From a bacterium (GTDB lineage Bacteria > Patescibacteriota > UBA1384 > JAGGWG01): DNA of 64,000 nucleotides. This document shows, one piece after another, positions 1-64,000 of this stretch; position 1 is the stretch's first letter; each line of letters starts with the position of its first letter. The notes under the pieces are model-generated. The model was given only the letters and a program-made list of their open reading frames with translations, searched no databases and was not told the origin of the DNA. The DNA is taken from NCBI GenBank assembly GCA_021157605.1, contig JAGGWG010000020.1, positions 1,110 through 65,109 on the forward strand, in the 5' to 3' direction. The translations under genes were made by a program, and so were the position numbers.

Positions 1-302
1 AAAGAGTAGAACGAAAACCTACGCCACTAATTGCTAAACCAGAAAAAGCTCCAGTAAAAGAAAAACGAATAGAGATCGGAAACCTTGGCGGTATAAAAAT
101 AAATCTAAGAGGACAAATAGAAGAAATCCTTCCGCAAACAAAAATGTTAGTTAAAGAAGAGGAGATTATTTACAGTGGCCAAGAGATAACTCCCGGAGAA
201 AGAATCAGATTTACCTCCAAAGAAGGCAAATCCATTACTCTTGTTTATGAAGGTAAAGATTACAATGATAATGCGATCTTCCAAGTAATAGAACAATTTT
301 AA
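1..302 (+). CDS. 3' end of an upstream CDS (partial, ~99 codons, frame 3); hypothetical protein ending ...ITLVYEGKDYNDNAIFQVIEQF
   Basis: Uninterrupted reading frame from the window edge to TAA at 300-302 in AT-rich DNA; not in the supplied ORF track because it has no start in-window. No recognisable domain. Confidence 0.35.
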   Translation, partial: RVERKPTPLIAKPEKAPVKEKRIEIGNLGGIKINLRGQIEEILPQTKMLVKEEEIIYSGQEITPGERIRFTSKEGKSITLVYEGKDYNDNAIFQVIEQF

Positions 303-316
303 AATAAGTCAAAAAA

Positions 317-2398
317 ATGACCAAACCAAAAAACGAGCAAAGCCTTGAACAAGATACTGAAACCCAAATCCCTGTTATGCCTGAAGAACAAACAGCCCCA
401 ACTCCTCCTCCAACTGAACCAAGCAGTGAAGGGATAGAAGGAGAAGCTGAAACAACAAAACAGGAAAAAGAAGGAGAAGAAATAACAAAAACAGAAACAG
501 CCACAGAGATAAATAAAACTGAAGAAGAAACACAAAAAGAATTGCCAACTCTTGAGGAAGAAAAGCTGTCTGCTAAAGTAGAGGTTAAACCCGGAGCTGA
601 ACTGCCGCCATTAAAAACAGGAAAATCATATTATTATAAAGACCAATCAGGCAACCCAAGAATAATCCATATTGCTGCCAGAGATGGTGATAAACTAACA
701 GTTAGGTTTGAAAAACTCACACCTACAGATAAAGGAAATTGGCAGCTTGCTCCTGACCCAGAAGACAATCAAGAATATCAGATAGACCATGAGGATCTTG
801 CCCCAAGATTAAGAGCAAGAATCAGCCAAGCCAAGCTAGATCCAGAAACACTAGAAAGAGAGTTTGAACAAAAAGAAAAGGAATACAATATAGACAGCAA
901 AAGAAAATCTCAGCCAAGAAGTAGTTTTTCCGTCTCTCCAATCCAAACTCTTTCTGCAGCTCAACAAAAAGGAGAACAAAGAAAGCAAGAGCCAAAACCC
1001 AGGAAACAAACAAAAGAAACAAAAAAGAAAGCAGAAAAAATTTACCAAAGAACTAGTACAGGCGAAAAAACTCAAGAGTCTACACGTGAAAAACAGAGCG
1101 AATTTCCAGCAACAGAAACAAGAGAAATTGAGTTAGCTGAATCTGACCCTCTCTTAAAATGGGCACAAGAAAAATTAGGTTCCAAAGATCTCAAAGTAGA
1201 ACTGATGCCAGCCAAAGAAAAAAAAGAAAGAATAGTATTAATCTCTGGAGGCATATATAAAGACAAACACAGCGACACTTACTATATTGTACAAACTGTC
1301 TACCCTTTTCCCTTTTCAACTTCAGAGTGTATATACGACAACGAGGAAAAGAAATGGAAAATAAGAAAATCACAAATACCAGCAGGTGATTTTCTAAAAT
1401 TAATAAGAAGCGGTGATATCGAAATAATTAAACCTGACAAAGGCGAATCACCAGCTCAAAAAGTTCCAAAAAAATTAAGAGAAAATCGATATTTTGCTAA
1501 TCATTATCTTTTAGCAATTGCCCAAAGAGCAGCCAGTAAAGAGTTTAAAGGAAGCAGAAACGAAGGCGAAAAGAGAGCAAAAGAACGCCGTCAAAAAATT
1601 GTCGCTTTGAAAAATATGCTAATAAATGGTATGCGGCAAGGATTTATATGGGAAAAGATGCAAACTGGAGAAAAGTTTATTTTAGAAAAATTAACTCCGA
1701 CAAGAGTAAAGTTAAGAAATGCTGAAACAGGAGAAGAGCTTTTTCTCTCTAATCCCACATTCTTCCTTATGAATTATGACCCAGTAGAAAGAAGGCAAGA
1801 AAAGAAAACTCAAGAAACCGCACCAGAAAAAAAACAAACTGAAGAAAAAATAGAGAAACAACCGCAAGAACAGCCAGAAGAAATAGAAAACCAACCCTCA
1901 GAAGAACAACCTCAAGAACAAACAGAAGAAACAGCACAAGAACAAGCCGAAACCAAACCTTCTGACAACACTCCTGAAACATTCCAGATTACAAAACAAC
2001 TACCAACAAAGCCTTATTTTAGAGAACCTCCCTTTGAATCTAATCCTGAAGAGCCATCTTCTAACCCATACACAAATATCTTTCTGGAAAACGCTCAAAA
2101 TTATATAGGAGAACAAATTCTTCCTGAACAAGCCAGAACTCTAAAAATAGGAGAGATTATCTTTAGGGGTGAGGTTAGAGATAATACTATAAGCGGCCGT
2201 TATGCTAAAATTTCAGGCATTACAGATGAAGGAATAAGATACCGACTAATAAATTCAGACAATAATTTTGGTCCTAAAGAGCCAAAAAAACTAAGCAGGA
2301 AAAAAGAAAGAGAAATTGCTTTTTCTGAAATTGCTTCTTCTGAAGAAGAGGCAGAAAACCAGAATAAATATCTCCTTTACAGGGTAAACTTGGGATAA
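317..2398 (+). CDS. Large hypothetical protein (693 aa) with Glu/Lys/Thr/Gln-rich low-complexity N- and C-terminal regions and an internal duplicated module (EKLTPT motif twice)
   Basis: Long ORF with ATG at 317. N-terminus is P/T/E-rich (PTPPPTEPSSEG); the central segments KSYYYKDQSGNPRIIHIAARDGDKLTVRFEKLTPTDKG and GEKFILEKLTPTRVKLRNAETGEELFL repeat the exact hexapeptide EKLTPT. No family recognised by eye. Confidence 0.7.
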   Translation: MTKPKNEQSLEQDTETQIPVMPEEQTAPTPPPTEPSSEGIEGEAETTKQEKEGEEITKTETATEINKTEEETQKELPTLEEEKLSAKVEVKPGAELPPLKTGKSYYYKDQSGNPRIIHIAARDGDKLTVRFEKLTPTDKGNWQLAPDPEDNQEYQIDHEDLAPRLRARISQAKLDPETLEREFEQKEKEYNIDSKRKSQPRSSFSVSPIQTLSAAQQKGEQRKQEPKPRKQTKETKKKAEKIYQRTSTGEKTQESTREKQSEFPATETREIELAESDPLLKWAQEKLGSKDLKVELMPAKEKKERIVLISGGIYKDKHSDTYYIVQTVYPFPFSTSECIYDNEEKKWKIRKSQIPAGDFLKLIRSGDIEIIKPDKGESPAQKVPKKLRENRYFANHYLLAIAQRAASKEFKGSRNEGEKRAKERRQKIVALKNMLINGMRQGFIWEKMQTGEKFILEKLTPTRVKLRNAETGEELFLSNPTFFLMNYDPVERRQEKKTQETAPEKKQTEEKIEKQPQEQPEEIENQPSEEQPQEQTEETAQEQAETKPSDNTPETFQITKQLPTKPYFREPPFESNPEEPSSNPYTNIFLENAQNYIGEQILPEQARTLKIGEIIFRGEVRDNTISGRYAKISGITDEGIRYRLINSDNNFGPKEPKKLSRKKEREIAFSEIASSEEEAENQNKYLLYRVNLG

Positions 2399-2421
2399 TC
2401 CTTTATTTTTTATAATTTTTC

Positions 2422-2450
2422 TTGATTTTTCTCTTTTTTTATGCTAATTT
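2422..2450 (+). promoter_or_regulatory. Candidate sigma-70-type promoter (TTGATT -35, 17-nt spacer, TAATTT -10) upstream of the sigma-region-4 gene
   Basis: Hexamer spacing read by eye in the T-rich 79-bp intergenic region; a perfect TATAAT also sits at 2411-2416. Weak evidence. Confidence 0.2.
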
Positions 2451-2477
2451 TTGCTCTAATGTCAATAATTTTTTTAT

Positions 2478-3461
2478 ATGTTAGTAAAGCCTAAAAAAGA
2501 GCTGGACAAACTTTTTCAGATTCTGCCGCAACGCCCCAAAGAGCAAAGAGAAAAAGATGTTCTCTTTGCCCGTTTTGGTATTAATGGCAAAGAACAAAGC
2601 CTACAAGCAATAGGCAACCGCTACCATATTACTCGCGAAAGAGTACGGCAAATTCAGAATCAGGGGATAAAAAACCTGCACAAAGCAGCTAAAAAAATAA
2701 AAATCTACAGACAAATAGCCAAAAAAGTAGAAAAACAAGCAGGAATTCTCTCTCTTGAAACCGCTTATAAAATCTTTTTGCCCAAAAACGCTACTAAAAA
2801 AAGCAAAACATTTCTTTTTCTTTTCTTGGTAGCCAACCCCCATCTGCGTTATTTTAAAGAAACCTCTAAAAACAATCCGTTTTTTACTTTTAAAATCAGC
2901 CCTAAAAAAATTAAAAAAATCTTTCAGAGAACGCTTTCTTTATTCAAAAAAGAAAAACAAGCCTTAAAAATAAGTTTAGCAGCTAAAAAATTAAAAATAG
3001 AGACAAAGCAACTAAAGGAAGTGGCCAACATTCTTAAAGAAGTAGATATTAGAGAGGGAAAGATTGGTTTAACAAGTTTCCCAGAAATCAATCCTAAAAC
3101 AACTGAAGCTAAAATTGACTTTATTTTTAAAAAGTACCAAAAACCTCTGCATTTTAGTAAAATAGCTTATCTAATCCGCAAAGAAAAGCTTTATTCCAAA
3201 AAACCAACTGAAGCTACAGTGCATAATGAGCTCATTAGACATAGGCATAAATATACATTAATAGGCAGGGGTATATATGCTTTAAAAGAGTGGGGATATA
3301 CTGAAGGAACAGTTAAAGACATAATTGCGCAAATCATTAAAAAATCCAATCGCAAACTCAGCCGGGAAGAAGTAATTGCTGAAGTCTTAAAACAACGCCA
3401 AGTAAAAAGAAACACTATCCTTTTAAATTTAGCTGGCTTTAGAAAAGAACTCAAAGCTTAA
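2478..3461 (+). CDS. Sigma-70 region 4 (4.1+4.2 HTH) domain protein with ~240-aa Lys-rich C-terminal extension; no region 2
   Basis: REKDVLFARFGINGKEQSLQAIGNRYHITRERVRQIQNQGIKNLHK matches the sigma-70 region 4 consensus (RE.EVL..RFGL...TLEEVG..F.VTRERIRQIE..AL.KLR). It sits at the extreme N-terminus, and the remaining 240 aa are K-rich with no sigma regions 2 or 3. Confidence 0.7.
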   Translation: MLVKPKKELDKLFQILPQRPKEQREKDVLFARFGINGKEQSLQAIGNRYHITRERVRQIQNQGIKNLHKAAKKIKIYRQIAKKVEKQAGILSLETAYKIFLPKNATKKSKTFLFLFLVANPHLRYFKETSKNNPFFTFKISPKKIKKIFQRTLSLFKKEKQALKISLAAKKLKIETKQLKEVANILKEVDIREGKIGLTSFPEINPKTTEAKIDFIFKKYQKPLHFSKIAYLIRKEKLYSKKPTEATVHNELIRHRHKYTLIGRGIYALKEWGYTEGTVKDIIAQIIKKSNRKLSREEVIAEVLKQRQVKRNTILLNLAGFRKELKA

Positions 3462-3493
3462 AAACCATCTTTTTGCTTTTCTCCTCTTTGCTT

Positions 3494-3521
3494 TTGCGTA
3501 TTTTCCTGATATCTTTATAAG
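3494..3521 (+). promoter_or_regulatory. Candidate promoter (TTGCGT -35, 16-nt spacer, TATAAG -10) ending 5 nt before the ATG of the ATPase gene, which could give a leaderless or very short-leader mRNA
   Basis: Hexamers read by eye in the 64-bp gap; no Shine-Dalgarno motif between the -10 and the ATG at 3526. Confidence 0.2.
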
Positions 3522-3525
3522 AAAT

Positions 3526-6234
3526 ATGGATACAGCTTCAAGCTTTATTTTATTGTTAACTCTAACAGGAGTTTTTTTAGGATTATACTACTATCGCCAA
3601 AAGCAGAAACTAGCCTACACCAAAGAACAGTTAGATAAAGTGGAGTGGAGTCTTCTTTCTTTAGCAGTTCCCAAAGAAAATGAAAAAGGACCAGAAGCAG
3701 CTGAAAATATGTTTGCCGCTTTACACGGCATCTTTCAGGAAAACCTACCTGAAAATCTCCAATCCCAAATCAGCTTTGAAATAGTCTCTAAACCTCAAGC
3801 TATAAACTTCTATGTTGCTTGCCCTAAGTATTTAGTTGATTTTATTGAAAGCCAAGTTTATGCCCAATATCCCAGTGTAGAAATCAGAAAAGTAGAGGAT
3901 TACATCCGTTTTGCTCCACAAACGCACTTTGCCGTAGGGGAACTCGCTACTACCAAAGAAGATATTCTACCGATCAAAACCTTTCCCAACTTTGAAGTAG
4001 ATCCTTTGTCTTCACTAACTAGTATTCTCTCTAAAATCTCAGGAGACGAACAGATTTGGGTGCAGATTGTGGTACGACCCATAGCTGATGAATGGCAAAA
4101 AAAGAGCCTAAACTGGACCCAAAGCGTAAAGAATACAGGCCGCACTCCGGGATTAGCTTTAAGCACCAGCAGTGTTTTAAAAACATTAATCAATTTTCTT
4201 AAAGAACTGATACAAACAGCCAAAGGAGGCGAAACAGGTGGCGGTGAAGGAGGGGAAGTGCAAATTCCCGGCCCTTTGCAGGCAGCCATAGAAGGAGCAG
4301 AACAAAAAAGCACCAAACTGGGATATAAAACAAAAATTAGGTTAGTAGTTTTTGCTAATGACCCGCAGACAGCTCAGGGGAAACTGCAAAGTGCAGTTGG
4401 CTCTTTTAAGCAATTCAATACTCTTAATGCTAATGGTTTTGCCTTGGGTAAGGTAGTTATAGATGACCCACAGGCTTTAAATCAATACCAAAAAAGATAT
4501 TTTCTTAATGACGGTTTTATCCTTAATGTAGAAGAACTAGCTTCTCTCTTTCATTTACCCAATGTCTCTGTAGAAACTCCGAAAATAGCCTGGTCTGGAG
4601 CTAAAAAAGGCGAACCGCCAAAAAATTTGCCTATTAAAAAGAAAAAAATCAACAAAGACTTAACTATTTTTGCTGCTACTGATTTTAGAGGCTCAAAAAA
4701 AGAGTTTGGCATTTTAAGAGAAGACCGCAGACACCATATGTACTTTATTGGTAAAACCGGGGTCGGCAAATCAACGGTTTTACACAATATGGCTATTTCT
4801 GACATTCAAAAAGGGGAAGGGTTAGCGGTTATTGATCCCCACGGTGAATTAGTAGAATCTCTGCTAGATTTTATCCCTAAAGAAAGAATAAAAGATGTTG
4901 TTTATTTTAATCCTGCTGATCAAGACTATCCTATTGCCTTTAATCTTTTAGAAAATGTAAAACCTGAATTAAAAACCATTGTTGCTTCTGGACTAGTAGG
5001 GATATTTAAGAAAATTTGGGCTGAATCTTGGGGACCGAGATTAGAGTATATACTCAGAAACGATATTTTAGCTCTTTTAGACTATCCTGATGCCACCCTT
5101 TTGGGAGTAACCAGAATTTTAGTAGATAAAGATTTTCGCCAAGAGGTAATAAAACACATCAAAGACCCGGTAATAAAAGAATTTTGGATATCTGAGTTTG
5201 AACAATACGACCAACGTTTCCGCACTGAAGCTATTGCTCCCATACAAAATAAAGTAGGTCAATTCTTGGCTTCACCCTTAATCCGCAATATTGTGGGGCA
5301 AAAAAGATCAACTTTGGATATAGGCGAAATCATGAACTCACGAAAAATACTTTTAATAAACCTATCCAAGGGCAAAATAGGGGAAGATGCCTCTGGCCTT
5401 TTGGGGGCAATGTTAATTACTAAGATTCAGATTGCCGCTTTAGAACGGGCTTCTATTAAACCGGAAAAAAGAAAAGATTTCTATCTCTACGTAGATGAAT
5501 TCCAAAACTTTGCTACTGAGGCTTTTGCCACTATCCTTTCTGAGGCAAGAAAGTACCGCCTAAACCTCATTATGGCTAACCAGTATATTGCTCAAATGGA
5601 AGAGCAGGTAAGAGATTCTGTTTTTGGCAATGTCGGAACCTTGATATCTTTTAGAGTAGGGCCATCAGATGCTCCTTACTTAGCCAAAGAGTTTATGCCC
5701 ACTTTTGAAGAAACAGATCTTATAAATTTGGATAAATTCCATATCTACCTAAAGATGTCTATTAAAGGCATTACTTCGCCGCCTTTCTCAGCTGAAACTT
5801 TGCCTCCTTTTGACGGCAAAGAGGGACTGGCAAAAGAAGTAATTGAACACAGCCGCAAAATCTATGCCCAACCTTTAGTCAAAGTAAAAAAAGAAATAGA
5901 AGATCAAGCACAAAGCAAAATCATTGAGGCTTTTGAGGATTTGGTAAAACCCAAAAAAATAAAAGTAGGGGATAAAACCTTTCTTGTACGCAAAGGCACA
6001 ACTGGCCATTACTGGTATTTTCCTTTAAACAATTCAAAAAGGGAAAAGCCAAATAAAAAGAAAGACAACCCCACAACTCAAAAAGAATCTTCGCCAGAAC
6101 CAAAAAAGAAAAAAAGAGTTCTTAAAAAACTGATTCAAGAAGCACTAAAAGAAAAAGAAGAACCTAAAAAAGAATCAAAAGACAATCTTAATAATAGCAC
6201 ACTAAAAAAAGAAAAAGGGGAGATAGAGCTTTAA
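3526..6234 (+). CDS. Membrane-anchored P-loop NTPase, type IV secretion coupling-protein-like (VirD4/TraG/TraD family, FtsK-HerA superfamily), 902 aa
   Basis: N-terminal single TM (SSFILLLTLTGVFLGLYYY followed by RQKQK, so N-out/C-in). Walker A YFIGKTGVGKST is followed by a VIDPHGEL motif (compare the DPKGE motif of T4CPs), and the Walker B region is LYVDEFQNF. About 370 aa of unassigned domain with a Gly-rich linker (GGETGGGEGGE) separate the TM from the P-loop, and the C-terminus is a K/E-rich tail. Family assignment is by motif only. Confidence 0.55.
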   Translation: MDTASSFILLLTLTGVFLGLYYYRQKQKLAYTKEQLDKVEWSLLSLAVPKENEKGPEAAENMFAALHGIFQENLPENLQSQISFEIVSKPQAINFYVACPKYLVDFIESQVYAQYPSVEIRKVEDYIRFAPQTHFAVGELATTKEDILPIKTFPNFEVDPLSSLTSILSKISGDEQIWVQIVVRPIADEWQKKSLNWTQSVKNTGRTPGLALSTSSVLKTLINFLKELIQTAKGGETGGGEGGEVQIPGPLQAAIEGAEQKSTKLGYKTKIRLVVFANDPQTAQGKLQSAVGSFKQFNTLNANGFALGKVVIDDPQALNQYQKRYFLNDGFILNVEELASLFHLPNVSVETPKIAWSGAKKGEPPKNLPIKKKKINKDLTIFAATDFRGSKKEFGILREDRRHHMYFIGKTGVGKSTVLHNMAISDIQKGEGLAVIDPHGELVESLLDFIPKERIKDVVYFNPADQDYPIAFNLLENVKPELKTIVASGLVGIFKKIWAESWGPRLEYILRNDILALLDYPDATLLGVTRILVDKDFRQEVIKHIKDPVIKEFWISEFEQYDQRFRTEAIAPIQNKVGQFLASPLIRNIVGQKRSTLDIGEIMNSRKILLINLSKGKIGEDASGLLGAMLITKIQIAALERASIKPEKRKDFYLYVDEFQNFATEAFATILSEARKYRLNLIMANQYIAQMEEQVRDSVFGNVGTLISFRVGPSDAPYLAKEFMPTFEETDLINLDKFHIYLKMSIKGITSPPFSAETLPPFDGKEGLAKEVIEHSRKIYAQPLVKVKKEIEDQAQSKIIEAFEDLVKPKKIKVGDKTFLVRKGTTGHYWYFPLNNSKREKPNKKKDNPTTQKESSPEPKKKKRVLKKLIQEALKEKEEPKKESKDNLNNSTLKKEKGEIEL

Positions 6235-6264
6235 TTTTACTCTGAACAAAATTCAGCAGCCTCT

Positions 6265-6290
6265 TAATATTGTGCGACGCAAATAAAACT
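6265..6290. repeat. TTGTGCGAC motif copy A (near-palindromic core TGCGACGCA) at the start of the long noncoding tract
   Basis: ttgtgcgac at 6270-6278. The reverse complement of its core tcgcacaat recurs at 6890-6898 and a direct variant ttatgcgac at 6904-6912, about 610 bp away. Confidence 0.4.
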
Positions 6291-6561
6291 AAACCAAAAT
6301 CGTGGATTTGTCTAAAATACTGCAATCCCTAAATTTTAAATTTCGGCTATTAATTAAACATTAGAAAACAAAAAACTAAAAGCAAAAGAGGGAAGACTAA
6401 CACAAAAACTAAAAATTAAAGCTCAAACAAAAAATTTTTAAAAAATAATTAATTTAAAACTTCAAAAAGCCAAAAACAAACAAAGAACAAGAAAATGAAT
6501 TAAAAATTAGGTCTATACTTGCCAAACAGCCAGTCAAGACCTAGTTAGGAATATATAAAAA

Positions 6562-6603
6562 AGCCAAAAACAGGCTTATAAGGGCAGTTTTGGCTGTTTT
6601 TTA
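6562..6603 (+). terminator. Candidate intrinsic terminator (imperfect hairpin gccaaaaac...gttttggc followed by TTTTTT) about 330 bp downstream of the ATPase gene
   Basis: Stem plus U-run read from the sequence. It is preceded by a second hairpin (taggtct...agaccta at ~6507-6540), which could mark the end of a long 3'UTR or an independent small RNA. Confidence 0.35.
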
Positions 6604-6880
6604 TATTTTACCTCAAATAAGGCAAAAATAAAGCATTTATTTTTGTTTTTTAGAGCCATAAAAAACAAAGGGCATAAAAAAGGTTATAAAAACGAAAAAG
6701 AAAACAAGAGTTTAAAAATAAAACAGCAAAAAATATTTTAAGCACTAAAATCACAATAAAACAAAAAAGAGAAAGGGCATTATTATAAAAAAGTGCTAAA
6801 AGAAAAATATTTTTAAAAATAAAAACAAAAAAACTTAAAAAAGCAAAAAGAGTAGAAGGAAAGGAGGGAGGTTTGTTATT

Positions 6881-6922
6881 GGTATATCTTCGCACAATGT
6901 ATCTTATGCGACATAATATACC
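6881..6922. repeat. 42-nt element bounded by a 7-bp inverted repeat (GGTATAT...ATATACC) that encloses two TGCGA half-sites in inverted orientation (tcgcacaat / ttatgcgac)
   Basis: Read directly from the sequence. It lies just downstream of the strongest purine-rich SD-like sequence in the window (aggaaaggagggagg, 6857-6871). Confidence 0.4.
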
Positions 6923-7084
6923 TTAGGGATAAGAACTGGCAAAGGCCTAATTTCAAAAAATAAAAAAGAAAATTAAAAAACAACAAAATTGTTTAAGAAT
7001 ATTTCCAGAATATTGAACCTTTTGCTTTGATCAAAAACAACCAAAAAACAATTTTTTCTACCCCCTCTCCCCTATTCAAAAACT

Positions 7085-7984
7085 TTAGACCACCTTTTTC
7101 TTCTTTCTTTGCAAAAGATCCACTAAAAGAGGGGTGGCTAAAAATATAGAGGAATATGTGCCAATACCTACTCCGATTGCCAAAGCCAAAGAAAAGTTTT
7201 TAATACTCTCCCCTCCTAAGAGGTATAAAGACAAAAGAACCAAAATAGTAGTAAAAGCAGTTCCCACTGAACGAGCCAATGTCTGCCAAATAGATAAGTC
7301 AGCCAAATCAGCTAATGCCCCCTCCTCTTTGATAAGATTTTCTCTGACACGGTCAAAAACAACAATGGTATCATTTACAGAATAGCCAATAGTAGTCAAA
7401 AGAGCGGTAATAAAGTAAGAATCAATAACTATTTTTGGACTAAAATGGCCCAAAAAAGAAAAACTGCCCAAAACAATCAGAGCATCATGAATTAAAGCAA
7501 TAACTGCCACTATACCAAAAAACCAACTGGAATACCCCTCAGGCACACTGCGAAAAGCATAAGCTACATATAAAATAATAGCTATAGAAGCCAGAACAAC
7601 CCCTAATAATGCCTTGCGCTGTAAATCCTTACTGACTGAAGGGCCAACACTCTCATAAGAAAGTTCCTTAAAATCAGCTACTTTTCTTAAAGCTTCTTTG
7701 AGCTTGCAATAATCATTCTCCTCTAAGTTTTGGGTGCGGATAAAATACTCTTTTTCTGAAGGTTGGATTTGAAAATAATCAAAACCAGCCTGTTTTAGTT
7801 GGGCGGCTACTCTGTCTTTAGTCACTTCTTTTTCAAACCTAATTTTTAATACACTACCTCCGGCAAAATCTATACCAAGATTAAAACGCCAGAAAACAAC
7901 TAAAAGAATGGAAACCAAAACAAGCAATAAAGAAAAAAGGTAAAACACTTTTCTGAATTTTATAAAACTAAAAGGTAATTTCAT
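7085..7984 (-). CDS. secF: Protein translocase subunit SecF
   Basis: GIDFAGGSVL motif and multi-TM SecD/F architecture; 4-bp overlap with the upstream secD. Confidence 0.85.
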   Translation of the reverse strand: MKLPFSFIKFRKVFYLFSLLLVLVSILLVVFWRFNLGIDFAGGSVLKIRFEKEVTKDRVAAQLKQAGFDYFQIQPSEKEYFIRTQNLEENDYCKLKEALRKVADFKELSYESVGPSVSKDLQRKALLGVVLASIAIILYVAYAFRSVPEGYSSWFFGIVAVIALIHDALIVLGSFSFLGHFSPKIVIDSYFITALLTTIGYSVNDTIVVFDRVRENLIKEEGALADLADLSIWQTLARSVGTAFTTILVLLSLYLLGGESIKNFSLALAIGVGIGTYSSIFLATPLLVDLLQRKKKKVV

Positions 7985-9297
7985 TTTTTAGTTATTATTT
8001 TCCCTGCCCTTTCAGGCACAAAAGCCTGTAAAAATGTGCGCGTAATAGTAATAGCTGAAAACATGCTCATCAAAATCCCAATGCCTAAAGTAACAGCAAA
8101 ACCTTTTATTTGGCCAGTTCCAAAAGAGTATAAAATTAAAGCAATCAAAAGACTGGAAACATTAGAATCTCTAATAGAAGGCCAGGCTCTCTTAAAACCT
8201 TCATTAATAGCCAAGGAGAGATCAGACCCCGATCTAAATTCCTCTTTGGTCCGTTCAAAAATCAAGATATTAGCGTCCACCGCCATACCTATAGAAAGAA
8301 TAAAGCCAGCTATACCAGATAAGGTTAAGGTAAAACCACCCAATTTAAAAAGGGAGAGAACTAAAACTCCATAAATAGAAAGGGCAGCAATAGCCCAAAA
8401 GCCAAAATAACGATAGTTTATCAACATATAAAGAGCCACCAAAAAAAGACCAATAATGCCGGCTACCAAGCTTTTTTGTATTGCTTCCTCACCCAAACTT
8501 GCCTCTACTGTTCTTTCCTCAACCAATTTAATAGGCACTGGCAAAGCACCAGCATTGAGCTGAATAGATAGCCGCTTAGCTTCTTGGGGGGTAAACTGGC
8601 CAGTAATCACCGCTTTGCCGCCAACAATTGCCTCTCTAACTATAGGCAGAGAAACAACTTTATTATCTAAAACAATGGCTACAGGCTTGCCAACATTGCG
8701 TTTAGTTATCTCCTCAAAATGTTTAGCCCCTCTGGAATTAAACTCTATAGAAACCTCCCACTCTTGTGTTTGCTGATTAACTGTAGGCTGAGCCCTTTTT
8801 AGATCTTTGCCAGAAAGTTCAGTCGGCTTAAAGCCAGGCAAAACCTCATTATTTTGATATTTTTTGTCTTCAGTTTGCTCCCAAAACTCAAGCTGGGCAG
8901 TCTGACCTATCAGCTCCTTAGCTTCCTCTAAATCTTTTATACCCGGCAACTCAACCAGAATCCCCCGCTTACCAGAAACAGCAACAGGATTAATCACTGG
9001 TTCACCTATACCAAACTTGTCTACGCGATTACGTATTACTTCCAAAGTAGAATCTGAAGCCGCATTCCGATCCTTAGCCTCTATATTGGAAAGGTCCAGC
9101 TGGTAAAGAAGGTGGGCACCTCCCTTGAGATCCAATCCCAAACGCAAAGGAAAATCATGATGCAAAATCTTATTTCCCCAAGGTAAAATAATCAACAAAC
9201 CTAAAACTAATAAAGCAAAAATTAAAAACAAACGCCAAAAATGTTTTTTTAACCAAATCACAAACTCTATGATAGAAAAGCTTTCTTTACTTTGCAA
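7981..9297 (-). CDS. secD: Protein translocase subunit SecD
   Basis: LGLDLKGGAHLLYQLDL motif typical of the SecD periplasmic domain, followed by an RND-like TM bundle; located upstream of secF. Confidence 0.85.
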   Translation of the reverse strand: MQSKESFSIIEFVIWLKKHFWRLFLIFALLVLGLLIILPWGNKILHHDFPLRLGLDLKGGAHLLYQLDLSNIEAKDRNAASDSTLEVIRNRVDKFGIGEPVINPVAVSGKRGILVELPGIKDLEEAKELIGQTAQLEFWEQTEDKKYQNNEVLPGFKPTELSGKDLKRAQPTVNQQTQEWEVSIEFNSRGAKHFEEITKRNVGKPVAIVLDNKVVSLPIVREAIVGGKAVITGQFTPQEAKRLSIQLNAGALPVPIKLVEERTVEASLGEEAIQKSLVAGIIGLFLVALYMLINYRYFGFWAIAALSIYGVLVLSLFKLGGFTLTLSGIAGFILSIGMAVDANILIFERTKEEFRSGSDLSLAINEGFKRAWPSIRDSNVSSLLIALILYSFGTGQIKGFAVTLGIGILMSMFSAITITRTFLQAFVPERAGKIITKK

Positions 9298-9977
9298 CTA
9301 AGATCTAAATCTTTAATCTTTAAACTCACCCTCTCTTCTTTCCCTTGAGGTGTTAAAAAAGAAAGGGAAACTGAAAAAAGCTGCAAATGCGAAATGTCTA
9401 AAATTTTGCTTGCTTTTTTGCTTAACTTTGAAGCATAAATTTTATCCCCCAAAATCGGATAACCAAGATGGCTGAGATGAACCCTGATTTGATGCCGCCT
9501 TCCTGTGTGTGGCTGAGCTTTAATTAAACTCAAAAAATTAAATTGCTGATATTTTTTATCTTTAAAAATAGTTATCTTTTTAGCAGATATAAGCTTAAAA
9601 AAAGAAAAGGAATAGCGTGCCTTTTTGCCCAAAACTCTAAAACTCTTATGGTCAAGAGCCTCTTTCTGGCTAACAAAAACCAGTGGCTCAAAAGTAAAAG
9701 GTTTCTTATCCCCTCTGCGCAATAACCCCTCAACCTTGACTTCTTTTTCTCTAAACTTGCCCAAAACAACAGCCAGATATTCTTTTTTTACTTTTCTCTC
9801 TTTAAACTGCTTTTGCAAAAACTTTAAGGATTTTTTGTCCTTAGCCACTAAAAGCAAGCCTGAAGTCTCAAAATCCAAGCGGTGGCAAATTAAAGGCGAT
9901 ATCTTTTCTGAAAGCACAAAGGGAGGCTTAAAAACAACTAAAAAATCTTTGCCTTCTTTTATGATTCTGGCTTGCAT
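9267..9977 (-). CDS. RluA-family pseudouridine synthase
   Basis: HRLDFETSGLLLVAKD catalytic motif (HRLD..TSG...AK). Confidence 0.8.
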   Translation of the reverse strand: MQARIIKEGKDFLVVFKPPFVLSEKISPLICHRLDFETSGLLLVAKDKKSLKFLQKQFKERKVKKEYLAVVLGKFREKEVKVEGLLRRGDKKPFTFEPLVFVSQKEALDHKSFRVLGKKARYSFSFFKLISAKKITIFKDKKYQQFNFLSLIKAQPHTGRRHQIRVHLSHLGYPILGDKIYASKLSKKASKILDISHLQLFSVSLSFLTPQGKEERVSLKIKDLDLSCKVKKAFLS

Positions 9978-10945
9978 AGCTCCTTAATTAATTTTTTAGC
10001 TTCTGATGTATCTTTCACCTTGCCAAAACGAATCCGCCATTTTTTGCTGCCAAAAAAATTTTTTAAATACCAAAATATATGGGGCCGAAAATAAAACCAG
10101 GCATTTTCCCCGTATAACTCTTGGGCTAAACCAAAATGCTCTTTAATTACCTTTTTGCGCTCTGCTAGTAGCGGCTCTGCTTTTTGCCAGCCCCGACTAT
10201 TCAAAAACCTCTGTGGGTTCTCTTTAATTAAATCTAAGTTTTCAAATATCCAGGGGTTTCCCAAAGCGCCGCGGGCAACTAAAGCGCCATTAGGTTTTGC
10301 TTTTAAAAACAAACGAGCCAAATCCTTTTGGGAAAAAATATCACCAGTGGCTATTAAAGGAATACTTAATTTTTGTTTTACCAAATTAAACAGATTCCAG
10401 TCAGCTCTGCCGCCAAACTTTTGTTTTACTGTGCGCGGATGCAAAATCAAAGCATCAACCCCTATTTTGTTTAACTCTCCAGCCCATTTTAAAATCTCCT
10501 TCTTACTGCTAAAACCTGATCTTGTTTTTAAAGAAAGGGGAAGGGTAGTTTTGCGTCGCACAATATCAAGAAGAGAGAGGAGTTCCTTCACCTCTCTAAG
10601 CAAAAAACCACCCATTTTCTGCTTTAAAACATTTTTAACCGGACAGGCAAAATTAAGATCTATAGCATCTACTTTTATCTCTTTTTCTAAAATTTCAGCT
10701 GCTTCAGCTAAAACCTTCCCTTTTCTACCTATAAGCTGAGCCACAAGCGGCCGCTCCCTTTTTTTAAATTTAAGTTTTAAAAAAATAGGCTTCAGCCGCC
10801 GCACCAACCCCTCAGCCGGTATCATCTCAGTAAAAACAAAATCCGCCCCAAAAGAACGGGCAATCTGGCGAAAACAAGAATCAGTATAAGACTCCATTGG
10901 GCCTAAACCAACTTTTCTCAGAGACCAATCAAACTTAGAGTTCAT
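9959..10945 (-). CDS. tRNA-dihydrouridine synthase (Dus family, TIM barrel)
   Basis: DLNFACPVKNV, LILHPRT and ATGDIFS segments resemble the Dus FMN-binding barrel. The start may be a downstream Met. Confidence 0.7.
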   Translation of the reverse strand: MNSKFDWSLRKVGLGPMESYTDSCFRQIARSFGADFVFTEMIPAEGLVRRLKPIFLKLKFKKRERPLVAQLIGRKGKVLAEAAEILEKEIKVDAIDLNFACPVKNVLKQKMGGFLLREVKELLSLLDIVRRKTTLPLSLKTRSGFSSKKEILKWAGELNKIGVDALILHPRTVKQKFGGRADWNLFNLVKQKLSIPLIATGDIFSQKDLARLFLKAKPNGALVARGALGNPWIFENLDLIKENPQRFLNSRGWQKAEPLLAERKKVIKEHFGLAQELYGENAWFYFRPHIFWYLKNFFGSKKWRIRFGKVKDTSEAKKLIKELCKPES

Positions 10946-12308
10946 CCTTGCGCTTTATTCTGAAACCGCTAGCAGAATCCTCAACAACAAAACCTAAAGA
11001 TTCAATTTTTTTTCTAATTCTATCTGCCTGCACAAACTTTTTGGCATTTCTCAATTTTTCTCTTTGTTTAGCCAGTTGCCAAATCTCATCTGGCACTTTT
11101 TCCGGCTCTAACTTTAAACCAAAAATTGAAGTTAGACTTTTAAACAAAGTTTTGGAAATCTTTTCTCTCTCTTTATCCCATATACTTATTGCCAAAGCAA
11201 AATTAAAATCATCTTCAATAGCCCTCTTTATCTCTCCTAATACTGCTTTATCGTGAGAACTGCTTGCAGGGGCTTTTTCTTTTGCTTCTCTCAAACGGCT
11301 GACGATTTTAGCTAACTCTTGAATTCGGGAACGCTTGAAATCTAAAGGTTTACGATAATGAGTCAAAAGTAGCGACAATCTGATCCAATCAACCGGATAT
11401 TCAGCCAACAGATCTTCTAAAAGAGCAACATTTTGCAAAGACTTAGACATCTTTTTGCCTTCAATCATAACCTGCCCTAGATGAAGATAATATCTTACTG
11501 GCTCATCTCCGCTAAAAGCTAAACCTTGCGCTCTTTCATTTTCATGATGGGGGAAAATTAGATCTACACCACCGCCATGAATATCAATAGGAAAACCTAA
11601 AAGCTCATGGATCATTGTAGAACACTCAATGTGCCACCCCGGATAACCTTTACCCCACGGACTTTCCCACTGCAATAAATGACCTGGCTCAGCCTTAACC
11701 CAAAGGGCAAAATCTCTGGCTTCTTTTTTATCCTCTTTGGCAATAACACGCACCCCTTTTCTTTGTTCTTCAGGCCTCAATCGGCCAGACAAAAACCCAT
11801 AGTCCTTAATTTTTGCCACTGAAAAATAAACCCCTGTTTTGCTTTCATAGGCATAGCCTTTTTTGAGCAATTTTTGAATAAACTTAATCATTTGGGGAAT
11901 AAAATCTGAAGCCCGGGGAGCAAAAGTAGGCCGCAATACATTTAATTTATCCATTGCTTCAAGGTGTTTTTTTTCAAAATAACGCGCAATCTCAAGCGGC
12001 TCTTTGCCTTGTCGTCTTGCTTCTTTGACTATTTTGTCCTCTGGTTCTTCCCCTTCAGTTAAATGACCAACATCAGTAATATTTTGCACCAAAAGAACCC
12101 TCTTTTGGCTAAATTTAAAGTACCGCCGCACTACATCGTAAAAAACCCCTACTCTGCCGTGTCCTAAGTGGTCTAAAGAGTAAACAGTAGGACCGCAAAC
12201 ATACATAGTAATCTGTGTTTTGGACAACGGCCGAAATTTCTGCTTTCTTTTGGTAAGAGTGTTATAAAATTTAAGCATTATTAACTGATAATAAAAGGTT
12301 TTAGGCAA
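10935..12308 (-). CDS. cysS: Cysteinyl-tRNA synthetase
   Basis: MYVCGPTVYSLDHLGHGR (HIGH motif) and KMSKSLQNV; the length is typical. Confidence 0.9.
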   Translation of the reverse strand: MPKTFYYQLIMLKFYNTLTKRKQKFRPLSKTQITMYVCGPTVYSLDHLGHGRVGVFYDVVRRYFKFSQKRVLLVQNITDVGHLTEGEEPEDKIVKEARRQGKEPLEIARYFEKKHLEAMDKLNVLRPTFAPRASDFIPQMIKFIQKLLKKGYAYESKTGVYFSVAKIKDYGFLSGRLRPEEQRKGVRVIAKEDKKEARDFALWVKAEPGHLLQWESPWGKGYPGWHIECSTMIHELLGFPIDIHGGGVDLIFPHHENERAQGLAFSGDEPVRYYLHLGQVMIEGKKMSKSLQNVALLEDLLAEYPVDWIRLSLLLTHYRKPLDFKRSRIQELAKIVSRLREAKEKAPASSSHDKAVLGEIKRAIEDDFNFALAISIWDKEREKISKTLFKSLTSIFGLKLEPEKVPDEIWQLAKQREKLRNAKKFVQADRIRKKIESLGFVVEDSASGFRIKRKDEL

Positions 12309-12311
12309 ATC

Positions 12312-12509
12312 TCAGATTCCCGTATCCCAGATATTCTCCTCATCTTCCAAATCTAAGCTGTCCATCTTGGGCACCTCGGCCTCTTCCTCTACCTGAGCCA
12401 GATAACCCCCACAAACAGGACACTCGGGTAAAGTTTCATCTTTAGTTTCAAAACTGCAGTTTTCACAACGAAATCGCGGCATAGGTTTTATTTTAGGGTA
12501 CTTTTTCAA
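12312..12509 (-). CDS. Small zinc-ribbon protein (CxxC...CxxC) with acidic C-terminal tail
   Basis: CENCSFETKDETLPECPVCGG followed by the tail DSLDLEDEENIWD; 65 aa immediately upstream of cysS. Confidence 0.4.
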   Translation of the reverse strand: MKKYPKIKPMPRFRCENCSFETKDETLPECPVCGGYLAQVEEEAEVPKMDSLDLEDEENIWDTGI

Positions 12510-12546
12510 AATAAAGGGCTGACTTTTTTTGTCAAGTGGAAAAAAT

Positions 12547-13158
12547 CTAATCGTCGCTTTTGTCTATTGCTTTTCGCCCTTTTAAAGCTTCTCTTAAGGT
12601 GGTTTCATCTGTGTATTCTAAATCTGCTCCAATAGGGAGGCCGGCAGCCAAACGGGAAATTTTTATATTTGGGCTAAGGTTTTTAATCTCTTTGTTAACA
12701 TACATCGCTGTAGCCTCACCCTCAAGAGATGAATCAAAAGCCAAAATTACTTCTTTGGGCTTTTCTTTTTTAATCCTCTGTAAAAGCTCTTTTGTGTGTA
12801 ATTCCTCCTCGTCAGCTAAATATGAAGCAACTAAGCCTCCCAAAACAAAATAAACACCCCTAAACCCCGCTCTCTCTAAAGGCTGAATATGTAGGGGGGT
12901 TTCTACTACAGCAATAATATCTTGGCGACGTTTTTTATCCCGGCAAATCAGACATTCACCCCCATCAGAAAGGTTAAAACAGCGCGGACACTCTTTTAGC
13001 TCTCCAACACCTTTAAGCGCAGCAATAAACTCCTCCAGTTCAGAGGGGTCCATTTTAAAAATAAAGTTAGCCAGCCGTTCAGCTGTTTTCTCCCCAATCT
13101 GGGGCAGTTTTTTCAGTTTAGATATTAAAAAGCGGAATTTTTTAGGATAAAAAGCCAT
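12547..13158 (-). CDS. recR: Recombination protein RecR
   Basis: C4 zinc finger CPRCFNLSDGGECLICRD followed by a Toprim domain. Confidence 0.85.
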   Translation of the reverse strand: MAFYPKKFRFLISKLKKLPQIGEKTAERLANFIFKMDPSELEEFIAALKGVGELKECPRCFNLSDGGECLICRDKKRRQDIIAVVETPLHIQPLERAGFRGVYFVLGGLVASYLADEEELHTKELLQRIKKEKPKEVILAFDSSLEGEATAMYVNKEIKNLSPNIKISRLAAGLPIGADLEYTDETTLREALKGRKAIDKSDD

Positions 13159-13163
13159 AGTCT

Positions 13164-15200
13164 TTATTTAATCTTGTCTTTCTTGTTCTTTTTAGATTCA
13201 TAAAAAGGCAAAATCAAACGGCATTTAGGATAGTTGGCACAACCCAAAAAATAACCAAATCTGCTTTTTCGCAAAACAAGCTTTCCGCCGCATTCCGGAC
13301 ACTTAGGATGCTCTCGGCGGAGTTCTTTTAATCTCTTTTTTTCTTTAGCGCTTAACTCCTGCTCTAAATTGTCTTGATTATTTAAAGACTCTTTATAATT
13401 ACACTTCGGGAAATTGCGGCAACTAATGAATTTGCCAAAACGACCAAATTTAACCACTAATTCACCACCACATTTAGGACATTTTCTTTTTAAAACCTCA
13501 ACTTCAGTTTCCTTTGTCTTTTTAATCTGCGCATCCTTTTCTTTCAGCAGTTTTTCTAAAGGACCATAAAACTCTGCTACTACCTTGCTCCACTCTCTCT
13601 TGCCAAGAGCAATCTCGTCCAGCTCTTTCTCCATTTCAGCAGTAAATTGATAATCAACAAGATGAGGAAAATGTTTGAGCAAAAATTCTGTTACTTTTTC
13701 ACCCAAATCAGTAGGAAAAAGATAGCGTTTTTTCCGTTCAATATAGTGGCGCTTGTAAAGAATATCTATAATCGGCGCATAGGTAGAAGGCCGACCAATG
13801 CCTAAATCCTTGAGCTTTTTCACTAAGCTGGCTTCAGTATAGCGAGCTTTAGGTTTAGTTTGAAAAGCCAAAACCTGCAAATCCAGGGGCTTGAGTTTTT
13901 CTCCCTCTGTTAAATTAGGAATAATAGAGGTCGACATCCAATAAGGATAAATTTTTAAAAAACTTTCAAAAACCTGCTTTAGGCCTTTGGCTAAAAACAC
14001 ATAATCCTTATCTGCCTGAGCTAAAAGATAAATAGTATTTTCTTTAAACTCTGCTGGCTTCATCTGTGAAGCAACTGTCCGCCAAAAAATAAGCTCATAA
14101 AGACGCAACTGATCTTTTTCTAAAAAAGGTTTAACCTTGTCCGGAGAAAGCCCGATATCAGTCGGTCTGATAGCTTCATGTGCTTCCTGCGCATTTTTAG
14201 GAGCTTTATACTTTTTAATTGATTTAGACAAAAATTTAGAGCCAAACTTATTTTGCACAAAAGCTCTAATTTTCTCTACTGCTTCTTGAGCTAAAGTGGG
14301 AGAATCAGTACGCATATAAGTAATAAGACCAATCCTTTTTCCTGAAATCTCTACACCCTCATAAAGTTGTTGAGCTAAAAACATCGTCTTTTTGGCAGTA
14401 AAACCCAAACGTTGAAAAGCATCCTGCTGTAAAGTAGCGGTAATAAAAGGTGCTGGCGGAGAAACAAACTTGCTGCGGGAAATGATTTTTTGTACCTGAA
14501 ACTCTCTATTCTTAAGCTTTTCTTTTATCTTTTCCACTTCTTTTTTGTTCTTAAAATAAAACTTATCCAAAACTTTTTTACCTATCTGGTGCAAGCGAGC
14601 GCTAAATTGAGAACCTTTTTTAAAATCTGCCTGCAGGACAAAATAATCTTTTGGCTGAAACTCTTTAATCTCTTTTTCCCTTTCAACCAGCAAACGCAAA
14701 GCTGCAGACTGGACACGACCAGCAGACAAACCCCTAAGAATCTTGCGCCATAAAAAAGGAGAGAGCTTATAACCAAAAAGACGATCAATAATGCGGCGAG
14801 CTTTCTGCGCTCCCACTAAATCTTCTAAAATCTGGCGCGGCTTTTTTAATGACTCTTTTATTGCCCTTGGAGTAATCTCATGAAAGGTAATACGCTTAGG
14901 ATCTTTAAGTTTCAAAATTTCCTGCAAATGCCAAGCAATAGCTTCCCCTTCTCTGTCAAAATCAGTAGCCAAATAAACCTCTGCGTCCTTAACTGCTTTT
15001 CTAAGCTGACTGATAACTGCCTTTTTCTGAGGCAAAATCCTATACTGAGGAGCAAAATTCTTTTTTATCTCTACTCCAAGCTTAGAACGGGGCAAATCTC
15101 TGATATGCCCATAAGAGGAAAGGACAGAAAAATCCTTTAAAAAACGGGAGATAGTCCGGGCTTTTGCTGGAGACTCAACAATAATAACTTTTTGTTTCAT
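13164..15200 (-). CDS. topA: DNA topoisomerase I
   Basis: N-terminus MKQKVIIVESPAKARTISRFL (Toprim) and C-terminal Cys4 zinc ribbons (CPKCGGEL, CPECGGKL); 678 aa. Confidence 0.9.
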   Translation of the reverse strand: MKQKVIIVESPAKARTISRFLKDFSVLSSYGHIRDLPRSKLGVEIKKNFAPQYRILPQKKAVISQLRKAVKDAEVYLATDFDREGEAIAWHLQEILKLKDPKRITFHEITPRAIKESLKKPRQILEDLVGAQKARRIIDRLFGYKLSPFLWRKILRGLSAGRVQSAALRLLVEREKEIKEFQPKDYFVLQADFKKGSQFSARLHQIGKKVLDKFYFKNKKEVEKIKEKLKNREFQVQKIISRSKFVSPPAPFITATLQQDAFQRLGFTAKKTMFLAQQLYEGVEISGKRIGLITYMRTDSPTLAQEAVEKIRAFVQNKFGSKFLSKSIKKYKAPKNAQEAHEAIRPTDIGLSPDKVKPFLEKDQLRLYELIFWRTVASQMKPAEFKENTIYLLAQADKDYVFLAKGLKQVFESFLKIYPYWMSTSIIPNLTEGEKLKPLDLQVLAFQTKPKARYTEASLVKKLKDLGIGRPSTYAPIIDILYKRHYIERKKRYLFPTDLGEKVTEFLLKHFPHLVDYQFTAEMEKELDEIALGKREWSKVVAEFYGPLEKLLKEKDAQIKKTKETEVEVLKRKCPKCGGELVVKFGRFGKFISCRNFPKCNYKESLNNQDNLEQELSAKEKKRLKELRREHPKCPECGGKLVLRKSRFGYFLGCANYPKCRLILPFYESKKNKKDKIK

Positions 15201-16219
15201 AAAGCTTGATAAAATCCTGAGCCAAGATTTTTTATTTTACCTTTGACCTCTAACTCACTCAGTTTAGCCAAGGTTTTTGAAGCACTCAAGCCAAGATGTT
15301 TTTGAACCTCCTCTATATATCTGGGCTGAGACAAAAACAAAAGCAGAGAATCTGACTTTTTGTTCTTTGTTTTGGGCCAAAAACTAATAAACTCCTCCTC
15401 AATATCTTTAGCCTCAAAAACAGGTTTGGCACCTTGCCTCATTAAAGTAAAGCAACCCTTGCTTGTCAAGCGGAATATATTAGCCGGAACCGCCATAACC
15501 TCCCTGCCATAACGAGCCGCATAACTGGCAGTACTCAATGACCCAGATTTTTCTCCAGCCTCAACTACTACTGTAGCTAAGCTTAAACCGGCAATAATAC
15601 GATTGCGGGCTAAAAAATAGTATCTCTCTGGCTTAAATCGCGGCGGATACTCACTAATGACCGCTCCGCCGCTTCTTACTATTTTTTCCGCCAGCCCCTG
15701 GTTAAGAGAAGGATAAAGAGCTAAAAAACCAGAACCCAAAACCGCCACTGTTTTATGGTCTGACTCTAAAGCTGCTTGATGAGCAAAGCTGTCAATACCC
15801 ACAGCTAAGCCAGAAACAATCACCCAAGGACAGACAAGATTAAAAATTAAATTAAAAACAGCTTTCTTGCCGTACAAAGTCGCCCGTCTTGCTCCTACAA
15901 AAGACAAAGAACGCTGACTTAAACTTTTACTTTTGCCCCAAACAAAAAGATAAACCGGGGGATCAGCAATCTCTTTTAAAATTTGGGGGTAATTTTTTTG
16001 GTCTAGACGCAAAAGATTAAACTCTTTTGCTTCTTTAAACTCTTTTTCTAAAGCCGAGAGATTTAAACTTTCTAAACGTTTATAAAAACTGCGGCTCACA
16101 CCCTTGAGAGGTCTGGGATTTTTAAGATAGCGAGAATTCAGAGCTTGGGCAGACTTAAGAGCTAAAAAATCCTTTTGGGAAGGCAAAGCATTAGCTAAAC
16201 AAAAATCAACAAAACGCAT
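15197..16219 (-). CDS. dprA: DNA processing protein DprA (Smf)
   Basis: VSGLAVGIDSFAHQAALE Rossmann-fold motif; the conserved dprA-topA gene pair. Confidence 0.8.
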   Translation of the reverse strand: MRFVDFCLANALPSQKDFLALKSAQALNSRYLKNPRPLKGVSRSFYKRLESLNLSALEKEFKEAKEFNLLRLDQKNYPQILKEIADPPVYLFVWGKSKSLSQRSLSFVGARRATLYGKKAVFNLIFNLVCPWVIVSGLAVGIDSFAHQAALESDHKTVAVLGSGFLALYPSLNQGLAEKIVRSGGAVISEYPPRFKPERYYFLARNRIIAGLSLATVVVEAGEKSGSLSTASYAARYGREVMAVPANIFRLTSKGCFTLMRQGAKPVFEAKDIEEEFISFWPKTKNKKSDSLLLFLSQPRYIEEVQKHLGLSASKTLAKLSELEVKGKIKNLGSGFYQAL

Positions 16220-16264
16220 TAATTAAAAGATAGTGGCAAAATTTTTTAGAATCAACAAAAAATT

Positions 16265-18517
16265 TTAATCTTTTTGTTTTATTTTCTCCCAAGCTTGAGA
16301 AACCATTTCACTAAAAAGATAAGCCCCTACTTGGTTTATGATTCCATGCTGGCGTTTGCCAAATATCTCTCCCTCTCCCCTTTTCTCCAAATCCCTCAAA
16401 GAGATTTTATAAAACGCTTGCGGCTCTTTTATCAGCGAGAGAAAATCTACTAACCTTTCATAAGAACTATCGGGCAATTTTTTAGGCACAGCCACCCAAA
16501 AATAAGAAACTTGGCCAGCACGACCAATACGCCCTCGCAACTGATAAAGATCTCCTATACCCAACCTGGAGCCATACCAGAGAATCATTGTCTGCGCTCC
16601 GGAAATATCTAAACCATGCTCTACAATAGCAGTAGCCACCAACACATCTACTTTTCGCAAAGAAAAACGGCTTAAAGCCTGAGCCAGCTTATCCTTAGGC
16701 ATCCGGCCGTGAGCCACAGCCACCTCAAACCCCATGAATTTAAGTTTTGAAGATATGTTTAAAACATCTTTAATTAAAGGAGCCACAAAATAAACGCCTT
16801 TTTTCTTCTTGGCTGCCCTCTTAATTACTTTTTCAATCCGGGACCAATCACTTTGGGAAAGAACCCTGTCTTTGATTTTTCTTTCAACCCACCCTTCTAA
16901 AACAGACATTGTTTTGATTTTAGAAAGAGAAAGATAAAGGGTGCGAGGTATGGGGGTAGCGGTTAAGGAAAGAACACTTAGGGAAGGATTTTTAAGACGC
17001 CACTTTTCTTTTTGTTTCACACCAAAACGCTGTTCCTCATCAATAACTGCCAAACCTAAATTTTCAGCTTCTAAAGAAGCGAACAAAAGCTTGTGGGTGC
17101 CAATAAGCAAATCAATCTTTCCTTCATTAAACTTCTTTATTATTTCCTGATTCTTCTTTTCTTTTTGCAGACTGCAAACCAAGGCGACCCTAACGGGCAG
17201 GTTTTGCAAACGCTCTTTAAAAACCAAATACTGCTGTTGAGCCAAAATAGTAGTGGGAGCTAAAAAAACAACCTGCTTATCAGGTAAAAATAAAGAAGCT
17301 ACCCGCAACGCCACCTCAGTTTTGCCTGAACCTGCTGGACCGATCAAAAGATGGTCAAAAGGCCTCTTCTGAAATAACAAGTTTTGAATTTCCTGCAAAG
17401 CCTTTTTTTGGGCAGGGGTCAAACTAAAAGGACAGGTTTTTTCCAGATGCTTTAAAAAAAATTGTCCAAATCTTTTGATCTCTATTTTCTGCCTTTTTAA
17501 ACTTTTATAAAGGGCAAAAAGCTTTTTAGCCAGTTTTTCTGCTTCTGCCTCTGCCAATATTTTTGTTTTTTCCCACCCACTTTTGCCAAGAGAGGAAAGA
17601 TGAGGCTTAAGACCAATATATTTAGTCAGCCGTCTTTTTTCTTTTAAGGGAACATACAAATAAGCATTATTTTGAAAACGCAAGTGATAGTAAAATTCTC
17701 TTCTCTCCGCTTGAGGCAGGACTTGCTCATCTAAACTCAAAGGCAGTTGTTTAGGACCAATACCCTCTAGTTTAGCAATTCCGTGATCAATATGGACTAC
17801 ATAATCGCCAACAGAAAAATCAGTTATGCTCTTAAAACGACGAATTTTAATCTTTTTTTGAAAATCTTTGTCAGTAAAAAAATGCCAGCGGCCCAAACTA
17901 AAACCAGAAAAATCCAAAGGAGGTAAAAAATATATTTTTGCCTTTTTAGCCAAAGCCTTCAAAGCTAATTCATAACGGGAAAAGAGAACCACTCGTTGTT
18001 GAGAAGAATGCGCCAAACGGATTACTTCTTTGAAAGTTGAATAGGAATGGGGCTTACATAAAATTAAAGATTCTGAATGTTTAAGTTCAGAAAACTTTAT
18101 GGGATAAACAAAAAGGGAATCAACTATCTCAAGAGATTTTTGGCTGCGTTGGTCAAAAAAATAGATCCTCTCAAGAGTCTGGTCAAAAAACTCTAAACGC
18201 ACGGGATACAAAGAAACATTATCCCAAAAATCAACCACCTCTCCTCTAAAAGAAAATTGCCCTTTTTCATAAACTAGGGGGGATTCAACAAAACCCAAAG
18301 CAGAAAATTTCTGGCGCAAAACTCTCTGGGAATAATCTTTGCCTTGCCTCAGCCAAATACCCTCCCCTCTCTCTTTGGCCGATATGTGTCGCACAATATA
18401 TAGAAAAAGCTCTGGAGCTTGAGGAACCTCTCCTTTTTTTAAAAAAGAGAGAGTGCGCTGAACTTCGGGTTCAGCAGCGAACCCTGTTATTATTTTTTCT
18501 AACGGCCGCATTTCCAT
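16265..18517 (-). CDS. mfd: Transcription-repair coupling factor Mfd, short form lacking the N-terminal UvrB-homology/UvrA-binding module
   Basis: CarD/RID-like segment FSVGDYVVHIDHGIAKLEGI; SF2 helicase motifs GPAGSGKTEVA, DEEQRFGV and LSLTATPIPRTL; TRCF C-terminal domain. Only 750 aa, and rplK begins 48 bp upstream, so there is no room for a longer N-terminus. Confidence 0.8.
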   Translation of the reverse strand: MEMRPLEKIITGFAAEPEVQRTLSFLKKGEVPQAPELFLYIVRHISAKERGEGIWLRQGKDYSQRVLRQKFSALGFVESPLVYEKGQFSFRGEVVDFWDNVSLYPVRLEFFDQTLERIYFFDQRSQKSLEIVDSLFVYPIKFSELKHSESLILCKPHSYSTFKEVIRLAHSSQQRVVLFSRYELALKALAKKAKIYFLPPLDFSGFSLGRWHFFTDKDFQKKIKIRRFKSITDFSVGDYVVHIDHGIAKLEGIGPKQLPLSLDEQVLPQAERREFYYHLRFQNNAYLYVPLKEKRRLTKYIGLKPHLSSLGKSGWEKTKILAEAEAEKLAKKLFALYKSLKRQKIEIKRFGQFFLKHLEKTCPFSLTPAQKKALQEIQNLLFQKRPFDHLLIGPAGSGKTEVALRVASLFLPDKQVVFLAPTTILAQQQYLVFKERLQNLPVRVALVCSLQKEKKNQEIIKKFNEGKIDLLIGTHKLLFASLEAENLGLAVIDEEQRFGVKQKEKWRLKNPSLSVLSLTATPIPRTLYLSLSKIKTMSVLEGWVERKIKDRVLSQSDWSRIEKVIKRAAKKKKGVYFVAPLIKDVLNISSKLKFMGFEVAVAHGRMPKDKLAQALSRFSLRKVDVLVATAIVEHGLDISGAQTMILWYGSRLGIGDLYQLRGRIGRAGQVSYFWVAVPKKLPDSSYERLVDFLSLIKEPQAFYKISLRDLEKRGEGEIFGKRQHGIINQVGAYLFSEMVSQAWEKIKQKD

Positions 18518-18564
18518 GTAGCTTTTATGTGGAGTTCAAAATATTATCTCCTCTTGTTTACACC

Positions 18565-18993
18565 TTATATCTCTTCTGTCTCTATACCCATACTTTTAGC
18601 TGTACCTACCACTATCTTCATCGCTGCTTCTAAATCATTAGTATTAAGATCAGGCATCTTTATTTTAGCTATTTCCTCAATCTGCTGGCGAGTTAATCTG
18701 CCTACTTTTTTCTTATTAGGTTCACCCGAACCTTTGGCAATATTAAGAGTTTTTTTAATTAATTCTGAAACAGGCGGTGTCTTTACTACCAAATCAAATG
18801 TTCTGTCTTTATAAACCACTACCTCAGCTGTCACCTTCATACCTTTGTTTTCTTGAGTAAGCTGATTAAACTTATTGCAAAACTCAACAATATTCACTCC
18901 GTACTGGCCCAAAGCCGGACCCAAAGGAGGTGCAGGAGTAGCTTCGCCTGCTTTAGCCTGAATTTTAAACTTTACTTCTATCTCTTTTGCCAT
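18565..18993 (-). CDS. rplK: 50S ribosomal protein L11
   Basis: [24 protein letters not shown] matches the L11 N-terminal domain. Confidence 0.9.
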
Positions 18994-19007
18994 AACTTAT
19001 TATTATT

Positions 19008-19613
19008 TTAGATTTTGCGCGCTTGGTTAAACTCCACCTCAACAGGAGTCTCCCGACCAAACATATTTACCAAAACCTTAAGTTTACCTTTGGATTCATC
19101 TACTTCCTCTACTACCCCTTCAAAATCCTTAAATGTACCCCGAGTAATGCGGACATGTTCTCCTGCCTTAAAATCAGCCGCATAAACAGGCTCCTGTCTT
19201 TTAATCCGACCAAAAATTTCATTTAGTTCTTTGGGGTTGATTGGCGAGGGACGTGTGCCAAAACCTAAAAACCCAGTCACGCCGGGGGTGTTACGCACCA
19301 CATACCAAGAAGCATTATCCACTATCATCTCTACCAAAACATAACCCGGGTAAATATGCTTTTTTATTACTTTTTTCTCCCCTCCTTTAAGCTCTATCTG
19401 TTTCTCCTTAGGAGCAATGACTTGAAAAATTTTGTCTTCCATACCGAAAGATTTGACCCGTTGTTTAAGCTGCTTCACCACCCGATCCTCATAACCAGAA
19501 TTGGCATGAATCACATACCACCGCGCCTTAGGATGGGAAGAAAGCTTAAATCCTTGTTTGCGCTTAGAGTCTATCTTTTTTTTCTTGCTTTTTTTCTTTT
19601 CTGCTTTTGCCAT
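19008..19613 (-). CDS. nusG: Transcription termination/antitermination factor NusG (with Lys-rich N-terminal extension)
   Basis: NGN domain (WYVIHANSGYEDRV) and C-terminal KOW; the conserved secE-nusG-rplK order. Confidence 0.9.
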   Translation of the reverse strand: MAKAEKKKSKKKKIDSKRKQGFKLSSHPKARWYVIHANSGYEDRVVKQLKQRVKSFGMEDKIFQVIAPKEKQIELKGGEKKVIKKHIYPGYVLVEMIVDNASWYVVRNTPGVTGFLGFGTRPSPINPKELNEIFGRIKRQEPVYAADFKAGEHVRITRGTFKDFEGVVEEVDESKGKLKVLVNMFGRETPVEVEFNQARKI

Positions 19614-19623
19614 AGCTTTTATT

Positions 19624-19815
19624 TTATTTTAAAGCCACATACCAATTTATTAACTTGGCTAACACATAGTCAATACCAGCTACAACTAAAATGGAAATCA
19701 AAATAGCAATAATAACAATAACAGCGTTATAAACCACTACCTCTCTTTTTGGCCACTGGATCTGTTTTGTCTCCCTAACTACCCCTTGAAAAAAATCTCT
19801 TATTTTAGCCAACAT
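19624..19815 (-). CDS. secE: Preprotein translocase subunit SecE
   Basis: 63-aa single-TM protein directly upstream of nusG; the amphipathic N-terminus plus TM pattern is typical of SecE. Confidence 0.75.
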   Translation of the reverse strand: MLAKIRDFFQGVVRETKQIQWPKREVVVYNAVIVIIAILISILVVAGIDYVLAKLINWYVALK

Positions 19816-19820
19816 AATCT

Positions 19821-20186
19821 TTATTTACCTTGTTTTATACTCTCCACTCTGACTAAAGAATAAAGAGTACGAACCCCCTTTTTGCGGTGATAGCCTGTTT
19901 TTGGCTTGTATTTAAAGGCTATCTTTTTTTCTCCCTTTAGTTCTGACTCTACTACCTTAAGATGACAAACATAACTCCTGACTTCTGGTTTTCCTATTAA
20001 AACCTTATTGCCGTCAACAACCAAATAAGGCTTGATTTTAAGGCTTTTCTTGCCCTTAAGATAATCAACCAAAAACTCCTCCCCTTCTTTTATTAAAAAC
20101 TGCTGCCCAGACAAAAAAATCACCGCCACCTTCAGCTTTTTCTTTTGGGATTGAGAAGTTTTGTTTTGAGTTTTTGTCTTTGCCAT
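19821..20186 (-). CDS. rplU: 50S ribosomal protein L21 (with Lys-rich N-terminal extension)
   Basis: KIAFKYKPKTGYHRKKGVRTLYSLVRVESI matches the L21 C-terminal consensus (KI.VFKYK.KKNYRRKQGHRQ.YTK..I..I). Confidence 0.7.
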   Translation of the reverse strand: MAKTKTQNKTSQSQKKKLKVAVIFLSGQQFLIKEGEEFLVDYLKGKKSLKIKPYLVVDGNKVLIGKPEVRSYVCHLKVVESELKGEKKIAFKYKPKTGYHRKKGVRTLYSLVRVESIKQGK

Positions 20187-20268
20187 AAGAAAATTTTTAA
20201 CTCCAGAATTTTAACAGAGATAAGCCCCTCTGTCAATCAAAAGCCCTACAAATATCTTAAAATTAATT

Positions 20269-21345
20269 TTAGCTAAACTCAAGTTTGCGACTACGACGGC
20301 AAATATTAGAAATAATACCTAAGATTAAATAACTGGTCAGCAAAGAAGACCCCCCATAACCCAAAAAAACCAAAGGCAGACCAGTAATAGGCATAATTCC
20401 TAAATTCATACCAATATTAACTATAATTTGAAAAAGAAAAATAGAACCAAAAGCCAATGTTGCTAAATAAGCCAACTCTTCTTCAGCTTGATAAGCAATC
20501 TGCAAAATTCTAAAAACTAAACCCAGACATAGAAGGATTATTATCAGTGAACCAGCAAAACCCAATGCTTCGGCAGCGGTAGCAAAGATAAAATCAGCAT
20601 ACCTAATAGGAAGAAATTGTAATTGGCTTTGGGTCCCCCTTCCCAAGCCTTTTCCCCACATCCCCCCTGAACCTATAGCTATCATTGACTGCCAAACATT
20701 GTATCCAGAACCCAAAATATCTTCTTTAGGATTCAAAAAAGTAAAGATTCTTTCCTTTTGGTAAGGCTTGAGGACAAAATTAAAAACCAAAGGAATACTA
20801 ATCAAAAGAATAGCTAGAAAAATATACAAAAATTTGCGGTTTTTGCCTGAAAAAAAATAGATTAAAACCCCTGAAACCAAATAAACAATCGCTGTCCCTA
20901 AATCAGGTTCTTTAGCCACCAAAAACACAGGCAAAAACAATAAAAATAAAAAAATAAAAAATTCTTTGGCCTCTACCCTTTTCTGTTCTTTTAGATAACC
21001 AACTAAACTTATAACCAAAATAACTTTAAAAATCTCTGAAGGCTGAAGGTTAAAAAAACCAAGACTAATCCACCGCGAAGAACCAAACTTAGTTTCCCCT
21101 ACAATTAAAACCACAACCAATAATAAAACTCCAAAAACATAAAGATAAGGCCAAAAACCAAATAGAGTTTGGTAATAAAGACGAGAAAAAGAAAAGAAAA
21201 CTATCAGACCCAACACAAGGAAAACGCCCTGATAAATCGCTAAATGATCCTCACCTGAAAGAGTAGCCAAAAGAAGAATGCTTAAAAGAGAAAGGAAAAG
21301 AGCCGGCAAAAGAAGCCAAAGATCAAAAGAAAACCATTTTTTCAT
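20269..21345 (-). CDS. SEDS-family peptidoglycan glycosyltransferase (RodA/FtsW-like)
   Basis: GSGYNVWQSMIAIGSGGMWGKGLGRGTQSQLQFLP and ten TM helices. A second SEDS gene (ftsW) lies in the dcw cluster, so this copy is probably RodA. Confidence 0.8.
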   Translation of the reverse strand: MKKWFSFDLWLLLPALFLSLLSILLLATLSGEDHLAIYQGVFLVLGLIVFFSFSRLYYQTLFGFWPYLYVFGVLLLVVVLIVGETKFGSSRWISLGFFNLQPSEIFKVILVISLVGYLKEQKRVEAKEFFIFLFLLFLPVFLVAKEPDLGTAIVYLVSGVLIYFFSGKNRKFLYIFLAILLISIPLVFNFVLKPYQKERIFTFLNPKEDILGSGYNVWQSMIAIGSGGMWGKGLGRGTQSQLQFLPIRYADFIFATAAEALGFAGSLIIILLCLGLVFRILQIAYQAEEELAYLATLAFGSIFLFQIIVNIGMNLGIMPITGLPLVFLGYGGSSLLTSYLILGIISNICRRSRKLEFS

Positions 21346-24161
21346 TGGTATATCTTCACTTCTATATTAGCATCCAATAAAAACTGGGAGAGCTGCTTTT
21401 TACCTTTTTTTATCCTGAGCTCAGAATTAGTCTCTGCTTCCACCTCTTTAATAATTGAAGAAATAGCTTTTTCTGAACATTCTAAACAAAATACCGCATT
21501 TTGCCCATATTTATAACCCAATTTTTTACGTAAAGACTGAATTTGTCTCACCAATTCCCTCTTAAAACCTTCCTTTTTTAAAGCCGGGGTTATTTCTGTA
21601 TTCAGACCAAGTTTTTTTCTTGTTTTTACTTCTTTAACATTTACCTCTCCTTTGATTAAATCTGCTTCCTCTTGACTAACAGAAAAAGGCAAATAAGCCG
21701 CAGCCAAGGGCTGGCGAACTTTAATTTTTGCTTTGCTTCTCAACTCTAAAAGATCAGAAATCGCTTCTCTAATAAGCTCCATTTTTTTCAAAACATCCAA
21801 TTCAGGTTTTTGAGTAGTTTCTATCTGGCACAAATGAACACTTATAGGATCCTTTTCTTCTCTTAGTTTTTGAAAAATAATCTCACTTAAATAAGGCAAA
21901 AAAGGAGCTGAAAGAATGGAGAACTTTTTCAACACTTGGGATAAAATATAAAGTTTAGCGGTCGCTGAATTTTTATCCTTAATCAAACTCTTAACTCTGC
22001 GTACATACCAAAGAGAAAGTTCAGCAATAAAATCCTCAATTTTGCGAGCTGCTTTAACTAATTCATAGTTTTCCATCAACTCAATAACCTCTTGAGAAGT
22101 TCTCTCCAACAAAACAATAATCCATTTGTCTAAAAAGTGAAGTTTTCGCGGGCGCTTAAAATTATCAATCTTATATGTTTTAGCTGTGTAGTCTAAAAAG
22201 AGATAACAGTTGTAAAAACGCATTATTACATTGCGAAATGTATGCGCTAAAAGTCGCTCAGAAAAACGGTAGTTTTGCCCTAAAGGAGCAGAGCTAAGCA
22301 GAAAAAAACGCAAACTGTCAGCCCCATACTGATCAAAAACCCGCTGAGGATCAGGATAATTCTTTAAGCGCTTGCTAAGTTTTTTGCCATCTTCTGCCAA
22401 AATAATACCGTTAACTACTGCATTTTTAAAAGCAGGTTTATTTTTACCTAAACCGATATTTTTTAAAGTAAGAATGGCAGCTAAAACATGAAGCGTGTAG
22501 AACCACCCCCGTGTCTGATCTAAACCTTCAGCAATAAAATCTGCAGGGAAAGATTTTTCTGCTTTATTCTTATTTTCAAAAGGATAGTGCCAATGAGCAT
22601 AAGGCATTGATCCTGATTCAAACCAGCAGTCAAAAACCTCAGGCACTCTCCTCATTAACCCCTGACATTTAGGGCAGCTGTAAGTAACCTTATCAATATC
22701 AGGACGGTGTAGATCTTCAGGAACCTCTGCTCCTTTATCTTTCAACTCTTGAACCGAACCAATAACTTCCTGATAATGACAGCTCTCACACTCCCATATA
22801 GGCAAAGGAGCGCCCCAATAACGGTTTCTGGAAATAGCCCAGTCTTTAGCTTCAGCTAACCATTTGCCAAAACGCCCGTGTTTTAGATAATGGGGCAACC
22901 AGTGAATTTCTTCATTGTTTTTAAGCAACTGTTCTTTCAAAGCTGACACCTTCACATAGTAAGTTTCTACAGGATAATAAAGCAAAGGGGTTTCGCAACG
23001 CCAACAGTAAGGATAGCTATGTTTTACTTCTTCTTTTTTAAAAAGTAAGCCCCTTTCCTGAAGATCAGCTATCACCTTTTCATCTGCCTCCTTAATCCAG
23101 AGATTTTTGCCGGGTTCAACCAAACTCTTACCTTCCCCGTCAACTGTCAAAAGAATAGGAAGACCATTCTTTCTTCCCAACTCCATATCATCTTCTCCAA
23201 ACGCTGGGGCAATATGAACTATACCTGTACCCTCTTCCAAATTAACAAAATCACCTTCATAAACCTGATAAACCTTATCAATTTTTTCATTTTTGGGCAA
23301 TAAATTTAGAGCTTGAGGGTACAGAGGCTCATACTCAGAACCAAGCAAATCTTCTTTTTTTAGGGTAGCAATTTTTTTATAGTTAATATTCTCTAAAACC
23401 GGCAACCTCTCTTCAGCTAAAATCAAATTTTTATCCCCCACCTTGATTTTTACATAACGAAAATCACCTATAGCCAAAGCTAAGTTAGCTGATAAGGTCC
23501 AAGGTGTAGTTGTCCAGACCAAAAAATAAGTATTGGCTTCACCTTTGAGTTTGAAAAGAACATATATTGATTTATCCCTTACATCACGATACCCTTCGCT
23601 TACTTCAAAATTAGACAACGGTGTGCCGCAACGTGGGCAATACCCAGTAACTTTAAAATGCTTGTAAAGAAGACCCAGTTTATCAACCTCTTTCAAAACC
23701 CACCAAACCGTCTCAATATAAGAATTATCCATTGTGTAATAAGCGTTCTTGTAATCTGCCCAACGACCCAAGCGAGTCAAAACCTTAACAAAATCATCAA
23801 TATGACGTGTAACCGCTTGCCGACAAGCCTGATTAAATTTTCGAATACCTAATTTTTCAATCTCTTTTTTGGAACGAATACCAAGCTCTTTTTCTATTAA
23901 GGTCTCTACCGGCAAACCATGGCAGTCCCACCCCACTCTTCTTTCTACTTTATACCCACGCTGGCTAAAAAATCGACAAACAGTATCTTTTATAGACGAA
24001 GCTAAAATATGGCCGTAATGAGGTTTACCAGTAGCAAAAGGGGGGCCGTCATAAAAACTAAAGTTTTTCTTCTTGCCCTTAAGCGTCTTTTGATAAATCT
24101 TGTTTTTTTGCCAAAAAGAGAGTATCTCTTCTTCTTTTTGGCTAAAATTAAAACCGCTCAT
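21342..24161 (-). CDS. ileS: Isoleucyl-tRNA synthetase, eukaryote-like (type 2)
   Basis: PPFATGKPHYGHIL (type-2 IleS HIGH region), GWDCHGLPVE, KLSKRLKN; 939 aa. Its stop TGA overlaps the ATG of the downstream SEDS gene. Confidence 0.9.
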   Translation of the reverse strand: MSGFNFSQKEEEILSFWQKNKIYQKTLKGKKKNFSFYDGPPFATGKPHYGHILASSIKDTVCRFFSQRGYKVERRVGWDCHGLPVETLIEKELGIRSKKEIEKLGIRKFNQACRQAVTRHIDDFVKVLTRLGRWADYKNAYYTMDNSYIETVWWVLKEVDKLGLLYKHFKVTGYCPRCGTPLSNFEVSEGYRDVRDKSIYVLFKLKGEANTYFLVWTTTPWTLSANLALAIGDFRYVKIKVGDKNLILAEERLPVLENINYKKIATLKKEDLLGSEYEPLYPQALNLLPKNEKIDKVYQVYEGDFVNLEEGTGIVHIAPAFGEDDMELGRKNGLPILLTVDGEGKSLVEPGKNLWIKEADEKVIADLQERGLLFKKEEVKHSYPYCWRCETPLLYYPVETYYVKVSALKEQLLKNNEEIHWLPHYLKHGRFGKWLAEAKDWAISRNRYWGAPLPIWECESCHYQEVIGSVQELKDKGAEVPEDLHRPDIDKVTYSCPKCQGLMRRVPEVFDCWFESGSMPYAHWHYPFENKNKAEKSFPADFIAEGLDQTRGWFYTLHVLAAILTLKNIGLGKNKPAFKNAVVNGIILAEDGKKLSKRLKNYPDPQRVFDQYGADSLRFFLLSSAPLGQNYRFSERLLAHTFRNVIMRFYNCYLFLDYTAKTYKIDNFKRPRKLHFLDKWIIVLLERTSQEVIELMENYELVKAARKIEDFIAELSLWYVRRVKSLIKDKNSATAKLYILSQVLKKFSILSAPFLPYLSEIIFQKLREEKDPISVHLCQIETTQKPELDVLKKMELIREAISDLLELRSKAKIKVRQPLAAAYLPFSVSQEEADLIKGEVNVKEVKTRKKLGLNTEITPALKKEGFKRELVRQIQSLRKKLGYKYGQNAVFCLECSEKAISSIIKEVEAETNSELRIKKGKKQLSQFLLDANIEVKIYQ

Positions 24162-24619
24162 TGTTCTTTTTTAGTTTGGATTTTATCTAAAATTTGGTTA
24201 ACTAATTTATCAGCACGACTATTCTTTTTGCGGGGGATATAAACAAACTCAACTTCCATTCTAGTTTCCCAAATCAAACGCTTAATTGCAATAAAAAACT
24301 TCTGCATCCGTTCATTTTTAACTTTAAAATTTCCGCCTAGCTGTTTGGCTACCAACAAGGAATCAAGAAAAAAAATTGCTTTTTTAACCTTAAGTTTTTT
24401 GAGATGCTTTAAAGCCAAAATCACTGCCCGATATTCAGCCTCATTATTTGTCCCCTTGCCCCAAAACTTGCCTCCTTTTGCTATCAATTTACGCTTAGGA
24501 GATAGAACAAGATAAGCTGAAGCTGAGGGACCGGGGTTGCCCCTAGAAGCACCATCGCAATAAACAAAAAAATTTTCTTTCATCTGTTTTATCTTATCAG
24601 AAGCAAGTTTTCTTATCAA
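24158..24619 (-). CDS. rnhA: Ribonuclease HI
   Basis: VYCDGASRGNPGPSASAYLV RNase H-fold motif; 153 aa. Confidence 0.8.
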   Translation of the reverse strand: MIRKLASDKIKQMKENFFVYCDGASRGNPGPSASAYLVLSPKRKLIAKGGKFWGKGTNNEAEYRAVILALKHLKKLKVKKAIFFLDSLLVAKQLGGNFKVKNERMQKFFIAIKRLIWETRMEVEFVYIPRKKNSRADKLVNQILDKIQTKKEQ

Positions 24620-25551
24620 AACTCTGCCTGATAAATAGAATAATCCAAAACATCAGAAATACTCTTTAGGCGGTTGGGAAATTTAACAAATAAAGTGCGG
24701 CAATCAGTTGCAGAACATCCGTTACTAATAATTAATGTTTCCGGAACGCCTAATTTATCACCAGAGCCAAAATTAAAATAAAGTTGACCAGCGCTGTTAA
24801 AAACCTTAATTTTTAATAAGCGGAAACGAGAAAAATTACGCACCATAAAACTGCATTTCTCTACTCCGTTTTCGTAAGCGCACCTTGTCCTACTTAATCG
24901 CAGTTGATTTTCTCCGCTGCCAAAAAGAGAGCCCAAAGACTCCAATCGGGATGAGCCACCAACGAAATGATAGCGCACCAACCCCTCAATCATCTCTTGA
25001 TTATTAGGATCTTCAGCCCTGAACCAAACCAAAGCTTTTTCTTTTTCTGCTGGGTTGCTGCCCAAAGGCACAAAACTGACATTTAGACGACCTTCATAGC
25101 GAGAAACATCAAAAAGAAGCGAGTCATCCTTTTTAAGGTCAAAAATTTGCGGGGAAACAGCAGTATAGCTACTTATGGCAAGAGTGTTATTAAAATTACT
25201 ATCGTAGTAATGAACTCGTGGGTAATGAGTTGCCTTTTGGTAATAACTACGAGCACTACTAAAATCTAAATATTCGGAAGTTGTAGAACTCAAAAAACCT
25301 TTTATTGCTGTCCTTGGCCAATTTAGAAAAAGAAGCGAATCAGAATTGTAAGGTGTATAGTTATCAATTTTGTATAAAGCTGTCTCAATTCCTCCCCAAG
25401 CCATCCAGTACTTTAACTCATCTTGGTAAGACTGACGCCTAGATAGCACAGAAAAAACCACTAAATTAAAACTCAATTGCATTATTGCGACCAAAGCTCC
25501 TATAAGCATCACTGAGTAAAGCAAAGCTGAGCCGCGATTTGTCCTTTTCAT
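24616..25551 (-). CDS. Hypothetical bitopic membrane protein at the distal end of the pilus operon (non-canonical pilin-like N-terminus)
   Basis: N-terminal TM MKRTNRGSALLYSVMLIGALVAIM without the G/FTLIE prepilin signature; 4-bp overlaps with the upstream pseudopilin gene and the downstream rnhA. Confidence 0.4.
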   Translation of the reverse strand: MKRTNRGSALLYSVMLIGALVAIMQLSFNLVVFSVLSRRQSYQDELKYWMAWGGIETALYKIDNYTPYNSDSLLFLNWPRTAIKGFLSSTTSEYLDFSSARSYYQKATHYPRVHYYDSNFNNTLAISSYTAVSPQIFDLKKDDSLLFDVSRYEGRLNVSFVPLGSNPAEKEKALVWFRAEDPNNQEMIEGLVRYHFVGGSSRLESLGSLFGSGENQLRLSRTRCAYENGVEKCSFMVRNFSRFRLLKIKVFNSAGQLYFNFGSGDKLGVPETLIISNGCSATDCRTLFVKFPNRLKSISDVLDYSIYQAEF

Positions 25552-26288
25552 AAATAAGGATTAGCTTTAACTAAAGGCACAAAAACTTGCTTAAGCTCTC
25601 GCCAATAGGTTTTCTTGCCCCATTGCTCTACTAAAGTAACCTCCATTTTAACCCATAAATCAAAAGGTCTTATCTCTGTTTGGGGATCAAAAATACTTTT
25701 AGCTACCTTCTTTTGGGACGGCTTAGCTGTTATTTGGAAAAAATGTCTTTTGTTCTTGTCAAAATTACCTAATTCAGACCACCCTACACCCTCTTCGCGC
25801 CAAATAGTTCTGCCGCCCTCCTCTTCTTCAACCCAGTTTTTAACCTTTATTTTGCCTGTTTCCCCGCTATCATCTAACCAAAAAACATATATTTTACCCG
25901 ATCGTTCATCTTTAATATACAAATAACGGCCACGCGCAGAATGGTTTAAAACCCCTCTAATTTTTCTCAAAACTGCATTGTTGTGTTGAGTATTGCCTGG
26001 ATCCAAAAAGTCTTTAGAAGCAAAGAAAAGATTAGCTTTTTTATCCAAAAGAGTTGGCCAAAAGTCAGAACCGTCCAGCAAATCTCCATTAGCTTCCCTT
26101 ACTGCTGACCTGATTGTTTCTGTAATATTTTTAGCGTTTTGCCCCAAAACTACTGTCATTTCCAATTCTTTCCTGCTTCTTAGTGCTCCTGTCAATATGC
26201 CGTACACCACAACTAAAAGAGAAGTAAAAATAAAACTAGCCAACAAAAGCTCAATTAAAGTAAAACCTTTTTGGTTCTTTGCCATCAT
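25548..26288 (-). CDS. Minor pilin / pseudopilin (prepilin-type N-terminal cleavage/methylation domain)
   Basis: MMAKNQKG|FTLIELLL: Gly at -1, Phe at +1, Glu at +5. Confidence 0.7.
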   Translation of the reverse strand: MMAKNQKGFTLIELLLASFIFTSLLVVVYGILTGALRSRKELEMTVVLGQNAKNITETIRSAVREANGDLLDGSDFWPTLLDKKANLFFASKDFLDPGNTQHNNAVLRKIRGVLNHSARGRYLYIKDERSGKIYVFWLDDSGETGKIKVKNWVEEEEGGRTIWREEGVGWSELGNFDKNKRHFFQITAKPSQKKVAKSIFDPQTEIRPFDLWVKMEVTLVEQWGKKTYWRELKQVFVPLVKANPYL

Positions 26289-26290
26289 TT

Positions 26291-26839
26291 TTAAAGATAA
26301 TTGCCAAGTAGGGTGTAGAATTTCTTTATTTTTTCTCTGCCAAACCTATCTTGCCATTTAACCTCAAATTTTACCTTAACCAAACCCTCTTCTTTTTGGG
26401 TAGAATCTCTATCTTTATAAACAGGCTCTAAGCAAAGGCGATAATTAAGACGCACTGAACCACTATCGTTAACTATTTTATTCACCTCCTGCCAAGAATG
26501 AGCGCCCAAAAGAGTATTTATCTTCCAAGTATTGTCGTCCAAAGAAAGATAAAAACAAGAAGCATCTCTCAAAGGCAAGATACTGCTTTCCCAATTAGTT
26601 GTTTTGTCTTTGTCAAAAGCTATTTGGTTCCTATAAGCAACTAAAGCTGAAAACTGCTCTTCAGCTAATAAATTAATATAGCTTTCAGCGTTATGCCTTA
26701 AAATCTCATTTAAATTGTTAATATTCATATAAACCACAATTAAAACTATTCCTCCTAAAATTCCTAAAGAAACCAAAACCTCCATCAAAGTAAAACCTGC
26801 ATTTTTAAAATTTTTAAACCTCTTTAAGCTCAAAGCCAT
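26291..26839 (-). CDS. Minor pilin / pseudopilin
   Basis: ...FKNAG|FTLMEVLVSLGILG prepilin signature. Confidence 0.7.
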   Translation of the reverse strand: MALSLKRFKNFKNAGFTLMEVLVSLGILGGIVLIVVYMNINNLNEILRHNAESYINLLAEEQFSALVAYRNQIAFDKDKTTNWESSILPLRDASCFYLSLDDNTWKINTLLGAHSWQEVNKIVNDSGSVRLNYRLCLEPVYKDRDSTQKEEGLVKVKFEVKWQDRFGREKIKKFYTLLGNYL

Positions 26840-27359
26840 AAATTATCTTCTTTTTATCAACAACCATACACTTTTTCTCTTTTTGGCGCTTAAAACAAAT
26901 CTCGACTAAAAAATCACCATTTTCTTTTTTTAATGTAGGAATAGCATTGATTTTTTCAAGATTTAAACCACCTAAACCCTGATTAAGTATTTCAATTTCT
27001 ATTTTCTCTAAATCACGACCGCCGTTCTTATCTTTCCCCTCAATAACAATATCATTCTCTTGGTAGTTAATAAATGCCAAACATGTTCTCAAAGAAACAC
27101 CAGGTCCTGTTTTACACTCTGTTGCAAATTCCTGGTTTTCAAAATCAAAAGTAATAAATACATCTTGACATCTTCCTTGACGCAATGATTCTTGGGCAAA
27201 AATAAGAGCTTTCTTAGTTCTAATTATTACTGAATCCAGCAGCTCTTTTTGAGACATAGAGGAAAAATTATACAAAACTCCTCCGCTAAGAATAGCAATA
27301 ACACCTAAAACTAAAATTATTTCCACCAAGCTAAAACCCCTATTCTTAGCAAAAGCCAT
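26814..27359 (-). CDS. Minor pilin / pseudopilin
   Basis: MAFAKNRG|FSLVEIILVLGVIAIL prepilin signature. Confidence 0.7.
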   Translation of the reverse strand: MAFAKNRGFSLVEIILVLGVIAILSGGVLYNFSSMSQKELLDSVIIRTKKALIFAQESLRQGRCQDVFITFDFENQEFATECKTGPGVSLRTCLAFINYQENDIVIEGKDKNGGRDLEKIEIEILNQGLGGLNLEKINAIPTLKKENGDFLVEICFKRQKEKKCMVVDKKKIIYGFELKEV

Positions 27360-27373
27360 TACTTTTTATTTTA

Positions 27374-28150
27374 TCACAAAAAATTAAGCAAAAAACCCCT
27401 CGCTTGGGGAAAGAAATAAAGAACAAAAAAAGAAAAAATTAAAAACGGAGCAAAAGGAACCAAGCTTTGACGTTCCTTAACCTTTAACAAAAGCAAAAAA
27501 ACAGCCACTATCCCCCCAAAAACAAAAGCTAACCAAATAAAAATCAAACTCAACCTCCATCCCCAAAAAAGACCCAAAACCCCTCCTAATTTAGCATCAC
27601 CAAGACCAAACCATTTGCCTTGAGAAAATAAATAAAGCGACCAAAAAAGAATAAAAACTAAAACCCCTCCCAACAAACTTTGCCATATTGAGATATTAGC
27701 TAAGGGCGGAATTTTAAAAATATATTTTACTAGCCACAAGCCAAAAATAATTAGAATAAATCCATCAGGAATAACCATTTTTCTAAGATCATAAAAAGCA
27801 ACAACTAAAAGAAAAGAAGTAAAAAAACAGGCAAAAATAAATGCTTTGCTAAAGCCAAACTGCCAAAAAGATAAAACAAAAACTAAACCACTAAACAATT
27901 CGATCAATAATACTCTCCAGCCTATAGGTTGCTGGCAATATCGGCACTTCCCTCTTAAAAGCAAAAAACTAATTAAAGGTATTAAATCTTGAGCATAAAG
28001 ACGGTGGCGGCAATGAGAACAAAAAGAATAACCTCTCAAATTAAGACGCAAACCTTTATGAGAAACAAACTGCAATCTGCTGACTATTACCTCTAAAAAG
28101 CTCCCCCAAATTATCCCACCAACAAAAGCACTTAATAAATTCCAATACAA
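27374..28150 (-). CDS. pilD: Prepilin peptidase (A24 family)
   Basis: N-terminal CSHC...CRYC zinc-binding region, multi-TM body, catalytic GLGDAKL motif. Confidence 0.8.
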   Translation of the reverse strand: MYWNLLSAFVGGIIWGSFLEVIVSRLQFVSHKGLRLNLRGYSFCSHCRHRLYAQDLIPLISFLLLRGKCRYCQQPIGWRVLLIELFSGLVFVLSFWQFGFSKAFIFACFFTSFLLVVAFYDLRKMVIPDGFILIIFGLWLVKYIFKIPPLANISIWQSLLGGVLVFILFWSLYLFSQGKWFGLGDAKLGGVLGLFWGWRLSLIFIWLAFVFGGIVAVFLLLLKVKERQSLVPFAPFLIFSFFVLYFFPQARGFLLNFL

Positions 28151-28171
28151 GATATAATTTAACTCTTTAAC

Positions 28172-28600
28172 CTACATTTCTTGGCAACTCCCTCCTGTAG
28201 AACAAATAAAACGTTTGCCTCTTTTGCTTTCGTAATATGTCTGCACAGTATAATCAGTAATAGAAGCATTATGATAAGAACTCCCCTGCCGCCACGCATA
28301 AGCCCCTATGTCAGTACCCCTGACATTACACGGCCCTATTTTTCCTGTAGCTGGATCACTACTTAAATAGGGGGAAAGATCTGCCCAAGAAGTAGCATAT
28401 TTGCCGTTATCATTGTAATAAGACTCTTGCGCTTCTGAAATAGATCTCACAATTGCTTTTCTTTGCGTATCTCTTGCTTGCGACCTTACTCTTGAGGTGG
28501 CCACTAATACCAAACCAGCCAAAATTCCCAAAATAGCGATTACTGCCAAAAGCTCAATAAGGGTAAAGCCTCTGCTTTGTTTAAGGGCGGTTTTAATCAT
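28172..28600 (-). CDS. pilA: Type IV major pilin (PilA-like) with C-terminal Cys-containing loop
   Basis: MIKTALKQSRG|FTLIELLAVIAILGILAG, and a C-terminus with several Cys (CNVRG...CSTGGSC); 142 aa. Confidence 0.8.
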   Translation of the reverse strand: MIKTALKQSRGFTLIELLAVIAILGILAGLVLVATSRVRSQARDTQRKAIVRSISEAQESYYNDNGKYATSWADLSPYLSSDPATGKIGPCNVRGTDIGAYAWRQGSSYHNASITDYTVQTYYESKRGKRFICSTGGSCQEM

Positions 28601-28670
28601 AACTAATAAATTAGTTTTTAACTATATTAATTTTATTCTATCCCACCTTATCTTCCAAGTTATCCACAAG

Positions 28671-29873
28671 TTAACTTATTGGCAATTGAACTAAGCCATA
28701 AATAGGCCCAAATACTGACCAAACCATTATTGCCACCCCTACAGCCAAAACTACAATTATAATTGGTTCCACCAAAGACACGACTTTTTTGACATAAGAA
28801 TCTGTTTTTTCCTGATAATACTGGGCCAAACGCAGAAACATCTTTTCTAAACTCCCTGTTTGTTCCCCAACACTAATAAGCTGGGATTCTAAAGTAGGAA
28901 AAACGCTTTCCTGTGCCAAAGAAGAACTAAAAGGCAAGCCTCTTTCTACTTTAGCCTTAATTCTATCTAAAGACTCTTTAATAATTAAAAAAGACATTGA
29001 GTTTTTAACTAAGTCAATCGCCTCTAAAATAGGGGTGGCAGATTTAAAAAGAAGATAGAAAAGACGATTAAGTCTAGCCATTTGGCTCCGCAGCAGCACG
29101 TCTTTAACTACAGGCAAAGAAAAAAGCAGTCTTTCTGTCCACATCTTTACTTTTTTACTGGAATTAATACACCAGTAAAAAAAGATGCCAATAACAATTA
29201 AACCTAAAAGCAATGCCCACCAATAATGGGCTAAAAACATACCTACTCCAACTACCAATTTTGTTTGCCAAGGAAGATCAACATTAGCTTCTTCAAAGAG
29301 TACTTTAATTCTAGGCACAAAATCAGTAATCACTAAAAAACCAACAACTAACATTGCTGCTACTACAAATATAGGGTAAAGAAGAGCTGACCAAAGTGAG
29401 CTGGAAAAATGTGCTTCATCCTCTAGGATTTTAGCTAAAGTCTCAAAAACCTCGGGCAGATTTCCTGAAGCCTCTCCTGAACGCACCACCGCAATAATTA
29501 CTGGTTCAAAAACATCACTATAGCTTTCCATAGCTTTACTCAAACTATTGCCAGCCCTTACCTGTTCGCCAACATTTCCGACTATTTCTTGAAAATACTT
29601 GTTTTGTGTCTCTGTTTCAATAATTGCTAAAGCTTTATCAATAGGAAAACCAGCCTTAAGCATGGTAGCTAACTGACGCATAAAAACAGCTTTTGCTCCA
29701 ACACTCACCTTTTTAAAAAAAGTAAAACTTCCCTCCTGTTTCTCTTTTATCCACAAAACCAAAAGACTTTGTTGTTCTAAATGCTTTTTGGCTGAAAGCG
29801 CATCTTGGGCTTCAATAACACCAGTTTGAATTGTTCCTTTTTTATCCTGAGCGCTGTAAAAAAAATTTTTCAT
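28671..29873 (-). CDS. pilC: Type IV pilus platform protein PilC (GspF family)
   Basis: 400 aa with two GspF-like repeats and three TM segments; sits between pilT and the pilin gene. Confidence 0.85.
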   Translation of the reverse strand: MKNFFYSAQDKKGTIQTGVIEAQDALSAKKHLEQQSLLVLWIKEKQEGSFTFFKKVSVGAKAVFMRQLATMLKAGFPIDKALAIIETETQNKYFQEIVGNVGEQVRAGNSLSKAMESYSDVFEPVIIAVVRSGEASGNLPEVFETLAKILEDEAHFSSSLWSALLYPIFVVAAMLVVGFLVITDFVPRIKVLFEEANVDLPWQTKLVVGVGMFLAHYWWALLLGLIVIGIFFYWCINSSKKVKMWTERLLFSLPVVKDVLLRSQMARLNRLFYLLFKSATPILEAIDLVKNSMSFLIIKESLDRIKAKVERGLPFSSSLAQESVFPTLESQLISVGEQTGSLEKMFLRLAQYYQEKTDSYVKKVVSLVEPIIIVVLAVGVAIMVWSVFGPIYGLVQLPIS

Positions 29874-29876
29874 AGT

Positions 29877-30980
29877 TTAGTAAAGTTCTTGTTTAAAAAC
29901 TTGGGGGTTTTCAGCCCAAACCAAAGCATCCTCAATCTTTACTTCACCCCTTTTGACCAACTCTATTAGGGTTTTATCCAAACTAATCATACCCTCAGCA
30001 AAAGAAGTTTGAATAATATTGGGAATCTGATGTGATTTACCTTCCCTAATGGCATTTCTTACAGCTACATTGGCAATCAAAACCTCACAAGCAACAATCC
30101 TACCCCCTTTAGTACGAGGCAAAAGGCGTTGAGAGATAACACCTAAAAGAGTGTTAGCTAGCTGCTGTCTAATTTGCCGCTGTTGATGTTCAGGAAAGAT
30201 ATCTACGATTCTATCTACTGTTTGAGCTGCGTTATTAGTATGCAAAGTAGTCAAAACTAAATGTCCGGTCTCAGCTAAAGTTAAAGTAGCTTCAGCACTA
30301 TCCTTATCTCTCATTTCTCCCAAAAAAATTACATTAGGATCTTCTCTTAAAGCTGAACGCAAAGCCCGTTTAAAAGAAAGGGTATCAGTATAAACCTCCC
30401 TTTGGGCAATAATTGATTTTTTATTTACAAAAACATACTCTATAGGATCCTCAACAGTAATAATATGTTCACTGCGGGTCTGATTAATGTATTCAAGCAT
30501 TGAAGCAATAGTGGTTGATTTTCCGTGCCCAGTAGGACCAACCACAATAAAAAGCCCTTGTTTGGCTGAAGCAAACTTTTCCAGAATCGGAGGCAAACTT
30601 AATTCAGCAAAACTCCTAATTTCTGAAGGGATAACTCTTAAAGAAACACTAACATCCCCTTTTTGACGAAAGATATTTACTCTCATTCGATGGTTGTCAA
30701 AAGCAAAAGAAAAATCAGCCTCCTTTTCCCGCTCAAACCTTTGCCTTTGCCAATCGTCCATAAAGGGAGAAACCATCTTTAGTATCTCTTCCGAAGTAAA
30801 TTTTGGAGTCTTTTGTACTACCAAATTACCGTTTATCCTAAAAACCGCCGGCATGCCCGGGAAAAAATGAACATCAGAGGCCTTGCTTTGGCAAGCCAAA
30901 TGAAATACCTCCTCTGCTTGAGCTTTGTAATTTGCCCCTTCTGCACTAGTAGGAGGGGAGGTGAAATTTTCTTTAACCAT
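29877..30980 (-). CDS. pilT: Type IV pilus retraction ATPase PilT
   Basis: Walker A VVGPTGHGKSTT and GHLVLTTLHTNNAAQTVDRIVDIFP (the PilT His-box region); 367 aa. Confidence 0.85.
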   Translation of the reverse strand: MVKENFTSPPTSAEGANYKAQAEEVFHLACQSKASDVHFFPGMPAVFRINGNLVVQKTPKFTSEEILKMVSPFMDDWQRQRFEREKEADFSFAFDNHRMRVNIFRQKGDVSVSLRVIPSEIRSFAELSLPPILEKFASAKQGLFIVVGPTGHGKSTTIASMLEYINQTRSEHIITVEDPIEYVFVNKKSIIAQREVYTDTLSFKRALRSALREDPNVIFLGEMRDKDSAEATLTLAETGHLVLTTLHTNNAAQTVDRIVDIFPEHQQRQIRQQLANTLLGVISQRLLPRTKGGRIVACEVLIANVAVRNAIREGKSHQIPNIIQTSFAEGMISLDKTLIELVKRGEVKIEDALVWAENPQVFKQELY

Positions 30981-31037
30981 ACCTAAGTATAATTTTATCC
31001 CACCGCTGACTTCTCTTTATCCACAGGTAAACTTATT

Positions 31038-32891
31038 CTAAAACTGCTCTTTTAGTTCTGCCCCCATAATTGAAACCCGCAAAGCCTCCTCTAATGTTGT
31101 TTCTCCTCTGGCAGCTTTAACTAAAGCATCTTCAAACATAGTCACCATACCTTTTTTTCTAGCTGCCCTTAAGATGTCTGTCCCCCTAACTCTTTGAGTA
31201 ATAAGTGCCTGTATTTCGTCATCTATCTCTATAGCCTCAAACACGCCAATTCGTCCCAAATACCCCTGATGGCAACGCGAATCCTCTATCCCTTTATAAA
31301 ATCTATAAGGAGGCTCGGGAATATCTAAACCGCTATTTTTAGGTATCTGTTTAATAATGCGAGCCACTTTTTCATAAAGAGCTTCAGGTATCTTTTCTTC
31401 AGTTTTGCCATAAGGGCAGATGCGTCTAACCAAACGCTGAGCTATAACTAAATTAATTGCAGAAGCAATCAAAAACGGCTCAATCCCCATATCAACTAAA
31501 CGTGGAATGGCGCCAGAAGCATTGTTGGTATGCAAAGTAGTCAAAACTAAATGGCCGGTCAAAGCCGCGTGGATTGCCATTTCTGCTGTTTCTTTATCCC
31601 TAATTTCACCAATCATAATAATATCTGGATCTTGCCTTAAAATCGACCGCAAACCAGAAGCAAAAGTAAAACCCGCCTGCGGTCTAATTTGTGACTGGGC
31701 AATACCTTCAATTTCATATTCAACTGGATCCTCTAAGGTGACAATATTAACTTCGGACCTGTTAATCATTGAAAGAGCTGCATAAAGAGTTGTTGTTTTT
31801 CCTGAACCAGTAGGGCCGGTAACAACCACCATGCCAAAAGGTTTTCTAATATTTTCTACCATATGCTCATAACTTGCCCCCCTTAAGCCAAGGGTTCTTA
31901 AATCCATCAATTTTTTTTCTTTTTCTAAAATGCGCATTACCACCTTTTCTCCATAAACAGTAGGCAAAGTGGAAATACGCAAATCAATTTTTTTCTCTCC
32001 AAACATCACACTAAAACGACCATCCTGAGGTTTTCTTCTCTCATCAATCCGAAGATCAGCCAAAATTTTGACACGGCTGACTAAAGCCGGAAGCAACTCC
32101 CTTTTAATCTCTGCTACCTGAGACAAAACTCCGTCAATACGATACCGGACTAAAACCTTATGAGAAAAAGGCTGAATATGGATATCTGAAGCTCTTTTAG
32201 AAATAGCAAAACTAATAATAGCAGCTATCATTTGGGGCACATAACCTTTAGCTAAAATATCTCGCAACTCCTGCACAGAACGCGGCTGCTCAACTAATAA
32301 TTTTTCTAAAGATGCCAACGCCTCCTTTTTTGTAGTATCAACAGCTGAAACTTGAGATTTTTTTGTGATCACCCGAGAAACAATATGAGCTGCACCGGCT
32401 TTCTTTTTAAGAATTTCTTTTTTGTAGTCTTTTATAGTTTTTTCTATTTGCGAAGGCAAAGCTCCATAAACCTCTAACTTAACTCTATTCTTATCCTCTA
32501 TATACCTGACCAATGCCCGAACTGCAGGATGCGTAGGCCAAGCAGTAGCTACTTTGTAAACCTTATCCCCCAAATGCTCAAATACTAAAATTTTGTACTT
32601 CTTAGCGATATCTAAAGGTATTTTTTTTAAAAGTTCTTTTGGTTTATGACTATAAAGATTTATTTCAGACACATTAGCTATCTGGCAAAGCACCTTGAGT
32701 ATCTCTCTTTCTCTCTGGCTAAACTTAGTGTATAAAATCTCTTCTAAGCGGTGGTTTTCTTTTTGTTTTATTCTCCTTAAAAGCTCTATCTCTTCTGGAC
32801 TAAAAACTCTTTGCTTTTCTAAGGCCAAAATTATCTCCTCCTCTTGGTCAATAGCCTTTTGGGGACGCAAAGATATCACTTTATTCAACAT
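31038..32891 (-). CDS. pilB: Type IV pilus assembly ATPase PilB (GspE family)
   Basis: N-terminal GSPII_E_N-like region, Walker A VVVTGPTGSGKTTTLYA, GHLVLTTLHTNNASGAIPRLVDMGIEPFLIASA, and a C-terminal tetracysteine-like region. Confidence 0.85.
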   Translation of the reverse strand: MLNKVISLRPQKAIDQEEEIILALEKQRVFSPEEIELLRRIKQKENHRLEEILYTKFSQREREILKVLCQIANVSEINLYSHKPKELLKKIPLDIAKKYKILVFEHLGDKVYKVATAWPTHPAVRALVRYIEDKNRVKLEVYGALPSQIEKTIKDYKKEILKKKAGAAHIVSRVITKKSQVSAVDTTKKEALASLEKLLVEQPRSVQELRDILAKGYVPQMIAAIISFAISKRASDIHIQPFSHKVLVRYRIDGVLSQVAEIKRELLPALVSRVKILADLRIDERRKPQDGRFSVMFGEKKIDLRISTLPTVYGEKVVMRILEKEKKLMDLRTLGLRGASYEHMVENIRKPFGMVVVTGPTGSGKTTTLYAALSMINRSEVNIVTLEDPVEYEIEGIAQSQIRPQAGFTFASGLRSILRQDPDIIMIGEIRDKETAEMAIHAALTGHLVLTTLHTNNASGAIPRLVDMGIEPFLIASAINLVIAQRLVRRICPYGKTEEKIPEALYEKVARIIKQIPKNSGLDIPEPPYRFYKGIEDSRCHQGYLGRIGVFEAIEIDDEIQALITQRVRGTDILRAARKKGMVTMFEDALVKAARGETTLEEALRVSIMGAELKEQF

Positions 32892-32958
32892 TGTTCTAAT
32901 TATACCATCTTTTCCTTTTCAAAACTTTTATATCACGGGTTCCAAAAAAGAAAAAAAC

Positions 32959-33174
32959 CTATTGAAAAGGATTTGTTTTGCCAATCTGCTCAGCTGAATA
33001 AGTAATGGGAAGATTGGTATAGGAAGATCTATTTTTTAATTCAGAAACTGTTTTTTCTTTTTGCACTGAAACATAGGAAGTATTGGTTTCCTCGGGACGG
33101 GAAAACCAATAAAGCAAAACCACAGCTGCTACCCCAATAATAGCCAACAGGATAAAATTTCCAGTTTTTTTCAT
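32959..33174 (-). CDS. Small bitopic membrane protein (71 aa) between pilO-like and pilB; possible PilP-like accessory protein
   Basis: Single N-terminal TM (FILLAIIGVAAVVLLYWF); position only. Confidence 0.3.
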   Translation of the reverse strand: MKKTGNFILLAIIGVAAVVLLYWFSRPEETNTSYVSVQKEKTVSELKNRSSYTNLPITYSAEQIGKTNPFQ

Positions 33175-33179
33175 AAATT

Positions 33180-33713
33180 TTATTTAGCTAAATAGTAAAC
33201 TATTAATTTAAAATTAGCACTCAAATTGCCATCAAGATTCTTAGAAAGAGTAAGGCTATCTATACGAGAAACACGTTTTATTTTTTCTAAACGAGAGATA
33301 AAATTTTTAAGATTATTATAGCTTCCTTCTGCAGTTATGGTTAACTCATAAGAAGTAATGGTCCCTTTTTTAGCTGAATTGGCAGAATAATCTAAAGAAG
33401 GAGAAAAATCACTTAAGCCCACTTGTGACTTAAAGGCAGCTGCCTCAATACTGGACAATAACTCTGCTGTCGCTGAACTATCAGGAAGAGCTATCTGTAA
33501 TTCTTGTTGGAAAGTACTTTCTTTTATCTTTTCACTTAAAGCACGAGTAAAATCTTGGCGCGCCTCCCAATTGACTAGTTCTTGTTTTGTTTCTCCTAAT
33601 TCTTGACCAGAAGCAAAAAGCAATTTTGCTCCTTGGAAAATACCAAAATAAAGTACTACTATGCCTAAAACAACTAAACCGATTGATACCAAACTTGATT
33701 TATTAAACCTCAT
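33180..33713 (-). CDS. PilO-like pilus alignment protein (bitopic)
   Basis: N-terminal TM, 177 aa, immediately downstream of the PilN-like gene; assigned from size, topology and position, not from a motif. Confidence 0.4.
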   Translation of the reverse strand: MRFNKSSLVSIGLVVLGIVVLYFGIFQGAKLLFASGQELGETKQELVNWEARQDFTRALSEKIKESTFQQELQIALPDSSATAELLSSIEAAAFKSQVGLSDFSPSLDYSANSAKKGTITSYELTITAEGSYNNLKNFISRLEKIKRVSRIDSLTLSKNLDGNLSANFKLIVYYLAK

Positions 33714-33714
33714 T

Positions 33715-34239
33715 TTAAAGTTTAGATTCTAAAATAAAAGAAACAATCACTTTACCGTTTTCTGCTGAATGGTTGGCTTCCCTAACCTCTACATTATCTA
33801 ATAATGCACTCTGCTGTTTTAAAGCGGTAGCAAAAAGAGGCACAGAACGGTAATCAGTAGTAATCCCACCAATAATTAACTTATCCTTCTCAATCTCTAT
33901 TGAAGAAAGAACAGTATTTTTGGGAATAGATTTTTCAATATCAGCGAGAAGTTTGCTCACCACTGGCTGACCATACAAAGTAGCTAACTTGCCTATTCGG
34001 CCTTCCAATTGAGAAAGCTCTTCCTCATCAACCTGAGCATAAACCTCAGCTTTGATTGACTGAATTTTTGAATTTTGACGCTGAACAACAATCATCCTCC
34101 AAGCATATCCTAACCAAATAATTAAAGCTAAAGCCAAAAAATATATTACCCCTCCTACTAAAAGACGGTTATCTCCTGATAATGTTAATTTTTTCTCTGT
34201 TTCTTCCATTCTGTCTTTTATTATACTAAATTTCGCCAA
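33715..34239 (-). CDS. PilN-like pilus alignment protein (short cytoplasmic N-terminus, TM, coiled-coil)
   Basis: ~24-aa cytoplasmic N-terminus, then a TM (LLVGGVIYFLALALIIWLGY), then a predicted coiled-coil; first gene after the vWA gene. Confidence 0.4.
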   Translation of the reverse strand: MAKFSIIKDRMEETEKKLTLSGDNRLLVGGVIYFLALALIIWLGYAWRMIVVQRQNSKIQSIKAEVYAQVDEEELSQLEGRIGKLATLYGQPVVSKLLADIEKSIPKNTVLSSIEIEKDKLIIGGITTDYRSVPLFATALKQQSALLDNVEVREANHSAENGKVIVSFILESKL

Positions 34240-34260
34240 TTTAAGTTATCCACACCAACT

Positions 34261-36480
34261 TTATTCGGAAGGTGGGTAATAAAGATATATTTTTTCTAAC
34301 AAAGGAGAAAGTCCAGGGATATCACGCCAATAAGCCTCTTTATCTCTTCCCTGAATTTCAACATTGCCTTCAATCTTTTTAGCAATAAAAGCCCCTAAAA
34401 GATTAACTGGCGACTGAACCTTTATTGTTCCTCCGATATCCCCATAGGGCAAAACAATAAATACACCGCGCGCGCAGCTTATATCAGAAGATAAATTTAA
34501 ATTTCCTCCCCAAACTAAAACGCCAAAAGTTTTTTCACAAACAGCACTCGCTAAATCAGAACTCAAAATATATTCTCTACCCGGCGAACTTCTGGAATCA
34601 AGAATATAAAGCCTGCCTGAACGCAAAGTCAAACCATCCAAACTATCAACTACCTTTATACCTGTCGGCTGCTCACTGAGAAAATATTCCAAAATTCCAC
34701 TTACCTCTTTTTGAAATCGTTGTGAAGCAGAATAACTCTCTTCCTCAAAATCATAATCACGCAAAAGAGCCAAACTGCCTTGGGGATAATGAAAACTGCT
34801 ATTAGCAGAAAGCACAACCAAATCAGCTCTCAAGGGAATATCCTGACTTTCTAAATATATATCACCTTGACCTGAAATTCCGGGAGAAACAAGAAGGTTG
34901 TATTGGGGCAAACTGTTTTCCTCCAAACGACCTTCCTGAGAAGCAAACCACTGTATTTTAGAACCAGCACAATCCACACATCCGGAACCTAAAGCACTAT
35001 CTTTAATAGAAAAATATATCTTTAAATTTAAGTTTTCAAATATGGTATCTTCTGGAAAAACAATCTCTAACTGCCCATTATTCTCATTTACACTATCAGG
35101 CACAACCTGAACTCCACCGGCAAAAGCCTCAACACTATTAAAAGTAAGCAAAGATGGGGAAAAACTTTCCACTACTTTTATGCCTCCCGTACCACTCAAA
35201 GCTTCTAATATCTGGCGGAAAATACTCTCAATGTTTTCACTTCCTTGAGGAATATAGTAGTACATTCCTCCAGTTTCAAAAGATAAGCCATTTAAAAGAT
35301 TAAATTTGACACCTGGCAAAGGCAAATCTGTCTTGACCAAAGAATATTGGATTCCTGACCTTTCCCTAACTTCAAAAACCGCACTTCTGTCTCCGCCTCT
35401 ACCATCAATGCTGCCTGGACACACAGAAGACGGACAGTTATAAATAGGATGAATAGATGTTAAAGACGAGGATTCTCTCGGAGGGCTCCCATCCGCATCT
35501 TCGCCATAACCTACATTGTATAATTTAATATTATCGCTCTTAAGCGCCTCAATTAATTCTAAGGAATTAGCTGGCGGATGATTGGTGTCACAATCATAAT
35601 GCGGATTCCGACTAGGATTCTCAAGATATCTCTTAAAATCCCAATTTTCTGTGCAGGCATACTGAGGATTGTTTTGATTTAAATAACAAGCGCTTTCATT
35701 CCCCGGACTAGGATTAGCAATATAAAATATATTTTCTTTACCCTGTCTGCCATCTGTAAAATTTAAAATTACTTTTTTGGCTGAATTATTTTTTACCTTG
35801 TTATTAAACAACCTTAATCCTTCTGAAAGTCCCCACCCCATTGCTGTCTGGTGGCATTTGCGATCAGCAATACGGTCTTCGGTAATTTTCTCAACTTGCT
35901 GACGTAAACTACTAACTTGAGAAGTAAAATTAATTTCTTCTACCCAATTAGGGTTATTATAGGTCTCTTTCCATTCACCGTTATAATAACCAATCATTGT
36001 GTCATAACGCAGTAAAGCCACCCTTATCTTTGTTGAAGAAGTTCTTCTTAAATTAATTTGCTCTAAACTATCCAAAAAAGTTAATAAACCTTCCTGTGCC
36101 GCTTCCATTTTACTCCGACAACTCTCGTTTAATTCCCTTCCATCTTCACATTTATTGGTCATAGACCAACTACTATCTACCAAAAGAAGTAAATAAGTCT
36201 CCTGGGCTTCTTTTTTTAATGGTTCTATTTCTAAATCAATCTGAATATTAGCTCTATTTCTTACTTCATTAGTTGTGGAGGAAGAAAGGAGACGGTTTTG
36301 CCCTCGATAAACCTCGTAAACACTCTTAGCAAAAACAGGGAGCTCACCCTCTTCTATTCCTTCTTCTGAAAAAAGAAAAAGATGCGCTGCTGGCGGTGGA
36401 ACCATTCCTAAAACTGTATTAGAGGACAACATCAAAAATAAAGCTACTGCTAAAACAAACAATTTTTTAAAACTATGCAT
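34261..36480 (-). CDS. Secreted von Willebrand factor A (MIDAS) domain protein, 739 aa, at the head of the pilus operon (candidate pilus-associated adhesin)
   Basis: Signal peptide MHSFKKLFVLAVALFLMLSSNTVLG; LLLVDSSWSM contains the DxSxS MIDAS motif. The large C-terminal region is rich in short repeated beta-like segments and carries many Cys. Confidence 0.65.
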   Translation of the reverse strand: MHSFKKLFVLAVALFLMLSSNTVLGMVPPPAAHLFLFSEEGIEEGELPVFAKSVYEVYRGQNRLLSSSTTNEVRNRANIQIDLEIEPLKKEAQETYLLLLVDSSWSMTNKCEDGRELNESCRSKMEAAQEGLLTFLDSLEQINLRRTSSTKIRVALLRYDTMIGYYNGEWKETYNNPNWVEEINFTSQVSSLRQQVEKITEDRIADRKCHQTAMGWGLSEGLRLFNNKVKNNSAKKVILNFTDGRQGKENIFYIANPSPGNESACYLNQNNPQYACTENWDFKRYLENPSRNPHYDCDTNHPPANSLELIEALKSDNIKLYNVGYGEDADGSPPRESSSLTSIHPIYNCPSSVCPGSIDGRGGDRSAVFEVRERSGIQYSLVKTDLPLPGVKFNLLNGLSFETGGMYYYIPQGSENIESIFRQILEALSGTGGIKVVESFSPSLLTFNSVEAFAGGVQVVPDSVNENNGQLEIVFPEDTIFENLNLKIYFSIKDSALGSGCVDCAGSKIQWFASQEGRLEENSLPQYNLLVSPGISGQGDIYLESQDIPLRADLVVLSANSSFHYPQGSLALLRDYDFEEESYSASQRFQKEVSGILEYFLSEQPTGIKVVDSLDGLTLRSGRLYILDSRSSPGREYILSSDLASAVCEKTFGVLVWGGNLNLSSDISCARGVFIVLPYGDIGGTIKVQSPVNLLGAFIAKKIEGNVEIQGRDKEAYWRDIPGLSPLLEKIYLYYPPSE

Positions 36481-36540
36481 TAAGTCAATTATAGCAGAAC
36501 TAAAAAAATATTAAAAAGTGGAATAAAAAACTACCTTACT

Positions 36541-37008
36541 TTACTTTTTAAACCCCACCCATTTAGCTAATTCATCCAACTCTCGTACCCCTACTTTTGC
36601 TTCCCCTTTATACTTCCAAGTAGGCACTCCCTCAATTTGCGCCTGATTACACACAGCCATATTTTCTTCAAAATAGCAATCTATACTCTTTAGATATTTT
36701 TGCGCTTCCCCAAACATCTCCAATTGATCATGGCAATGAGGACAACTATTTCCATAGTAAAGCACCACACCTTTCTCTGCTAAAAACTTTGCCAACCTCT
36801 CTTTATCTTTGTTGCTCCAATCAGCTGAATAGTTCTGCTCCTCATTATTGCTTTCTAACGGACCCGTTACTTCGCCAGCAACATTTTGGGTAGATTTGCT
36901 TTTAATATACCAATACATACCGCCAACAGCAGCCAAAAAAATAATAAAAAAACCTAACACTGCCAAACCAATTCGCTCACCAATCTTATCTGCTTGTTTC
37001 TTTTTCAT
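36541..37008 (-). CDS. Membrane-anchored thioredoxin-fold thiol-disulfide oxidoreductase (CPHC active site, DsbA-like)
   Basis: YYGNSCPHCHDQ active site preceded by an N-terminal TM. The track ORF extends to 37062, but that extension overlaps tRNA-Trp, so the start is taken at the internal Met (cat at 37006-37008). Confidence 0.7.
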   Translation of the reverse strand: MKKKQADKIGERIGLAVLGFFIIFLAAVGGMYWYIKSKSTQNVAGEVTGPLESNNEEQNYSADWSNKDKERLAKFLAEKGVVLYYGNSCPHCHDQLEMFGEAQKYLKSIDCYFEENMAVCNQAQIEGVPTWKYKGEAKVGVRELDELAKWVGFKK

Positions 37009-37035
37009 AAAAGGAATTGTTTTAAAAATAACAAA

Positions 37036-37107
37036 CAGGAGCGGGAGGACTCGAACCCCCAACTCCGGTTTTGGAGACCGGCAGTTTACCAGTTAGCCTA
37101 CGCTCCC
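37036..37107 (-). tRNA. tRNA-Trp(CCA): tRNA-Trp (anticodon CCA)
   Basis: Reverse complement folds as a cloverleaf GGGAGCG/...CCGGT-CTCCAAA-ACCGG.../TTCGAGT T-loop, with anticodon CCA; 72 nt, CCA tail not encoded. Confidence 0.85.
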
Positions 37108-37129
37108 ATTATTAAAACTTAATTTTTAA

Positions 37130-37312
37130 CTACCTTACTTCCTCATGTAGTGTTCTTTGACGGCAAACAGAACAATACTTTTTAAGTCTAAGCTTCTCTT
37201 GTTCTTGCACTAAACGCCGCGACTTACTTACGCGGTAATTTAAGCGCTTGCATTTTTGACAAGCTAATTTTACCAAATTTTTCTTTTCCTTTTTTGCTGT
37301 TGCTTCTGCCAT
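37130..37312 (-). CDS. rpmG: 50S ribosomal protein L33
   Basis: LACQKCKRLNYRVSK...KKYCSVCRQRTLHEE matches the L33 zinc-ribbon pattern (LAC..C..RNY...K......KKYC..C..HT.H.E); lies directly upstream of tRNA-Trp, the conserved arrangement. Confidence 0.85.
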   Translation of the reverse strand: MAEATAKKEKKNLVKLACQKCKRLNYRVSKSRRLVQEQEKLRLKKYCSVCRQRTLHEEVR

Positions 37313-37378
37313 AACTAATTTTTATTTTATCTAATTGATTTTAATTAGCAACCAAAAGATACCCTCCTTTGATTATTT

Positions 37379-37464
37379 TGCCCGGGGAGGGAGTCGAACC
37401 CTCACGTCCGCAAGCGGACAAGGGATTTTAAGTCCCTTGCGTCTACCAATTCCGCCACCCGGGC
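37379..37464 (-). tRNA. tRNA-Leu(TAA): tRNA-Leu (anticodon TAA)
   Basis: 86-nt cloverleaf on the reverse strand: acceptor GCCCGGG, anticodon arm AGGGA-CTTAAAA-TCCCT, long variable arm, T-loop TTCGACT, discriminator A. Confidence 0.85.
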
Positions 37465-37549
37465 ACAAAACCTCTGGACAAAGGGCCTTAAATTTTTTAA
37501 TGCCACCCAAATCAATCTCTTTAATTCCGTTTAGGCATCCTATTCTTTT

Positions 37550-37633
37550 TGGGGAGGGCAGGATTCGAACCTGCGTAGCCACAAGGGCGCCAGTTTTACA
37601 GACTGGTGCGTTTGACCACTCCGCCACCTCCCC
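37550..37633 (-). tRNA. tRNA-Tyr(GTA): tRNA-Tyr (anticodon GTA)
   Basis: 84-nt cloverleaf on the reverse strand: acceptor GGGGAGG, anticodon arm CCAGT-CTGTAAA-ACTGG, long variable arm (bacterial Tyr type), T-loop TTCGAAT. Confidence 0.85.
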
Positions 37634-37665
37634 GGAAAAAATACTCTCACTTTAAGATCCCTTTT

Positions 37666-38298
37666 TCAAGCAATTTTGCGCTCTACTGATTCTAAAATAG
37701 CTCTATACCTTACATTGTGGGGCTCGATTTCAAGCGCCTGCTTTATTGCCTCTCTTGCTTCCTTAAAACGTTCTAAACCAACCAGAGCCAAAGCCAAATC
37801 AGCCCAACGGTAAGCAATTTTATTGTTAAAATGCAGAGCCTTATCAAAGCTTTCAGCTGCCTGACGATAATCTTTATTTTTCAAAAAAGCTAAACCTAAA
37901 GCATGGTAGTAAAATCCATTTTCTGAATCTCGTCTAATAGCTGTTTTTAAAGCAGAAATAGCATTTTTGTATTTCTTCTGTTCAAGATACAAAAGACCCA
38001 ACTCATAAAAAACTACTGCTTTTTGAGAAAAAATACCCAATAGTTTTAGCAAAACCTTTTCCGCCTTATCTACTTCACCTTTACGTTTCAAACTTCTCAC
38101 TTTTTCTAAAGCCTTTTCAAGCTTCAATTTTTTCTTTAACAAAGTTTCTCTTTTTTTCTTTTGATTCTGTAGTTTAGATGAAAGAGGAGTTTTAACTAAA
38201 CTCTGTTCACTTACACCTTGAGAAGCAATTAAATGAAAACGTTTAAAAAGAACAACTAAAATAACACTAAGGATCAAAACCAAAACAACTTGCAGCAT
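37666..38298 (-). CDS. Tetratricopeptide-repeat protein with N-terminal TM anchor
   Basis: Repeated TPR-like 34-residue units (AxxYxxLGxxYxxxGxYxxAIxxxxKAL pattern) read by eye; N-terminal hydrophobic helix. Confidence 0.7.
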   Translation of the reverse strand: MLQVVLVLILSVILVVLFKRFHLIASQGVSEQSLVKTPLSSKLQNQKKKRETLLKKKLKLEKALEKVRSLKRKGEVDKAEKVLLKLLGIFSQKAVVFYELGLLYLEQKKYKNAISALKTAIRRDSENGFYYHALGLAFLKNKDYRQAAESFDKALHFNNKIAYRWADLALALVGLERFKEAREAIKQALEIEPHNVRYRAILESVERKIA

Positions 38299-38311
38299 AA
38301 CTTTAAATAAG

Positions 38312-39118
38312 TTAGTTTTTTTTGGGAACTACCTGGTCAGCTTTTACTACTGCTGTTCCTCCGTCTTTAAAACGCACCACAACCTCTCTAGTCAAGATAT
38401 TACCAGAAATTACCTCCCCCTCTTTGTCTCCAATTTTAACAGCTGTTCCTATCTTTGGCAACTTTTTGGCTTCTTCTTTATAAACCCCTTGTTCATAAAG
38501 CAGACAGCAACGCAAACGACCACATACCCCTTTAGACTTCTCTCTTGAAGCAACAGCTGACAACTGCTCTTTAACCATATCTGGAGTAATCTTAACTAAA
38601 TTTGATAAAAACCTTTGGCAACAAAGCTCTTGTCCACAAATCCCAATCCCTCCTTTAATCAAAGCAGACTGGCGAGGAGTAATCTGTTGCAAACGAATTA
38701 CCTGAGGAAAAAGAGAAATAAGCTCTCTTAAAAGCTCTCTAAAGTCAATCCTTTGCGGAGCAGTATAGTAAAAAATAAGCCTTTTTTGATCAAAAGTAAT
38801 ATATGCCTTTATAGGTTTCATCCCTTCTTTATCTAATTTATATTTTTTTACGAGATCGCTAAAAACTTTAAAGGATTTCTTTTCTTTAATTTTCGCGTTC
38901 AATAAATAAGTTTCAAGTTCTTTTTCTTTGCCGCTTAAAAAACGAATGATTTTTCCTTTAACTTCTTTCTTGTCTGGATGCTTAACCAAACCTAAAACCC
39001 TTCCAATTTCACGCCCCCACTCACTTTCTACTACAGCGTAAGGTTCTATCTTTCCTTCAAACTCAAAAATGCCTCTTTCTTCTCCTCCTCTTGTTTGCAA
39101 AAGAATATATTTCTTCAT
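38312..39118 (-). CDS. ricT: PSP1 C-terminal domain protein (RicT/YaaT-like, Cys-rich)
   Basis: CGRLRCCLLYE and GICGQELCCQRF motifs characteristic of YaaT/RicT; conserved position directly downstream of holB. Confidence 0.65.
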   Translation of the reverse strand: MKKYILLQTRGGEERGIFEFEGKIEPYAVVESEWGREIGRVLGLVKHPDKKEVKGKIIRFLSGKEKELETYLLNAKIKEKKSFKVFSDLVKKYKLDKEGMKPIKAYITFDQKRLIFYYTAPQRIDFRELLRELISLFPQVIRLQQITPRQSALIKGGIGICGQELCCQRFLSNLVKITPDMVKEQLSAVASREKSKGVCGRLRCCLLYEQGVYKEEAKKLPKIGTAVKIGDKEGEVISGNILTREVVVRFKDGGTAVVKADQVVPKKN

Positions 39119-39771
39119 ACTTTATTTAATTTTCTCTTTTTTAATAGAATATAAAGGTTTAACCAAAAAAGATCCAGATTTATATTAATTTTTTTAGCTT
39201 GGAGATAAGCAGACAGAATAATCGGCAAAAAAATCTTATTCTTCTCTTTTCTTAAAGCTAAAAGCCATGAAAAAAGCAACTTTTTAAGCTCTTCTCTATT
39301 TTTAGGTTTATCCTGCATCCAGCTGTCTAGATTAATTAATTCTAAATGGTTATCTTTTTCATCTTGAGTAAAGTAAAAATAGTACTTCTGACAACGAGAA
39401 AGAACGGTTTCCAAAACCCCCTCTTCTGAAGAAGCAAAAAGAATATACACTTGCCCAACTCTTGTTTCCTCTAATGCCTTTAAAAGTGCGTTTTGAACAC
39501 TTTTGTTGGCAAGATTAAAGTGTTTTAGAGCCAAAACCTTAAAATCCGAAATGGGTTTTTTCTCCATTTTTGATAACAAAAAACGAACTGAGTCCACTTT
39601 TTCTTCTCCCGGCTCAAGCCAGTCTAAAACCTGAAGCCTCTTGCTGTTAAAAAGCTCTTTCTTTAAAAACTGGCTGCAGCTTTCCATCTCTTTTTCTGGC
39701 ACAAACAACAAAAAACTGCCTTTTTTCTCTGTCTTTATCTTTTGGACAAACTCTTTTAGTTGTTTTTCCAT
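39115..39771 (-). CDS. holB: DNA polymerase III delta-prime subunit-like clamp-loader protein (HolB-like, no Walker A)
   Basis: NALLKALEE and LSRCQ (sensor-2 SRC) motifs. The track ORF extends to 39837 through an unlikely hydrophobic leader, so the start is set at the internal Met (cat at 39769-39771). Confidence 0.65.
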   Translation of the reverse strand: MEKQLKEFVQKIKTEKKGSFLLFVPEKEMESCSQFLKKELFNSKRLQVLDWLEPGEEKVDSVRFLLSKMEKKPISDFKVLALKHFNLANKSVQNALLKALEETRVGQVYILFASSEEGVLETVLSRCQKYYFYFTQDEKDNHLELINLDSWMQDKPKNREELKKLLFSWLLALRKEKNKIFLPIILSAYLQAKKININLDLFWLNLYILLKKRKLNKV

Positions 39772-39811
39772 AAATACATTAATATAATGAAACAAGAAAA
39801 AAAGAAAAACA

Positions 39812-40132
39812 ATGGCAGAAGAAATCAAAACAGACAAAACTATTATTTGCGCTAAATGTAATAAACCATTTGTTTGGTCTAAAGAAGAACAAGCTTACTA
39901 TCAAAAAATTGGACTTAAACATGAACCCAAACTCTGCCCCAAGTGTCGCGAGGAAAGAAAAAAAATGAAAGCCAAGGAAATAACCTGCCTTAAGTGCGGA
40001 AGAAAAGGGCATATACGGGGAGAGATACCTGATCTAAAGGGCTATTGTGAGCCTTGTTTTGAAGAAATTATTCAAGAGGCAAAAAATAAAGGGGAAGAGA
40101 TTAAAGAAATTCGCGAACCAGAAAAACAATAA
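39812..40132 (+). CDS. Zinc-ribbon protein with four CxxC pairs (two tandem ribbons), Lys/Glu-rich
   Basis: CAKCNK...CPKCREE and CLKCGRKG...CEPCFEE; 106 aa, divergent from holB. Confidence 0.5.
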   Translation: MAEEIKTDKTIICAKCNKPFVWSKEEQAYYQKIGLKHEPKLCPKCREERKKMKAKEITCLKCGRKGHIRGEIPDLKGYCEPCFEEIIQEAKNKGEEIKEIREPEKQ

Positions 40133-40140
40133 AACAAAAC

Positions 40141-40335
40141 TTACTTTATTTTTATCTTCTCCTCTTGTAAAAGCTTTTTACGACACTTTGTACAGATTTT
40201 AAGCCTCTGCCACTTCCCCTTATAAAAAACCAAAGCCTTTTGGATGTTGGGCTTAAATCGTCTGATCGCACGTTTTTTTGAATAACTTACGCTTCTGCCT
40301 TTTGCCGGTTTTTTCCCGCAGATTTCACATCTCAT
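40141..40335 (-). CDS. rpmB: 50S ribosomal protein L28
   Basis: MRCEICGKKPAKGRSVSYSKKRAIRRFKPNIQKA fits the L28 N-terminal pattern (C.ITGK....G..VSHS..KT.R.F.PNLQ). Confidence 0.7.
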   Translation of the reverse strand: MRCEICGKKPAKGRSVSYSKKRAIRRFKPNIQKALVFYKGKWQRLKICTKCRKKLLQEEKIKIK

Positions 40336-40397
40336 AATATAGCATTTTAAAAAATACTTAGTTAGAATAACAAAGAAAGATTAAATAATCAAGATAA

Positions 40398-41048
40398 ATG
40401 CTTATTCTTAATGTTCTTTCTAATCCTTTATTGGCCATTGCTTTTTTAGTGGGTATTCTTTTGGCTATTTCTGTCCATGAATTTGCCCATGCTTTAGCAG
40501 CTGTTAGAGCCGGAGACCTTACTCCAAAATTAGCCGGCCGCCTAACTTTAAATCCCCTTGCCCATTTAGATCCTTTGGGAACTCTATTTTTGCTCTTGGC
40601 TGGGTTTGGCTGGGGCAAACCTGTGCCAATTAACCCTTTTAATCTGCCTAATCCTCAAAAAAGCCAGGCATGGATAGCTTTAGCTGGTCCTTTAGCTAAC
40701 ATTATTTTAGCTCTTATTTTAGCTATACCCATTAGGCTCTCCCACTTTGGACTATGGCCAGAAGGATTAATAGCAGCACAAATTATACAAATACTGCAAA
40801 TAATTATTGAGCTCAATCTGCTTTTAGCGGTTTTTAACCTTTTGCCAATCCCTCCTCTTGACGGTTCAAAAATAATCTTTGCCTTTGTTTCTCAAGAGAC
40901 TCAAGTAGCTATTGAACAGATTGGACCTTGGGTTTTGTTTGCTCTGCTTTTTCTTTCCTTTGCCACCCCTGTAAATATCTTTTCTGCCACCCTTTTCCCT
41001 CTAATCCAATATCTAAACTATCTTATCACCGCTTTTCCCTTTAGCTGA
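40398..41048 (+). CDS. Site-2 protease family (peptidase M50-like) intramembrane metalloprotease
   Basis: HEFAHALAA (HExxH) in a TM helix plus NLLPIPPLDGSKI (the LDG motif) in a later TM; multi-TM, 216 aa. Confidence 0.75.
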   Translation: MLILNVLSNPLLAIAFLVGILLAISVHEFAHALAAVRAGDLTPKLAGRLTLNPLAHLDPLGTLFLLLAGFGWGKPVPINPFNLPNPQKSQAWIALAGPLANIILALILAIPIRLSHFGLWPEGLIAAQIIQILQIIIELNLLLAVFNLLPIPPLDGSKIIFAFVSQETQVAIEQIGPWVLFALLFLSFATPVNIFSATLFPLIQYLNYLITAFPFS

Positions 41049-41146
41049 CTTTATAATTTAAAAGCCTCCCAAGAAACGTTCTGGACAGGCTTTGGTTTAA
41101 GTGGGATCCCGCATCTGCCTGCCACAGCAAGCAGAGATGTTGGGAA

Positions 41147-41180
41147 CCCCGCTGTAAATTTAGAATAATTTACGGCGGGG
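41147..41180 (+). other. 14-bp stem hairpin (ccccgctgtaaatt / aatttacggcgggg) inside a locally GC-rich ~150-nt noncoding patch (41090-41240); candidate structured RNA or riboswitch-like leader of the downstream gene
   Basis: Pairing read from the sequence. Flanked by further GC-rich segments (gggatcccgcatctgcctgcc..., ...catccgcaaaggactccc) that contrast with the AT-rich surroundings. Confidence 0.25.
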
Positions 41181-41320
41181 CATCCGCAAAGGACTCCCTT
41201 AAGAAACATTTTGACCCTGTCAGAATCGATCTTGAGAGGCGTTTTAATTTTAAAATAAAAAATAATTATTTTCAAAATCTCAATTGCCAATATTTCTTTT
41301 TTTGGCTAACATATAAATTA

Positions 41321-43345
41321 ATGCAAAGCCAAATTGCCAAAATCATTACTTCTCCAAAAATAGAATCCCGTTATTTTTTAACAGGTAGCTACACCCCCAG
41401 AGAAGAAAATCTAATTCAAAAAGGAACAATATTTTGGCTTATAGAGATAACTGCTCCGGGACAGGAAAAAATAGCTTCTCTAATTATCAAACGTTTTAAA
41501 CAATACTACACCCAAAAAGAAGACGGGCTTTGGGGTTTTGAAGCAGTATTAAAAAAGATAAACCGCCGTTTAGGTAAAGAACTACAACATAAAAACAGCA
41601 GTTGGGTTAATCATTTAAATGCAGTTCTGGGGTTAATTCAGGACAACTCTTTACATCTTGCCCCTACTGGCGAAGCAACTGCTTATCTTTTTAGAGAAAA
41701 CAAGATCTCCAATATTCTGGAAGTAGAAGAATCACCCCCGCCTTTACAAACCTTTATCAGCGTTATTTCAGGCGACCTACAACCTAATGACAAGGTCTTT
41801 CTGGGCAGCAGCGAGTTTTCTTCATATATGACTATTGAAACTTTAGCGGATTTTTTAAACTCCCCTACTGAAAAAGCGCTCCAAGAGATCGCCAACTACT
41901 TCAGAGAGAGAAATTTAAGAAAAATAAACGCTCTTATTGTTGACTGCTCTGAACAGCCGCTACATGTAGACACAATTTATTTAGACCAAGCCCCTGAAAA
42001 CAACTGGCAGAAAACGCTTAAATTTATTAAACAGAGCAAAGAAAAACTCTTTGTTTTAATCAACCAAGCAGCTTTAAACATTGGCTCCCAAGAATTAAAA
42101 TGGCTAAAAAAATACTGGCAAAATAAAAAAAATATCGAAACTGAAAAAAAATCTGCTTTTGTTGGCTCAGCTTTAAAAATAGAGGCAGTTAAAAAAATTA
42201 GCGGCTTAAGCAGTTTTTTTGCACAAAAGAAATTTAGGGAATTTTTGCAAAAACACAGAAGAAATATCACTTTGGTTGCTATTATTTTAACTCTTATAGC
42301 CTTTGCTTCTCTTACTGTTTGGCAAAAAAGCGGCTCCCACAAAAAAGACTTAATAGCTAAATTCGAACAAGCGCAAAAATTAGTAGAAGAAGCTAAAATA
42401 AAAAAGACAACCCGACAAACAGAAGAAGCTTATAACCTCTTAAATCAAGCCGAATCATTAGCTAAAGAAGTAAAATCTTACGCTCCCCTTTCTTCGCAGG
42501 CAGAAGACTTAAGTAAAATTATTAATGAAGAACTTAATACTCTCACCAATACCATCCGCCTTTCGCCCTTAACCCCTATACTCAGCGACCTCAATTCTCA
42601 AGGCGAAGTGGAAACAGAAAAACTACTTAATCTAAACGGCAAAATTATTACTTACAATCTTAAACACAACCAATTTTTCAGCATTGACCCTGCCACTAAA
42701 AAAACAGAAACTTACTTTTATCTACCGCAAGCAGTTGGCAACCCAGAGAAAGCAACCTTATTTTCCAGCGATACCACCTATTTCTTTATCCAAACTAATC
42801 AACAAAGCTTTTTTCTCTATTCCACTAAAGACAAAAATTTAGTTGAAGCCCCTCAGGCAGGAAGTTTTGATTGGCCAGCTCAAATTAAAGATCTGCTTAA
42901 TTTCCGCAACCGCGTCTATTTCTTTACGCCCTCTGGACTCTGGCGCTCAAGCTATACTGCCTCTGGCTTTACCTCTCCGCACAAAGCTTTGGAAACAGAC
43001 CTAAATAATGCTCTCTCAGCAACTATTGACGGAGCTATTTACTTGCTTTTTCCTCAGGGAGAAATAAAAAAATTTTTAGCCGGAAAAGAAACAGACTTTA
43101 GTCTAAAAATACCTTTTTATTTAGATCTCTCCCAAGCAGATAAAATCTTTACCCAACCTGATTTAGGCTCTTTATTTATTTTAATTAAAAACCAAAGAAA
43201 AATCGTTGTTTTTGATAAAGCCGGTGAATTCAAACAACAGATTGTTTTTCCTGAGGAATGGGGCGAAATTCAAGACTTTATTGCCGATGTTTCTGGCAAC
43301 CTCTTTGTTTTAGCGCAAAACAAGATATACCAAACAAAGTACTAA
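41321..43345 (+). CDS. Hypothetical bitopic membrane protein (674 aa): cytoplasmic N-domain, central TM, extracytoplasmic C-domain with beta-propeller-like repeats
   Basis: TM at ~residues 310-335 (ITLVAIILTLIAFASLTVW); the C-terminal half carries recurring YFF, IYLLF and LFVLAQN beta-strand-like blocks; no family recognised. Confidence 0.6.
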   Translation: MQSQIAKIITSPKIESRYFLTGSYTPREENLIQKGTIFWLIEITAPGQEKIASLIIKRFKQYYTQKEDGLWGFEAVLKKINRRLGKELQHKNSSWVNHLNAVLGLIQDNSLHLAPTGEATAYLFRENKISNILEVEESPPPLQTFISVISGDLQPNDKVFLGSSEFSSYMTIETLADFLNSPTEKALQEIANYFRERNLRKINALIVDCSEQPLHVDTIYLDQAPENNWQKTLKFIKQSKEKLFVLINQAALNIGSQELKWLKKYWQNKKNIETEKKSAFVGSALKIEAVKKISGLSSFFAQKKFREFLQKHRRNITLVAIILTLIAFASLTVWQKSGSHKKDLIAKFEQAQKLVEEAKIKKTTRQTEEAYNLLNQAESLAKEVKSYAPLSSQAEDLSKIINEELNTLTNTIRLSPLTPILSDLNSQGEVETEKLLNLNGKIITYNLKHNQFFSIDPATKKTETYFYLPQAVGNPEKATLFSSDTTYFFIQTNQQSFFLYSTKDKNLVEAPQAGSFDWPAQIKDLLNFRNRVYFFTPSGLWRSSYTASGFTSPHKALETDLNNALSATIDGAIYLLFPQGEIKKFLAGKETDFSLKIPFYLDLSQADKIFTQPDLGSLFILIKNQRKIVVFDKAGEFKQQIVFPEEWGEIQDFIADVSGNLFVLAQNKIYQTKY

Positions 43346-43351
43346 TAAAAA

Positions 43352-43379
43352 AGACCAGAAGAAATCTTTCTTCTGGTCT
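43352..43379 (-). terminator. Intrinsic terminator: perfect 13-bp stem (agaccagaagaaa / tttcttctggtct) followed on the minus strand by TTTTTT; probably bidirectional between convergent genes
   Basis: Read from the sequence. The A-run on the plus strand at 43346-43351 becomes the U-run for the minus-strand tyrS-argS transcript. Confidence 0.5.
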
Positions 43380-43388
43380 TGAGAAATT

Positions 43389-43595
43389 CTATTCCGCCGG
43401 AGACAAAAAAGCATAAGTCTCCGGTACCTCCACATTGGTAAGAAACAAATGATGCCTATATCGATTTTCCAAAAGCTTCTTCTGCCTTATTCCCCTAATC
43501 TTCAGGAAATGAGACACCTCTTCCGGGAAAAACCCCTGCTCTCGCAGGTCAACATACCTCATAACCAAATTTGAATTAATCCTCATTCCCGACAC
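43389..43595 (-). CDS. Small hypothetical ORF (68 aa) downstream of argS; coding status doubtful
   Basis: Present in the ORF track only; lies in a locally GC-richer stretch with hairpins; no motif. Confidence 0.2.
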   Translation of the reverse strand: MSGMRINSNLVMRYVDLREQGFFPEEVSHFLKIRGIRQKKLLENRYRHHLFLTNVEVPETYAFLSPAE

Positions 43596-43675
43596 CTCCT
43601 TTTGGAAATGTGCTAATCAAACTATAACTCAAAAACCAAAAAAATCAAGACTACACCCCCTCGCTTAACCTCCCC

Positions 43676-45274
43676 TTACATCTTTTGGGGTAGATCAATA
43701 CCTAAAATTTGCGCTAAAACTTGAGCAGTCAAAAGAGCACCTTTAAGAATTTCAAAACGGGCTTTTTTAAGACCTAAATCTTTTTCGTCTTTAAGAGGAC
43801 AATTGTCGTAAAACCTGTGAAAACTCTCAGCAAAACGCAGTGCTTCTTCATAAATAAAATGCGGCTCTAAAAGCTGAGCGGTTTTGTAAATCTTATAAGG
43901 CAAAAGGACAAAACGCTTGATCAAATCCATTTCATAATCACCTAATTTTTTATAATTAGCCTCAACATTCGGCTCTTCCACTTTTGCTAAAATCCCATAA
44001 ATTCTGGCAGACATATACTTTAAATAGTAAACCGGACTTTTCTTAGCCTCTTTTTTAAAAAGGTCCAAATCAAAATCAAGAGGAGCATTTAAAGTTCGGC
44101 TTAAGAGATAAACCTTAAAAACATCAGGCTCTACCAAATCCAAAACTTGATCAGCAGTGATATAAGTCCCTTTCCTTTTTGCCATTAATAAAACTTCCCC
44201 TGCTTTTTTTAACCGAACCGGCTGGTAAAAAACAATTTCAAGATTTGCTTTGGCATCCAAAACTTCTAAAGCCGCTTTAAGACGAGGCTTGTGGCCAAAA
44301 TGGTTAGCTCCCCAAACATCAATCATTTCTTCAGCCCCACGTTTAACCTTGTCCAAATGGTAAGCAATATCATTTAAAAAATAAGTTGGGCGGCCGTCAG
44401 AACGGACCAAAACACACTCTCTATCTCCCAGTAAATCTTTGTGTTTAGGGCTAATAAACCAAACTGCCCCCTCTTTTTTAAGAGTGCATCCTTTTTTATT
44501 AAGCTTTTTTAAAACCAAGTCGCTTTTTAAAGAGCTTTCATTGCTGACCACATCAAAACTGACCCCTATTTTTTTCAAAGTCTTAAATATATCAGCTAAA
44601 GAAAGGGAAATAACTTTTGGCCGCAGCTTCTCTTTTAATTTAGCTAAAGTTATCTTTTGGCTCTTAAAATCCTCTATCAAATCCTTAATTTCCCTCTTCT
44701 TTTTTAGCTTAAGAGCAATCTGACGTGGATAATCTCCCTTGTATCCCCCCTCAGGAAAACTATAAACACTACCTGCTAACCAATAAATCACGGTTTCTAG
44801 AAAATTCTCTGTTTGAGTGCCTAAATCATTGACATAATACTCTTTTATAACTTCATTTCCGCGCCAGCGAAAAACTTGAGAAAGAACCTCTCCGGCAGGA
44901 GCACCTCTTAAATTACCAAGATGTAAAGGACCGGTAGGATTAGCAGAAACAAACTCTAAATTAATTTTTTTCTTTCTGCCTTTAACTCGGAAAAAATCCT
45001 CCTTTTCTAAGAGCAAGCGCTTCAATTCCTTTATTAGAGCCTCTTTTTTAAAAAAGAAATTCAAAAAACCAGAACTAAACTCTACTCTAAAATCTGAAAA
45101 AAACTCTTTTATTTCACAAAGATAGGTATCAGCTATCTGTTGAGGGGATTTTTTCTTTTTTTTAGCCAAAACAAAAAATAAACTGCTTTCCAAATCAGCC
45201 ACTTTAGATTCTTTAAACTCAAAATCAAACTTAAATTTTTCTCTTAAACGCTGTTCCGCTTTTTCAATAAGCAT
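43676..45274 (-). CDS. argS: Arginyl-tRNA synthetase
   Basis: SANPTGPLHLGNLRGA (the ArgRS HIGH-region signature) and a C-terminal DALR-type anticodon-binding domain. Confidence 0.85.
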   Translation of the reverse strand: MLIEKAEQRLREKFKFDFEFKESKVADLESSLFFVLAKKKKKSPQQIADTYLCEIKEFFSDFRVEFSSGFLNFFFKKEALIKELKRLLLEKEDFFRVKGRKKKINLEFVSANPTGPLHLGNLRGAPAGEVLSQVFRWRGNEVIKEYYVNDLGTQTENFLETVIYWLAGSVYSFPEGGYKGDYPRQIALKLKKKREIKDLIEDFKSQKITLAKLKEKLRPKVISLSLADIFKTLKKIGVSFDVVSNESSLKSDLVLKKLNKKGCTLKKEGAVWFISPKHKDLLGDRECVLVRSDGRPTYFLNDIAYHLDKVKRGAEEMIDVWGANHFGHKPRLKAALEVLDAKANLEIVFYQPVRLKKAGEVLLMAKRKGTYITADQVLDLVEPDVFKVYLLSRTLNAPLDFDLDLFKKEAKKSPVYYLKYMSARIYGILAKVEEPNVEANYKKLGDYEMDLIKRFVLLPYKIYKTAQLLEPHFIYEEALRFAESFHRFYDNCPLKDEKDLGLKKARFEILKGALLTAQVLAQILGIDLPQKM

Positions 45275-45275
45275 C

Positions 45276-46460
45276 TTAGACCTTGATTTTTTTAAATCTA
45301 TACTTGCCTACCCGCACTATCTCACCTCCTCTAAGTTTAATCACTTTAAAAGGGTTGTCTATTATAGAACCATCAATCTCTACTGCCTTTTGCTCAATAA
45401 GGCGCTGGGCTTCTGACTTGGAGGAAACTAATCCTAAAGCGACCAACAAATCTTTAGCTAAATATTCTTTATTTTCTAAAACCACCTCCTCTACTTCTTG
45501 AGGAGTTTTGTTTTGGGAAAAAACTTTAACAAAATACTCTTTTGCTTTTTGAGCCTCTTTTTTCCCTTTTAAATCTTGAACTATTTCTAAAGCTAAGCGC
45601 ATCTTAATATCTCTGGGATTTCCTCCTTTGGTTAAAGATTTTTTGAGTAAATCAATTTCTTCTCTGGGTACATCAGTCAGCATTTCAAAATACTCAAAAA
45701 TTAGACCATCAGGGATAGACATAATCTTGGCAAAGATTTCTTGGGCAGGAAGAGCAAGAGGAATATCATTACCTAAACTTTGACTCATCTTCTCTTTACC
45801 ATCTGTGCCTGTCAAAATTTTCAATAAAACTACTTCCTGCGGAGTTTGTCCTAACTCTTTTTGTATTTCCCGTCCCAAAAGCTCATTAAATTTCTGATCT
45901 GTACCTCCTAAAGCCACGTCTGCTTCAAGAACCACTGAATCATAAGCCTGAAGCACAGGGTACAACAACTCATGCATTCTTATAGGTTTATTCTTTTTAA
46001 TCCTCTCCTGAAACATATCCCTTTCAATCAGACGAGCATAGTTAAAGCGAGACACAATCTGCAAAAACTTTTCCAAATTCATCTTATCATACCATTCGCT
46101 GTTATCTCTTACTTCAATTCTTTTCATATCTAAAACAAGCCTTGCCTGATCTAAATAAGAACGCGCCATCTTCTCTACTTCTTTTTTAGGCCGCAATTCT
46201 CTGACTTTAAGCTTATCAGTAGGATCACCAAATCTGGCTGTAAAGCCGCCGATTAAAAGAATAACTTTGTGCCCCAATTCCTGAAACTGCCGTAGCTTTC
46301 TTAAAACAGCATAATGGCCCAAGTGTAAATCAGCTGTAGTTGGATCTACACCATATTTAACCCGTAAAGGCTGATCTTGGCGCAACCTTTCCCGCAAAGC
46401 TGATTCTGAAATAATCTCTTCCACACCCCGACTAAATAAAAAATCTATTTTTTCTTCCAT
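45276..46460 (-). CDS. tyrS: Tyrosyl-tRNA synthetase (KMSQS variant, C-terminal S4 domain)
   Basis: YGVDPTTADLHLGHYAVL (HIGH), GGTDQKFN, EKMSQSLGN, and a C-terminal S4-like RNA-binding domain (LLVALGLVSSKSEAQRLIEQKAV). TrpS is a less likely alternative. Confidence 0.7.
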   Translation of the reverse strand: MEEKIDFLFSRGVEEIISESALRERLRQDQPLRVKYGVDPTTADLHLGHYAVLRKLRQFQELGHKVILLIGGFTARFGDPTDKLKVRELRPKKEVEKMARSYLDQARLVLDMKRIEVRDNSEWYDKMNLEKFLQIVSRFNYARLIERDMFQERIKKNKPIRMHELLYPVLQAYDSVVLEADVALGGTDQKFNELLGREIQKELGQTPQEVVLLKILTGTDGKEKMSQSLGNDIPLALPAQEIFAKIMSIPDGLIFEYFEMLTDVPREEIDLLKKSLTKGGNPRDIKMRLALEIVQDLKGKKEAQKAKEYFVKVFSQNKTPQEVEEVVLENKEYLAKDLLVALGLVSSKSEAQRLIEQKAVEIDGSIIDNPFKVIKLRGGEIVRVGKYRFKKIKV

Positions 46461-46543
46461 ACCTAATTAAAATAATAGAAAAAAAGGCAATAAACAAGAG
46501 GGGGTTTGTGGGAGAATAAATCTTTGTCTATAATATTAAAGAG

Positions 46544-49321
46544 ATGCCGCGCAAAAATAAAAAACCCTCTTTTTTTCTCCCTCAAGCTTTAAAAACAAAG
46601 TTATCGCGCCGAAGATTAAAAAAACTTTGGCGTAATAAAAAGTTTAAAAAAGCTTTTATTTTTACCCTTATAGGTTTAGGAATTATATTTGTGGGCACTA
46701 TTGCCTGGTTCTCAAAGGACCTCCCTACCCCAAGCAAAATAAAGCAATGGCGCCCTGCTCTATCTACAAAAATTTTGGATCGCAATGGCAAACTATTATA
46801 TGAGGTTCACGGCGAAGAAAAACGTACTTGGACTGAAATCAAAGACATCCCTGAAAATATGCAGAAAGCTACTATTGCCGCTGAAGACAAAGAGTTTTAC
46901 CACCACTTTGGCATTAACCTCAAAGGTTTAACCAGAGCTTTCTTGAGAGATGTATTGCATCGTTCCTATAAAGAAGGAGGATCAAGCATCACTCAGCAGT
47001 TTGTAAAAAACGCCCTTCTGACCCCCAAACGCACCCTAACACGCAAAATTAAAGAAGCTATTCTCTCCATTGAACTTGAGGTTCTTTATTCTAAAGAGCA
47101 GATTTTAGAGATGTACCTTAATACTATCCCTTATGGTTCCAATGCTTATGGCGTGGAAGCCGCTGCTCAAACTTTTTTTGGTAAATCAGCAAAAGATCTT
47201 AATCTGGCTGAGTGCGCTCTTTTGGCTTCTTTGCCTAAGGCACCTACTTACTACTCTCCTTACGGATCTCATCTCGACTCTCTAATGGCACGTAAAAACT
47301 ATGTACTGGACCAAATGGTTGACATCCAAGCCATATCCCCTGAAGAAGCAGAAAAAGCCAAAAAGACAAAAATTAGTTTTAAGCCTTACCGGGAACAAAT
47401 CTTCGCCCCCCACTTTGTTATGTGGATTAAAGAACAACTAGCACAGAAATATGGGCAAAAGATTTTAGAAACAGGAGGACTTAAGGTATATACCACCTTA
47501 AATTGGGAAATACAACAAGCTGCTGAAGAAGCGGTTTATGAAGGAGCAGAAAGAAATAAAAACCGCTTTGGCGGCGAAAATGCTTCTTTAGTGGCAATTG
47601 ACCCCAAAAGCGGAGAAGTTTTGGCAATGGTCGGCAGTAAAAACTATTTTGAGGAAGAGATACAGGGAAGAGTAAATGTTGCTTTAAGACCCAGACAACC
47701 CGGTTCTTCTTTTAAACCTATAGTTTATGCCACCTTACTTAAAGGTCAGTGGGCTCCGGGCTACACTCTTTTTGATTTAGAAACCGATTTTGGCGGCGGT
47801 TATAAGCCGCATAATTATGATCATAATCAATATGGCCCAGTAACAATCCGCTTTGCTTTAGCTAACTCCCTTAACATCTCTGCTGTTAAAGCCCTATATT
47901 TAGCCGGATTAGACAATGTTTTAGCCACAGCTAAAGATTTAGGTATCACTACTCTTACAGAACCAGAAAGGTACGGGCTTTCTTTAGTTTTGGGCGGAGG
48001 CGAAGTTAAGCTTTTAGAGCTTACTGGCGCTTACACCGCTTTTGCCCAAAAAGGCCGTTTTGCCCAACCTTTTGGAATTATCAAAGTTTTAGACAGCTCA
48101 GAAAAAGTTTTAGAGGAAAACAAACCACAGGTAAAACAAGTACTGCCTGAAGAGATAGCTTATGAAATTTGGGATATTCTTTCAGATACAACAGCCCGCT
48201 CTGCTGTATTTGGCTGGTCAAAATATATGAGCCTTCCCGACAGAAAAGTGGCGCTTAAAACCGGCACTACTGACGATTTTCGTGATGCCTGGACCATTGG
48301 TTTTGTGCCCAATTTAGTGGCTGGTGTCTGGGCAGGAAATAGTGACAATCGCCCTATGTATAATGCCCCGGGATCAATGGCAGCAGCGCCAATCTGGCAT
48401 AGTTTTATGACAAAAGTTAAGGACAAATTTCCTATTGAAGAATACAAGCAGCCTGAAGGAATCAGTAAAACTTCAATTGCTTGGGTTTCTAATAAAAAAC
48501 CAACAGGAGACTCTCCTAAAATAATCTGGGATATTTTTGCTCCGTGGCAATTGCCCAAAGAATGGGACGATATCTTTATAAAAAAGAAAATCTGCAAACT
48601 GAATGGCTTGCTGGCAAATGACGACCACCCTGAAGAACTAACTGAAGAAAAGACATTCGCTAATGTCCATTCAGAGGTACCTGATAATCCGAACTGGGAA
48701 GCTCCGGTTTTAGCTTGGGCCAAAGCCAATGGCTATACCAACTATCCCCCCCAAGAGTACTGCTCAGAGCACTCAAATAAACAGCGGCCCGAAATAACCT
48801 TTAATTCCCCTAAAGACAAATCAACTGTGGCTGGCGAGATCTCTGTTGAAGTACAAATAAGCTCTGTTTGGGGACTGAAAACTTTGAGTTTTTATTTAGA
48901 CGGCACACAAATTAAAAAATTTACCTCTCCCCCATTTAGCTTCAGCTTACAAACGTCTCTCTATAAAAATGGAGAGCATACATTAAAAGCTAAAGCTGTA
49001 GACGAATTGGGGTTGAGTAGTGAAAAAACTATCAATCTAAATTTTAACAACACTACTCCAGAAGTTCTCAATCTTAATGCTTCTCTCTACAATACAAACA
49101 GCGTGCTTTTAAAATGGGGCAACCCTGCAAATATCTCTTATCTAAAAATCTATCGTTCAATTTATCCGGAAAACTTAGGTGTACTAATTAAAGACAACTA
49201 CCACGGTGAAAGTTATTTAGATGCTTCCCTGTCTGCAAACACCTACTACTTTACTGTTCGCACTGTAAACAGCAAAGGAGAGGAAAGTGTGGGTAAAAGA
49301 GTGAGTATTACTATTCCTTAG
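46544..49321 (+). CDS. Class A penicillin-binding protein (glycosyltransferase GT51 + transpeptidase) with extra C-terminal Ig/FN3-like domains
   Basis: N-terminal TM; GT51 motifs (AAEDKEFYHHFGIN, GSSITQQFVKN); transpeptidase SxxK/SxN/KTG(T) (SFKP, KTGTT); a ~200-aa beta-rich C-terminal extension. Confidence 0.85.
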   Translation: MPRKNKKPSFFLPQALKTKLSRRRLKKLWRNKKFKKAFIFTLIGLGIIFVGTIAWFSKDLPTPSKIKQWRPALSTKILDRNGKLLYEVHGEEKRTWTEIKDIPENMQKATIAAEDKEFYHHFGINLKGLTRAFLRDVLHRSYKEGGSSITQQFVKNALLTPKRTLTRKIKEAILSIELEVLYSKEQILEMYLNTIPYGSNAYGVEAAAQTFFGKSAKDLNLAECALLASLPKAPTYYSPYGSHLDSLMARKNYVLDQMVDIQAISPEEAEKAKKTKISFKPYREQIFAPHFVMWIKEQLAQKYGQKILETGGLKVYTTLNWEIQQAAEEAVYEGAERNKNRFGGENASLVAIDPKSGEVLAMVGSKNYFEEEIQGRVNVALRPRQPGSSFKPIVYATLLKGQWAPGYTLFDLETDFGGGYKPHNYDHNQYGPVTIRFALANSLNISAVKALYLAGLDNVLATAKDLGITTLTEPERYGLSLVLGGGEVKLLELTGAYTAFAQKGRFAQPFGIIKVLDSSEKVLEENKPQVKQVLPEEIAYEIWDILSDTTARSAVFGWSKYMSLPDRKVALKTGTTDDFRDAWTIGFVPNLVAGVWAGNSDNRPMYNAPGSMAAAPIWHSFMTKVKDKFPIEEYKQPEGISKTSIAWVSNKKPTGDSPKIIWDIFAPWQLPKEWDDIFIKKKICKLNGLLANDDHPEELTEEKTFANVHSEVPDNPNWEAPVLAWAKANGYTNYPPQEYCSEHSNKQRPEITFNSPKDKSTVAGEISVEVQISSVWGLKTLSFYLDGTQIKKFTSPPFSFSLQTSLYKNGEHTLKAKAVDELGLSSEKTINLNFNNTTPEVLNLNASLYNTNSVLLKWGNPANISYLKIYRSIYPENLGVLIKDNYHGESYLDASLSANTYYFTVRTVNSKGEESVGKRVSITIP

Positions 49322-50676
49322 AAACCTAATTTTTTTATCACTTCTTTTAAATCCTTAACAGGAATAATTTTAAGTTTCTTTGAAGCAAAAATCTTTTTTG
49401 ATTCTGGAACTATAACTTTTTTAAAACCTAATTTTTTAGCTTCTTTTAGCCGTAACTGATGGCCAACAACTTCTTTGACCTCACCTGATAAGGATACCTC
49501 GCCCCAAAAGGCAGAGTAAGGATCTATTTTTTTGTCTTTTAAAGAAGAAATCAAGGCGACAGCTACAGCTAAATCTCCGGCTGGCTCTTTTAGATTAAGA
49601 CCTCCGGAAACTTTAACAAAAACGTCTTTGTCAAAAAAACGCAGACGCAGACGTTTTTCTAAAACCGCTAAAATCAAAAGCAGGCGGTTAAGTTCAATAC
49701 CAATAGCAGTGCGCTTGGGATAAGGAGAAAAACTCTTGGTAGTTAAAGCCTCAATAGTAACAAATAAAGGCCTTGTCCCTTCCAAAACACAAGCCTGTAC
49801 ACTACCAGAACTTTTGGCAAAAGAAAGAAATATTTGTGACGGATTTTTCACCGGCAAAAGACCCTCTTTTTTCATTTCAAAAACCCCTACCTCAGAAACC
49901 GGACCGAAGCGGTTTTTGACTGAACGCAATAGGCGATAAAAACCATACCTTTCCCCCTCTAAATAGAGCACAACATCTACCATATGCTCTACTGTTTTTG
50001 GTCCAGCTACTACACCCTCTTTAGTAACATGCCCAATAAGCAAAACTGCTATCTTCTCTTCCTTAGCAAACTGCATTAACTTAAGAGTAACCGCTTTTAC
50101 TTGAGGAATTGAACCAGCAGAAGCATCAATTGTTTCATCTGTAAGAGTTTGCAAAGAATCAACAATAAGAAGTTTGGGTCTTCTGTTTTTAGCTTCTTCT
50201 AAAACTTGACTAAGAGAGTTGGTGGCTAAAAAGTCTGGTTTTTTCTTTCCTTTTATTCTCTGCCAACGCTCAGAAACCTGAAACAGGTTTTCTTCACCAG
50301 AAACATAAAAAGAATCAACCAGTCCAGCAATTTGTAAAGCTAAAGTTGACTTCCCGACTCCCGGATCACCTCCCAACAGCACTAACGCCCCTTCCACCAA
50401 ACCGCCCCCCAACACTCTGTCCAGCTCAGAAATACCAGAAAAAATACGCTTAAACCCTGCTTTTTTCAATTTTTCTGTTTTGGCTGGCAAAAACTTTTTT
50501 TTCTCTCGGATTTTTCCACCCAAATGTAGCTCCTTAAAGCTATTCCACTGACCGCAGTGAGGACATTTTCCCAACCATTTAGCGGATTCAAAACCGCAAT
50601 TAGAACAAACATACACTGAAGCTACCATTAACTCCAGTATAAACAAAATAACAAAACCAACAAGCGAAAAACTCAA
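49318..50676 (-). CDS. radA: DNA repair protein RadA (Sms)
   Basis: N-terminal C4 zinc finger CSNCGFES...CPHCGQW, RecA-like Walker A GGDPGVGKSTL, and a Lon-protease-like C-terminal domain. Confidence 0.9.
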   Translation of the reverse strand: MSFSLVGFVILFILELMVASVYVCSNCGFESAKWLGKCPHCGQWNSFKELHLGGKIREKKKFLPAKTEKLKKAGFKRIFSGISELDRVLGGGLVEGALVLLGGDPGVGKSTLALQIAGLVDSFYVSGEENLFQVSERWQRIKGKKKPDFLATNSLSQVLEEAKNRRPKLLIVDSLQTLTDETIDASAGSIPQVKAVTLKLMQFAKEEKIAVLLIGHVTKEGVVAGPKTVEHMVDVVLYLEGERYGFYRLLRSVKNRFGPVSEVGVFEMKKEGLLPVKNPSQIFLSFAKSSGSVQACVLEGTRPLFVTIEALTTKSFSPYPKRTAIGIELNRLLLILAVLEKRLRLRFFDKDVFVKVSGGLNLKEPAGDLAVAVALISSLKDKKIDPYSAFWGEVSLSGEVKEVVGHQLRLKEAKKLGFKKVIVPESKKIFASKKLKIIPVKDLKEVIKKLGF

Positions 50677-52361
50677 GAACCAATTTTCAAATCTTGAATC
50701 TTTAACTCTACCTTTGGACGACCAGCATAGTTGTCACAAATAAGAGAATAAACTAAATCTACTTTTTGCCCCCTACTTAAATGATTATTCAGGTCTCCTC
50801 CGTTAAAATAAACAGCCCGCATAACCTGACCCCCTTCCTGTAGAAAAATAGAAAGATGCCTGTTGCCATTCCCCATTGTTTTTAAATCCACAACCTCTGC
50901 TTCTTGGGTTAAAAATAAAGGTTTAGGATTACCCATACCAAAAGGTTCAAAATCCTGCATTAACTGCCAAAAACTAAAATCAATATCCTTAAAACTCAAT
51001 ATAGCGTCAATCTCTAACACCGGTAGCAAATCTTCTTCTTTTATTTTCTCTTCTGCCAATTGCAACAGCTTTTCGTAAAATTCCTCAACCTTATCCAACG
51101 CCAACTCTACACCAGCAGCTTTGGCATGACCGCCACCTTTGATAATAAAATCTTTAACTTCAGCCAAAGCCTCAACCAAATGAAAACCATCAATAGAACG
51201 TGCTGATCCTCTTGCTGTTTTTTCTCCTCTCTGTAAAACAAAAACCGGACGGTTAAAAGTTTCTTTTAGTTTGGAAGCTATTAAACCAACTAAACCAGAA
51301 GGCCATTCTTTATCTTGCACTAAAATAATCTTATGGCGGTGAAGTTTATTTTTTTCAATCTGCTTCAAAGCCTCTTTAACAAACCTTTCTGTCTGGCGCT
51401 GACGTTCACGATTCACTCCGTCTAAAATCTGGGCTAAACGACAAGCCTCCTTTCTGTCTTGAGTAGTCAAAAGTTTAAAAGAAGTTTGGGGATTGTAAAT
51501 TCTTCCCGGAGCATTAATTCTGGGAGCAAGAATAAAACCTACTCGATAAGCATCAATAGTATCAGATTCCAACCCTGATATCTTGATTAGCTCCTGCAAC
51601 CCTACCCTTTTTGTCTTTTGCAACACCCTAAGACCAAATTTAGCCAAAACCCTGTTTTCAGAAATTAAAGGAACCATATCAAAAATCACTGAAATTGCCA
51701 TTAAATCTAAAGACCAACGCAAAAAATCATTACTAATCCTTTTGTCCATCCTGGAAATACCCTGAATCAACTTAAAAGCAACAGCCGCTCCAGAAAGCTC
51801 TCTAAAAGGGTACTTTTCGTCTTTTCTCTTGGGATCAATTACTGCCAAAGCTTGAGGCAAAACTCTGCCGGTCTCATGATGATCACAGATTATAACATCT
51901 ATACCTAATTTTTTTGCCAAACGGCAAGCTTTTAAGTCTTTAATACCAGCATCTACAACTACTATTAATTTTACCCCTTTGCTAGAAAAATAGTTAACCG
52001 CTTGAGGAGAAAAACCATAACCCTCAGAACGGGAAGGAATATAGACCAAAGTCTTAAGCCCTAATTTTTTAAAAGCTTCAGATAAAAAAGCGGCTCCAGG
52101 TATACCATCAGCATCATAATCACCAAAAATACCGACCTTTTCCTTGTTTTTGGAAGCTTGAATAATACGTTTTGCTGCTTTTTCTAAATCACGAAGCCTA
52201 AAAGGGTCAAATAAATCTTTTTTGGTATCTGGCTGCAAAAAAGACTGCACCTCCTTTTCAACCTTTTTCAAAGAAGAAATAACTCCCCGATTGTATAAAA
52301 GTTGAACTTTTAGGTCATTACTAACTTTAGGGAAAATTCGCCACTTAAACTTTGATTTCAT
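50673..52361 (-). CDS. recJ: Single-stranded-DNA-specific exonuclease RecJ
   Basis: DHH motifs (IFGDYDADGI, ICDHHE) and a DHHA1 domain; 562 aa. Confidence 0.85.
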   Translation of the reverse strand: MKSKFKWRIFPKVSNDLKVQLLYNRGVISSLKKVEKEVQSFLQPDTKKDLFDPFRLRDLEKAAKRIIQASKNKEKVGIFGDYDADGIPGAAFLSEAFKKLGLKTLVYIPSRSEGYGFSPQAVNYFSSKGVKLIVVVDAGIKDLKACRLAKKLGIDVIICDHHETGRVLPQALAVIDPKRKDEKYPFRELSGAAVAFKLIQGISRMDKRISNDFLRWSLDLMAISVIFDMVPLISENRVLAKFGLRVLQKTKRVGLQELIKISGLESDTIDAYRVGFILAPRINAPGRIYNPQTSFKLLTTQDRKEACRLAQILDGVNRERQRQTERFVKEALKQIEKNKLHRHKIILVQDKEWPSGLVGLIASKLKETFNRPVFVLQRGEKTARGSARSIDGFHLVEALAEVKDFIIKGGGHAKAAGVELALDKVEEFYEKLLQLAEEKIKEEDLLPVLEIDAILSFKDIDFSFWQLMQDFEPFGMGNPKPLFLTQEAEVVDLKTMGNGNRHLSIFLQEGGQVMRAVYFNGGDLNNHLSRGQKVDLVYSLICDNYAGRPKVELKIQDLKIGS

Positions 52362-52365
52362 CGTT

Positions 52366-53118
52366 CTATTTTACAAAAACCCGATGAGAAAAGCGAAGAT
52401 CAATATATTCAGTAGGAGCAATCATCTCTTTAGCCCTGATAAATTGAGATAACATCTCCTGAGGAGAACGCGTCGGAGAAACAATCAAGGCTATGCCATT
52501 ATCAGTAAAAGCCCAAAGATCAAACAAAGACTCATTAATTTCAAAATGATCTATTTTTATTCCTTTTTCTTTGGCTTCTTTTTGAAAACTTAAAAGAAAC
52601 TCCCCAAAAGAGTAAGGTATAATTTTTCTGCCAATCGCAACAGGCAGATTTTTATTATCCTTAACTCTTAAGAGCTTGCTATTTTTACCCTCTTTAATCA
52701 CCCGCCCCTTTTCTCCAAGCAAAAAAGTTTTTCCTCCTGTTTCCCAATTCATTATTGGAGTTGTCTCCTGAAGCACTATTTTGACTGTGTGAGGCAAACC
52801 TTTGAAAATCAAAACTTCTAAAACTAAAGGGTTTTTACTCAAGATCTGATCTTTAAGATTTTGACCCTGCCAAAGAAAGATATTTTTGCCTAAAGCTTCT
52901 GATTTGGCTATCTCTTCTATTTCCTTTTTTTCCACACCCGCGGTATGCCCTATCTCTATCTCCTTAATAACAAAAACAGGTGAAAGCAGAAAAAGATAGA
53001 ACAAGGCGGAAATAATAGCTACAAAAAAAATAACCAAAAATATCTTTTTCCAAGGTATTTCTGTTTTTTTTGAAGACCTGTAACCGGGAATAACTTTAGG
53101 CATGCGCTGAATGCTCAT
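52366..53118 (-). CDS. ftsQ: Cell division protein FtsQ/DivIB-like (bitopic, POTRA-like)
   Basis: Single N-terminal TM; 250 aa; canonical position downstream of murB in the dcw cluster. Assigned from position and topology. Confidence 0.5.
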   Translation of the reverse strand: MSIQRMPKVIPGYRSSKKTEIPWKKIFLVIFFVAIISALFYLFLLSPVFVIKEIEIGHTAGVEKKEIEEIAKSEALGKNIFLWQGQNLKDQILSKNPLVLEVLIFKGLPHTVKIVLQETTPIMNWETGGKTFLLGEKGRVIKEGKNSKLLRVKDNKNLPVAIGRKIIPYSFGEFLLSFQKEAKEKGIKIDHFEINESLFDLWAFTDNGIALIVSPTRSPQEMLSQFIRAKEMIAPTEYIDLRFSHRVFVK

Positions 53119-53155
53119 CTAAAAAATTAATTAACCAACCTTGTTAGCAAACTTT

Positions 53156-54154
53156 TTACTTTTCTTCTTTAAGTTCAGCTACCTCTATCTCCTCTTCCAG
53201 CATTATAGCAAATTTTTTCCTCACCGCCTCTTTGGCTCGCTCTGCTAATAACAAGTAGTCTTTGCTTTTGCCACCACCCAAATTCACAAAAAAATTAGCG
53301 TGAATTTCAGAAATCTGGATTCTGCCTAAACGTTGACCTTTGAGGCCAGCGCTATCAAGCAGAAATCCAGCTGAAATCCGCCCCTCTCTTTTGGGACCTT
53401 TAAAACCAGCCGGAGCTAAAGGATTTTTAAAAACACAACCCAAAGAAGGCAACCGAGGTTGGCTTTTCTGTCTGATAAGAAAATGAGACTGAATCATTCG
53501 CTTAACCTCAACCATTTGCTTAGGCTCAATCTTTAGCCTGACATTTAAAACCACAGGATAAGAAAGAAAACCGCTTCTTTTCCCTGCTCCCTTAAGCGCA
53601 GAAGAACGATAATTAAGAGCTAATTTTTCTTGCGACCAATAAGACTCATTCCCCTTTTTGTCCAAAACATTTATCCCTAAAAGCACATCTTTAATCTCTT
53701 TAGAAAAGGCACCAGCGTTATTTACCACTGCCCCAGCCAAAGTGCCTGGTATAGTAGCCAAAAACTCCAAACCGCCCTTATTACGCTGGGCTAACTCTTT
53801 AACTAATGACAAAAGAGTGATACCTGAAGGAGCCAAAACTTCATTCTCACTTACCCTTACAGCCTCTTCAGAAGATAAACGATTGTAACGGTTAACTATT
53901 ACCAAACCAGAAAATCCTTCATCTAAAAAAAGAATATTGCTGGCACTACCAACTACTACATGAGGCAGATTTAAAGAACGGGCTATTTTAACCGCTTTTA
54001 TCAACTGCTTTTTATTAAACGCCTTAAAAAGATAACGCGCTCTTCCTCCTAAACGAACAAAACTCAATTTTTTCAAAGGGAAACCACGCTCAATTGGGCC
54101 TAACTTTTGCTTAAGAATAGCTTCAGTTTCGTCTTTGGCGGAAAAGAAAATCAT
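53156..54154 (-). CDS. murB: UDP-N-acetylenolpyruvoylglucosamine reductase
   Basis: FAD-binding N-domain (LSFVRLGGRARYLF...VVGSASNIL) and the MurB C-terminal domain; 332 aa. Confidence 0.85.
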   Translation of the reverse strand: MIFFSAKDETEAILKQKLGPIERGFPLKKLSFVRLGGRARYLFKAFNKKQLIKAVKIARSLNLPHVVVGSASNILFLDEGFSGLVIVNRYNRLSSEEAVRVSENEVLAPSGITLLSLVKELAQRNKGGLEFLATIPGTLAGAVVNNAGAFSKEIKDVLLGINVLDKKGNESYWSQEKLALNYRSSALKGAGKRSGFLSYPVVLNVRLKIEPKQMVEVKRMIQSHFLIRQKSQPRLPSLGCVFKNPLAPAGFKGPKREGRISAGFLLDSAGLKGQRLGRIQISEIHANFFVNLGGGKSKDYLLLAERAKEAVRKKFAIMLEEEIEVAELKEEK

Positions 54155-55152
54155 AATCCCAATACCTCCTTTACTTTAGCTTGGATTTTGGCAAAATTCC
54201 CCCCGTAAGGCAAAAGCACATAAGCCCCATTACGATAACTGCTGTACAACAATCCATCCTTGCGGTTATCAATCACATAATTATTTTTTAGAGAAAAATT
54301 AGGTATTTCTTTAAGAAAAGATATGGTCTGATTATAAGAAATATCAGTTCTCAAATGGGAAGAAAGAATTTTAATAATATGGTAAAGCCTGAAGGGGTTA
54401 AGATAAACCTTATCTTTTAAAAACTTATCTTTGAGTGCCAAAATAACCTGCTGCTGTCTGCGGGAGCGGTCAAAATCAGAATCAGTATACCGAGAACGAA
54501 CATATCTCAAAACCGTTTCCCCATCCAGATGGTGCCAGCCGGCAGTTAGATAAAGATCGACTACAGAATCATTAAAGTTTTTCTCCACTTCAATATCTAA
54601 ACCCCCTAAAGCATCAATTAATTCCCTAAATCCATAAAAATCCATCTTTACATAGTAATTAATAGGAATACCCAAGACAGAAGAAACCAACTCTTTTGCA
54701 TAATCTCCCCCGCCACCATAATACCTGTCTCCACACCAAAACATGGTATTAATTTTATGAAAACCGCATTTCCCCACCTTTAAATAAAGATCTCTGGGCA
54801 AAGAAATCAAATAAGCTTCTCCAGAATCCTTAAGAATCAATACCTGAATGCTATCTACTAAAGCGCCGCCGGGGTGGCCAGCCCCGCCTGACCCTAAAAG
54901 CAAAAAAGAGGTATAACCGGAAAAATCAACACTTGAAGGTATATAAGCGCTTTGGCTTTTATCCTCTTCAGTTTCATAAGAGGCAATGGAACTAACTTTG
55001 GGTTGGAAAATATTATTTTTAGCCTGAGCAAGAAAAAAATAACCATAAGCTAAAAAACCAGTAAAGAGCAAGACTACTGCCAAGGCCACAATCTCCCACC
55101 AAAAAAGCCTAAAGTTGCTCTTTTTGTTTTTGGAAAGATCAAAATTAGGCAT
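54151..55152 (-). CDS. LytR-CpsA-Psr (LCP) family cell-envelope glycopolymer transferase
   Basis: N-terminal TM; the LCP core region LLGSGGAGHPGGALVDSIQVLIL...ISLPRDLY. Confidence 0.7.
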   Translation of the reverse strand: MPNFDLSKNKKSNFRLFWWEIVALAVVLLFTGFLAYGYFFLAQAKNNIFQPKVSSIASYETEEDKSQSAYIPSSVDFSGYTSFLLLGSGGAGHPGGALVDSIQVLILKDSGEAYLISLPRDLYLKVGKCGFHKINTMFWCGDRYYGGGGDYAKELVSSVLGIPINYYVKMDFYGFRELIDALGGLDIEVEKNFNDSVVDLYLTAGWHHLDGETVLRYVRSRYTDSDFDRSRRQQQVILALKDKFLKDKVYLNPFRLYHIIKILSSHLRTDISYNQTISFLKEIPNFSLKNNYVIDNRKDGLLYSSYRNGAYVLLPYGGNFAKIQAKVKEVLGL

Positions 55153-56269
55153 CTTTTTTGTCCTTTAATAAAGCGAGAATCTCCTGGGCTATTCTTTCTG
55201 CTGAATGAGGATAAAAAAGCTGGAAAAGATTATTGCCCATTTTCTCCCTTTCTTCAGGATGGGCGATAAGATAACTTACTGTTTGCCAGAATTTTTTTGG
55301 ATCAAATCGGGACTCAACAAACATCTTTGCCCCTCCCAATGAAGTAGCAAATTTAGCATTAAAGTACTGGTGATTCTGGGCTGCATAAGGATAAGGAATA
55401 AAAAGCACTGCCTTTTTCAAAAAAGCCAGCTCAAATAAAGTATTAGCCCCTGCCCGAGAAATTACCAAATCAGCAGCCGCCAAAAACAAAGGCATTTTAT
55501 AGGAAAAAGCAAAGATGTGATATTTTTTTTGCAAAACTTGAGGAAGTCTGGCTTTGACTTCTTTTGTTTTAATAATCCCCTGTTTACCAGTCAAATGAAC
55601 CACCTGTACTTTTTTCAAAAGATAATCTATATTTTGCCAAACTAGCTCATTTAAAAACATTGCTCCTAAACTGCCGCCAGTAATAACTAATATCGGTTTG
55701 CCATTATCAAGATTAAGCTTACTTAAAATACTTTTGCGATTTTTAATTTTAAAAAAATCTGAACGAATAGGAATGCCAGCATGGAATAACTTAGGACGAA
55801 GACGCTTGGGGTACAAGGAACAAGGAAAAGCCACAGCCATTTTTTTCATAAAACGCAATAGATAGGCATTAGTTTTCCCCATAATGCTGTCCGACTCATG
55901 ACCAATAATAGGGATTTTCAGGCTGTAGGCAGCTAAAACCATAGGAAAACTCACAAACCCTCCTTTGGCAAAAAGAACTTTAACATCCTCTTTTCTCAAT
56001 AACGCTCTTGCTTGACAAATCCCACACCCAATTTTTAAAGGGGTAAATAGATTAGAAAAACTAAAAAAACGGTGCCATTTTCCTGAAGTAATAGAGAAAA
56101 ATTCAAACCCGGCTTTTTTAGCCAACTCCTCTTCTAAAGAATTTTTAAGACCAAAATAAACAATCCTTGCTTTTGGCTCTTTTGCTTTTAGGGCTTTGCC
56201 CACTTCAATTGTAGGCCAAATATGCCCAGCCGTTCCTCCCCCAGTTAAACCAATTGTAATCTTAGCCAT
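55145..56269 (-). CDS. murG: Undecaprenyldiphospho-muramoylpentapeptide beta-N-acetylglucosaminyltransferase
   Basis: ITIGLTGGGTAGHIWP (the GGTGGH-type motif), GT28 fold, 374 aa, and its dcw position. Confidence 0.85.
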   Translation of the reverse strand: MAKITIGLTGGGTAGHIWPTIEVGKALKAKEPKARIVYFGLKNSLEEELAKKAGFEFFSITSGKWHRFFSFSNLFTPLKIGCGICQARALLRKEDVKVLFAKGGFVSFPMVLAAYSLKIPIIGHESDSIMGKTNAYLLRFMKKMAVAFPCSLYPKRLRPKLFHAGIPIRSDFFKIKNRKSILSKLNLDNGKPILVITGGSLGAMFLNELVWQNIDYLLKKVQVVHLTGKQGIIKTKEVKARLPQVLQKKYHIFAFSYKMPLFLAAADLVISRAGANTLFELAFLKKAVLFIPYPYAAQNHQYFNAKFATSLGGAKMFVESRFDPKKFWQTVSYLIAHPEEREKMGNNLFQLFYPHSAERIAQEILALLKDKKDA

Positions 56270-56280
56270 AAAAAATTACC

Positions 56281-57390
56281 CTAAGTTATTATTTCTTTAC
56301 GCTGACGAGATATATTTAACAAAATACCTACAGCAGCAAGAGAAAGCACTAAAGAACTGCCTCCATAACTAATAAAAGGCAAAGGCACACCTGTTAAAGG
56401 CAAAACCCCTATCATCCCGCCTAAATTAATTAAAGCCTGAAGAGTAAACCAGCTGACAATACCCAAAGAAAGAAAACGGCCAAAATCATCTGGAGCTTTT
56501 TTAGCCACAATCCAACCCCGCCAAATCAAAAAAGCAAAAAACAGAATAACAAAACAGCTTCTTAAAAAACCTAACTCCTCAGCAATAACAGCAAAAATTG
56601 AATCTGTATGAGCTTCAGGAAGATAAAAATACTTTTGTCGTGATTGGCCAAATCCTAAACCCCACAAACCTCCTGAACCCACAGCAATAGATATGTTGCG
56701 GGCATGATACCCAATACCTAAAGGATCATTTTCCGGATTTATAAAAGCTAAAAGACGATGCATTCTATAAGGGGAAGAAACGCTTAAAACCACCACTGCC
56801 AAAACACCAACTAAAAGAACTAAGGCAAAATGGCTCCACCTTGCTCCAGCCACAAAAAAAAGAATCAAGCCAATACCCAAAAATATGGTAGCTGTTCCCA
56901 AATCCGGCTCAAGAAGAATTAAAAAACCAATAAGCCCCACTATTAACCAATAAGGTAAAACCCCTTTAGTAAAACTCTCCATTCTTTCTTTATGGGAAGA
57001 AAGCCAGGAAGCTAAATAAATCACAAAAAATACCTTTGCTAATTCTGAAGCCTGGAAATTAATTGGGCCAAAATAAAGCCATCTTTTGGCACCACCAATA
57101 GTAGGAGCAAAAGGCAAAGGCAAAACTACAAGAACCAGCAAAAGAAGAGTTAAAAGCAAAAACCAAACTGAATATTTTTTCCAAAAATGATAATCAATAC
57201 GCTGAATAACAAACCAAAAAACCAAACCTACGCCCAAAGCAATAGCTTGGCGCACAAGATAATGGTAAGGATTGCCAAACCTTTCTAAAGAAATCACTAC
57301 TGAGGCAGAATAAACAAAAACCAAACCTACAACTACCAAAAGAAAAACCACTATACTCAACCAAGGATCTGCCTTTTTAAACCTTGCCAT
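56281..57390 (-). CDS. ftsW: Cell division SEDS protein FtsW
   Basis: SEDS-family TM protein (GYHARNISIAVGSGGLWGLGFGQS) located between murD and murG. Confidence 0.8.
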   Translation of the reverse strand: MARFKKADPWLSIVVFLLVVVGLVFVYSASVVISLERFGNPYHYLVRQAIALGVGLVFWFVIQRIDYHFWKKYSVWFLLLTLLLLVLVVLPLPFAPTIGGAKRWLYFGPINFQASELAKVFFVIYLASWLSSHKERMESFTKGVLPYWLIVGLIGFLILLEPDLGTATIFLGIGLILFFVAGARWSHFALVLLVGVLAVVVLSVSSPYRMHRLLAFINPENDPLGIGYHARNISIAVGSGGLWGLGFGQSRQKYFYLPEAHTDSIFAVIAEELGFLRSCFVILFFAFLIWRGWIVAKKAPDDFGRFLSLGIVSWFTLQALINLGGMIGVLPLTGVPLPFISYGGSSLVLSLAAVGILLNISRQRKEIIT

Positions 57391-58861
57391 ATTTAAATTT
57401 AGCTATCTGTTCTTTAACTAATTTTTTGAACTTTCTGCCTCTCTCCCGATAGTCTTTAAACTCACCAAAACTCTCGCAAGCAGGCGAAAGAAGCACTACT
57501 TCCCCACCATCAAGAAGAGAAAAAACTTTTCTTAATGCTTCCTCTAAAGAGGAGCATTTTTTTACTAAAACTTTACTATTGCCCATTTCTAACCAAAGTT
57601 TAGCTATCTGCTCTTTAGCTTCACCGATTAAAAACAAAGCCTTAACTTCTCTGGCTACTACTTTTAACCAATCAGCAAAATCATTAGGATTTGGTTTGGA
57701 CTTGCCGCCAGCAATAACAATTTTTTTCCTGCCCGGAAAGGCCTCAATTGCCGCCGCCGCTGCCTCCGGATTTGTAGCTTGGGAATCGTTATAAAACTCT
57801 ACTCCACGCCACTTAGCTATTAGCTCTAAACGATGTTTTAATCCTTTAAAACTCTGCAAACCTTTTCTTATCTTTTCTATTGGCGCCCCTACTCTTTTAG
57901 CCACCAAACTGGCAGCTAAAGCATTTAAAACATTGTGTCTGCCCGGTATAAGAAGCTCTTCCTTTCTAATAATCTCTTCTTTTTTGCCAAAATAAAAATA
58001 CAATGTCTCTTTATCTAAAAAAGCACCTTTTTTCTTAACCGGTTTTAGACCAAACCAATAAACATCAGCTGGTGTAGCAGAAGCAAAACTGCGTAAATAG
58101 TGATTTTCATAATTAAGCACAGCCAAGGAAAAAGGCTTCTGATAACGCACTAGGTTCTTTTTAACTTCAACATATTCAGAAAAAGAAGCATGGTCATCAA
58201 GATGGGTCGGCGAAACAGTAGTCAAAACAGCGATATCAGGTGAATGTTTCAAACCAATAAGTTGGCGATTAGAAATCTCCAAAATAAGTATGTCTTTTTT
58301 GTTGGCTTCTTCAATCTTATCTAAAACCGGTGGATTATTTCTGTCATTTCCTGAAAGCCAAACTTTTCTTTGCGGCAGATTTTTTAAAAGATGGTATATA
58401 AGAGCTGAGGTTGTTGATTTGCCCGAACTGCCGCTAATGCCAATAATTAAACCCTTAAAAAGAAGAAAATAAAGCTCTGTAAGCTGCATAAATTTAACCT
58501 TGCCTTCTACTCTATGCAGAGATTCGTTTTGGGGGTATCTAAACCAAGATTGGGGAACAAAAACAATATCAGCTTTATTGACACCCTCAAGATATCTTTT
58601 TCGCAAACGCAACCCCTCTTTCTCTGCTAAAATCTCCTGCCAAATATCTTTTTTCTCTTTGGTTGTTAAATAATCATGAAAAGAAAAAAAGTTTTCTTTT
58701 AAAGCTGTTAAATTAGGGGAAAAATCATGCAAGATAGCCCTGATTTGGTGTTTTTTCAACCACCTGAAAATCGCCAACCCCTCCATCCCGGAAATACCAA
58801 CTATATGGATTTTTTTGTTTTTGAGAAAATCAAGAGACATTCTAAAAAAAAGATACCACAA
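57377..58861 (-). CDS. murD: UDP-N-acetylmuramoylalanine--D-glutamate ligase
   Basis: Mur ligase P-loop GISGSSGKSTTSALI and the MurD-specific NDSQATN (NDSKATN-type) motif; located between mraY and ftsW. Confidence 0.75.
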   Translation of the reverse strand: MWYLFFRMSLDFLKNKKIHIVGISGMEGLAIFRWLKKHQIRAILHDFSPNLTALKENFFSFHDYLTTKEKKDIWQEILAEKEGLRLRKRYLEGVNKADIVFVPQSWFRYPQNESLHRVEGKVKFMQLTELYFLLFKGLIIGISGSSGKSTTSALIYHLLKNLPQRKVWLSGNDRNNPPVLDKIEEANKKDILILEISNRQLIGLKHSPDIAVLTTVSPTHLDDHASFSEYVEVKKNLVRYQKPFSLAVLNYENHYLRSFASATPADVYWFGLKPVKKKGAFLDKETLYFYFGKKEEIIRKEELLIPGRHNVLNALAASLVAKRVGAPIEKIRKGLQSFKGLKHRLELIAKWRGVEFYNDSQATNPEAAAAAIEAFPGRKKIVIAGGKSKPNPNDFADWLKVVAREVKALFLIGEAKEQIAKLWLEMGNSKVLVKKCSSLEEALRKVFSLLDGGEVVLLSPACESFGEFKDYRERGRKFKKLVKEQIAKFKYGKV

Positions 58862-58888
58862 ATAAGCCTAAAAACAAAGGTTATTTGT

Positions 58889-59575
58889 TTACTCTATAGT
58901 GCCTGTAATTCTCCACTCTGAAGGATGAAAAGTACCTGCTGCTGTATGACAAGGGCACCAATTCCCCATGTCTTCTATGGAATGATAACATATTTTATAA
59001 TATGCTCCAACTACCCAACCATAAGAACCATAAGAGTTGATACTATTATAGCAAAAAAAACTTTTAAAGCCTAAATCTTTAAAAAGAGACAAGCCTCTTA
59101 TGCTAAAATTAAAAATACCTTTATAATAATAAGGAGGCGGTGCCTCTGGGTCTACATTTTGATCAGGATTAGAAATAACAGGAGAAGACTCAAGACTAAT
59201 TTCGGTAAAGGAACCTTGACCATTCTTGGCAGCATTATAATCACTATAAAGTGGGATACTAGATTGAACCTTAACTAAATCCCATGTCTCCCGGATAGTT
59301 TTACCCCCCATAGTCCCTCGAATTTGCCACTGGGCAGGCCCAATTGAGATTTTGCCTCTTCCCCAATCTTGCACATCAAGCCACTGGCTCACTTTATAGG
59401 TCAAATCATAACTGCTTGCTCCTGCTACTGTTGGCAGCAAAGGCGAACCAATAGTTAAGCCTCCGATCTTAACAGGAGGCAAAAAAAGCAAAAACAAACC
59501 TAAAGCCAAAAAGACAATTCCTCCTGCTAATAACTTCCACTCTTTTTGAAATATGTTTTTGATTTTCATACCCAA
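58889..59575 (-). CDS. Hypothetical exported protein (N-terminal TM anchor, Cys/Trp/Tyr-rich C-terminus) inserted in the dcw cluster
   Basis: TM LLAGGIVFLALGLFLLFL; the C-terminus FFCYNSINSYGSYGWVVGAYYKICYHSIEDMGNWCPCH has no recognised family. Confidence 0.4.
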   Translation of the reverse strand: MGMKIKNIFQKEWKLLAGGIVFLALGLFLLFLPPVKIGGLTIGSPLLPTVAGASSYDLTYKVSQWLDVQDWGRGKISIGPAQWQIRGTMGGKTIRETWDLVKVQSSIPLYSDYNAAKNGQGSFTEISLESSPVISNPDQNVDPEAPPPYYYKGIFNFSIRGLSLFKDLGFKSFFCYNSINSYGSYGWVVGAYYKICYHSIEDMGNWCPCHTAAGTFHPSEWRITGTIE

Positions 59576-59627
59576 ATTTCGTATTTATAATATCAAATTT
59601 TTAAATGCCAAAAAAGTGGATAAAAAA

Positions 59628-59924
59628 TTATTGGGCCACAGGAGGCAAACCACTAGATTCAAAACTATAATCGCAGATATTTTCCTGCAAACAACGTAGT
59701 ATTGCCTGATAACGGGCGTAAAGGGGATGGGTGACAGGGATATCTTTAAGGATTCTTTTAATTTTATAAACCTGCATCACTTTACTCTTCTGCACCCAAG
59801 GAGTATATAGAAAGACTACAGCTAAAAAAAACAACAAACTAACAACAAAAAAAGCAACTATGCCAAAACAATATTTTTTCTTATTTTTTCTCCTTTTTGT
59901 CTGACCAGACTTGATTATTGCCAT
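59628..59924 (-). CDS. Small bitopic membrane protein (~98 aa; basic N-terminus, then TM); possible FtsL/DivIC-like
   Basis: The track ORF (to 59990) overlaps the mraY 3' end. The internal Met at 59924 gives MAIIKSGQTKRRKNKKK followed by the TM IVAFFVVSLLFFLAVVFLY, with no overlap. Confidence 0.35.
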   Translation of the reverse strand: MAIIKSGQTKRRKNKKKYCFGIVAFFVVSLLFFLAVVFLYTPWVQKSKVMQVYKIKRILKDIPVTHPLYARYQAILRCLQENICDYSFESSGLPPVAQ

Positions 59925-59926
59925 CT

Positions 59927-60949
59927 TTACCCTCTCCCAATTAAAGCAAACAAAAGGCCAACTACCGCTGTCACTATGCCTATAACCCAAAACCTCATTG
60001 TCACCTTAACTTCAGCCCAACCTTTAGCCTCAAAGTGATGATGAATCGGAGCGGCAACAAAAATTTTACGTTTAAACACCTTTTTGGAAAAAATCTGCAA
60101 AGCTGAAGAACAAAGCTCAACCAAAAACACAAAAGCAATTATAGGCAATATCACTACTGTGTCTGTAAGCATAGCCATAACTCCCAAAGTGGCTCCCAAA
60201 GATAAAGAGCCTGTATCTCCCATAAAAAATCTGGCTGGATAGATATTAAACCACAAAAAAGCCAGAAGCGCCCCTACTAAAGAAGCATTAAAATAAGCCA
60301 AACCAAACTGACCCTTTAGTAAACAAACAACTACATAAGCCCCAAAAACAAAAGCAGAAAGCCCAGCCGCTAACCCGTCTAAACCGTCAGTGATATTAAC
60401 CGCATTAGCAGCAGAAACTACTACAAAGATAAAGAGAGGAACATACCAAAAACCAAGTTCCACATCCCCTACCCGCGGAATATGAAGGGTATGGAAACCT
60501 AATTTATAAAAAAACCACCATGCCCCTAAAGCGGCAATCAAAAAAAGCCAGATTAACTTTGTCCGGGCTCTAATACCTTTTATTTTGCCTATCCCTCTAA
60601 TATTGGCCCAATCGTCTACAGCCCCTAAAATCCCTACCCCTACCAAAACCGCTAAAGGCAGGTATGTCTGCGAACGACTAAAGTTAAAAAGCAAAGTAAT
60701 AATAGCTACAGTTCCCCAAATTAATACTCCAGCCATAGTTGGGGTATTCCGTTTCAAAGCATGAAGCTTAGCCACAATCGTTGATTTTTCTCCAGTAGCA
60801 GTGTTCTCTCTAATCTGCTTCCAGAATCGGTAACGGTACAAAAGATAAGATACCAAAGGAGTTAAAATAACAGCCAAAATAAAACTGCCTATAGTAAACC
60901 AGCCTGATTTAAATAAGCTCTGCAGATTTAAACTAAAGACCTCTTCCAT
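59927..60949 (-). CDS. mraY: Phospho-N-acetylmuramoyl-pentapeptide transferase
   Basis: NAVNITDGLDGLAAG and 10-TM architecture; 340 aa. Confidence 0.9.
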   Translation of the reverse strand: MEEVFSLNLQSLFKSGWFTIGSFILAVILTPLVSYLLYRYRFWKQIRENTATGEKSTIVAKLHALKRNTPTMAGVLIWGTVAIITLLFNFSRSQTYLPLAVLVGVGILGAVDDWANIRGIGKIKGIRARTKLIWLFLIAALGAWWFFYKLGFHTLHIPRVGDVELGFWYVPLFIFVVVSAANAVNITDGLDGLAAGLSAFVFGAYVVVCLLKGQFGLAYFNASLVGALLAFLWFNIYPARFFMGDTGSLSLGATLGVMAMLTDTVVILPIIAFVFLVELCSSALQIFSKKVFKRKIFVAAPIHHHFEAKGWAEVKVTMRFWVIGIVTAVVGLLFALIGRG

Positions 60950-60983
60950 TTTTCTAAATTTTAGTTTTTAATTTTCCTTTTTT

Positions 60984-62219
60984 CTATCCTTGCCACTCTT
61001 TTTCCTGCCTTACCAACACCTCTTTTGGATTATACTTCTCTGACAAAATCTTAGCAACCGCCTTCTCCAACCTAATGCTCTGCGAGGCTTTAAAGAGAAT
61101 TAAATCATTGGGCTTAATAACACTCTCTAAATTCTTTAACAGATCCTCCACCCTCCGGTAGTAAAAACAAGGCAAACCATCTTGAGCTGCTTTTTTAAAA
61201 GCAGGCTTAATCTCTGGCCCTACAAAAATCACTAAATCAGCAAAAAGAATATGCGGCACTAAACGCAAATGCTCTTTATGTGAAAGACTGCCGAGTTCCT
61301 TCATATCCCCCAAAACCAACACCTTTCTTCCCTGCCACTTAATCTCTTTAATAAAATCTAATGCTGTTTGCACTGAGAGCGGATTAGCGTTGTAGCTTTC
61401 ATCAACAATAAGAGTCTGTTTTTTGCCAGCTAAAATTCTTCCTCTGCCGGGCAAAGGTTTAAAATAAGCAAGATTTCGCAATATCTCAGAAGGCTCCAGC
61501 CCTAAAATTACACCTACAGAAAAAGCAGCTAAAGCAGTATAAACAAAGTGCTTACCAGCCGCTTCAATCTCTAAAGAATAAGACCGCCCTTTGTATTGAA
61601 TCTTAAAACTCAGCTTTTCGTTTCTGATATTTATGTCAAAAGCCCAGACATCAGCCTTTTTATCCAAACCATAATAAAGAACCTGGCAAGGCGACCTTAA
61701 ACCCAATTCCCTAAGGACCTCGTCGTCGTAATTCAAAACCGCCCACTCTTTTGATCGCAAAACTTTTATCAAAGTGCTCTTTTCTTCAATCAGCTTATCC
61801 ATATCTTCAAAAGCTTGAAAGTGAGCCGCTCCAATGCGGGTAAGTACGGCAATATCAGGTTTAGCAATACTTACTAAATACTTTAAATCTCCGGGTTTAT
61901 CAGACCCCATCTCCAAAACCAAAACTTGGGGATATTGGCGCTTAAAAAAACCAAAAAAGGCTTTAATAAACAGCCACTTCCAAAGAAAAATATTCTTTGC
62001 CGGGCTTTTAAAACCTAAAATTGCCAGAGGAACCCCTATTTCATTGTTATAACTTTTAGCCGAAGCCCTTACCCTAAAACCGCTATTTAAAGCCAAACGA
62101 ATCGCTTCTTTGGTAGAGGTTTTGCCCACACTACCGCTAACTGCCACAATTTTAGGCTTAAATTTGCGCAGATACAGGCGGGCAAAAACTTTAAGCCAAA
62201 ATTGAATTACTTTTTTCAT
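60984..62219 (-). CDS. murF: UDP-N-acetylmuramoyl-tripeptide--D-alanyl-D-alanine ligase
   Basis: Mur ligase P-loop AVSGSVGKTSTKEAI and the MurF-type VDESYNANPLS motif; directly upstream of mraY. Confidence 0.7.
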   Translation of the reverse strand: MKKVIQFWLKVFARLYLRKFKPKIVAVSGSVGKTSTKEAIRLALNSGFRVRASAKSYNNEIGVPLAILGFKSPAKNIFLWKWLFIKAFFGFFKRQYPQVLVLEMGSDKPGDLKYLVSIAKPDIAVLTRIGAAHFQAFEDMDKLIEEKSTLIKVLRSKEWAVLNYDDEVLRELGLRSPCQVLYYGLDKKADVWAFDINIRNEKLSFKIQYKGRSYSLEIEAAGKHFVYTALAAFSVGVILGLEPSEILRNLAYFKPLPGRGRILAGKKQTLIVDESYNANPLSVQTALDFIKEIKWQGRKVLVLGDMKELGSLSHKEHLRLVPHILFADLVIFVGPEIKPAFKKAAQDGLPCFYYRRVEDLLKNLESVIKPNDLILFKASQSIRLEKAVAKILSEKYNPKEVLVRQEKEWQG

Positions 62220-62228
62220 TGTTTAAGT

Positions 62229-63959
62229 TTAACCACCCCCTGTTTCCTTTTCTTTTGGTACCTGATAATAATTTATCAAAAATTGGGCCATACGGCGAAA
62301 GGTAGGAGCTGCTGAAAGCGACCCCCAACGGCTTTTAATAGGATAATCTAACTTAACCAAAATAACAAACTGGGGGTCATCAGCCGGAAAAAAACCGGCA
62401 AATGACTGGATAGTTTTATCAGGATAGTACCCTCCCTGGGGTGAAGGAACTTGTGCTGTCCCTGTTTTTCCAGCAATTTTATAGCCATCAATTTTGGCTA
62501 AAACCCCATAACCTTCCTCCACTACTCCTACTAACATATCTTTTAACTTTTCTGCACTCTGCTCAGAAATAACTCTGCCAATTTCTTGGGGACGAATAAC
62601 CTCCTCTTCGCCTTGGGAATTAACTTTTCTCCCTACTACATAAGGCCTCATTAACAAACCTTTGTTGGCAATAGCAGAAAAAACTGATGTTGCCTGCAGG
62701 GGGCTAACAGCTACACCCTGCCCAAAAGCCATTGTTGCCCCCTCAATTTCTTTTAGATGTTTTGGATCTGGCAACTGGGCAAATACTTCGTTAGGCAAAT
62801 CTACACCTAAAGGCAAAGCTAAATGAAAGCGTTCAGTTAAAAACCGAAAAAACTTATCTTTGCCCAATAGCTGTTCTACTTTAACAATCCCCACATTGTC
62901 TGAGAGCTCTAAAACTTGGGTCATAGTAATCTCGCCATGAGCTTTTCTGTCTGAGGTCCAAATTTTATGCCCTTGAACTTCGGTATAGGCACCTAAATTC
63001 ATTTTTGTGTAAGGCTCAACTAAACCTTCTTCTAAAGCGGCAGCCATAGGGATAACTTTAAATATTGAACCCGGCTCAAATAATTTGGAAACCATTGGAT
63101 TATAAAAAACTTCAATACCTTTTTCTTTAGCTTCTTCAGCATAGTTCTCAGGATTAAATCCTGTACTGGCTGCTAAAGCAATGACTGCTCCTGTTTTTGG
63201 GTTAAGAATAATCATCTGTCCTGACTCTGCCCCGTAGGTCTCAACCGCCTCTTTTATAATTTCCTCAGCTTTGTGTTGTACCGGCAACTCAATAGTTAAA
63301 TATAAATCCTTGCCATCTTGTGGAGGTGTCTCCTGGCTAATACTGATATAACGACCATAGACGTCTCTTTCTGCTAAAAACCGTCCTGAATCCCCCTCTA
63401 GCTCCTCATTGTAGTACTGCTCTAAGCCATAATTCCCTTTACCTTCAACATCCACATAACCCAAAACATAAGAAAGAGAGCTGCCATGGGGGTAAAAACG
63501 CACATCTTCAGGCAAAAGATAAACACCCTCAATATGACTTTGAATAATTTTCTTTGCCTCCTGATAGCTCAACCTTCTCTTTAAAGGAGGAATATAGGGC
63601 TTGTTGTTATTTATAGCCTCAAAAACATCTTGAAAATTAAGGCCGCTGCACTCTGCTATTTTTTTAGCTGCTTCTTCCTTATCTTTTATCTGACGAGGAA
63701 CAGCATTAAGGGAAAAAAGCTTCTGGTTTCCAGCCAAAAGAAAAGGCTCTTTTTGGTAAATTGAAGAAGCAAATATCCTGCCTCTATGGGCAGGGATCTC
63801 TTTGGCTAAAAAATGTTGAGACTTAGCCAGAGCTAAATAATAACTGTGTTTTATAACCTGGCGGTTGAAAAGAAAAACCAAAAGGGCAAAGTAAGCAAGC
63901 AGAAGAAAAAATAAAACTATTTTGAGACGCTGAAAATATACTCTCTCTTCATTAGCCAT
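62229..63959 (-). CDS. ftsI: Class B penicillin-binding protein (FtsI/PBP2-like transpeptidase)
   Basis: N-terminal TM, dimerisation domain, transpeptidase motifs SIFK (SxxK), SDN, KTGT (AGKTGTAQV). Confidence 0.85.
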   Translation of the reverse strand: MANEERVYFQRLKIVLFFLLLAYFALLVFLFNRQVIKHSYYLALAKSQHFLAKEIPAHRGRIFASSIYQKEPFLLAGNQKLFSLNAVPRQIKDKEEAAKKIAECSGLNFQDVFEAINNNKPYIPPLKRRLSYQEAKKIIQSHIEGVYLLPEDVRFYPHGSSLSYVLGYVDVEGKGNYGLEQYYNEELEGDSGRFLAERDVYGRYISISQETPPQDGKDLYLTIELPVQHKAEEIIKEAVETYGAESGQMIILNPKTGAVIALAASTGFNPENYAEEAKEKGIEVFYNPMVSKLFEPGSIFKVIPMAAALEEGLVEPYTKMNLGAYTEVQGHKIWTSDRKAHGEITMTQVLELSDNVGIVKVEQLLGKDKFFRFLTERFHLALPLGVDLPNEVFAQLPDPKHLKEIEGATMAFGQGVAVSPLQATSVFSAIANKGLLMRPYVVGRKVNSQGEEEVIRPQEIGRVISEQSAEKLKDMLVGVVEEGYGVLAKIDGYKIAGKTGTAQVPSPQGGYYPDKTIQSFAGFFPADDPQFVILVKLDYPIKSRWGSLSAAPTFRRMAQFLINYYQVPKEKETGGG

Positions 63960-64000
63960 AGTCTTAATCCTTCACTACTGCGTCCACCTGCTCCACCTCT

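Follow-up and report, generated by a model that had tools for sequence, protein, structure and literature searches.

Within the window, the 64,000-nucleotide stretch of DNA analyzed here, the functional core of the long gap between a T4CP-like ATPase gene and secF is very probably a dif site, and the gap itself presumably is the intergenic region at the replication terminus of a chromosome from the Patescibacteria (CPR). The identification of the site as dif is based on its rank in a PWM search, its conservation, the terminus signature of the motif family to which it belongs, and the linkage of this motif to Xer-type recombinase genes. The features discussed below are compiled in Table 1.

The site is composed of a left arm (6887–6897, TCTTCGCACAA), a central region (6898–6903, TGTATC) and a right arm (6904–6914, TTATGCGACAT), and accordingly has the 11-6-11 architecture of two imperfect inverted arms of approximately 11 bp around a 6-bp centre. 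Both arms are near-identical, each containing TCGCAYAA. A PWM trained exclusively on 23 published dif sites ranked 6887–6914 on the plus strand first among the approximately 128,000 positions of the window with 22.7 bits, whereas the runner-up, an unrelated match, scored 11.6 bits and the weakest training site 10.1 bits. The site is identical at 20 of 28 positions to the dif of E. coli and at 21 of 28 to the predicted dif of Pseudomonas aeruginosa (both sequences from PMC3025954), and the sequence TTATGCGA, with which its right arm begins, also occurs in the predicted dif sites of Magnetospirillum, Bartonella, and Xanthomonas (PMC2731167). The exact pattern TCGCAYAA-N6-TTRTGCGA was observed once in the window versus approximately 1e-4 expected occurrences, and a second copy of the site was not found in the 64 kb even when three mismatches were allowed. 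When the gap was compared by blastn to 12 relatives and approximately 150 loci in all, the dif core alone gave matches.

Table 1. Features in and around the gap between the ATPase and secF genes; positions refer to the window.
Feature	Position	Strand	Remarks
Sigma70_r4/HARE-HTH protein gene	2478–3461	+	Accompanies the ATPase gene in loci L106, L093, and L037
T4CP-like P-loop ATPase gene	3526–6234	+	3' end towards dif; the linkage recurs in eight or more other loci
Non-coding gap	6235–7084		Flanked by the convergent ATPase and secF genes (ORFs, Pfam)
Half-site TTTGCGTCGCACAATATTAAGA	6262–6283	-	One arm plus central region, second arm missing; includes the distal TGCGA
Stable hairpin	6505–6546	+	10-bp outer stem AUUAGGUCUA/UAGACCUAGU; -16.4 kcal/mol, z -6.0
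Symmetric hairpin	6548–6609		Inverted repeats bordered by an A-run and, at the opposite end, a T-run; between ATPase gene and dif
81-aa Phe/Leu-rich ORF	6650–6895	-	Artefact of the T-rich strand
15-codon TTG ORF	6879–6926	+	SD-like tract upstream (6857–6871); by-product of the dif sequence
Extended palindrome	6881–6922		dif arms plus outer GGTATAT/ATATACC pair
28-bp dif-type site	6887–6914	+	Top PWM match, unique in the window, sole conserved element of the gap
secF (7085–7984) and secD (7981–9297)	7085–9297	-	Conserved genes to the right of the site
Second copy of the 22-nt half-site	10550–10571	+	In the dus coding region (Dus by Pfam), antisense
Third half-site GTGTCGCACAATAT	18386–18399	+	Antisense, within the 5' portion of the mfd ORF

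The initial annotation of this DNA, which was made from the sequence without database searches, had noticed a 42-nt palindrome that encloses the 11-6-11 site. This palindrome is real (folding z of -3.0 on the plus and -6.3 on the minus strand); its inner 8-6-8 part is centred on position 6900.5, and the outer pair lies one base off. At 111 sites of the motif family, the flanks were more complementary than background for only 3 nt on the outside of the 8-nt core, so that the arms measure 11 bp. Since complementarity ends there, the outer GGTATAT/ATATACC pair is not a family feature, and a hairpin or cruciform selected for across the family was rejected as an explanation of the long palindrome.

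The core motif was detected in at least 120 metagenome contigs and can be searched for with the consensus RYG-TCGCAYAA-TRYAYN-TTRTGCGA-CRY, whose matches in well over 100 metagenome contigs are probable dif sites. Statistics on its position were derived from the 33 contigs with at least 1.5 kb on either side of the motif. It is intergenic in 32 of these, and the flanking gene blocks are convergent in 22 and divergent in 4. The GC skew is greater to the left of the motif in 27 of the 33 contigs, and a flip from positive to negative was observed 14 times, versus four in the opposite direction. Gaps bearing the motif have a median length of 380 bp, compared to 33 bp for the other gaps in the same loci. 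Moreover, 12 loci have a gene for a Xer-type recombinase close by, as the first or second ORF to the left or right of the motif. The encoded proteins combine Phage_integrase and SAM-like domains and have XerC, XerD, or XerA as their best NCBIfam matches, one of them above the cut-off of PRK00283, and two loci (L062 and L105) contain two tandem Xer-like genes each. The gene order of the window, with secD-secF on one side of the site and the ATPase gene on the other, recurs in L106, L093, L042, and L056 and is partially retained in L088, L048, L148, and L051. No motif was found within 6 kb of secF in any of 28 named Patescibacteria secF loci from GTDB, so the linkage of secF and dif is confined to the clade of the window. 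Forty viral contigs carry the motif as well, and a search of them for Xer-like genes was negative; because of these contigs and of the few loci with divergent genes, some copies of the motif are not chromosomal dif sites.

The surroundings of the site in the window agree with the signature of the motif family. All genes from 7085 to 39837 (33 kb) are encoded on the minus strand and those from 317 to 6234 on the plus strand, with the site at the switch. The GC skew is approximately 0 to the left of the site and approximately -0.2 to its right, even beneath the plus-strand genes at 40–49 kb; as the window comprises 6 kb to the left, where the skew is about 0, this shift is a step and not a clean change of sign. 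The left flank could be lengthened by 885 bp only, and only via other contigs. No Xer gene was found in the 64-kb window by tblastn or by Pfam searches of 38 proteins, and we infer that the recombinase is encoded elsewhere in the genome and that recombination takes place at the site. As established for Xer/dif systems, each 11-bp arm would be bound by a Xer-type tyrosine recombinase, of which the genome would encode one or two beyond the window, and strand exchange across the 6-bp centre would convert the chromosome dimers formed by an odd number of crossovers between sister chromosomes into monomers at division. The near-identity of the two arms fits either a single recombinase or two very similar ones.

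With 850 bp, the gap exceeds every other gap within the window. It extends from the stop of the ATPase ORF (902 aa; Pfam matches TrwB_AAD_bind and TraG-D_C) at 6234 to the end of the secF ORF (Pfam SecD_SecF_C, E 1.6e-57) at 7085, as the initial annotation had it, and the A-rich, purine-skewed plus strand described there was likewise recovered (A 413, T 213, C 119, G 105, i.e., 49% A and 61% purine). A-tracts cover 0.435 of the gap, the highest value of any 850-bp segment, compared to 0.231 ± 0.045. A richness in A-tracts as a general trait of gaps containing dif was rejected (p 0.73): the dif gaps of the motif family do not exceed other gaps in this respect, and the A-richness is therefore a peculiarity of the species of the window. 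Its restriction to one strand is left without explanation by the dif reading. Tests for phased A-tracts or intrinsic curvature in the gap gave no significant power in the 9.8–11.5 bp band (p 0.07), and the tandem repeats detected in it were low-complexity A-rich units only.

Coding potential was absent from all frames of the gap, both with translation table 11 and with TGA as a sense codon, and a tRNA/tmRNA scan of 6235–7084 yielded no match. The 81-aa ORF, already dismissed in the initial annotation as a poly-Phe/Leu artefact, indeed had scattered low-complexity matches only, none of them at the matching position in relatives. A decayed gene remnant, which had also been considered, finds no support in translated similarity to proteins of the relatives, and the C-terminal end of the ATPase is intact. 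A decayed 3' end of the ATPase gene was rejected specifically, as the C-terminal motif EG..I.L-stop is conserved up to its end in relatives and tblastn searches of the gap with the tails of the related proteins were negative. Either an intact gene at this place in relatives or the lack of any conserved element had been named as evidence against a functional locus, but the relatives have a long non-coding gap with one conserved element. Outside the dif site, the gap is a lineage-specific spacer; its small ORFs, like its SD-like tract, are incidental.

Besides the complete site, the window contains isolated half-sites. The inverted TGCGA/TCGCA repeat (6273–6277 and 6890–6894) pointed out previously is genuine and not due to chance, its distal copy being part of a 22-nt half-site that is present twice in the window versus 0 expected copies. 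The shorter sequence GTCGCACAATAT occurs three times versus 0.07 expected. All three half-sites lie less than 12 kb from dif, with none in the remaining 45 kb; like XDS-type half-sites, they thus have one good arm, exist in several copies, and are concentrated at the terminus. Copies of dif arms are also overrepresented in other loci (10 versus 0.34 expected, and 13 versus 0.69 when the exact arm of the respective locus was used), where additional arm 8-mers also show a 2.6-fold enrichment at distances of up to 500 bp from dif. A KOPS- or Ter-like polarity of the extra arms towards dif was rejected, with approximately 11 consistent and 10 inconsistent cases in a hand tally. By analogy, the half-sites suggest that an XDS-like organisation of the terminus may be widespread.

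One of the half-sites raises the possibility, which we regard as unlikely, that the segment at approximately 6284–6886 is decayed DNA that entered or was rearranged through Xer recombination; it could stem from an element of the IMEX type, from an inversion in which dif recombined with a pseudo-dif, or from a degenerate second copy of the ATPase tail. Such an origin does not conflict with the dif reading and would account for the extra length of the gap. The half-site in question is located 605 bp from dif and 36 bp past the ATPase stop, and contig L034 stops at 6270, exactly at the junction of its arm and centre; six contigs terminate within the gap, which Xer-mediated inversion or deletion between half-site and dif would explain. 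The enrichment of arm 8-mers close to dif in other loci and the motif-carrying viral contigs without a detected Xer-like gene point in the same direction, as does the central region, which is inverted with respect to the flanking genes when compared to L106-type relatives. In addition, the ATPase tail (6024–6180) aligns weakly with 6353–6505, with a score of 46 versus 30 ± 4 in a null model that is a mononucleotide shuffle of low-complexity DNA. However, the segment lacks ORFs and resembles no other locus, viral or otherwise, and the half-site is inverted instead of direct relative to a good arm, an arrangement at odds with a simple integration product. Furthermore, two more half-site copies reside inside intact genes, so half-sites need not be scars.

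The ATPase gene offers a broader view of the locus. Its linkage to the site extends to distant loci, in which the proteins share 38% identity and the other neighbours differ. Conceivably, but with low probability, the site could be the centre of a clade-specific module for terminus organisation, with the ATPase acting as a DNA translocase at dif and the half-sites and the A-tract spacer holding Xer or nucleoid proteins. In such a module, the ATPase might serve to activate Xer or to remove DNA from the septum, either replacing FtsK or alongside it, and the half-sites together with the A-tract-rich spacer might stall or unload SMC complexes, in parallel to the XDS of B. subtilis and the boundary flanking dif in Thermococcus. 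The repeated linkage of the ATPase with dif provides a concrete hypothesis for the many 'orphan' T4CP homologues reported in Patescibacteria.

Two hairpins are found between the ATPase gene and dif. The first, predicted previously at approximately 6507–6540, is present and folds over a slightly longer stretch. The second had been described as a terminator-like hairpin at 6562–6603 that ends a plus-strand RNA; the hairpin and its U-run exist, but the restriction to the plus strand does not hold, since in silico both strands (-19.2 kcal/mol on the plus and -14.9 kcal/mol on the minus strand for 6548–6609) combine a hairpin with a U-run in the manner of intrinsic terminators. The pair would most likely end the ATPase transcript on the plus strand and read-through from secF on the minus strand. 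Further downstream, AAGGAGG at 6861 precedes a TTG by 11 nt; this SD-like tract exists as annotated, but its rank as the strongest in the window was not established, AAGGAGG having 24 copies there. The 15-codon ORF opened by this TTG is likewise present, yet it reads as a translation of dif DNA and not as a micropeptide.

That the gap encodes a small RNA on the plus strand ending at 6562–6603, or the 15-codon micropeptide, is very improbable, even though the stability of both hairpins is significant, a U-run follows the second one, and the AAGGAGG lies upstream of the TTG. Scans with Rfam 15 at the gathering score identified three tRNAs in the whole window and nothing in the gap, where the best sub-threshold hits at permissive E-values reached 18–21 bits versus cut-offs of 50–90 and were weak chance matches on the terminator hairpin; promoter-like sites numbered 4 versus 4.8 expected. 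Neither hairpin has a counterpart in the 12 relatives, from which the SD-like tract and the ORF boundaries are also missing, and a hairpin with a U-run 370 nt past a stop codon looks like an ordinary terminator. The ORF fully overlaps dif, and its matches elsewhere are limited to residues 5–12, which derive from the conserved site and occur on either strand, as expected if it is conserved only as a DNA site.

Least probable of all is the reading of the palindrome as an oriT/clt-like transfer site used by the adjacent T4CP-like ATPase for DNA export or import. The ATPase gene does adjoin the site, towards which its 3' end points, in the window and at least eight other loci, but the motif mostly lacks such a neighbour in the non-redundant loci that bear it, which number more than 110, and it is thus not specific to one element. 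The motif has the architecture, PWM score, skew steps, and Xer gene neighbours of dif, and a relaxase-like domain was found in 0 of the 38 scanned window proteins, although the 693-aa neighbour matches no family. The earlier proposal of a cis-acting site was right in kind, but its type is that of a Xer/dif recombination site.

The dif site thus appears to be an element of an ordinary kind that is undescribed for the candidate phyla radiation; in our literature search, no paper was found that joins Xer/dif with Patescibacteria or CPR. In an uncultivated CPR bacterium, it indicates where the replication terminus and the site of dimer resolution probably lie. As a landmark, it could aid in closing and orienting CPR genomes and in coverage-based growth estimates, and also in recognising mobile elements that exploit Xer, such as those suggested by the viral contigs with the motif.

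Among known systems, the site most directly resembles the 28-bp, 11-6-11 dif of XerCD systems (E. coli, B. subtilis, and the predicted sites of Pseudomonas and Magnetospirillum), with which it also shares the intergenic location between convergent genes and the GC-skew step. Its left arm ending in TCGCAYAA is similar to the Pseudomonas XerC arm GATTCGCATAA, its centre is TGTATC versus TGTATA, and its right arm starts with TTATG. In contrast to XerCD/dif, however, the right arm is TTATGCGACAT instead of TTATGTTAAAT, and both arms are of one type and nearly symmetric. TTATGCGA is missing from the dif catalogue of 2011 (supplementary files, covering 641 organisms of 16 phyla), although it occurs in the three proteobacterial predictions mentioned above. 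Near-symmetric arms are shared with the single-recombinase systems XerS/difSL, XerH/difH, and the archaeal XerA/dif. The xerS gene is located directly beside difSL (PMC5357621), and some motif-bearing loci similarly have an adjoining recombinase gene, but no xer gene lies by the site of the window, and its 28 bp differ from the 31 bp of difSL.

The half-sites can be compared to the XDS of the B. subtilis terminus, which are XerD-binding sites that unload Smc-ScpAB (Karaboja et al., 2021, as summarized in PMC11840125 and PMC10945525). XDS too are dif-like, incomplete sites scattered in the terminus, the resemblance being one of sequence alone. Unlike XDS, the half-sites of the window are not assignable to a XerC-like or XerD-like arm, because both arms of its dif are alike. 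In Thermococcus kodakarensis, dif is located in a 1.9-kb gap between convergent genes that is rich in AT and A-tracts and coincides with an SMC domain boundary (PMC11840125). The site described here similarly resides in an unusually long, AT- and A-tract-rich convergent gap, but T. kodakarensis is an archaeon that possesses the nucleoid protein TrmBL2.

Finally, the combination of dif with a nearby degenerate dif-like site is reminiscent of IMEX such as CTXphi, TLCphi, and the gonococcal genetic island, as is the occurrence of the motif on viral contigs without a detected Xer-like integrase. In the gonococcal genetic island, a T4SS-type gene adjoins dif, comparable to the ATPase gene in the window. 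In contrast to IMEX, the linkage of ATPase and dif persists between species whose proteins are approximately 50% identical, and core genes adjoin the site on the opposite side; its left flank therefore looks chromosomal and not recently integrated.

The core of the gap between the ATPase gene and secF is very probably a dif site, the Xer recombination site for chromosome dimer resolution, located at the replication terminus. The 42-nt palindrome described at 6881-6922 in the initial annotation is indeed present. Its inner arms flank a 6-nt centre, and once each arm is extended outward by three bases the result is the 11-6-11 layout of an Xer site. Published dif sites include those of E. coli (GGTGCGCATAATGTATATTATGTTAAAT), B. 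subtilis and Frankia alni (PMC3025954), that of P. aeruginosa (GATTCGCATAATGTATATTATGTTAAAT; in a supplement), and about 17 proteobacterial predictions such as the Magnetospirillum site (CGTCGCCATAATATACATTATGCGACAA; PMC2731167). A log-odds matrix built from 23 literature sites alone was used to scan both strands of the window; it ranked 6887-6914(+) first (22.7 bits) and the same site on the opposite strand second (19.8 bits), against 11.6 bits for the best unrelated position and 10.1 bits for the weakest training site. The motif TCGCAYAA-N6-TTRTGCGA, expected about 1e-4 times in the window, was found once, even with three mismatches allowed. An overlapping second register at 6906-6933(-), CTTATCCCTAA GGTATA TTATGTCGCAT, reaches 13 bits under the matrix of published sites; it exists because TTATGCGACATAA is itself nearly palindromic, and accounts for the one-base offset of the outer palindrome. 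The supplementary files of the 2011 catalogue, which covers predicted dif sites in 641 organisms, do not contain the near-symmetric arm TTATGCGA, and full-text literature searches combining Xer/dif terms with Patescibacteria or CPR retrieved no paper.

Window coordinates of the dif-type site, the half-sites and the genes flanking the gap
Feature	Position	Strand	Description
Inner palindrome arms	6890-6897; 6904-6911	+	TCGCACAA and TTATGCGA; exactly 6 nt (TGTATC) between
Xer-type site	6887-6914	+	TCTTCGCACAA TGTATC TTATGCGACAT; 11-6-11 layout
Half-site	6262-6283	-	TTTGCGTCGCACAATATTAAGA; good arm GCG-TCGCACAA and central-region-like TATTAA, no second arm
Same 22-mer, one Y position different	10550-10571	+	Inside dus
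14-nt version of the half-site	18386-18399	+	5' part of mfd
ATPase ORF, T4CP-like	3526-6234	+	902 aa; TrwB_AAD_bind (E 4.9e-9), also TraG-D_C and T4SS-DNA_transf
secF ORF, then secD	7085-7984 (secF)	-	ORF and family matches

A metagenome scan with TCGCAYAATRYAYNTTRTGCGA returned at least 120 contigs, and 33 non-redundant loci among the matches listed, with at least 1.5 kb on each side, were used to assess terminus signatures. The motif is intergenic in 32 of these 33 loci, and lies between convergent gene blocks in 22 and divergent ones in four. In 27 of them GC skew to the left of the motif exceeds that to its right; the sign switches from plus to minus in 14 and the other way in four. Two of the four divergent-majority loci are identical to viral contigs (L153 to L193 and, in a related check, L100 to L194). 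At 111 non-redundant sites, complementarity between the flanks was above expectation at each of the first three positions beyond the 8-nt core (0.78/0.50, 0.50/0.29 and 0.59/0.37) and fell to background thereafter; the arms are therefore 11 bp long, and the longer palindrome of the window is incidental. The length of the ATPase-secF gap, which had seemed puzzling for convergent genes (>150 bp), is a general property of terminus gaps that hold the motif, because such gaps are generally long: their median is 380 bp versus 33 bp for the other gaps of the same loci, 36.5% versus 1.7% reach at least 500 bp, and 41 of 63 separate convergent genes. In different lineages, recurrent neighbours of the motif are an FtsQ-type POTRA protein (12 loci), a Peptidase_C39-like protein (15) and an amidohydrolase (10), for example in loci L037, L044, L061, L082, L087, L120, L133, L134, L142 and L144; DUF1290 lies between dif and secF in five loci.

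No Xer, FtsK or SMC genes occur in the 64-kb window. Neighbour-ORF clustering showed that in 12 loci the two ORFs closest to the motif on one side or the other include a gene for a tyrosine recombinase (300-340 aa); in about ten the gene is within 500 bp. The proteins carry Pfam Phage_integrase and SAM-like domains, and in NCBIfam they match XerC, XerD, XerA and PRK00283 best, with the PRK00283 match above cut-off for locus L131. Two of the loci (L062, 7776-9764; L105, 2692-4680) have a tandem pair of Xer-type genes directly by the motif and integrase-like fragments nearby, which may represent a two-recombinase variant or a mobile module. In the window, all genes at 317-6234 are on the plus strand and every gene at 7085-39837 is on the minus strand. 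Plus-strand GC skew is about -0.03 in the first 6 kb and about -0.2 over 7-64 kb, persisting beneath the plus-strand genes at 40-49 kb. Skew of this kind is expected rightward of a terminus; leftward, the window extends only 6 kb with flat skew, and a full sign change is not visible. Three large ORFs lack a Pfam match: 317-2398 (+; 693 aa), 34261-36480 (-; 739 aa) and 41321-43345 (+; 674 aa). The first, upstream of the HTH-ATPase pair, also lacks an NCBIfam match.

Twelve relatives of the window were found among the matches listed (about 38-56% protein identity). The order secD-secF, site, ATPase is kept in L106, L093, L042 and L056; in L088, L048, L148 and L051 the secDF side is present up to the contig end, and in L037, L075, L067 and L108 the ATPase adjoins the site with different other neighbours. 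The comparison with syntenic regions that had been proposed was made by blastn of the gap against these relatives and about 150 loci in all, and the dif core was the sole match and the only conserved part of the gap. The TGTATC centre (6898-6903) is oriented, relative to ATPase and secF, oppositely to that in L106, L093, L042, L056, L088 and L048, and topA-dprA lies on the ATPase side of dif in L037 instead of the secF side; these arrangements suggest inversions around the terminus.

The gap between convergent genes is real, as judged from ORFs, family matches and stop codons in all frames (15-19 in each); no frame has coding potential, TGA-as-sense included. At 850 bp, it exceeds every other gap in this tightly packed window. 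The same secF occurs on five metagenome contigs (99.0-99.96% identity), of which L002 covers the entire gap, so that the arrangement is no assembly artefact; the best relatives of SecF (33-47% identity) are mostly from Patescibacteria/CPR metagenome-assembled genomes. All six near-identical contigs reaching the region stop inside the gap or at its edge (L002 at 6203, L034 at 6270, L001 at 6397, L004 at 6425, L005 at 6993 and L003 at 7083), L034 precisely where arm and centre of the half-site 6262-6283 meet. Possible causes of these ends are low coverage at the terminus, low sequence complexity or genuine structural heterogeneity. Adenine makes up 48.6% of the plus strand of the gap, and A-tract coverage is the window maximum (0.435 versus 0.231 +/- 0.045). 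This one-strand A-richness, peculiar to the gap within the window and above that of all 61 other dif-containing gaps, runs on from the lysine-rich ATPase tail. Between the region encoding this tail (6024-6180) and the gap (6353-6505) there is a weak, gapped local alignment of about 70% identity, scoring 46 against 30 +/- 4 for mononucleotide shuffles, a generous null for low-complexity DNA; it may reflect a degenerate duplication or mere shared low complexity. That part of the spacer is the remnant of a rearrangement seems unlikely, and would be compatible with a dif site. Truncation of the ATPase into the gap is ruled out, since its small conserved C-terminal domain and terminal EG..I.L motif, found in all homologues, align with relatives up to the stop codon.

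The stretch from the ATPase stop to dif contains two hairpins in tandem, both noted in the initial annotation. Each is significantly more stable than shuffled sequence: 6505-6546 has -16.4 kcal/mol (z -6.0), and 6548-6609 folds with z -3.6 on the plus and -3.3 on the minus strand. The second, however, is not a terminator on the plus strand only; with an A-run at one flank and a T-run at the opposite one, it is terminator-like in both directions. This symmetric element might end transcription from the ATPase gene about 370 nt past its stop codon, and also leftward transcription from secF. Hairpins, SD-like tract, ORF boundaries and A-richness have no counterpart in the 12 relatives, which leaves the suggested small RNA and micropeptide unsupported. 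The tract was not established as the strongest SD-like sequence in the window, where AAGGAGG occurs 24 times, and an oriT likewise found no support.

The distal TGCGA noted earlier exists and belongs to a half-site, an arm and central region that recurs in the window. GTCGCACAATAT was found three times (0.07 expected); in other loci, isolated GTCGCAYAATAT occurred 10 times (0.34 expected) and exact copies of a locus's own 11-nt arm 13 times (0.69 expected), and arm 8-mers were 2.6-fold enriched within 500 bp of the full site. Isolated half-sites near a full site were also seen in L051, L059, L070, L075, L076, L087, L124, L133, L134, L154, L160, L161 and L174. Two window copies sit inside intact genes and are therefore unlikely to be insertion scars.

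The window site adds a member to a familiar class of elements, dif sites, and is not a new system. For the half-sites, the closest known parallel is the XerD-binding sites (XDS) of the B. subtilis terminus, by analogy rather than demonstrated membership; these are described, in the papers through which the work is cited, as 'dif-like sequences' where XerD unloads Smc-ScpAB (Karaboja et al., 2021, via PMC11840125, PMC10945525). The dif site of Thermococcus kodakarensis is found within a 1.9-kb gap, rich in AT and A-tracts, that separates convergent genes; the gap rather than dif acts there as an SMC boundary, by way of the nucleoid protein TrmBL2 (PMC11840125). The window gap resembles it, but A-tracts are no general trait, as dif-containing gaps as a class showed no excess over other gaps in a family-wide test (p 0.73). 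The motif also occurs on 40 IMG/VR viral contigs (L156-L195), often near the contig end, and seven Xer queries (E <= 1e-8) detected no Xer-like genes in them; this matches the look of Xer-exploiting (IMEX-like) elements, which these contigs may be, or they may be phages of CPR hosts. Genomes of Patescibacteria reportedly encode about two VirD4-type T4CP homologues each, most of them distant from virB4 and perhaps recruited to other roles (PMC12102498). A T4CP-like ATPase gene adjoins dif with its 3' end facing in L106, L093, L042, L056, L037, L075, L067 and L108; the linkage persists in relatives with as little as 38% identity, with variable genes across the site, and the linked loci are phylogenetically clustered. 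A sigma70_r4/HARE-HTH gene travels upstream of the ATPase gene in L106, L093 and L037 (window pair 2478-6234). The ATPase is closer to TrwB, TraD and CedD than to FtsK, and its linkage to dif offers one candidate role for the T4CP homologues of Patescibacteria.

Follow-up and report, generated by a model that had tools for sequence, protein, structure and literature searches.

An exported, integrin-like vWA protein as a candidate adhesin inside a Patescibacteria type IV pilus operon

The window analysed here (64,000 nucleotides of contig JAGGWG010000020.1, from a member of the Patescibacteria) carries on its minus strand, at 34261..36480, a gene for a 739-residue vWA/MIDAS protein that is probably an exported, integrin-like, metal-dependent adhesin candidate encoded inside a type IV pilus (T4P) operon. 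We put it at about an even chance that this protein is a non-pilin adhesin dedicated to the T4P of its lineage, a functional analogue and not a homologue of PilY1/PilC. Its proposed site of action would be the pilus tip.

The reading frame at 34261-36480 runs uninterrupted for 739 codons plus a stop (34261-34263) in the ORF listing and its translation, whereas the plus-strand frame over the same interval is full of stops. The first-pass annotation, made from the letters alone, had the length and position right; to these can now be added the strand, which is minus. That the ORF is far beyond chance follows from its homologues, which have 24-68% identity to the window protein and lie in the same synteny in seven lineages. 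An identical protein is on record at NCBI (MCD6195075.1) under the title 'VWA domain-containing protein [bacterium]'.

Residues 1-25 (36406..36480, minus strand) look like a Sec-type signal peptide, judging by hydrophobicity and conservation in homologues: a basic n-region (KK) is followed by a hydrophobic core and a small -3/-1 site (V-L-G, with M next), giving the N-terminal sequence MHSFKKLFVLAVALFLMLSSNTVLG|MVPPPAAH, in which the bar marks the putative cleavage site. The -3/-1 rule is obeyed in all full-length homologues, which is consistent with cleavage. In a Kyte-Doolittle scan this is the sole strongly hydrophobic stretch of the whole protein, and it precedes the putative cleavage site, unlike in prepilins, where it follows. 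The N-terminus has no G/FTLxE prepilin motif. At the other end (...EKIYLYYPPSE) there is neither an LPXTG signal nor a C-terminal transmembrane (TM) segment, no hydrophobic segment being found after residue 30. The predicted mature N-terminus (residues 26-37; 36370..36405) stands out in the homologue alignment as a conserved motif, M-x-PPPA-[SAT]-[RH]-x-F-L-F, of low confidence in the AlphaFold2 (AF2) model; its PPPA is invariant in every full-length family member. Could PPPA be a general sorting signal? This idea was rejected, as no real gene of the compared loci other than the family members has the motif.

Pfam, profile-to-PDB and Foldseek matches all place a vWA domain at residues 96-430 (35191..36195), with two long Cys-rich insertions (about 244-305 and 326-394) that have low pLDDT in the AF2 model. 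The Pfam family PF00092 matches residues 98-248 with 25.5 bits (E = 1.8e-5), above its curated cut-off of 23.8 bits, and scores higher in the homologues P0006 (47.4 bits) and P0007 (40.9 bits). A profile of the family's vWA region, run against the PDB, finds PTMP1 (4cn8, E = 2e-14), 4rck (9e-7) and SpaC (2e-4). The signal peptide and the intact DxSxS motif reported by the first-pass annotation are both there, the latter (D102-S-S104-W-S106; 36163..36177) within LLLVDSSWSM at residues 97-106. The threonine and aspartate needed to complete a MIDAS are present too, since profile alignment to solved vWA domains places D102/S104/S106, T212 (35845-35847) and D243 (35752-35754) on the DxSxS, T and TDG positions of PTMP1, 4rck and SpaC. 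These five residues are invariant in three close homologues. In P0007 and P0008 (two of the seven lineages) the MIDAS is degenerate, the aspartate and serines having been lost, so that metal-dependent binding is not universal in the family.

The AF2 model used was built from a nine-sequence alignment and is of moderate confidence (pLDDT 66, pTM 0.54); it replaced a poor one made from three sequences (pLDDT 43). In it the vWA domain is flanked by strands on both sides: residues 46-95 (36196..36345) form strands at 50-58, 61-64, 70-73 and 78-85 (pLDDT ~85), and residues 431-532 (34885..35190) contain further strands and extra hairpins between 433 and 531 (pLDDT 72-89), with F490, C501, S507 and W511 invariant. 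Matches to PitA, SpaC, RrgA and the integrin beta hybrid domain suggest that residues 46-95 pair with 431-515 as one sandwich, and hence a predicted vWA-in-beta-sandwich topology. A vWA domain inserted in a beta-sandwich is the arrangement of PitA, SpaC, Mfa5, GBS104, RrgA and integrin beta headpieces. The best PDB fold matches in Foldseek are PitA (1.3e-12), Mfa5 (1.4e-10), SpaC (1.7e-10), integrin beta (4.5e-10), GBS104 (2e-9) and RrgA (1.1e-8), which bears out the suggested likeness to vWA tip adhesins of other pilus types; the alignments to sortase-pilus tip adhesins reach E values of 1e-12 to 1e-8 over 570-650 columns. The sandwich on its own (~95 residues) matches CnaB, cohesin and Ig-like sandwiches of Gram-positive pilins and adhesins with probability 1.0. 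Other searches added little: whole-protein phmmer against the PDB gave noise (cupin, E~1), NCBIfam has no family for the protein, and the BFVD viral library returned giant-virus vWA proteins only.

The first-pass annotation had described everything after the vWA domain as one large, Cys-containing, beta-rich region. Strands are indeed found there, but the region falls into two parts, the remaining half of the sandwich and, distinct from it, a novel module, and only four of the protein's 12 cysteines lie after residue 430. This C-module (residues 533-739, ~205 residues; 34264..34884) is delimited by its invariant columns, by matches of distant homologues and by its restriction to T4P loci. It consists of a segment GxGD[VI]Y ... 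Y-x-F, a helix (583-603), a beta-rich core (608-709) and terminal helices with IPGLxPxLxKIY. In the nine-sequence alignment 12 of the 17 family-wide invariant columns fall within it, and in the distant homologues the stretch that scores best is C-terminal, with a start anywhere from residue 310 to 525 and an end at 735-737. The AF2 model shows a C-terminal domain of ~160 residues, a helix-plus-sheet unit; residues 533-584, which are rich in invariant positions, are unmodelled. Among the 1055 ORFs of the compared loci the module occurs only in T4P-locus proteins.

No match to the C-module was found for the protein in Pfam, NCBIfam or the PDB, and a profile of the module retrieved nothing credible from the PDB and Pfam (best hit ribose-5-P isomerase, E = 0.22), nor any resemblance to a known pilus-docking domain. 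Foldseek with the low-quality first model gave only sandwich matches and low-probability matches to GH87 beta-helices. The possibility that the module is pilin-like, or kin to a neighbouring gene product, is unsupported, given HHalign probabilities of at most 7% against PilN, PilO, the 71-residue protein, the pilin and the four minor pilins, and likewise against the Trx-like, TPR and 674-residue proteins of the locus. By these comparisons the C-module appears to be a previously undescribed unit, conserved in the family.

What this module is for is suggested by a paralogue in the P0006 genome (L016:7299-8954) that turned up in a metagenome scan. Its head has 47% identity to P0009 over paralogue residues 38-479, and the shared sequence extends through the sandwich region (to ~residue 532). 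The C-module is absent, and in its place are a PQ-rich linker, LLLQTG, a TM helix and KEE. As the paralogue keeps the head but exchanges the C-module for an LPXTG-like/TM anchor, the C-module is likely to be the pilus-specific part of the protein.

The rest of the T4P operon, all of it (24616..34239), lies downstream of the vWA gene on the same minus strand. First come pilN (33715-34239; Pfam PF05137, 1.7e-10), pilO (33180-33713; PF04350, 4.4e-9) and a gene for a 71-residue bitopic protein (32959-33174). The translations then identify pilB (31038-32891), pilT (29877-30980) and pilC (28671-29873), followed by the major pilin gene (28172-28600; N_methyl match), pilD (27374-28150), three minor pilin genes (26814-27359, 26291-26839 and 25548-26288) and a fourth, GspK/PilX-like one without Glu5 (24616-25551), the minor pilins being recognized by N_methyl matches and translations. 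The N_methyl match is found in the operon's five pilin genes and not in the vWA protein. The four minor pilins, the GspK/PilX-like one included, are components of a tip/priming complex. The same gene order, with T2SSE, T2SSF and Peptidase_A24 matches, is found at five related loci (L001, L005, L007, L009 and L011). No pilM was seen in the window or in the related loci, and PilN has no INLLP PilM-binding motif. Housekeeping genes flank the pil operon; a promoter and terminator scan gave fewer matches than in shuffled sequence.

It had been proposed that the vWA gene stands just upstream of pilN/pilO and pilB. This is correct: pilN and pilO follow directly, then the 71-residue gene and pilB. The further claim that it heads the operon needs qualifying. 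Among the pil-associated genes it does come first, but the conserved block probably begins before it, because 60 nt farther upstream, on the same strand, there is a conserved thioredoxin-fold gene (36541..37008). The encoded protein is membrane-anchored and has a CPHC motif; its matches to Pfam Thioredoxin (E = 0.0017) and NCBIfam TrbB (8.5e-4) are both below cut-off. The gene is directly upstream in six of the seven lineages, and the CxxC and N-terminal TM segment are kept in five. The CPHC protein is a candidate extracytoplasmic disulfide oxidoreductase.

How widespread is the family? It is very rare (seven clusters among 1.84 billion representatives) and is confined to one Patescibacteria clade. 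A nine-sequence profile search of a 5.8-billion-protein set found three close homologues and nothing further, a scan of GTDB species-representative genomes found no relative, and the metagenome scan found one further locus of the P0009 lineage besides the L016 paralogue. A literature search found no description of this vWA family. Within these limits the tie to the pilus is strict, as the first-pass annotation had supposed: it is kept in every relative with genomic context, and pilN-pilO-(70 aa)-pilB-pilT-pilC-pilin-pilD and the four minor pilin genes come directly downstream of the vWA gene in all seven lineages. Near the IleRS gene of an outgroup locus (L017, IleRS 53% identical) there are no T4P genes. 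The vWA protein is the fastest-evolving product of the locus, with 27, 27 and 24% identity to the distant loci, compared with 61-66% for PilB, 70-75% for PilT, 59-62% for PilC, ~40% for PilN/PilO and ~60% for IleRS. Only minor pilin 1 (27-30%) evolves as fast. Such rapid change is the pattern to be expected of an exposed ligand-binding protein rather than of a machine core.

Several known proteins resemble the window protein in part. The tip adhesins RrgA, GBS104, SpaC and PitA of Gram-positive sortase pili share the vWA/MIDAS domain in a beta-sandwich, the long inserted vWA arms and the CnaB/Ig-like sandwich, and their role is at the pilus tip; however, the window protein belongs to a type IV pilus and not a sortase pilus, and sequence identity is only 10-12%. 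It is the L016 paralogue, unlike the window protein, that has an LPXTG-like tail (LLQTG plus TM). The integrin beta headpiece likewise has a MIDAS-bearing vWA-like domain in a beta-sandwich, and Foldseek gives many integrin beta matches (E 1e-10 to 1e-8). This likeness is at the level of fold only (10-14% identity), and integrin beta is part of a eukaryotic heterodimeric receptor, with PSI and EGF domains, a TM segment and a tail that the window protein does not have. Among type IV filaments, PilB of S. sanguinis and CpaL of Caulobacter/TadG of Aggregatibacter are vWA-bearing modular pilins for which a place at the tip, together with minor pilins, has been proposed (PMC8179133; PMC12607857). 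In these, the carrier of the vWA/MIDAS domain is a type IV filament, of a monoderm or a Tad system, as is proposed here. They are nevertheless pilins: they start with a class III signal peptide, and their N-terminal pilin module polymerises to build the filament. The window protein, by contrast, carries a Sec signal, is devoid of any pilin module and has its system-specific module at the C-terminus.

A mechanism can be sketched from these observations. The vWA protein would be exported by Sec and lose its signal peptide; the oxidation of its 12 cysteines is probably assisted by the CPHC thioredoxin-fold protein encoded upstream, as the conserved adjacency suggests. The N-terminal ~530 residues are predicted to form an integrin-beta/RrgA-type head, that is, a complete-MIDAS vWA domain in a beta-sandwich, which from vWA biology in general would hold on to an acidic group of the target surface by way of its MIDAS metal. 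The last ~205 residues would tie the head to the pilus system, most likely by docking on the four-minor-pilin complex that primes and caps the pilus, much as the PilY1 propeller docks on PilX. Pilus extension would then present the adhesin to a host cell, and PilT-driven retraction would pull the cells together. The organism is tiny and probably host-attached, and its membership of the Patescibacteria (CPR), which the similarity of its IleRS supports, makes host attachment a reasonable setting.

With regard to the tip location, the gene lies beside pilN/pilO and apart from the minor pilin genes, with pilN, pilO, the 71-residue gene, pilB, pilT, pilC, the pilin gene and pilD in between, and the C-module is unlike known docking domains; both points count against it. 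The loss of the MIDAS in two lineages and the moderate confidence of the structure model likewise weigh against the dedicated-adhesin reading as a whole. It is possible, if doubtful, that the protein represents a new non-pilin T4P tip/priming class of monoderm Patescibacteria, in which the C-module, perhaps together with M-x-PPPA-S-R-x-F-L-F, replaces the PilY1 propeller as minor-pilin dock, in a machine apparently lacking PilM and the PilM-binding motif of PilN.

The position among machine genes, and the Sec rather than prepilin signal, would also suit a protein that is merely handled by the pilus. The T4P machine could push a Sec-exported adhesin or matrix protein across the wall or S-layer in T2SS-like fashion, to be retained at the surface or released, the C-module acting as recognition or retention signal. 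There is a precedent of sorts in monoderm C. perfringens, where BsaC, a ~70-kDa vWA protein with a Sec signal, and so of similar type and size, depends on the type IV pilin PilA3 for secretion (PMC11580942). Yet bsaC belongs to the sipW-bsaAB matrix operon and not to a T4P operon, whereas the window gene is fixed in one in seven lineages, and no sequence relationship between the two proteins was detected. The operon also has pilT, implying a retractile pilus and not only a piston, and the paralogue indicates that a simple anchor is enough to bring such a head to the surface without any C-module. We therefore consider export as cargo unlikely.

The slot directly upstream of pilN is the normal place of pilM, which invites another reading: that the vWA protein is itself an extracytoplasmic partner of PilN/PilO (and of the 71-residue protein), linking the platform to the wall or S-layer or forming an exit collar, and so filling a missing PilM/PilP/PilQ-type gap. 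The absence of pilM and of the INLLP motif noted above would fit, as would the conservation of PPPA and the C-module in a family in which two lineages dispense with the MIDAS. Against this, an extracytoplasmic protein cannot replace the cytoplasmic PilM, which may in any case be encoded elsewhere in the genome; the fold family is one of adhesins; a head-only paralogue with a surface anchor exists; and the vWA protein changes at about twice the rate of PilN/PilO and at a far higher rate than PilB/T/C, which would be unusual in a machine core. A structural role of this sort seems to us quite improbable.

That a generic vWA surface protein has come to lie beside the pil genes by accident is very unlikely. 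Proteins with vWA domains are common, and in compact Patescibacteria genomes neighbours are often unrelated (the flanking housekeeping genes are an example), but here adjacency to pilN holds in seven of seven lineages, down to 24% identity. It persists even in L007, where genes have been inserted upstream and a 311-nt gap has opened downstream of the vWA gene, and the C-module is exclusive to the T4P-locus copies.

There remains the relationship to PilY1, to which the first-pass annotation had likened the protein. What defines the PilY1/PilC family is PF05567, a seven-bladed beta-propeller at the C-terminus (PMC13190605); PilY1 combines this conserved C-terminal docking domain with a variable N-terminal adhesive domain, often vWA, and docks on PilX by beta-strand complementation (PMC13190605; PMC12607857). 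The PilY1/PilC proteins of Pseudomonas, Neisseria, Kingella and Myxococcus are, like the window protein, non-pilins with a type I signal peptide, an N-terminal adhesive region (vWA with MIDAS in many members) and many cysteines; they are encoded with T4P genes, and their head is more variable and their C-terminal part more conserved. There is even a loose parallel to the thioredoxin-fold gene, since in M. xanthus the small redox protein TfcP is encoded just upstream of pilY1.1 (PMC13190605).

The differences go deeper. The window protein lacks the propeller and its calcium site and has the unrelated C-module instead, and its organism is secretin-less, unlike PilY1 hosts. Genes for pilY1 usually adjoin minor pilin genes (pilX/pilW/pilV/fimU), whereas this one adjoins pilN/pilO. 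Structure prediction and Foldseek, from which a resemblance to PilY1 might have emerged, gave the integrin beta/pilus-tip adhesin fold and no similarity to PilY1 or its propeller, so that 'PilY1-like' does not hold as a statement of homology. That the protein is a true but divergent PilY1/PilC member is scarcely credible, for all the shared signal peptide, N-terminal MIDAS vWA domain, cysteines and operon location, when PF05567 gives no match in Pfam even at E<=1, no PilY1 structure is among the best 50 PDB fold matches, the C-terminal domain is a ~160-residue helix-plus-sheet unit in place of a ~500-residue propeller, and the C-module profile finds nothing in the PDB or Pfam. From sequence and model, we conclude that it is not a member of this family.

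Of the organelles by which Patescibacteria may attach to hosts, type IV pili have the best support. A host binder is known only for a few Saccharibacteria, where PilX2, a minor pilin that carries a propeller, is the proposed one (PMC11623550). In the locus described here, another, uncultured lineage has a different and simpler candidate for host binding, which combines an integrin-like MIDAS head with a module specific to the pilus. The reach of this finding is narrow, because the family is so rare, with seven clusters that all belong to one small clade. The head, as a defined soluble domain, could be produced and serve as bait for the host receptor. Furthermore, if the C-module does dock on minor pilins, the role of PilY1 would have been invented more than once, with unrelated docking domains, and the C-module and PPPA motif would provide a sequence handle for finding such proteins.

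Searching 1.84 billion cluster representatives exhaustively with phmmer returned only seven proteins at E<=0.001. A set of 5.8 billion proteins held three close clusters (100, 68 and 57% identity), and the GTDB species representatives, scanned twice, yielded no family member. The window IleRS is 59-74% identical to IleRS on contigs bearing family members and 50-54% identical to those of Parcubacteria, Paceibacteria, Minisyncoccales and Portnoybacteria (Patescibacteria); the family thus belongs to one small Patescibacteria clade. Every lineage for which context is available shows the same gene order: (L33)-Trx-like-vWA-pilN-pilO-70 aa-pilB-pilT-pilC-pilin-pilD-minor pilins. At one related locus, L007, the Trx-like and vWA genes have two opposite-strand genes between them and a gap of 311 nt lies before pilN; even so, vWA and pilN remain neighbours.

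The vWA gene is an uninterrupted 739-codon ORF at 34261-36480 on the minus strand. The ORF had been recognized in the first-pass annotation and is real; its strand is corrected here to minus, the plus-strand reading being full of stops. The protein begins MHSFKKLFVLAVALFLMLSSNTVLG, followed after the putative signal cleavage site by MVPPPAAHLFLF. The basic n-region, the sole strongly hydrophobic stretch and the small -3/-1 residues indicate a Sec/SPase I signal, and the -3/-1 site is kept in all full-length homologues. Immediately C-terminal to the signal peptide is a PPPA motif that is invariant across the family. Four of the 12 cysteines lie beyond residue 430. In the start region (36481-36500, minus strand) a perfect TATAAT stands 9-14 nt before the ATG (gctataattgactta-ATG), no Shine-Dalgarno is visible, and a consensus promoter scan called no promoter; the mRNA may be leaderless or have only a very short 5' leader. 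On a related contig (L006:543-3073, GCA_964400305.1) the family gene is split, with the signal peptide and PPPAS in ORF 543-1103 and the homologue P0004 beginning at 1109. A frameshift, a pseudogene or an assembly error could each account for the split.

The protein belongs in the vWA superfamily. Its Pfam VWA (PF00092) score is 25.5 bits, just above the curated cut-off of 23.8, and a profile built from the vWA regions of the family matches the solved vWA domains PTMP1 (E=2e-14), 4rck (9e-7) and SpaC (2e-4). In alignments to solved domains, D102, S104 and S106 (within LLLVDSSWSM, residues 97-106) form the DxSxS, T212 (QTAMGWGL) is the Thr and D243 (NFTDG) the Asp. The completing Thr and Asp, which the earlier reading proposed looking for, are therefore in place, and since all five residues fall on MIDAS positions the MIDAS is complete. 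It is degenerate in the homologues P0007 (G-L-T-A-S) and P0008, which counts against a universal metal-dependent mechanism.

An AF2 model from nine sequences (pLDDT 66, pTM 0.54) has strands at residues 50-95, an alpha/beta vWA domain at 96-430 (interrupted by two long insertions that are rich in Cys and of low confidence), and strands at 433-531. These are followed by a low-confidence stretch rich in invariant residues (533-584; G539, D540, L573, Y576, F578, S584) and a confident unit (helix 583-603, strands 608-709, terminal helices 717-733). Foldseek matches in the PDB were PitA (1.3e-12), the bacterial vWA protein 4fx5, Mfa5, SpaC, integrin beta headpieces, GBS104 and RrgA, all of them proteins whose vWA/beta-I domain sits as an insert within a sandwich. 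A poorer first model, used as query, matched sandwiches of ~95 residues and CnaB/cohesin/Ig-like type from pilins and adhesins of Gram-positives. From the fold matches we infer that strand blocks 50-95 and 433-531 make one sandwich; the head (the N-terminal ~530 residues) is predicted to be of integrin-beta/RrgA type with a MIDAS.

Detectable family-wide similarity lies in the C-terminal part, the best stretches starting at residues 310-525 and ending at 735-737. Measured against distant homologues, residues 583-739 keep 28-32% identity, the vWA domain 22-25% and the sandwich 12-23%; a terminal motif, IPGLxPxLxKIYSFY, is common to the family. Neither the whole protein nor a profile of the C-module (residues 533-739) matched anything in Pfam, NCBIfam or the PDB, and HHalign of the C-module against all other locus proteins was negative. 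Most telling is a 551-aa paralogue encoded at L016:7299-8954 (contig Ga0123519_10000041), in the same genome as the homologue P0006. It has the signal peptide, sandwich, vWA domain with MIDAS and second sandwich half; its alignment stops at the equivalent of window residue ~527, and beyond this come a linker rich in Pro and Gln, the sequence LLLQTG, a TM helix and then KEE, by sequence a sortase-type or simple membrane anchor. The same head on a different tail marks the head as a portable adhesive unit. The paralogue shares 47% identity with P0009 of a different genome and 39% with P0006, the T4P-locus copy of its own, which hints at head-module exchange. A C-module HMM run on the 1055 ORFs of all compared loci matched T4P-operon copies only, and the module is what sets the pilus-operon copy apart from the head-only paralogue.

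The operon is on the minus strand. The Trx-like gene (36541-37008), 60 nt upstream of the vWA gene and directly upstream in six of seven lineages, encodes a membrane-anchored, thioredoxin-fold CPHC protein with weak Thioredoxin and TrbB matches; TrbB is the F-pilus disulfide isomerase. Its listed TTG start at 37062 overlaps tRNA-Trp (37035-37108), so Met at 37008 is the likely start; tRNA-Leu and tRNA-Tyr also lie upstream. By Pfam, pilN (PF05137) and pilO (PF04350) are 3' of the vWA gene. Between pilO and pilB is a 71-aa bitopic membrane protein (32959-33174), without a family match, kept in all related loci with an invariant C-terminal GKxNPF[QK]. After pilB, pilT and pilC come a 142-aa pilin, pilD, three N_methyl minor pilins and a 311-aa protein (24616-25551). 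The last, with no Pfam match and 35-51% identity in L001 and L005, begins MKRTNRG followed by SALLYSVMLIGALVAI; its N-terminal region includes RGSALLYSVML, and by sequence it resembles a minor pilin of the GspK/PilX type that lacks Glu5. A 674-aa protein (41321-43345, plus strand) has a mid-protein TM (~residue 320), a beta-rich C-terminal half and a sub-threshold Laminin_I hit as its sole Pfam match; it keeps its position in all related loci (45-72% identity). Some 8 kb beyond the operon is dprA (15197-16219, minus strand; DNA_processg_A, E=2.7e-70), consistent with the same pilus serving in DNA uptake.

What does the vWA protein do in this operon? It could be cargo pushed through the wall by the T4P machine, as shown for BsaC, a vWA protein of C. 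perfringens (PMC11580942); we regard this as rather unlikely here. Alternatively, though this is quite improbable, it could be a structural partner that acts with PilN/PilO outside the cytoplasm, in a machine seemingly without PilM. No pilM was found in the window or the ~20-kb related loci (L001, L005, L007, L011), and in all five the cytoplasmic N-terminus of PilN is short, variable in sequence and devoid of the INLLP motif for PilM binding (pilN of the window probably begins at Met ~34209, MEETEKK, rather than at TTG 34239). Against the distant loci L005, L007 and L011, the vWA protein (27, 27 and 24% identity) and minor pilin 1 (27, 27 and 30%) are the fastest-evolving proteins, compared with 39-44% for PilN and PilO, 49, 48 and 57% for the major pilin, 59, 61 and 62% for PilC, 63, 61 and 66% for PilB and 70, 75 and 73% for PilT. 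Such a rate is easier to reconcile with an exposed protein that contacts a target than with a machine core. True PilY1 membership is unlikely and PilY1/PilC was rejected, the defining PF05567 propeller having been tested for and found absent; the earlier label 'PilY1-like' survives as a functional analogy only. Also rejected were a modular vWA pilin (S. sanguinis PilB, CpaL/TadG; no prepilin signal or pilin module) and a sortase-pilus tip adhesin (no LPXTG signal), although the latter are the closest structural relatives. That the gene sits beside pil genes by accident is unlikely.

Pilus-linked vWA adhesins are already known as a kind. We found no description in the literature of this combination: a Sec-exported non-pilin with a sandwich-inserted MIDAS head, a new C-module and a PPPA N-terminus, at the pilN end of a Patescibacteria T4P operon. 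In function the protein is probably similar to PilY1, although its architecture differs, and we infer a tip location. In the PilY1 model a conserved C-terminal dock binds PilX by strand complementation and the variable N-terminal adhesive domain is often a vWA (PMC13190605; PMC12607857); the mechanism proposed here mirrors this, with a C-terminal dock and an N-terminal adhesive head. The operon in which the vWA gene is fixed belongs to a retractile T4P and codes for four minor pilins as well. The adjacent CPHC protein would assist oxidative folding of the vWA protein, and the C-module, possibly with the mature N-terminal strand, would dock on the minor-pilin priming/tip complex. The pilus would then present the head to the surface of the host, with retraction by PilT drawing the cells together.
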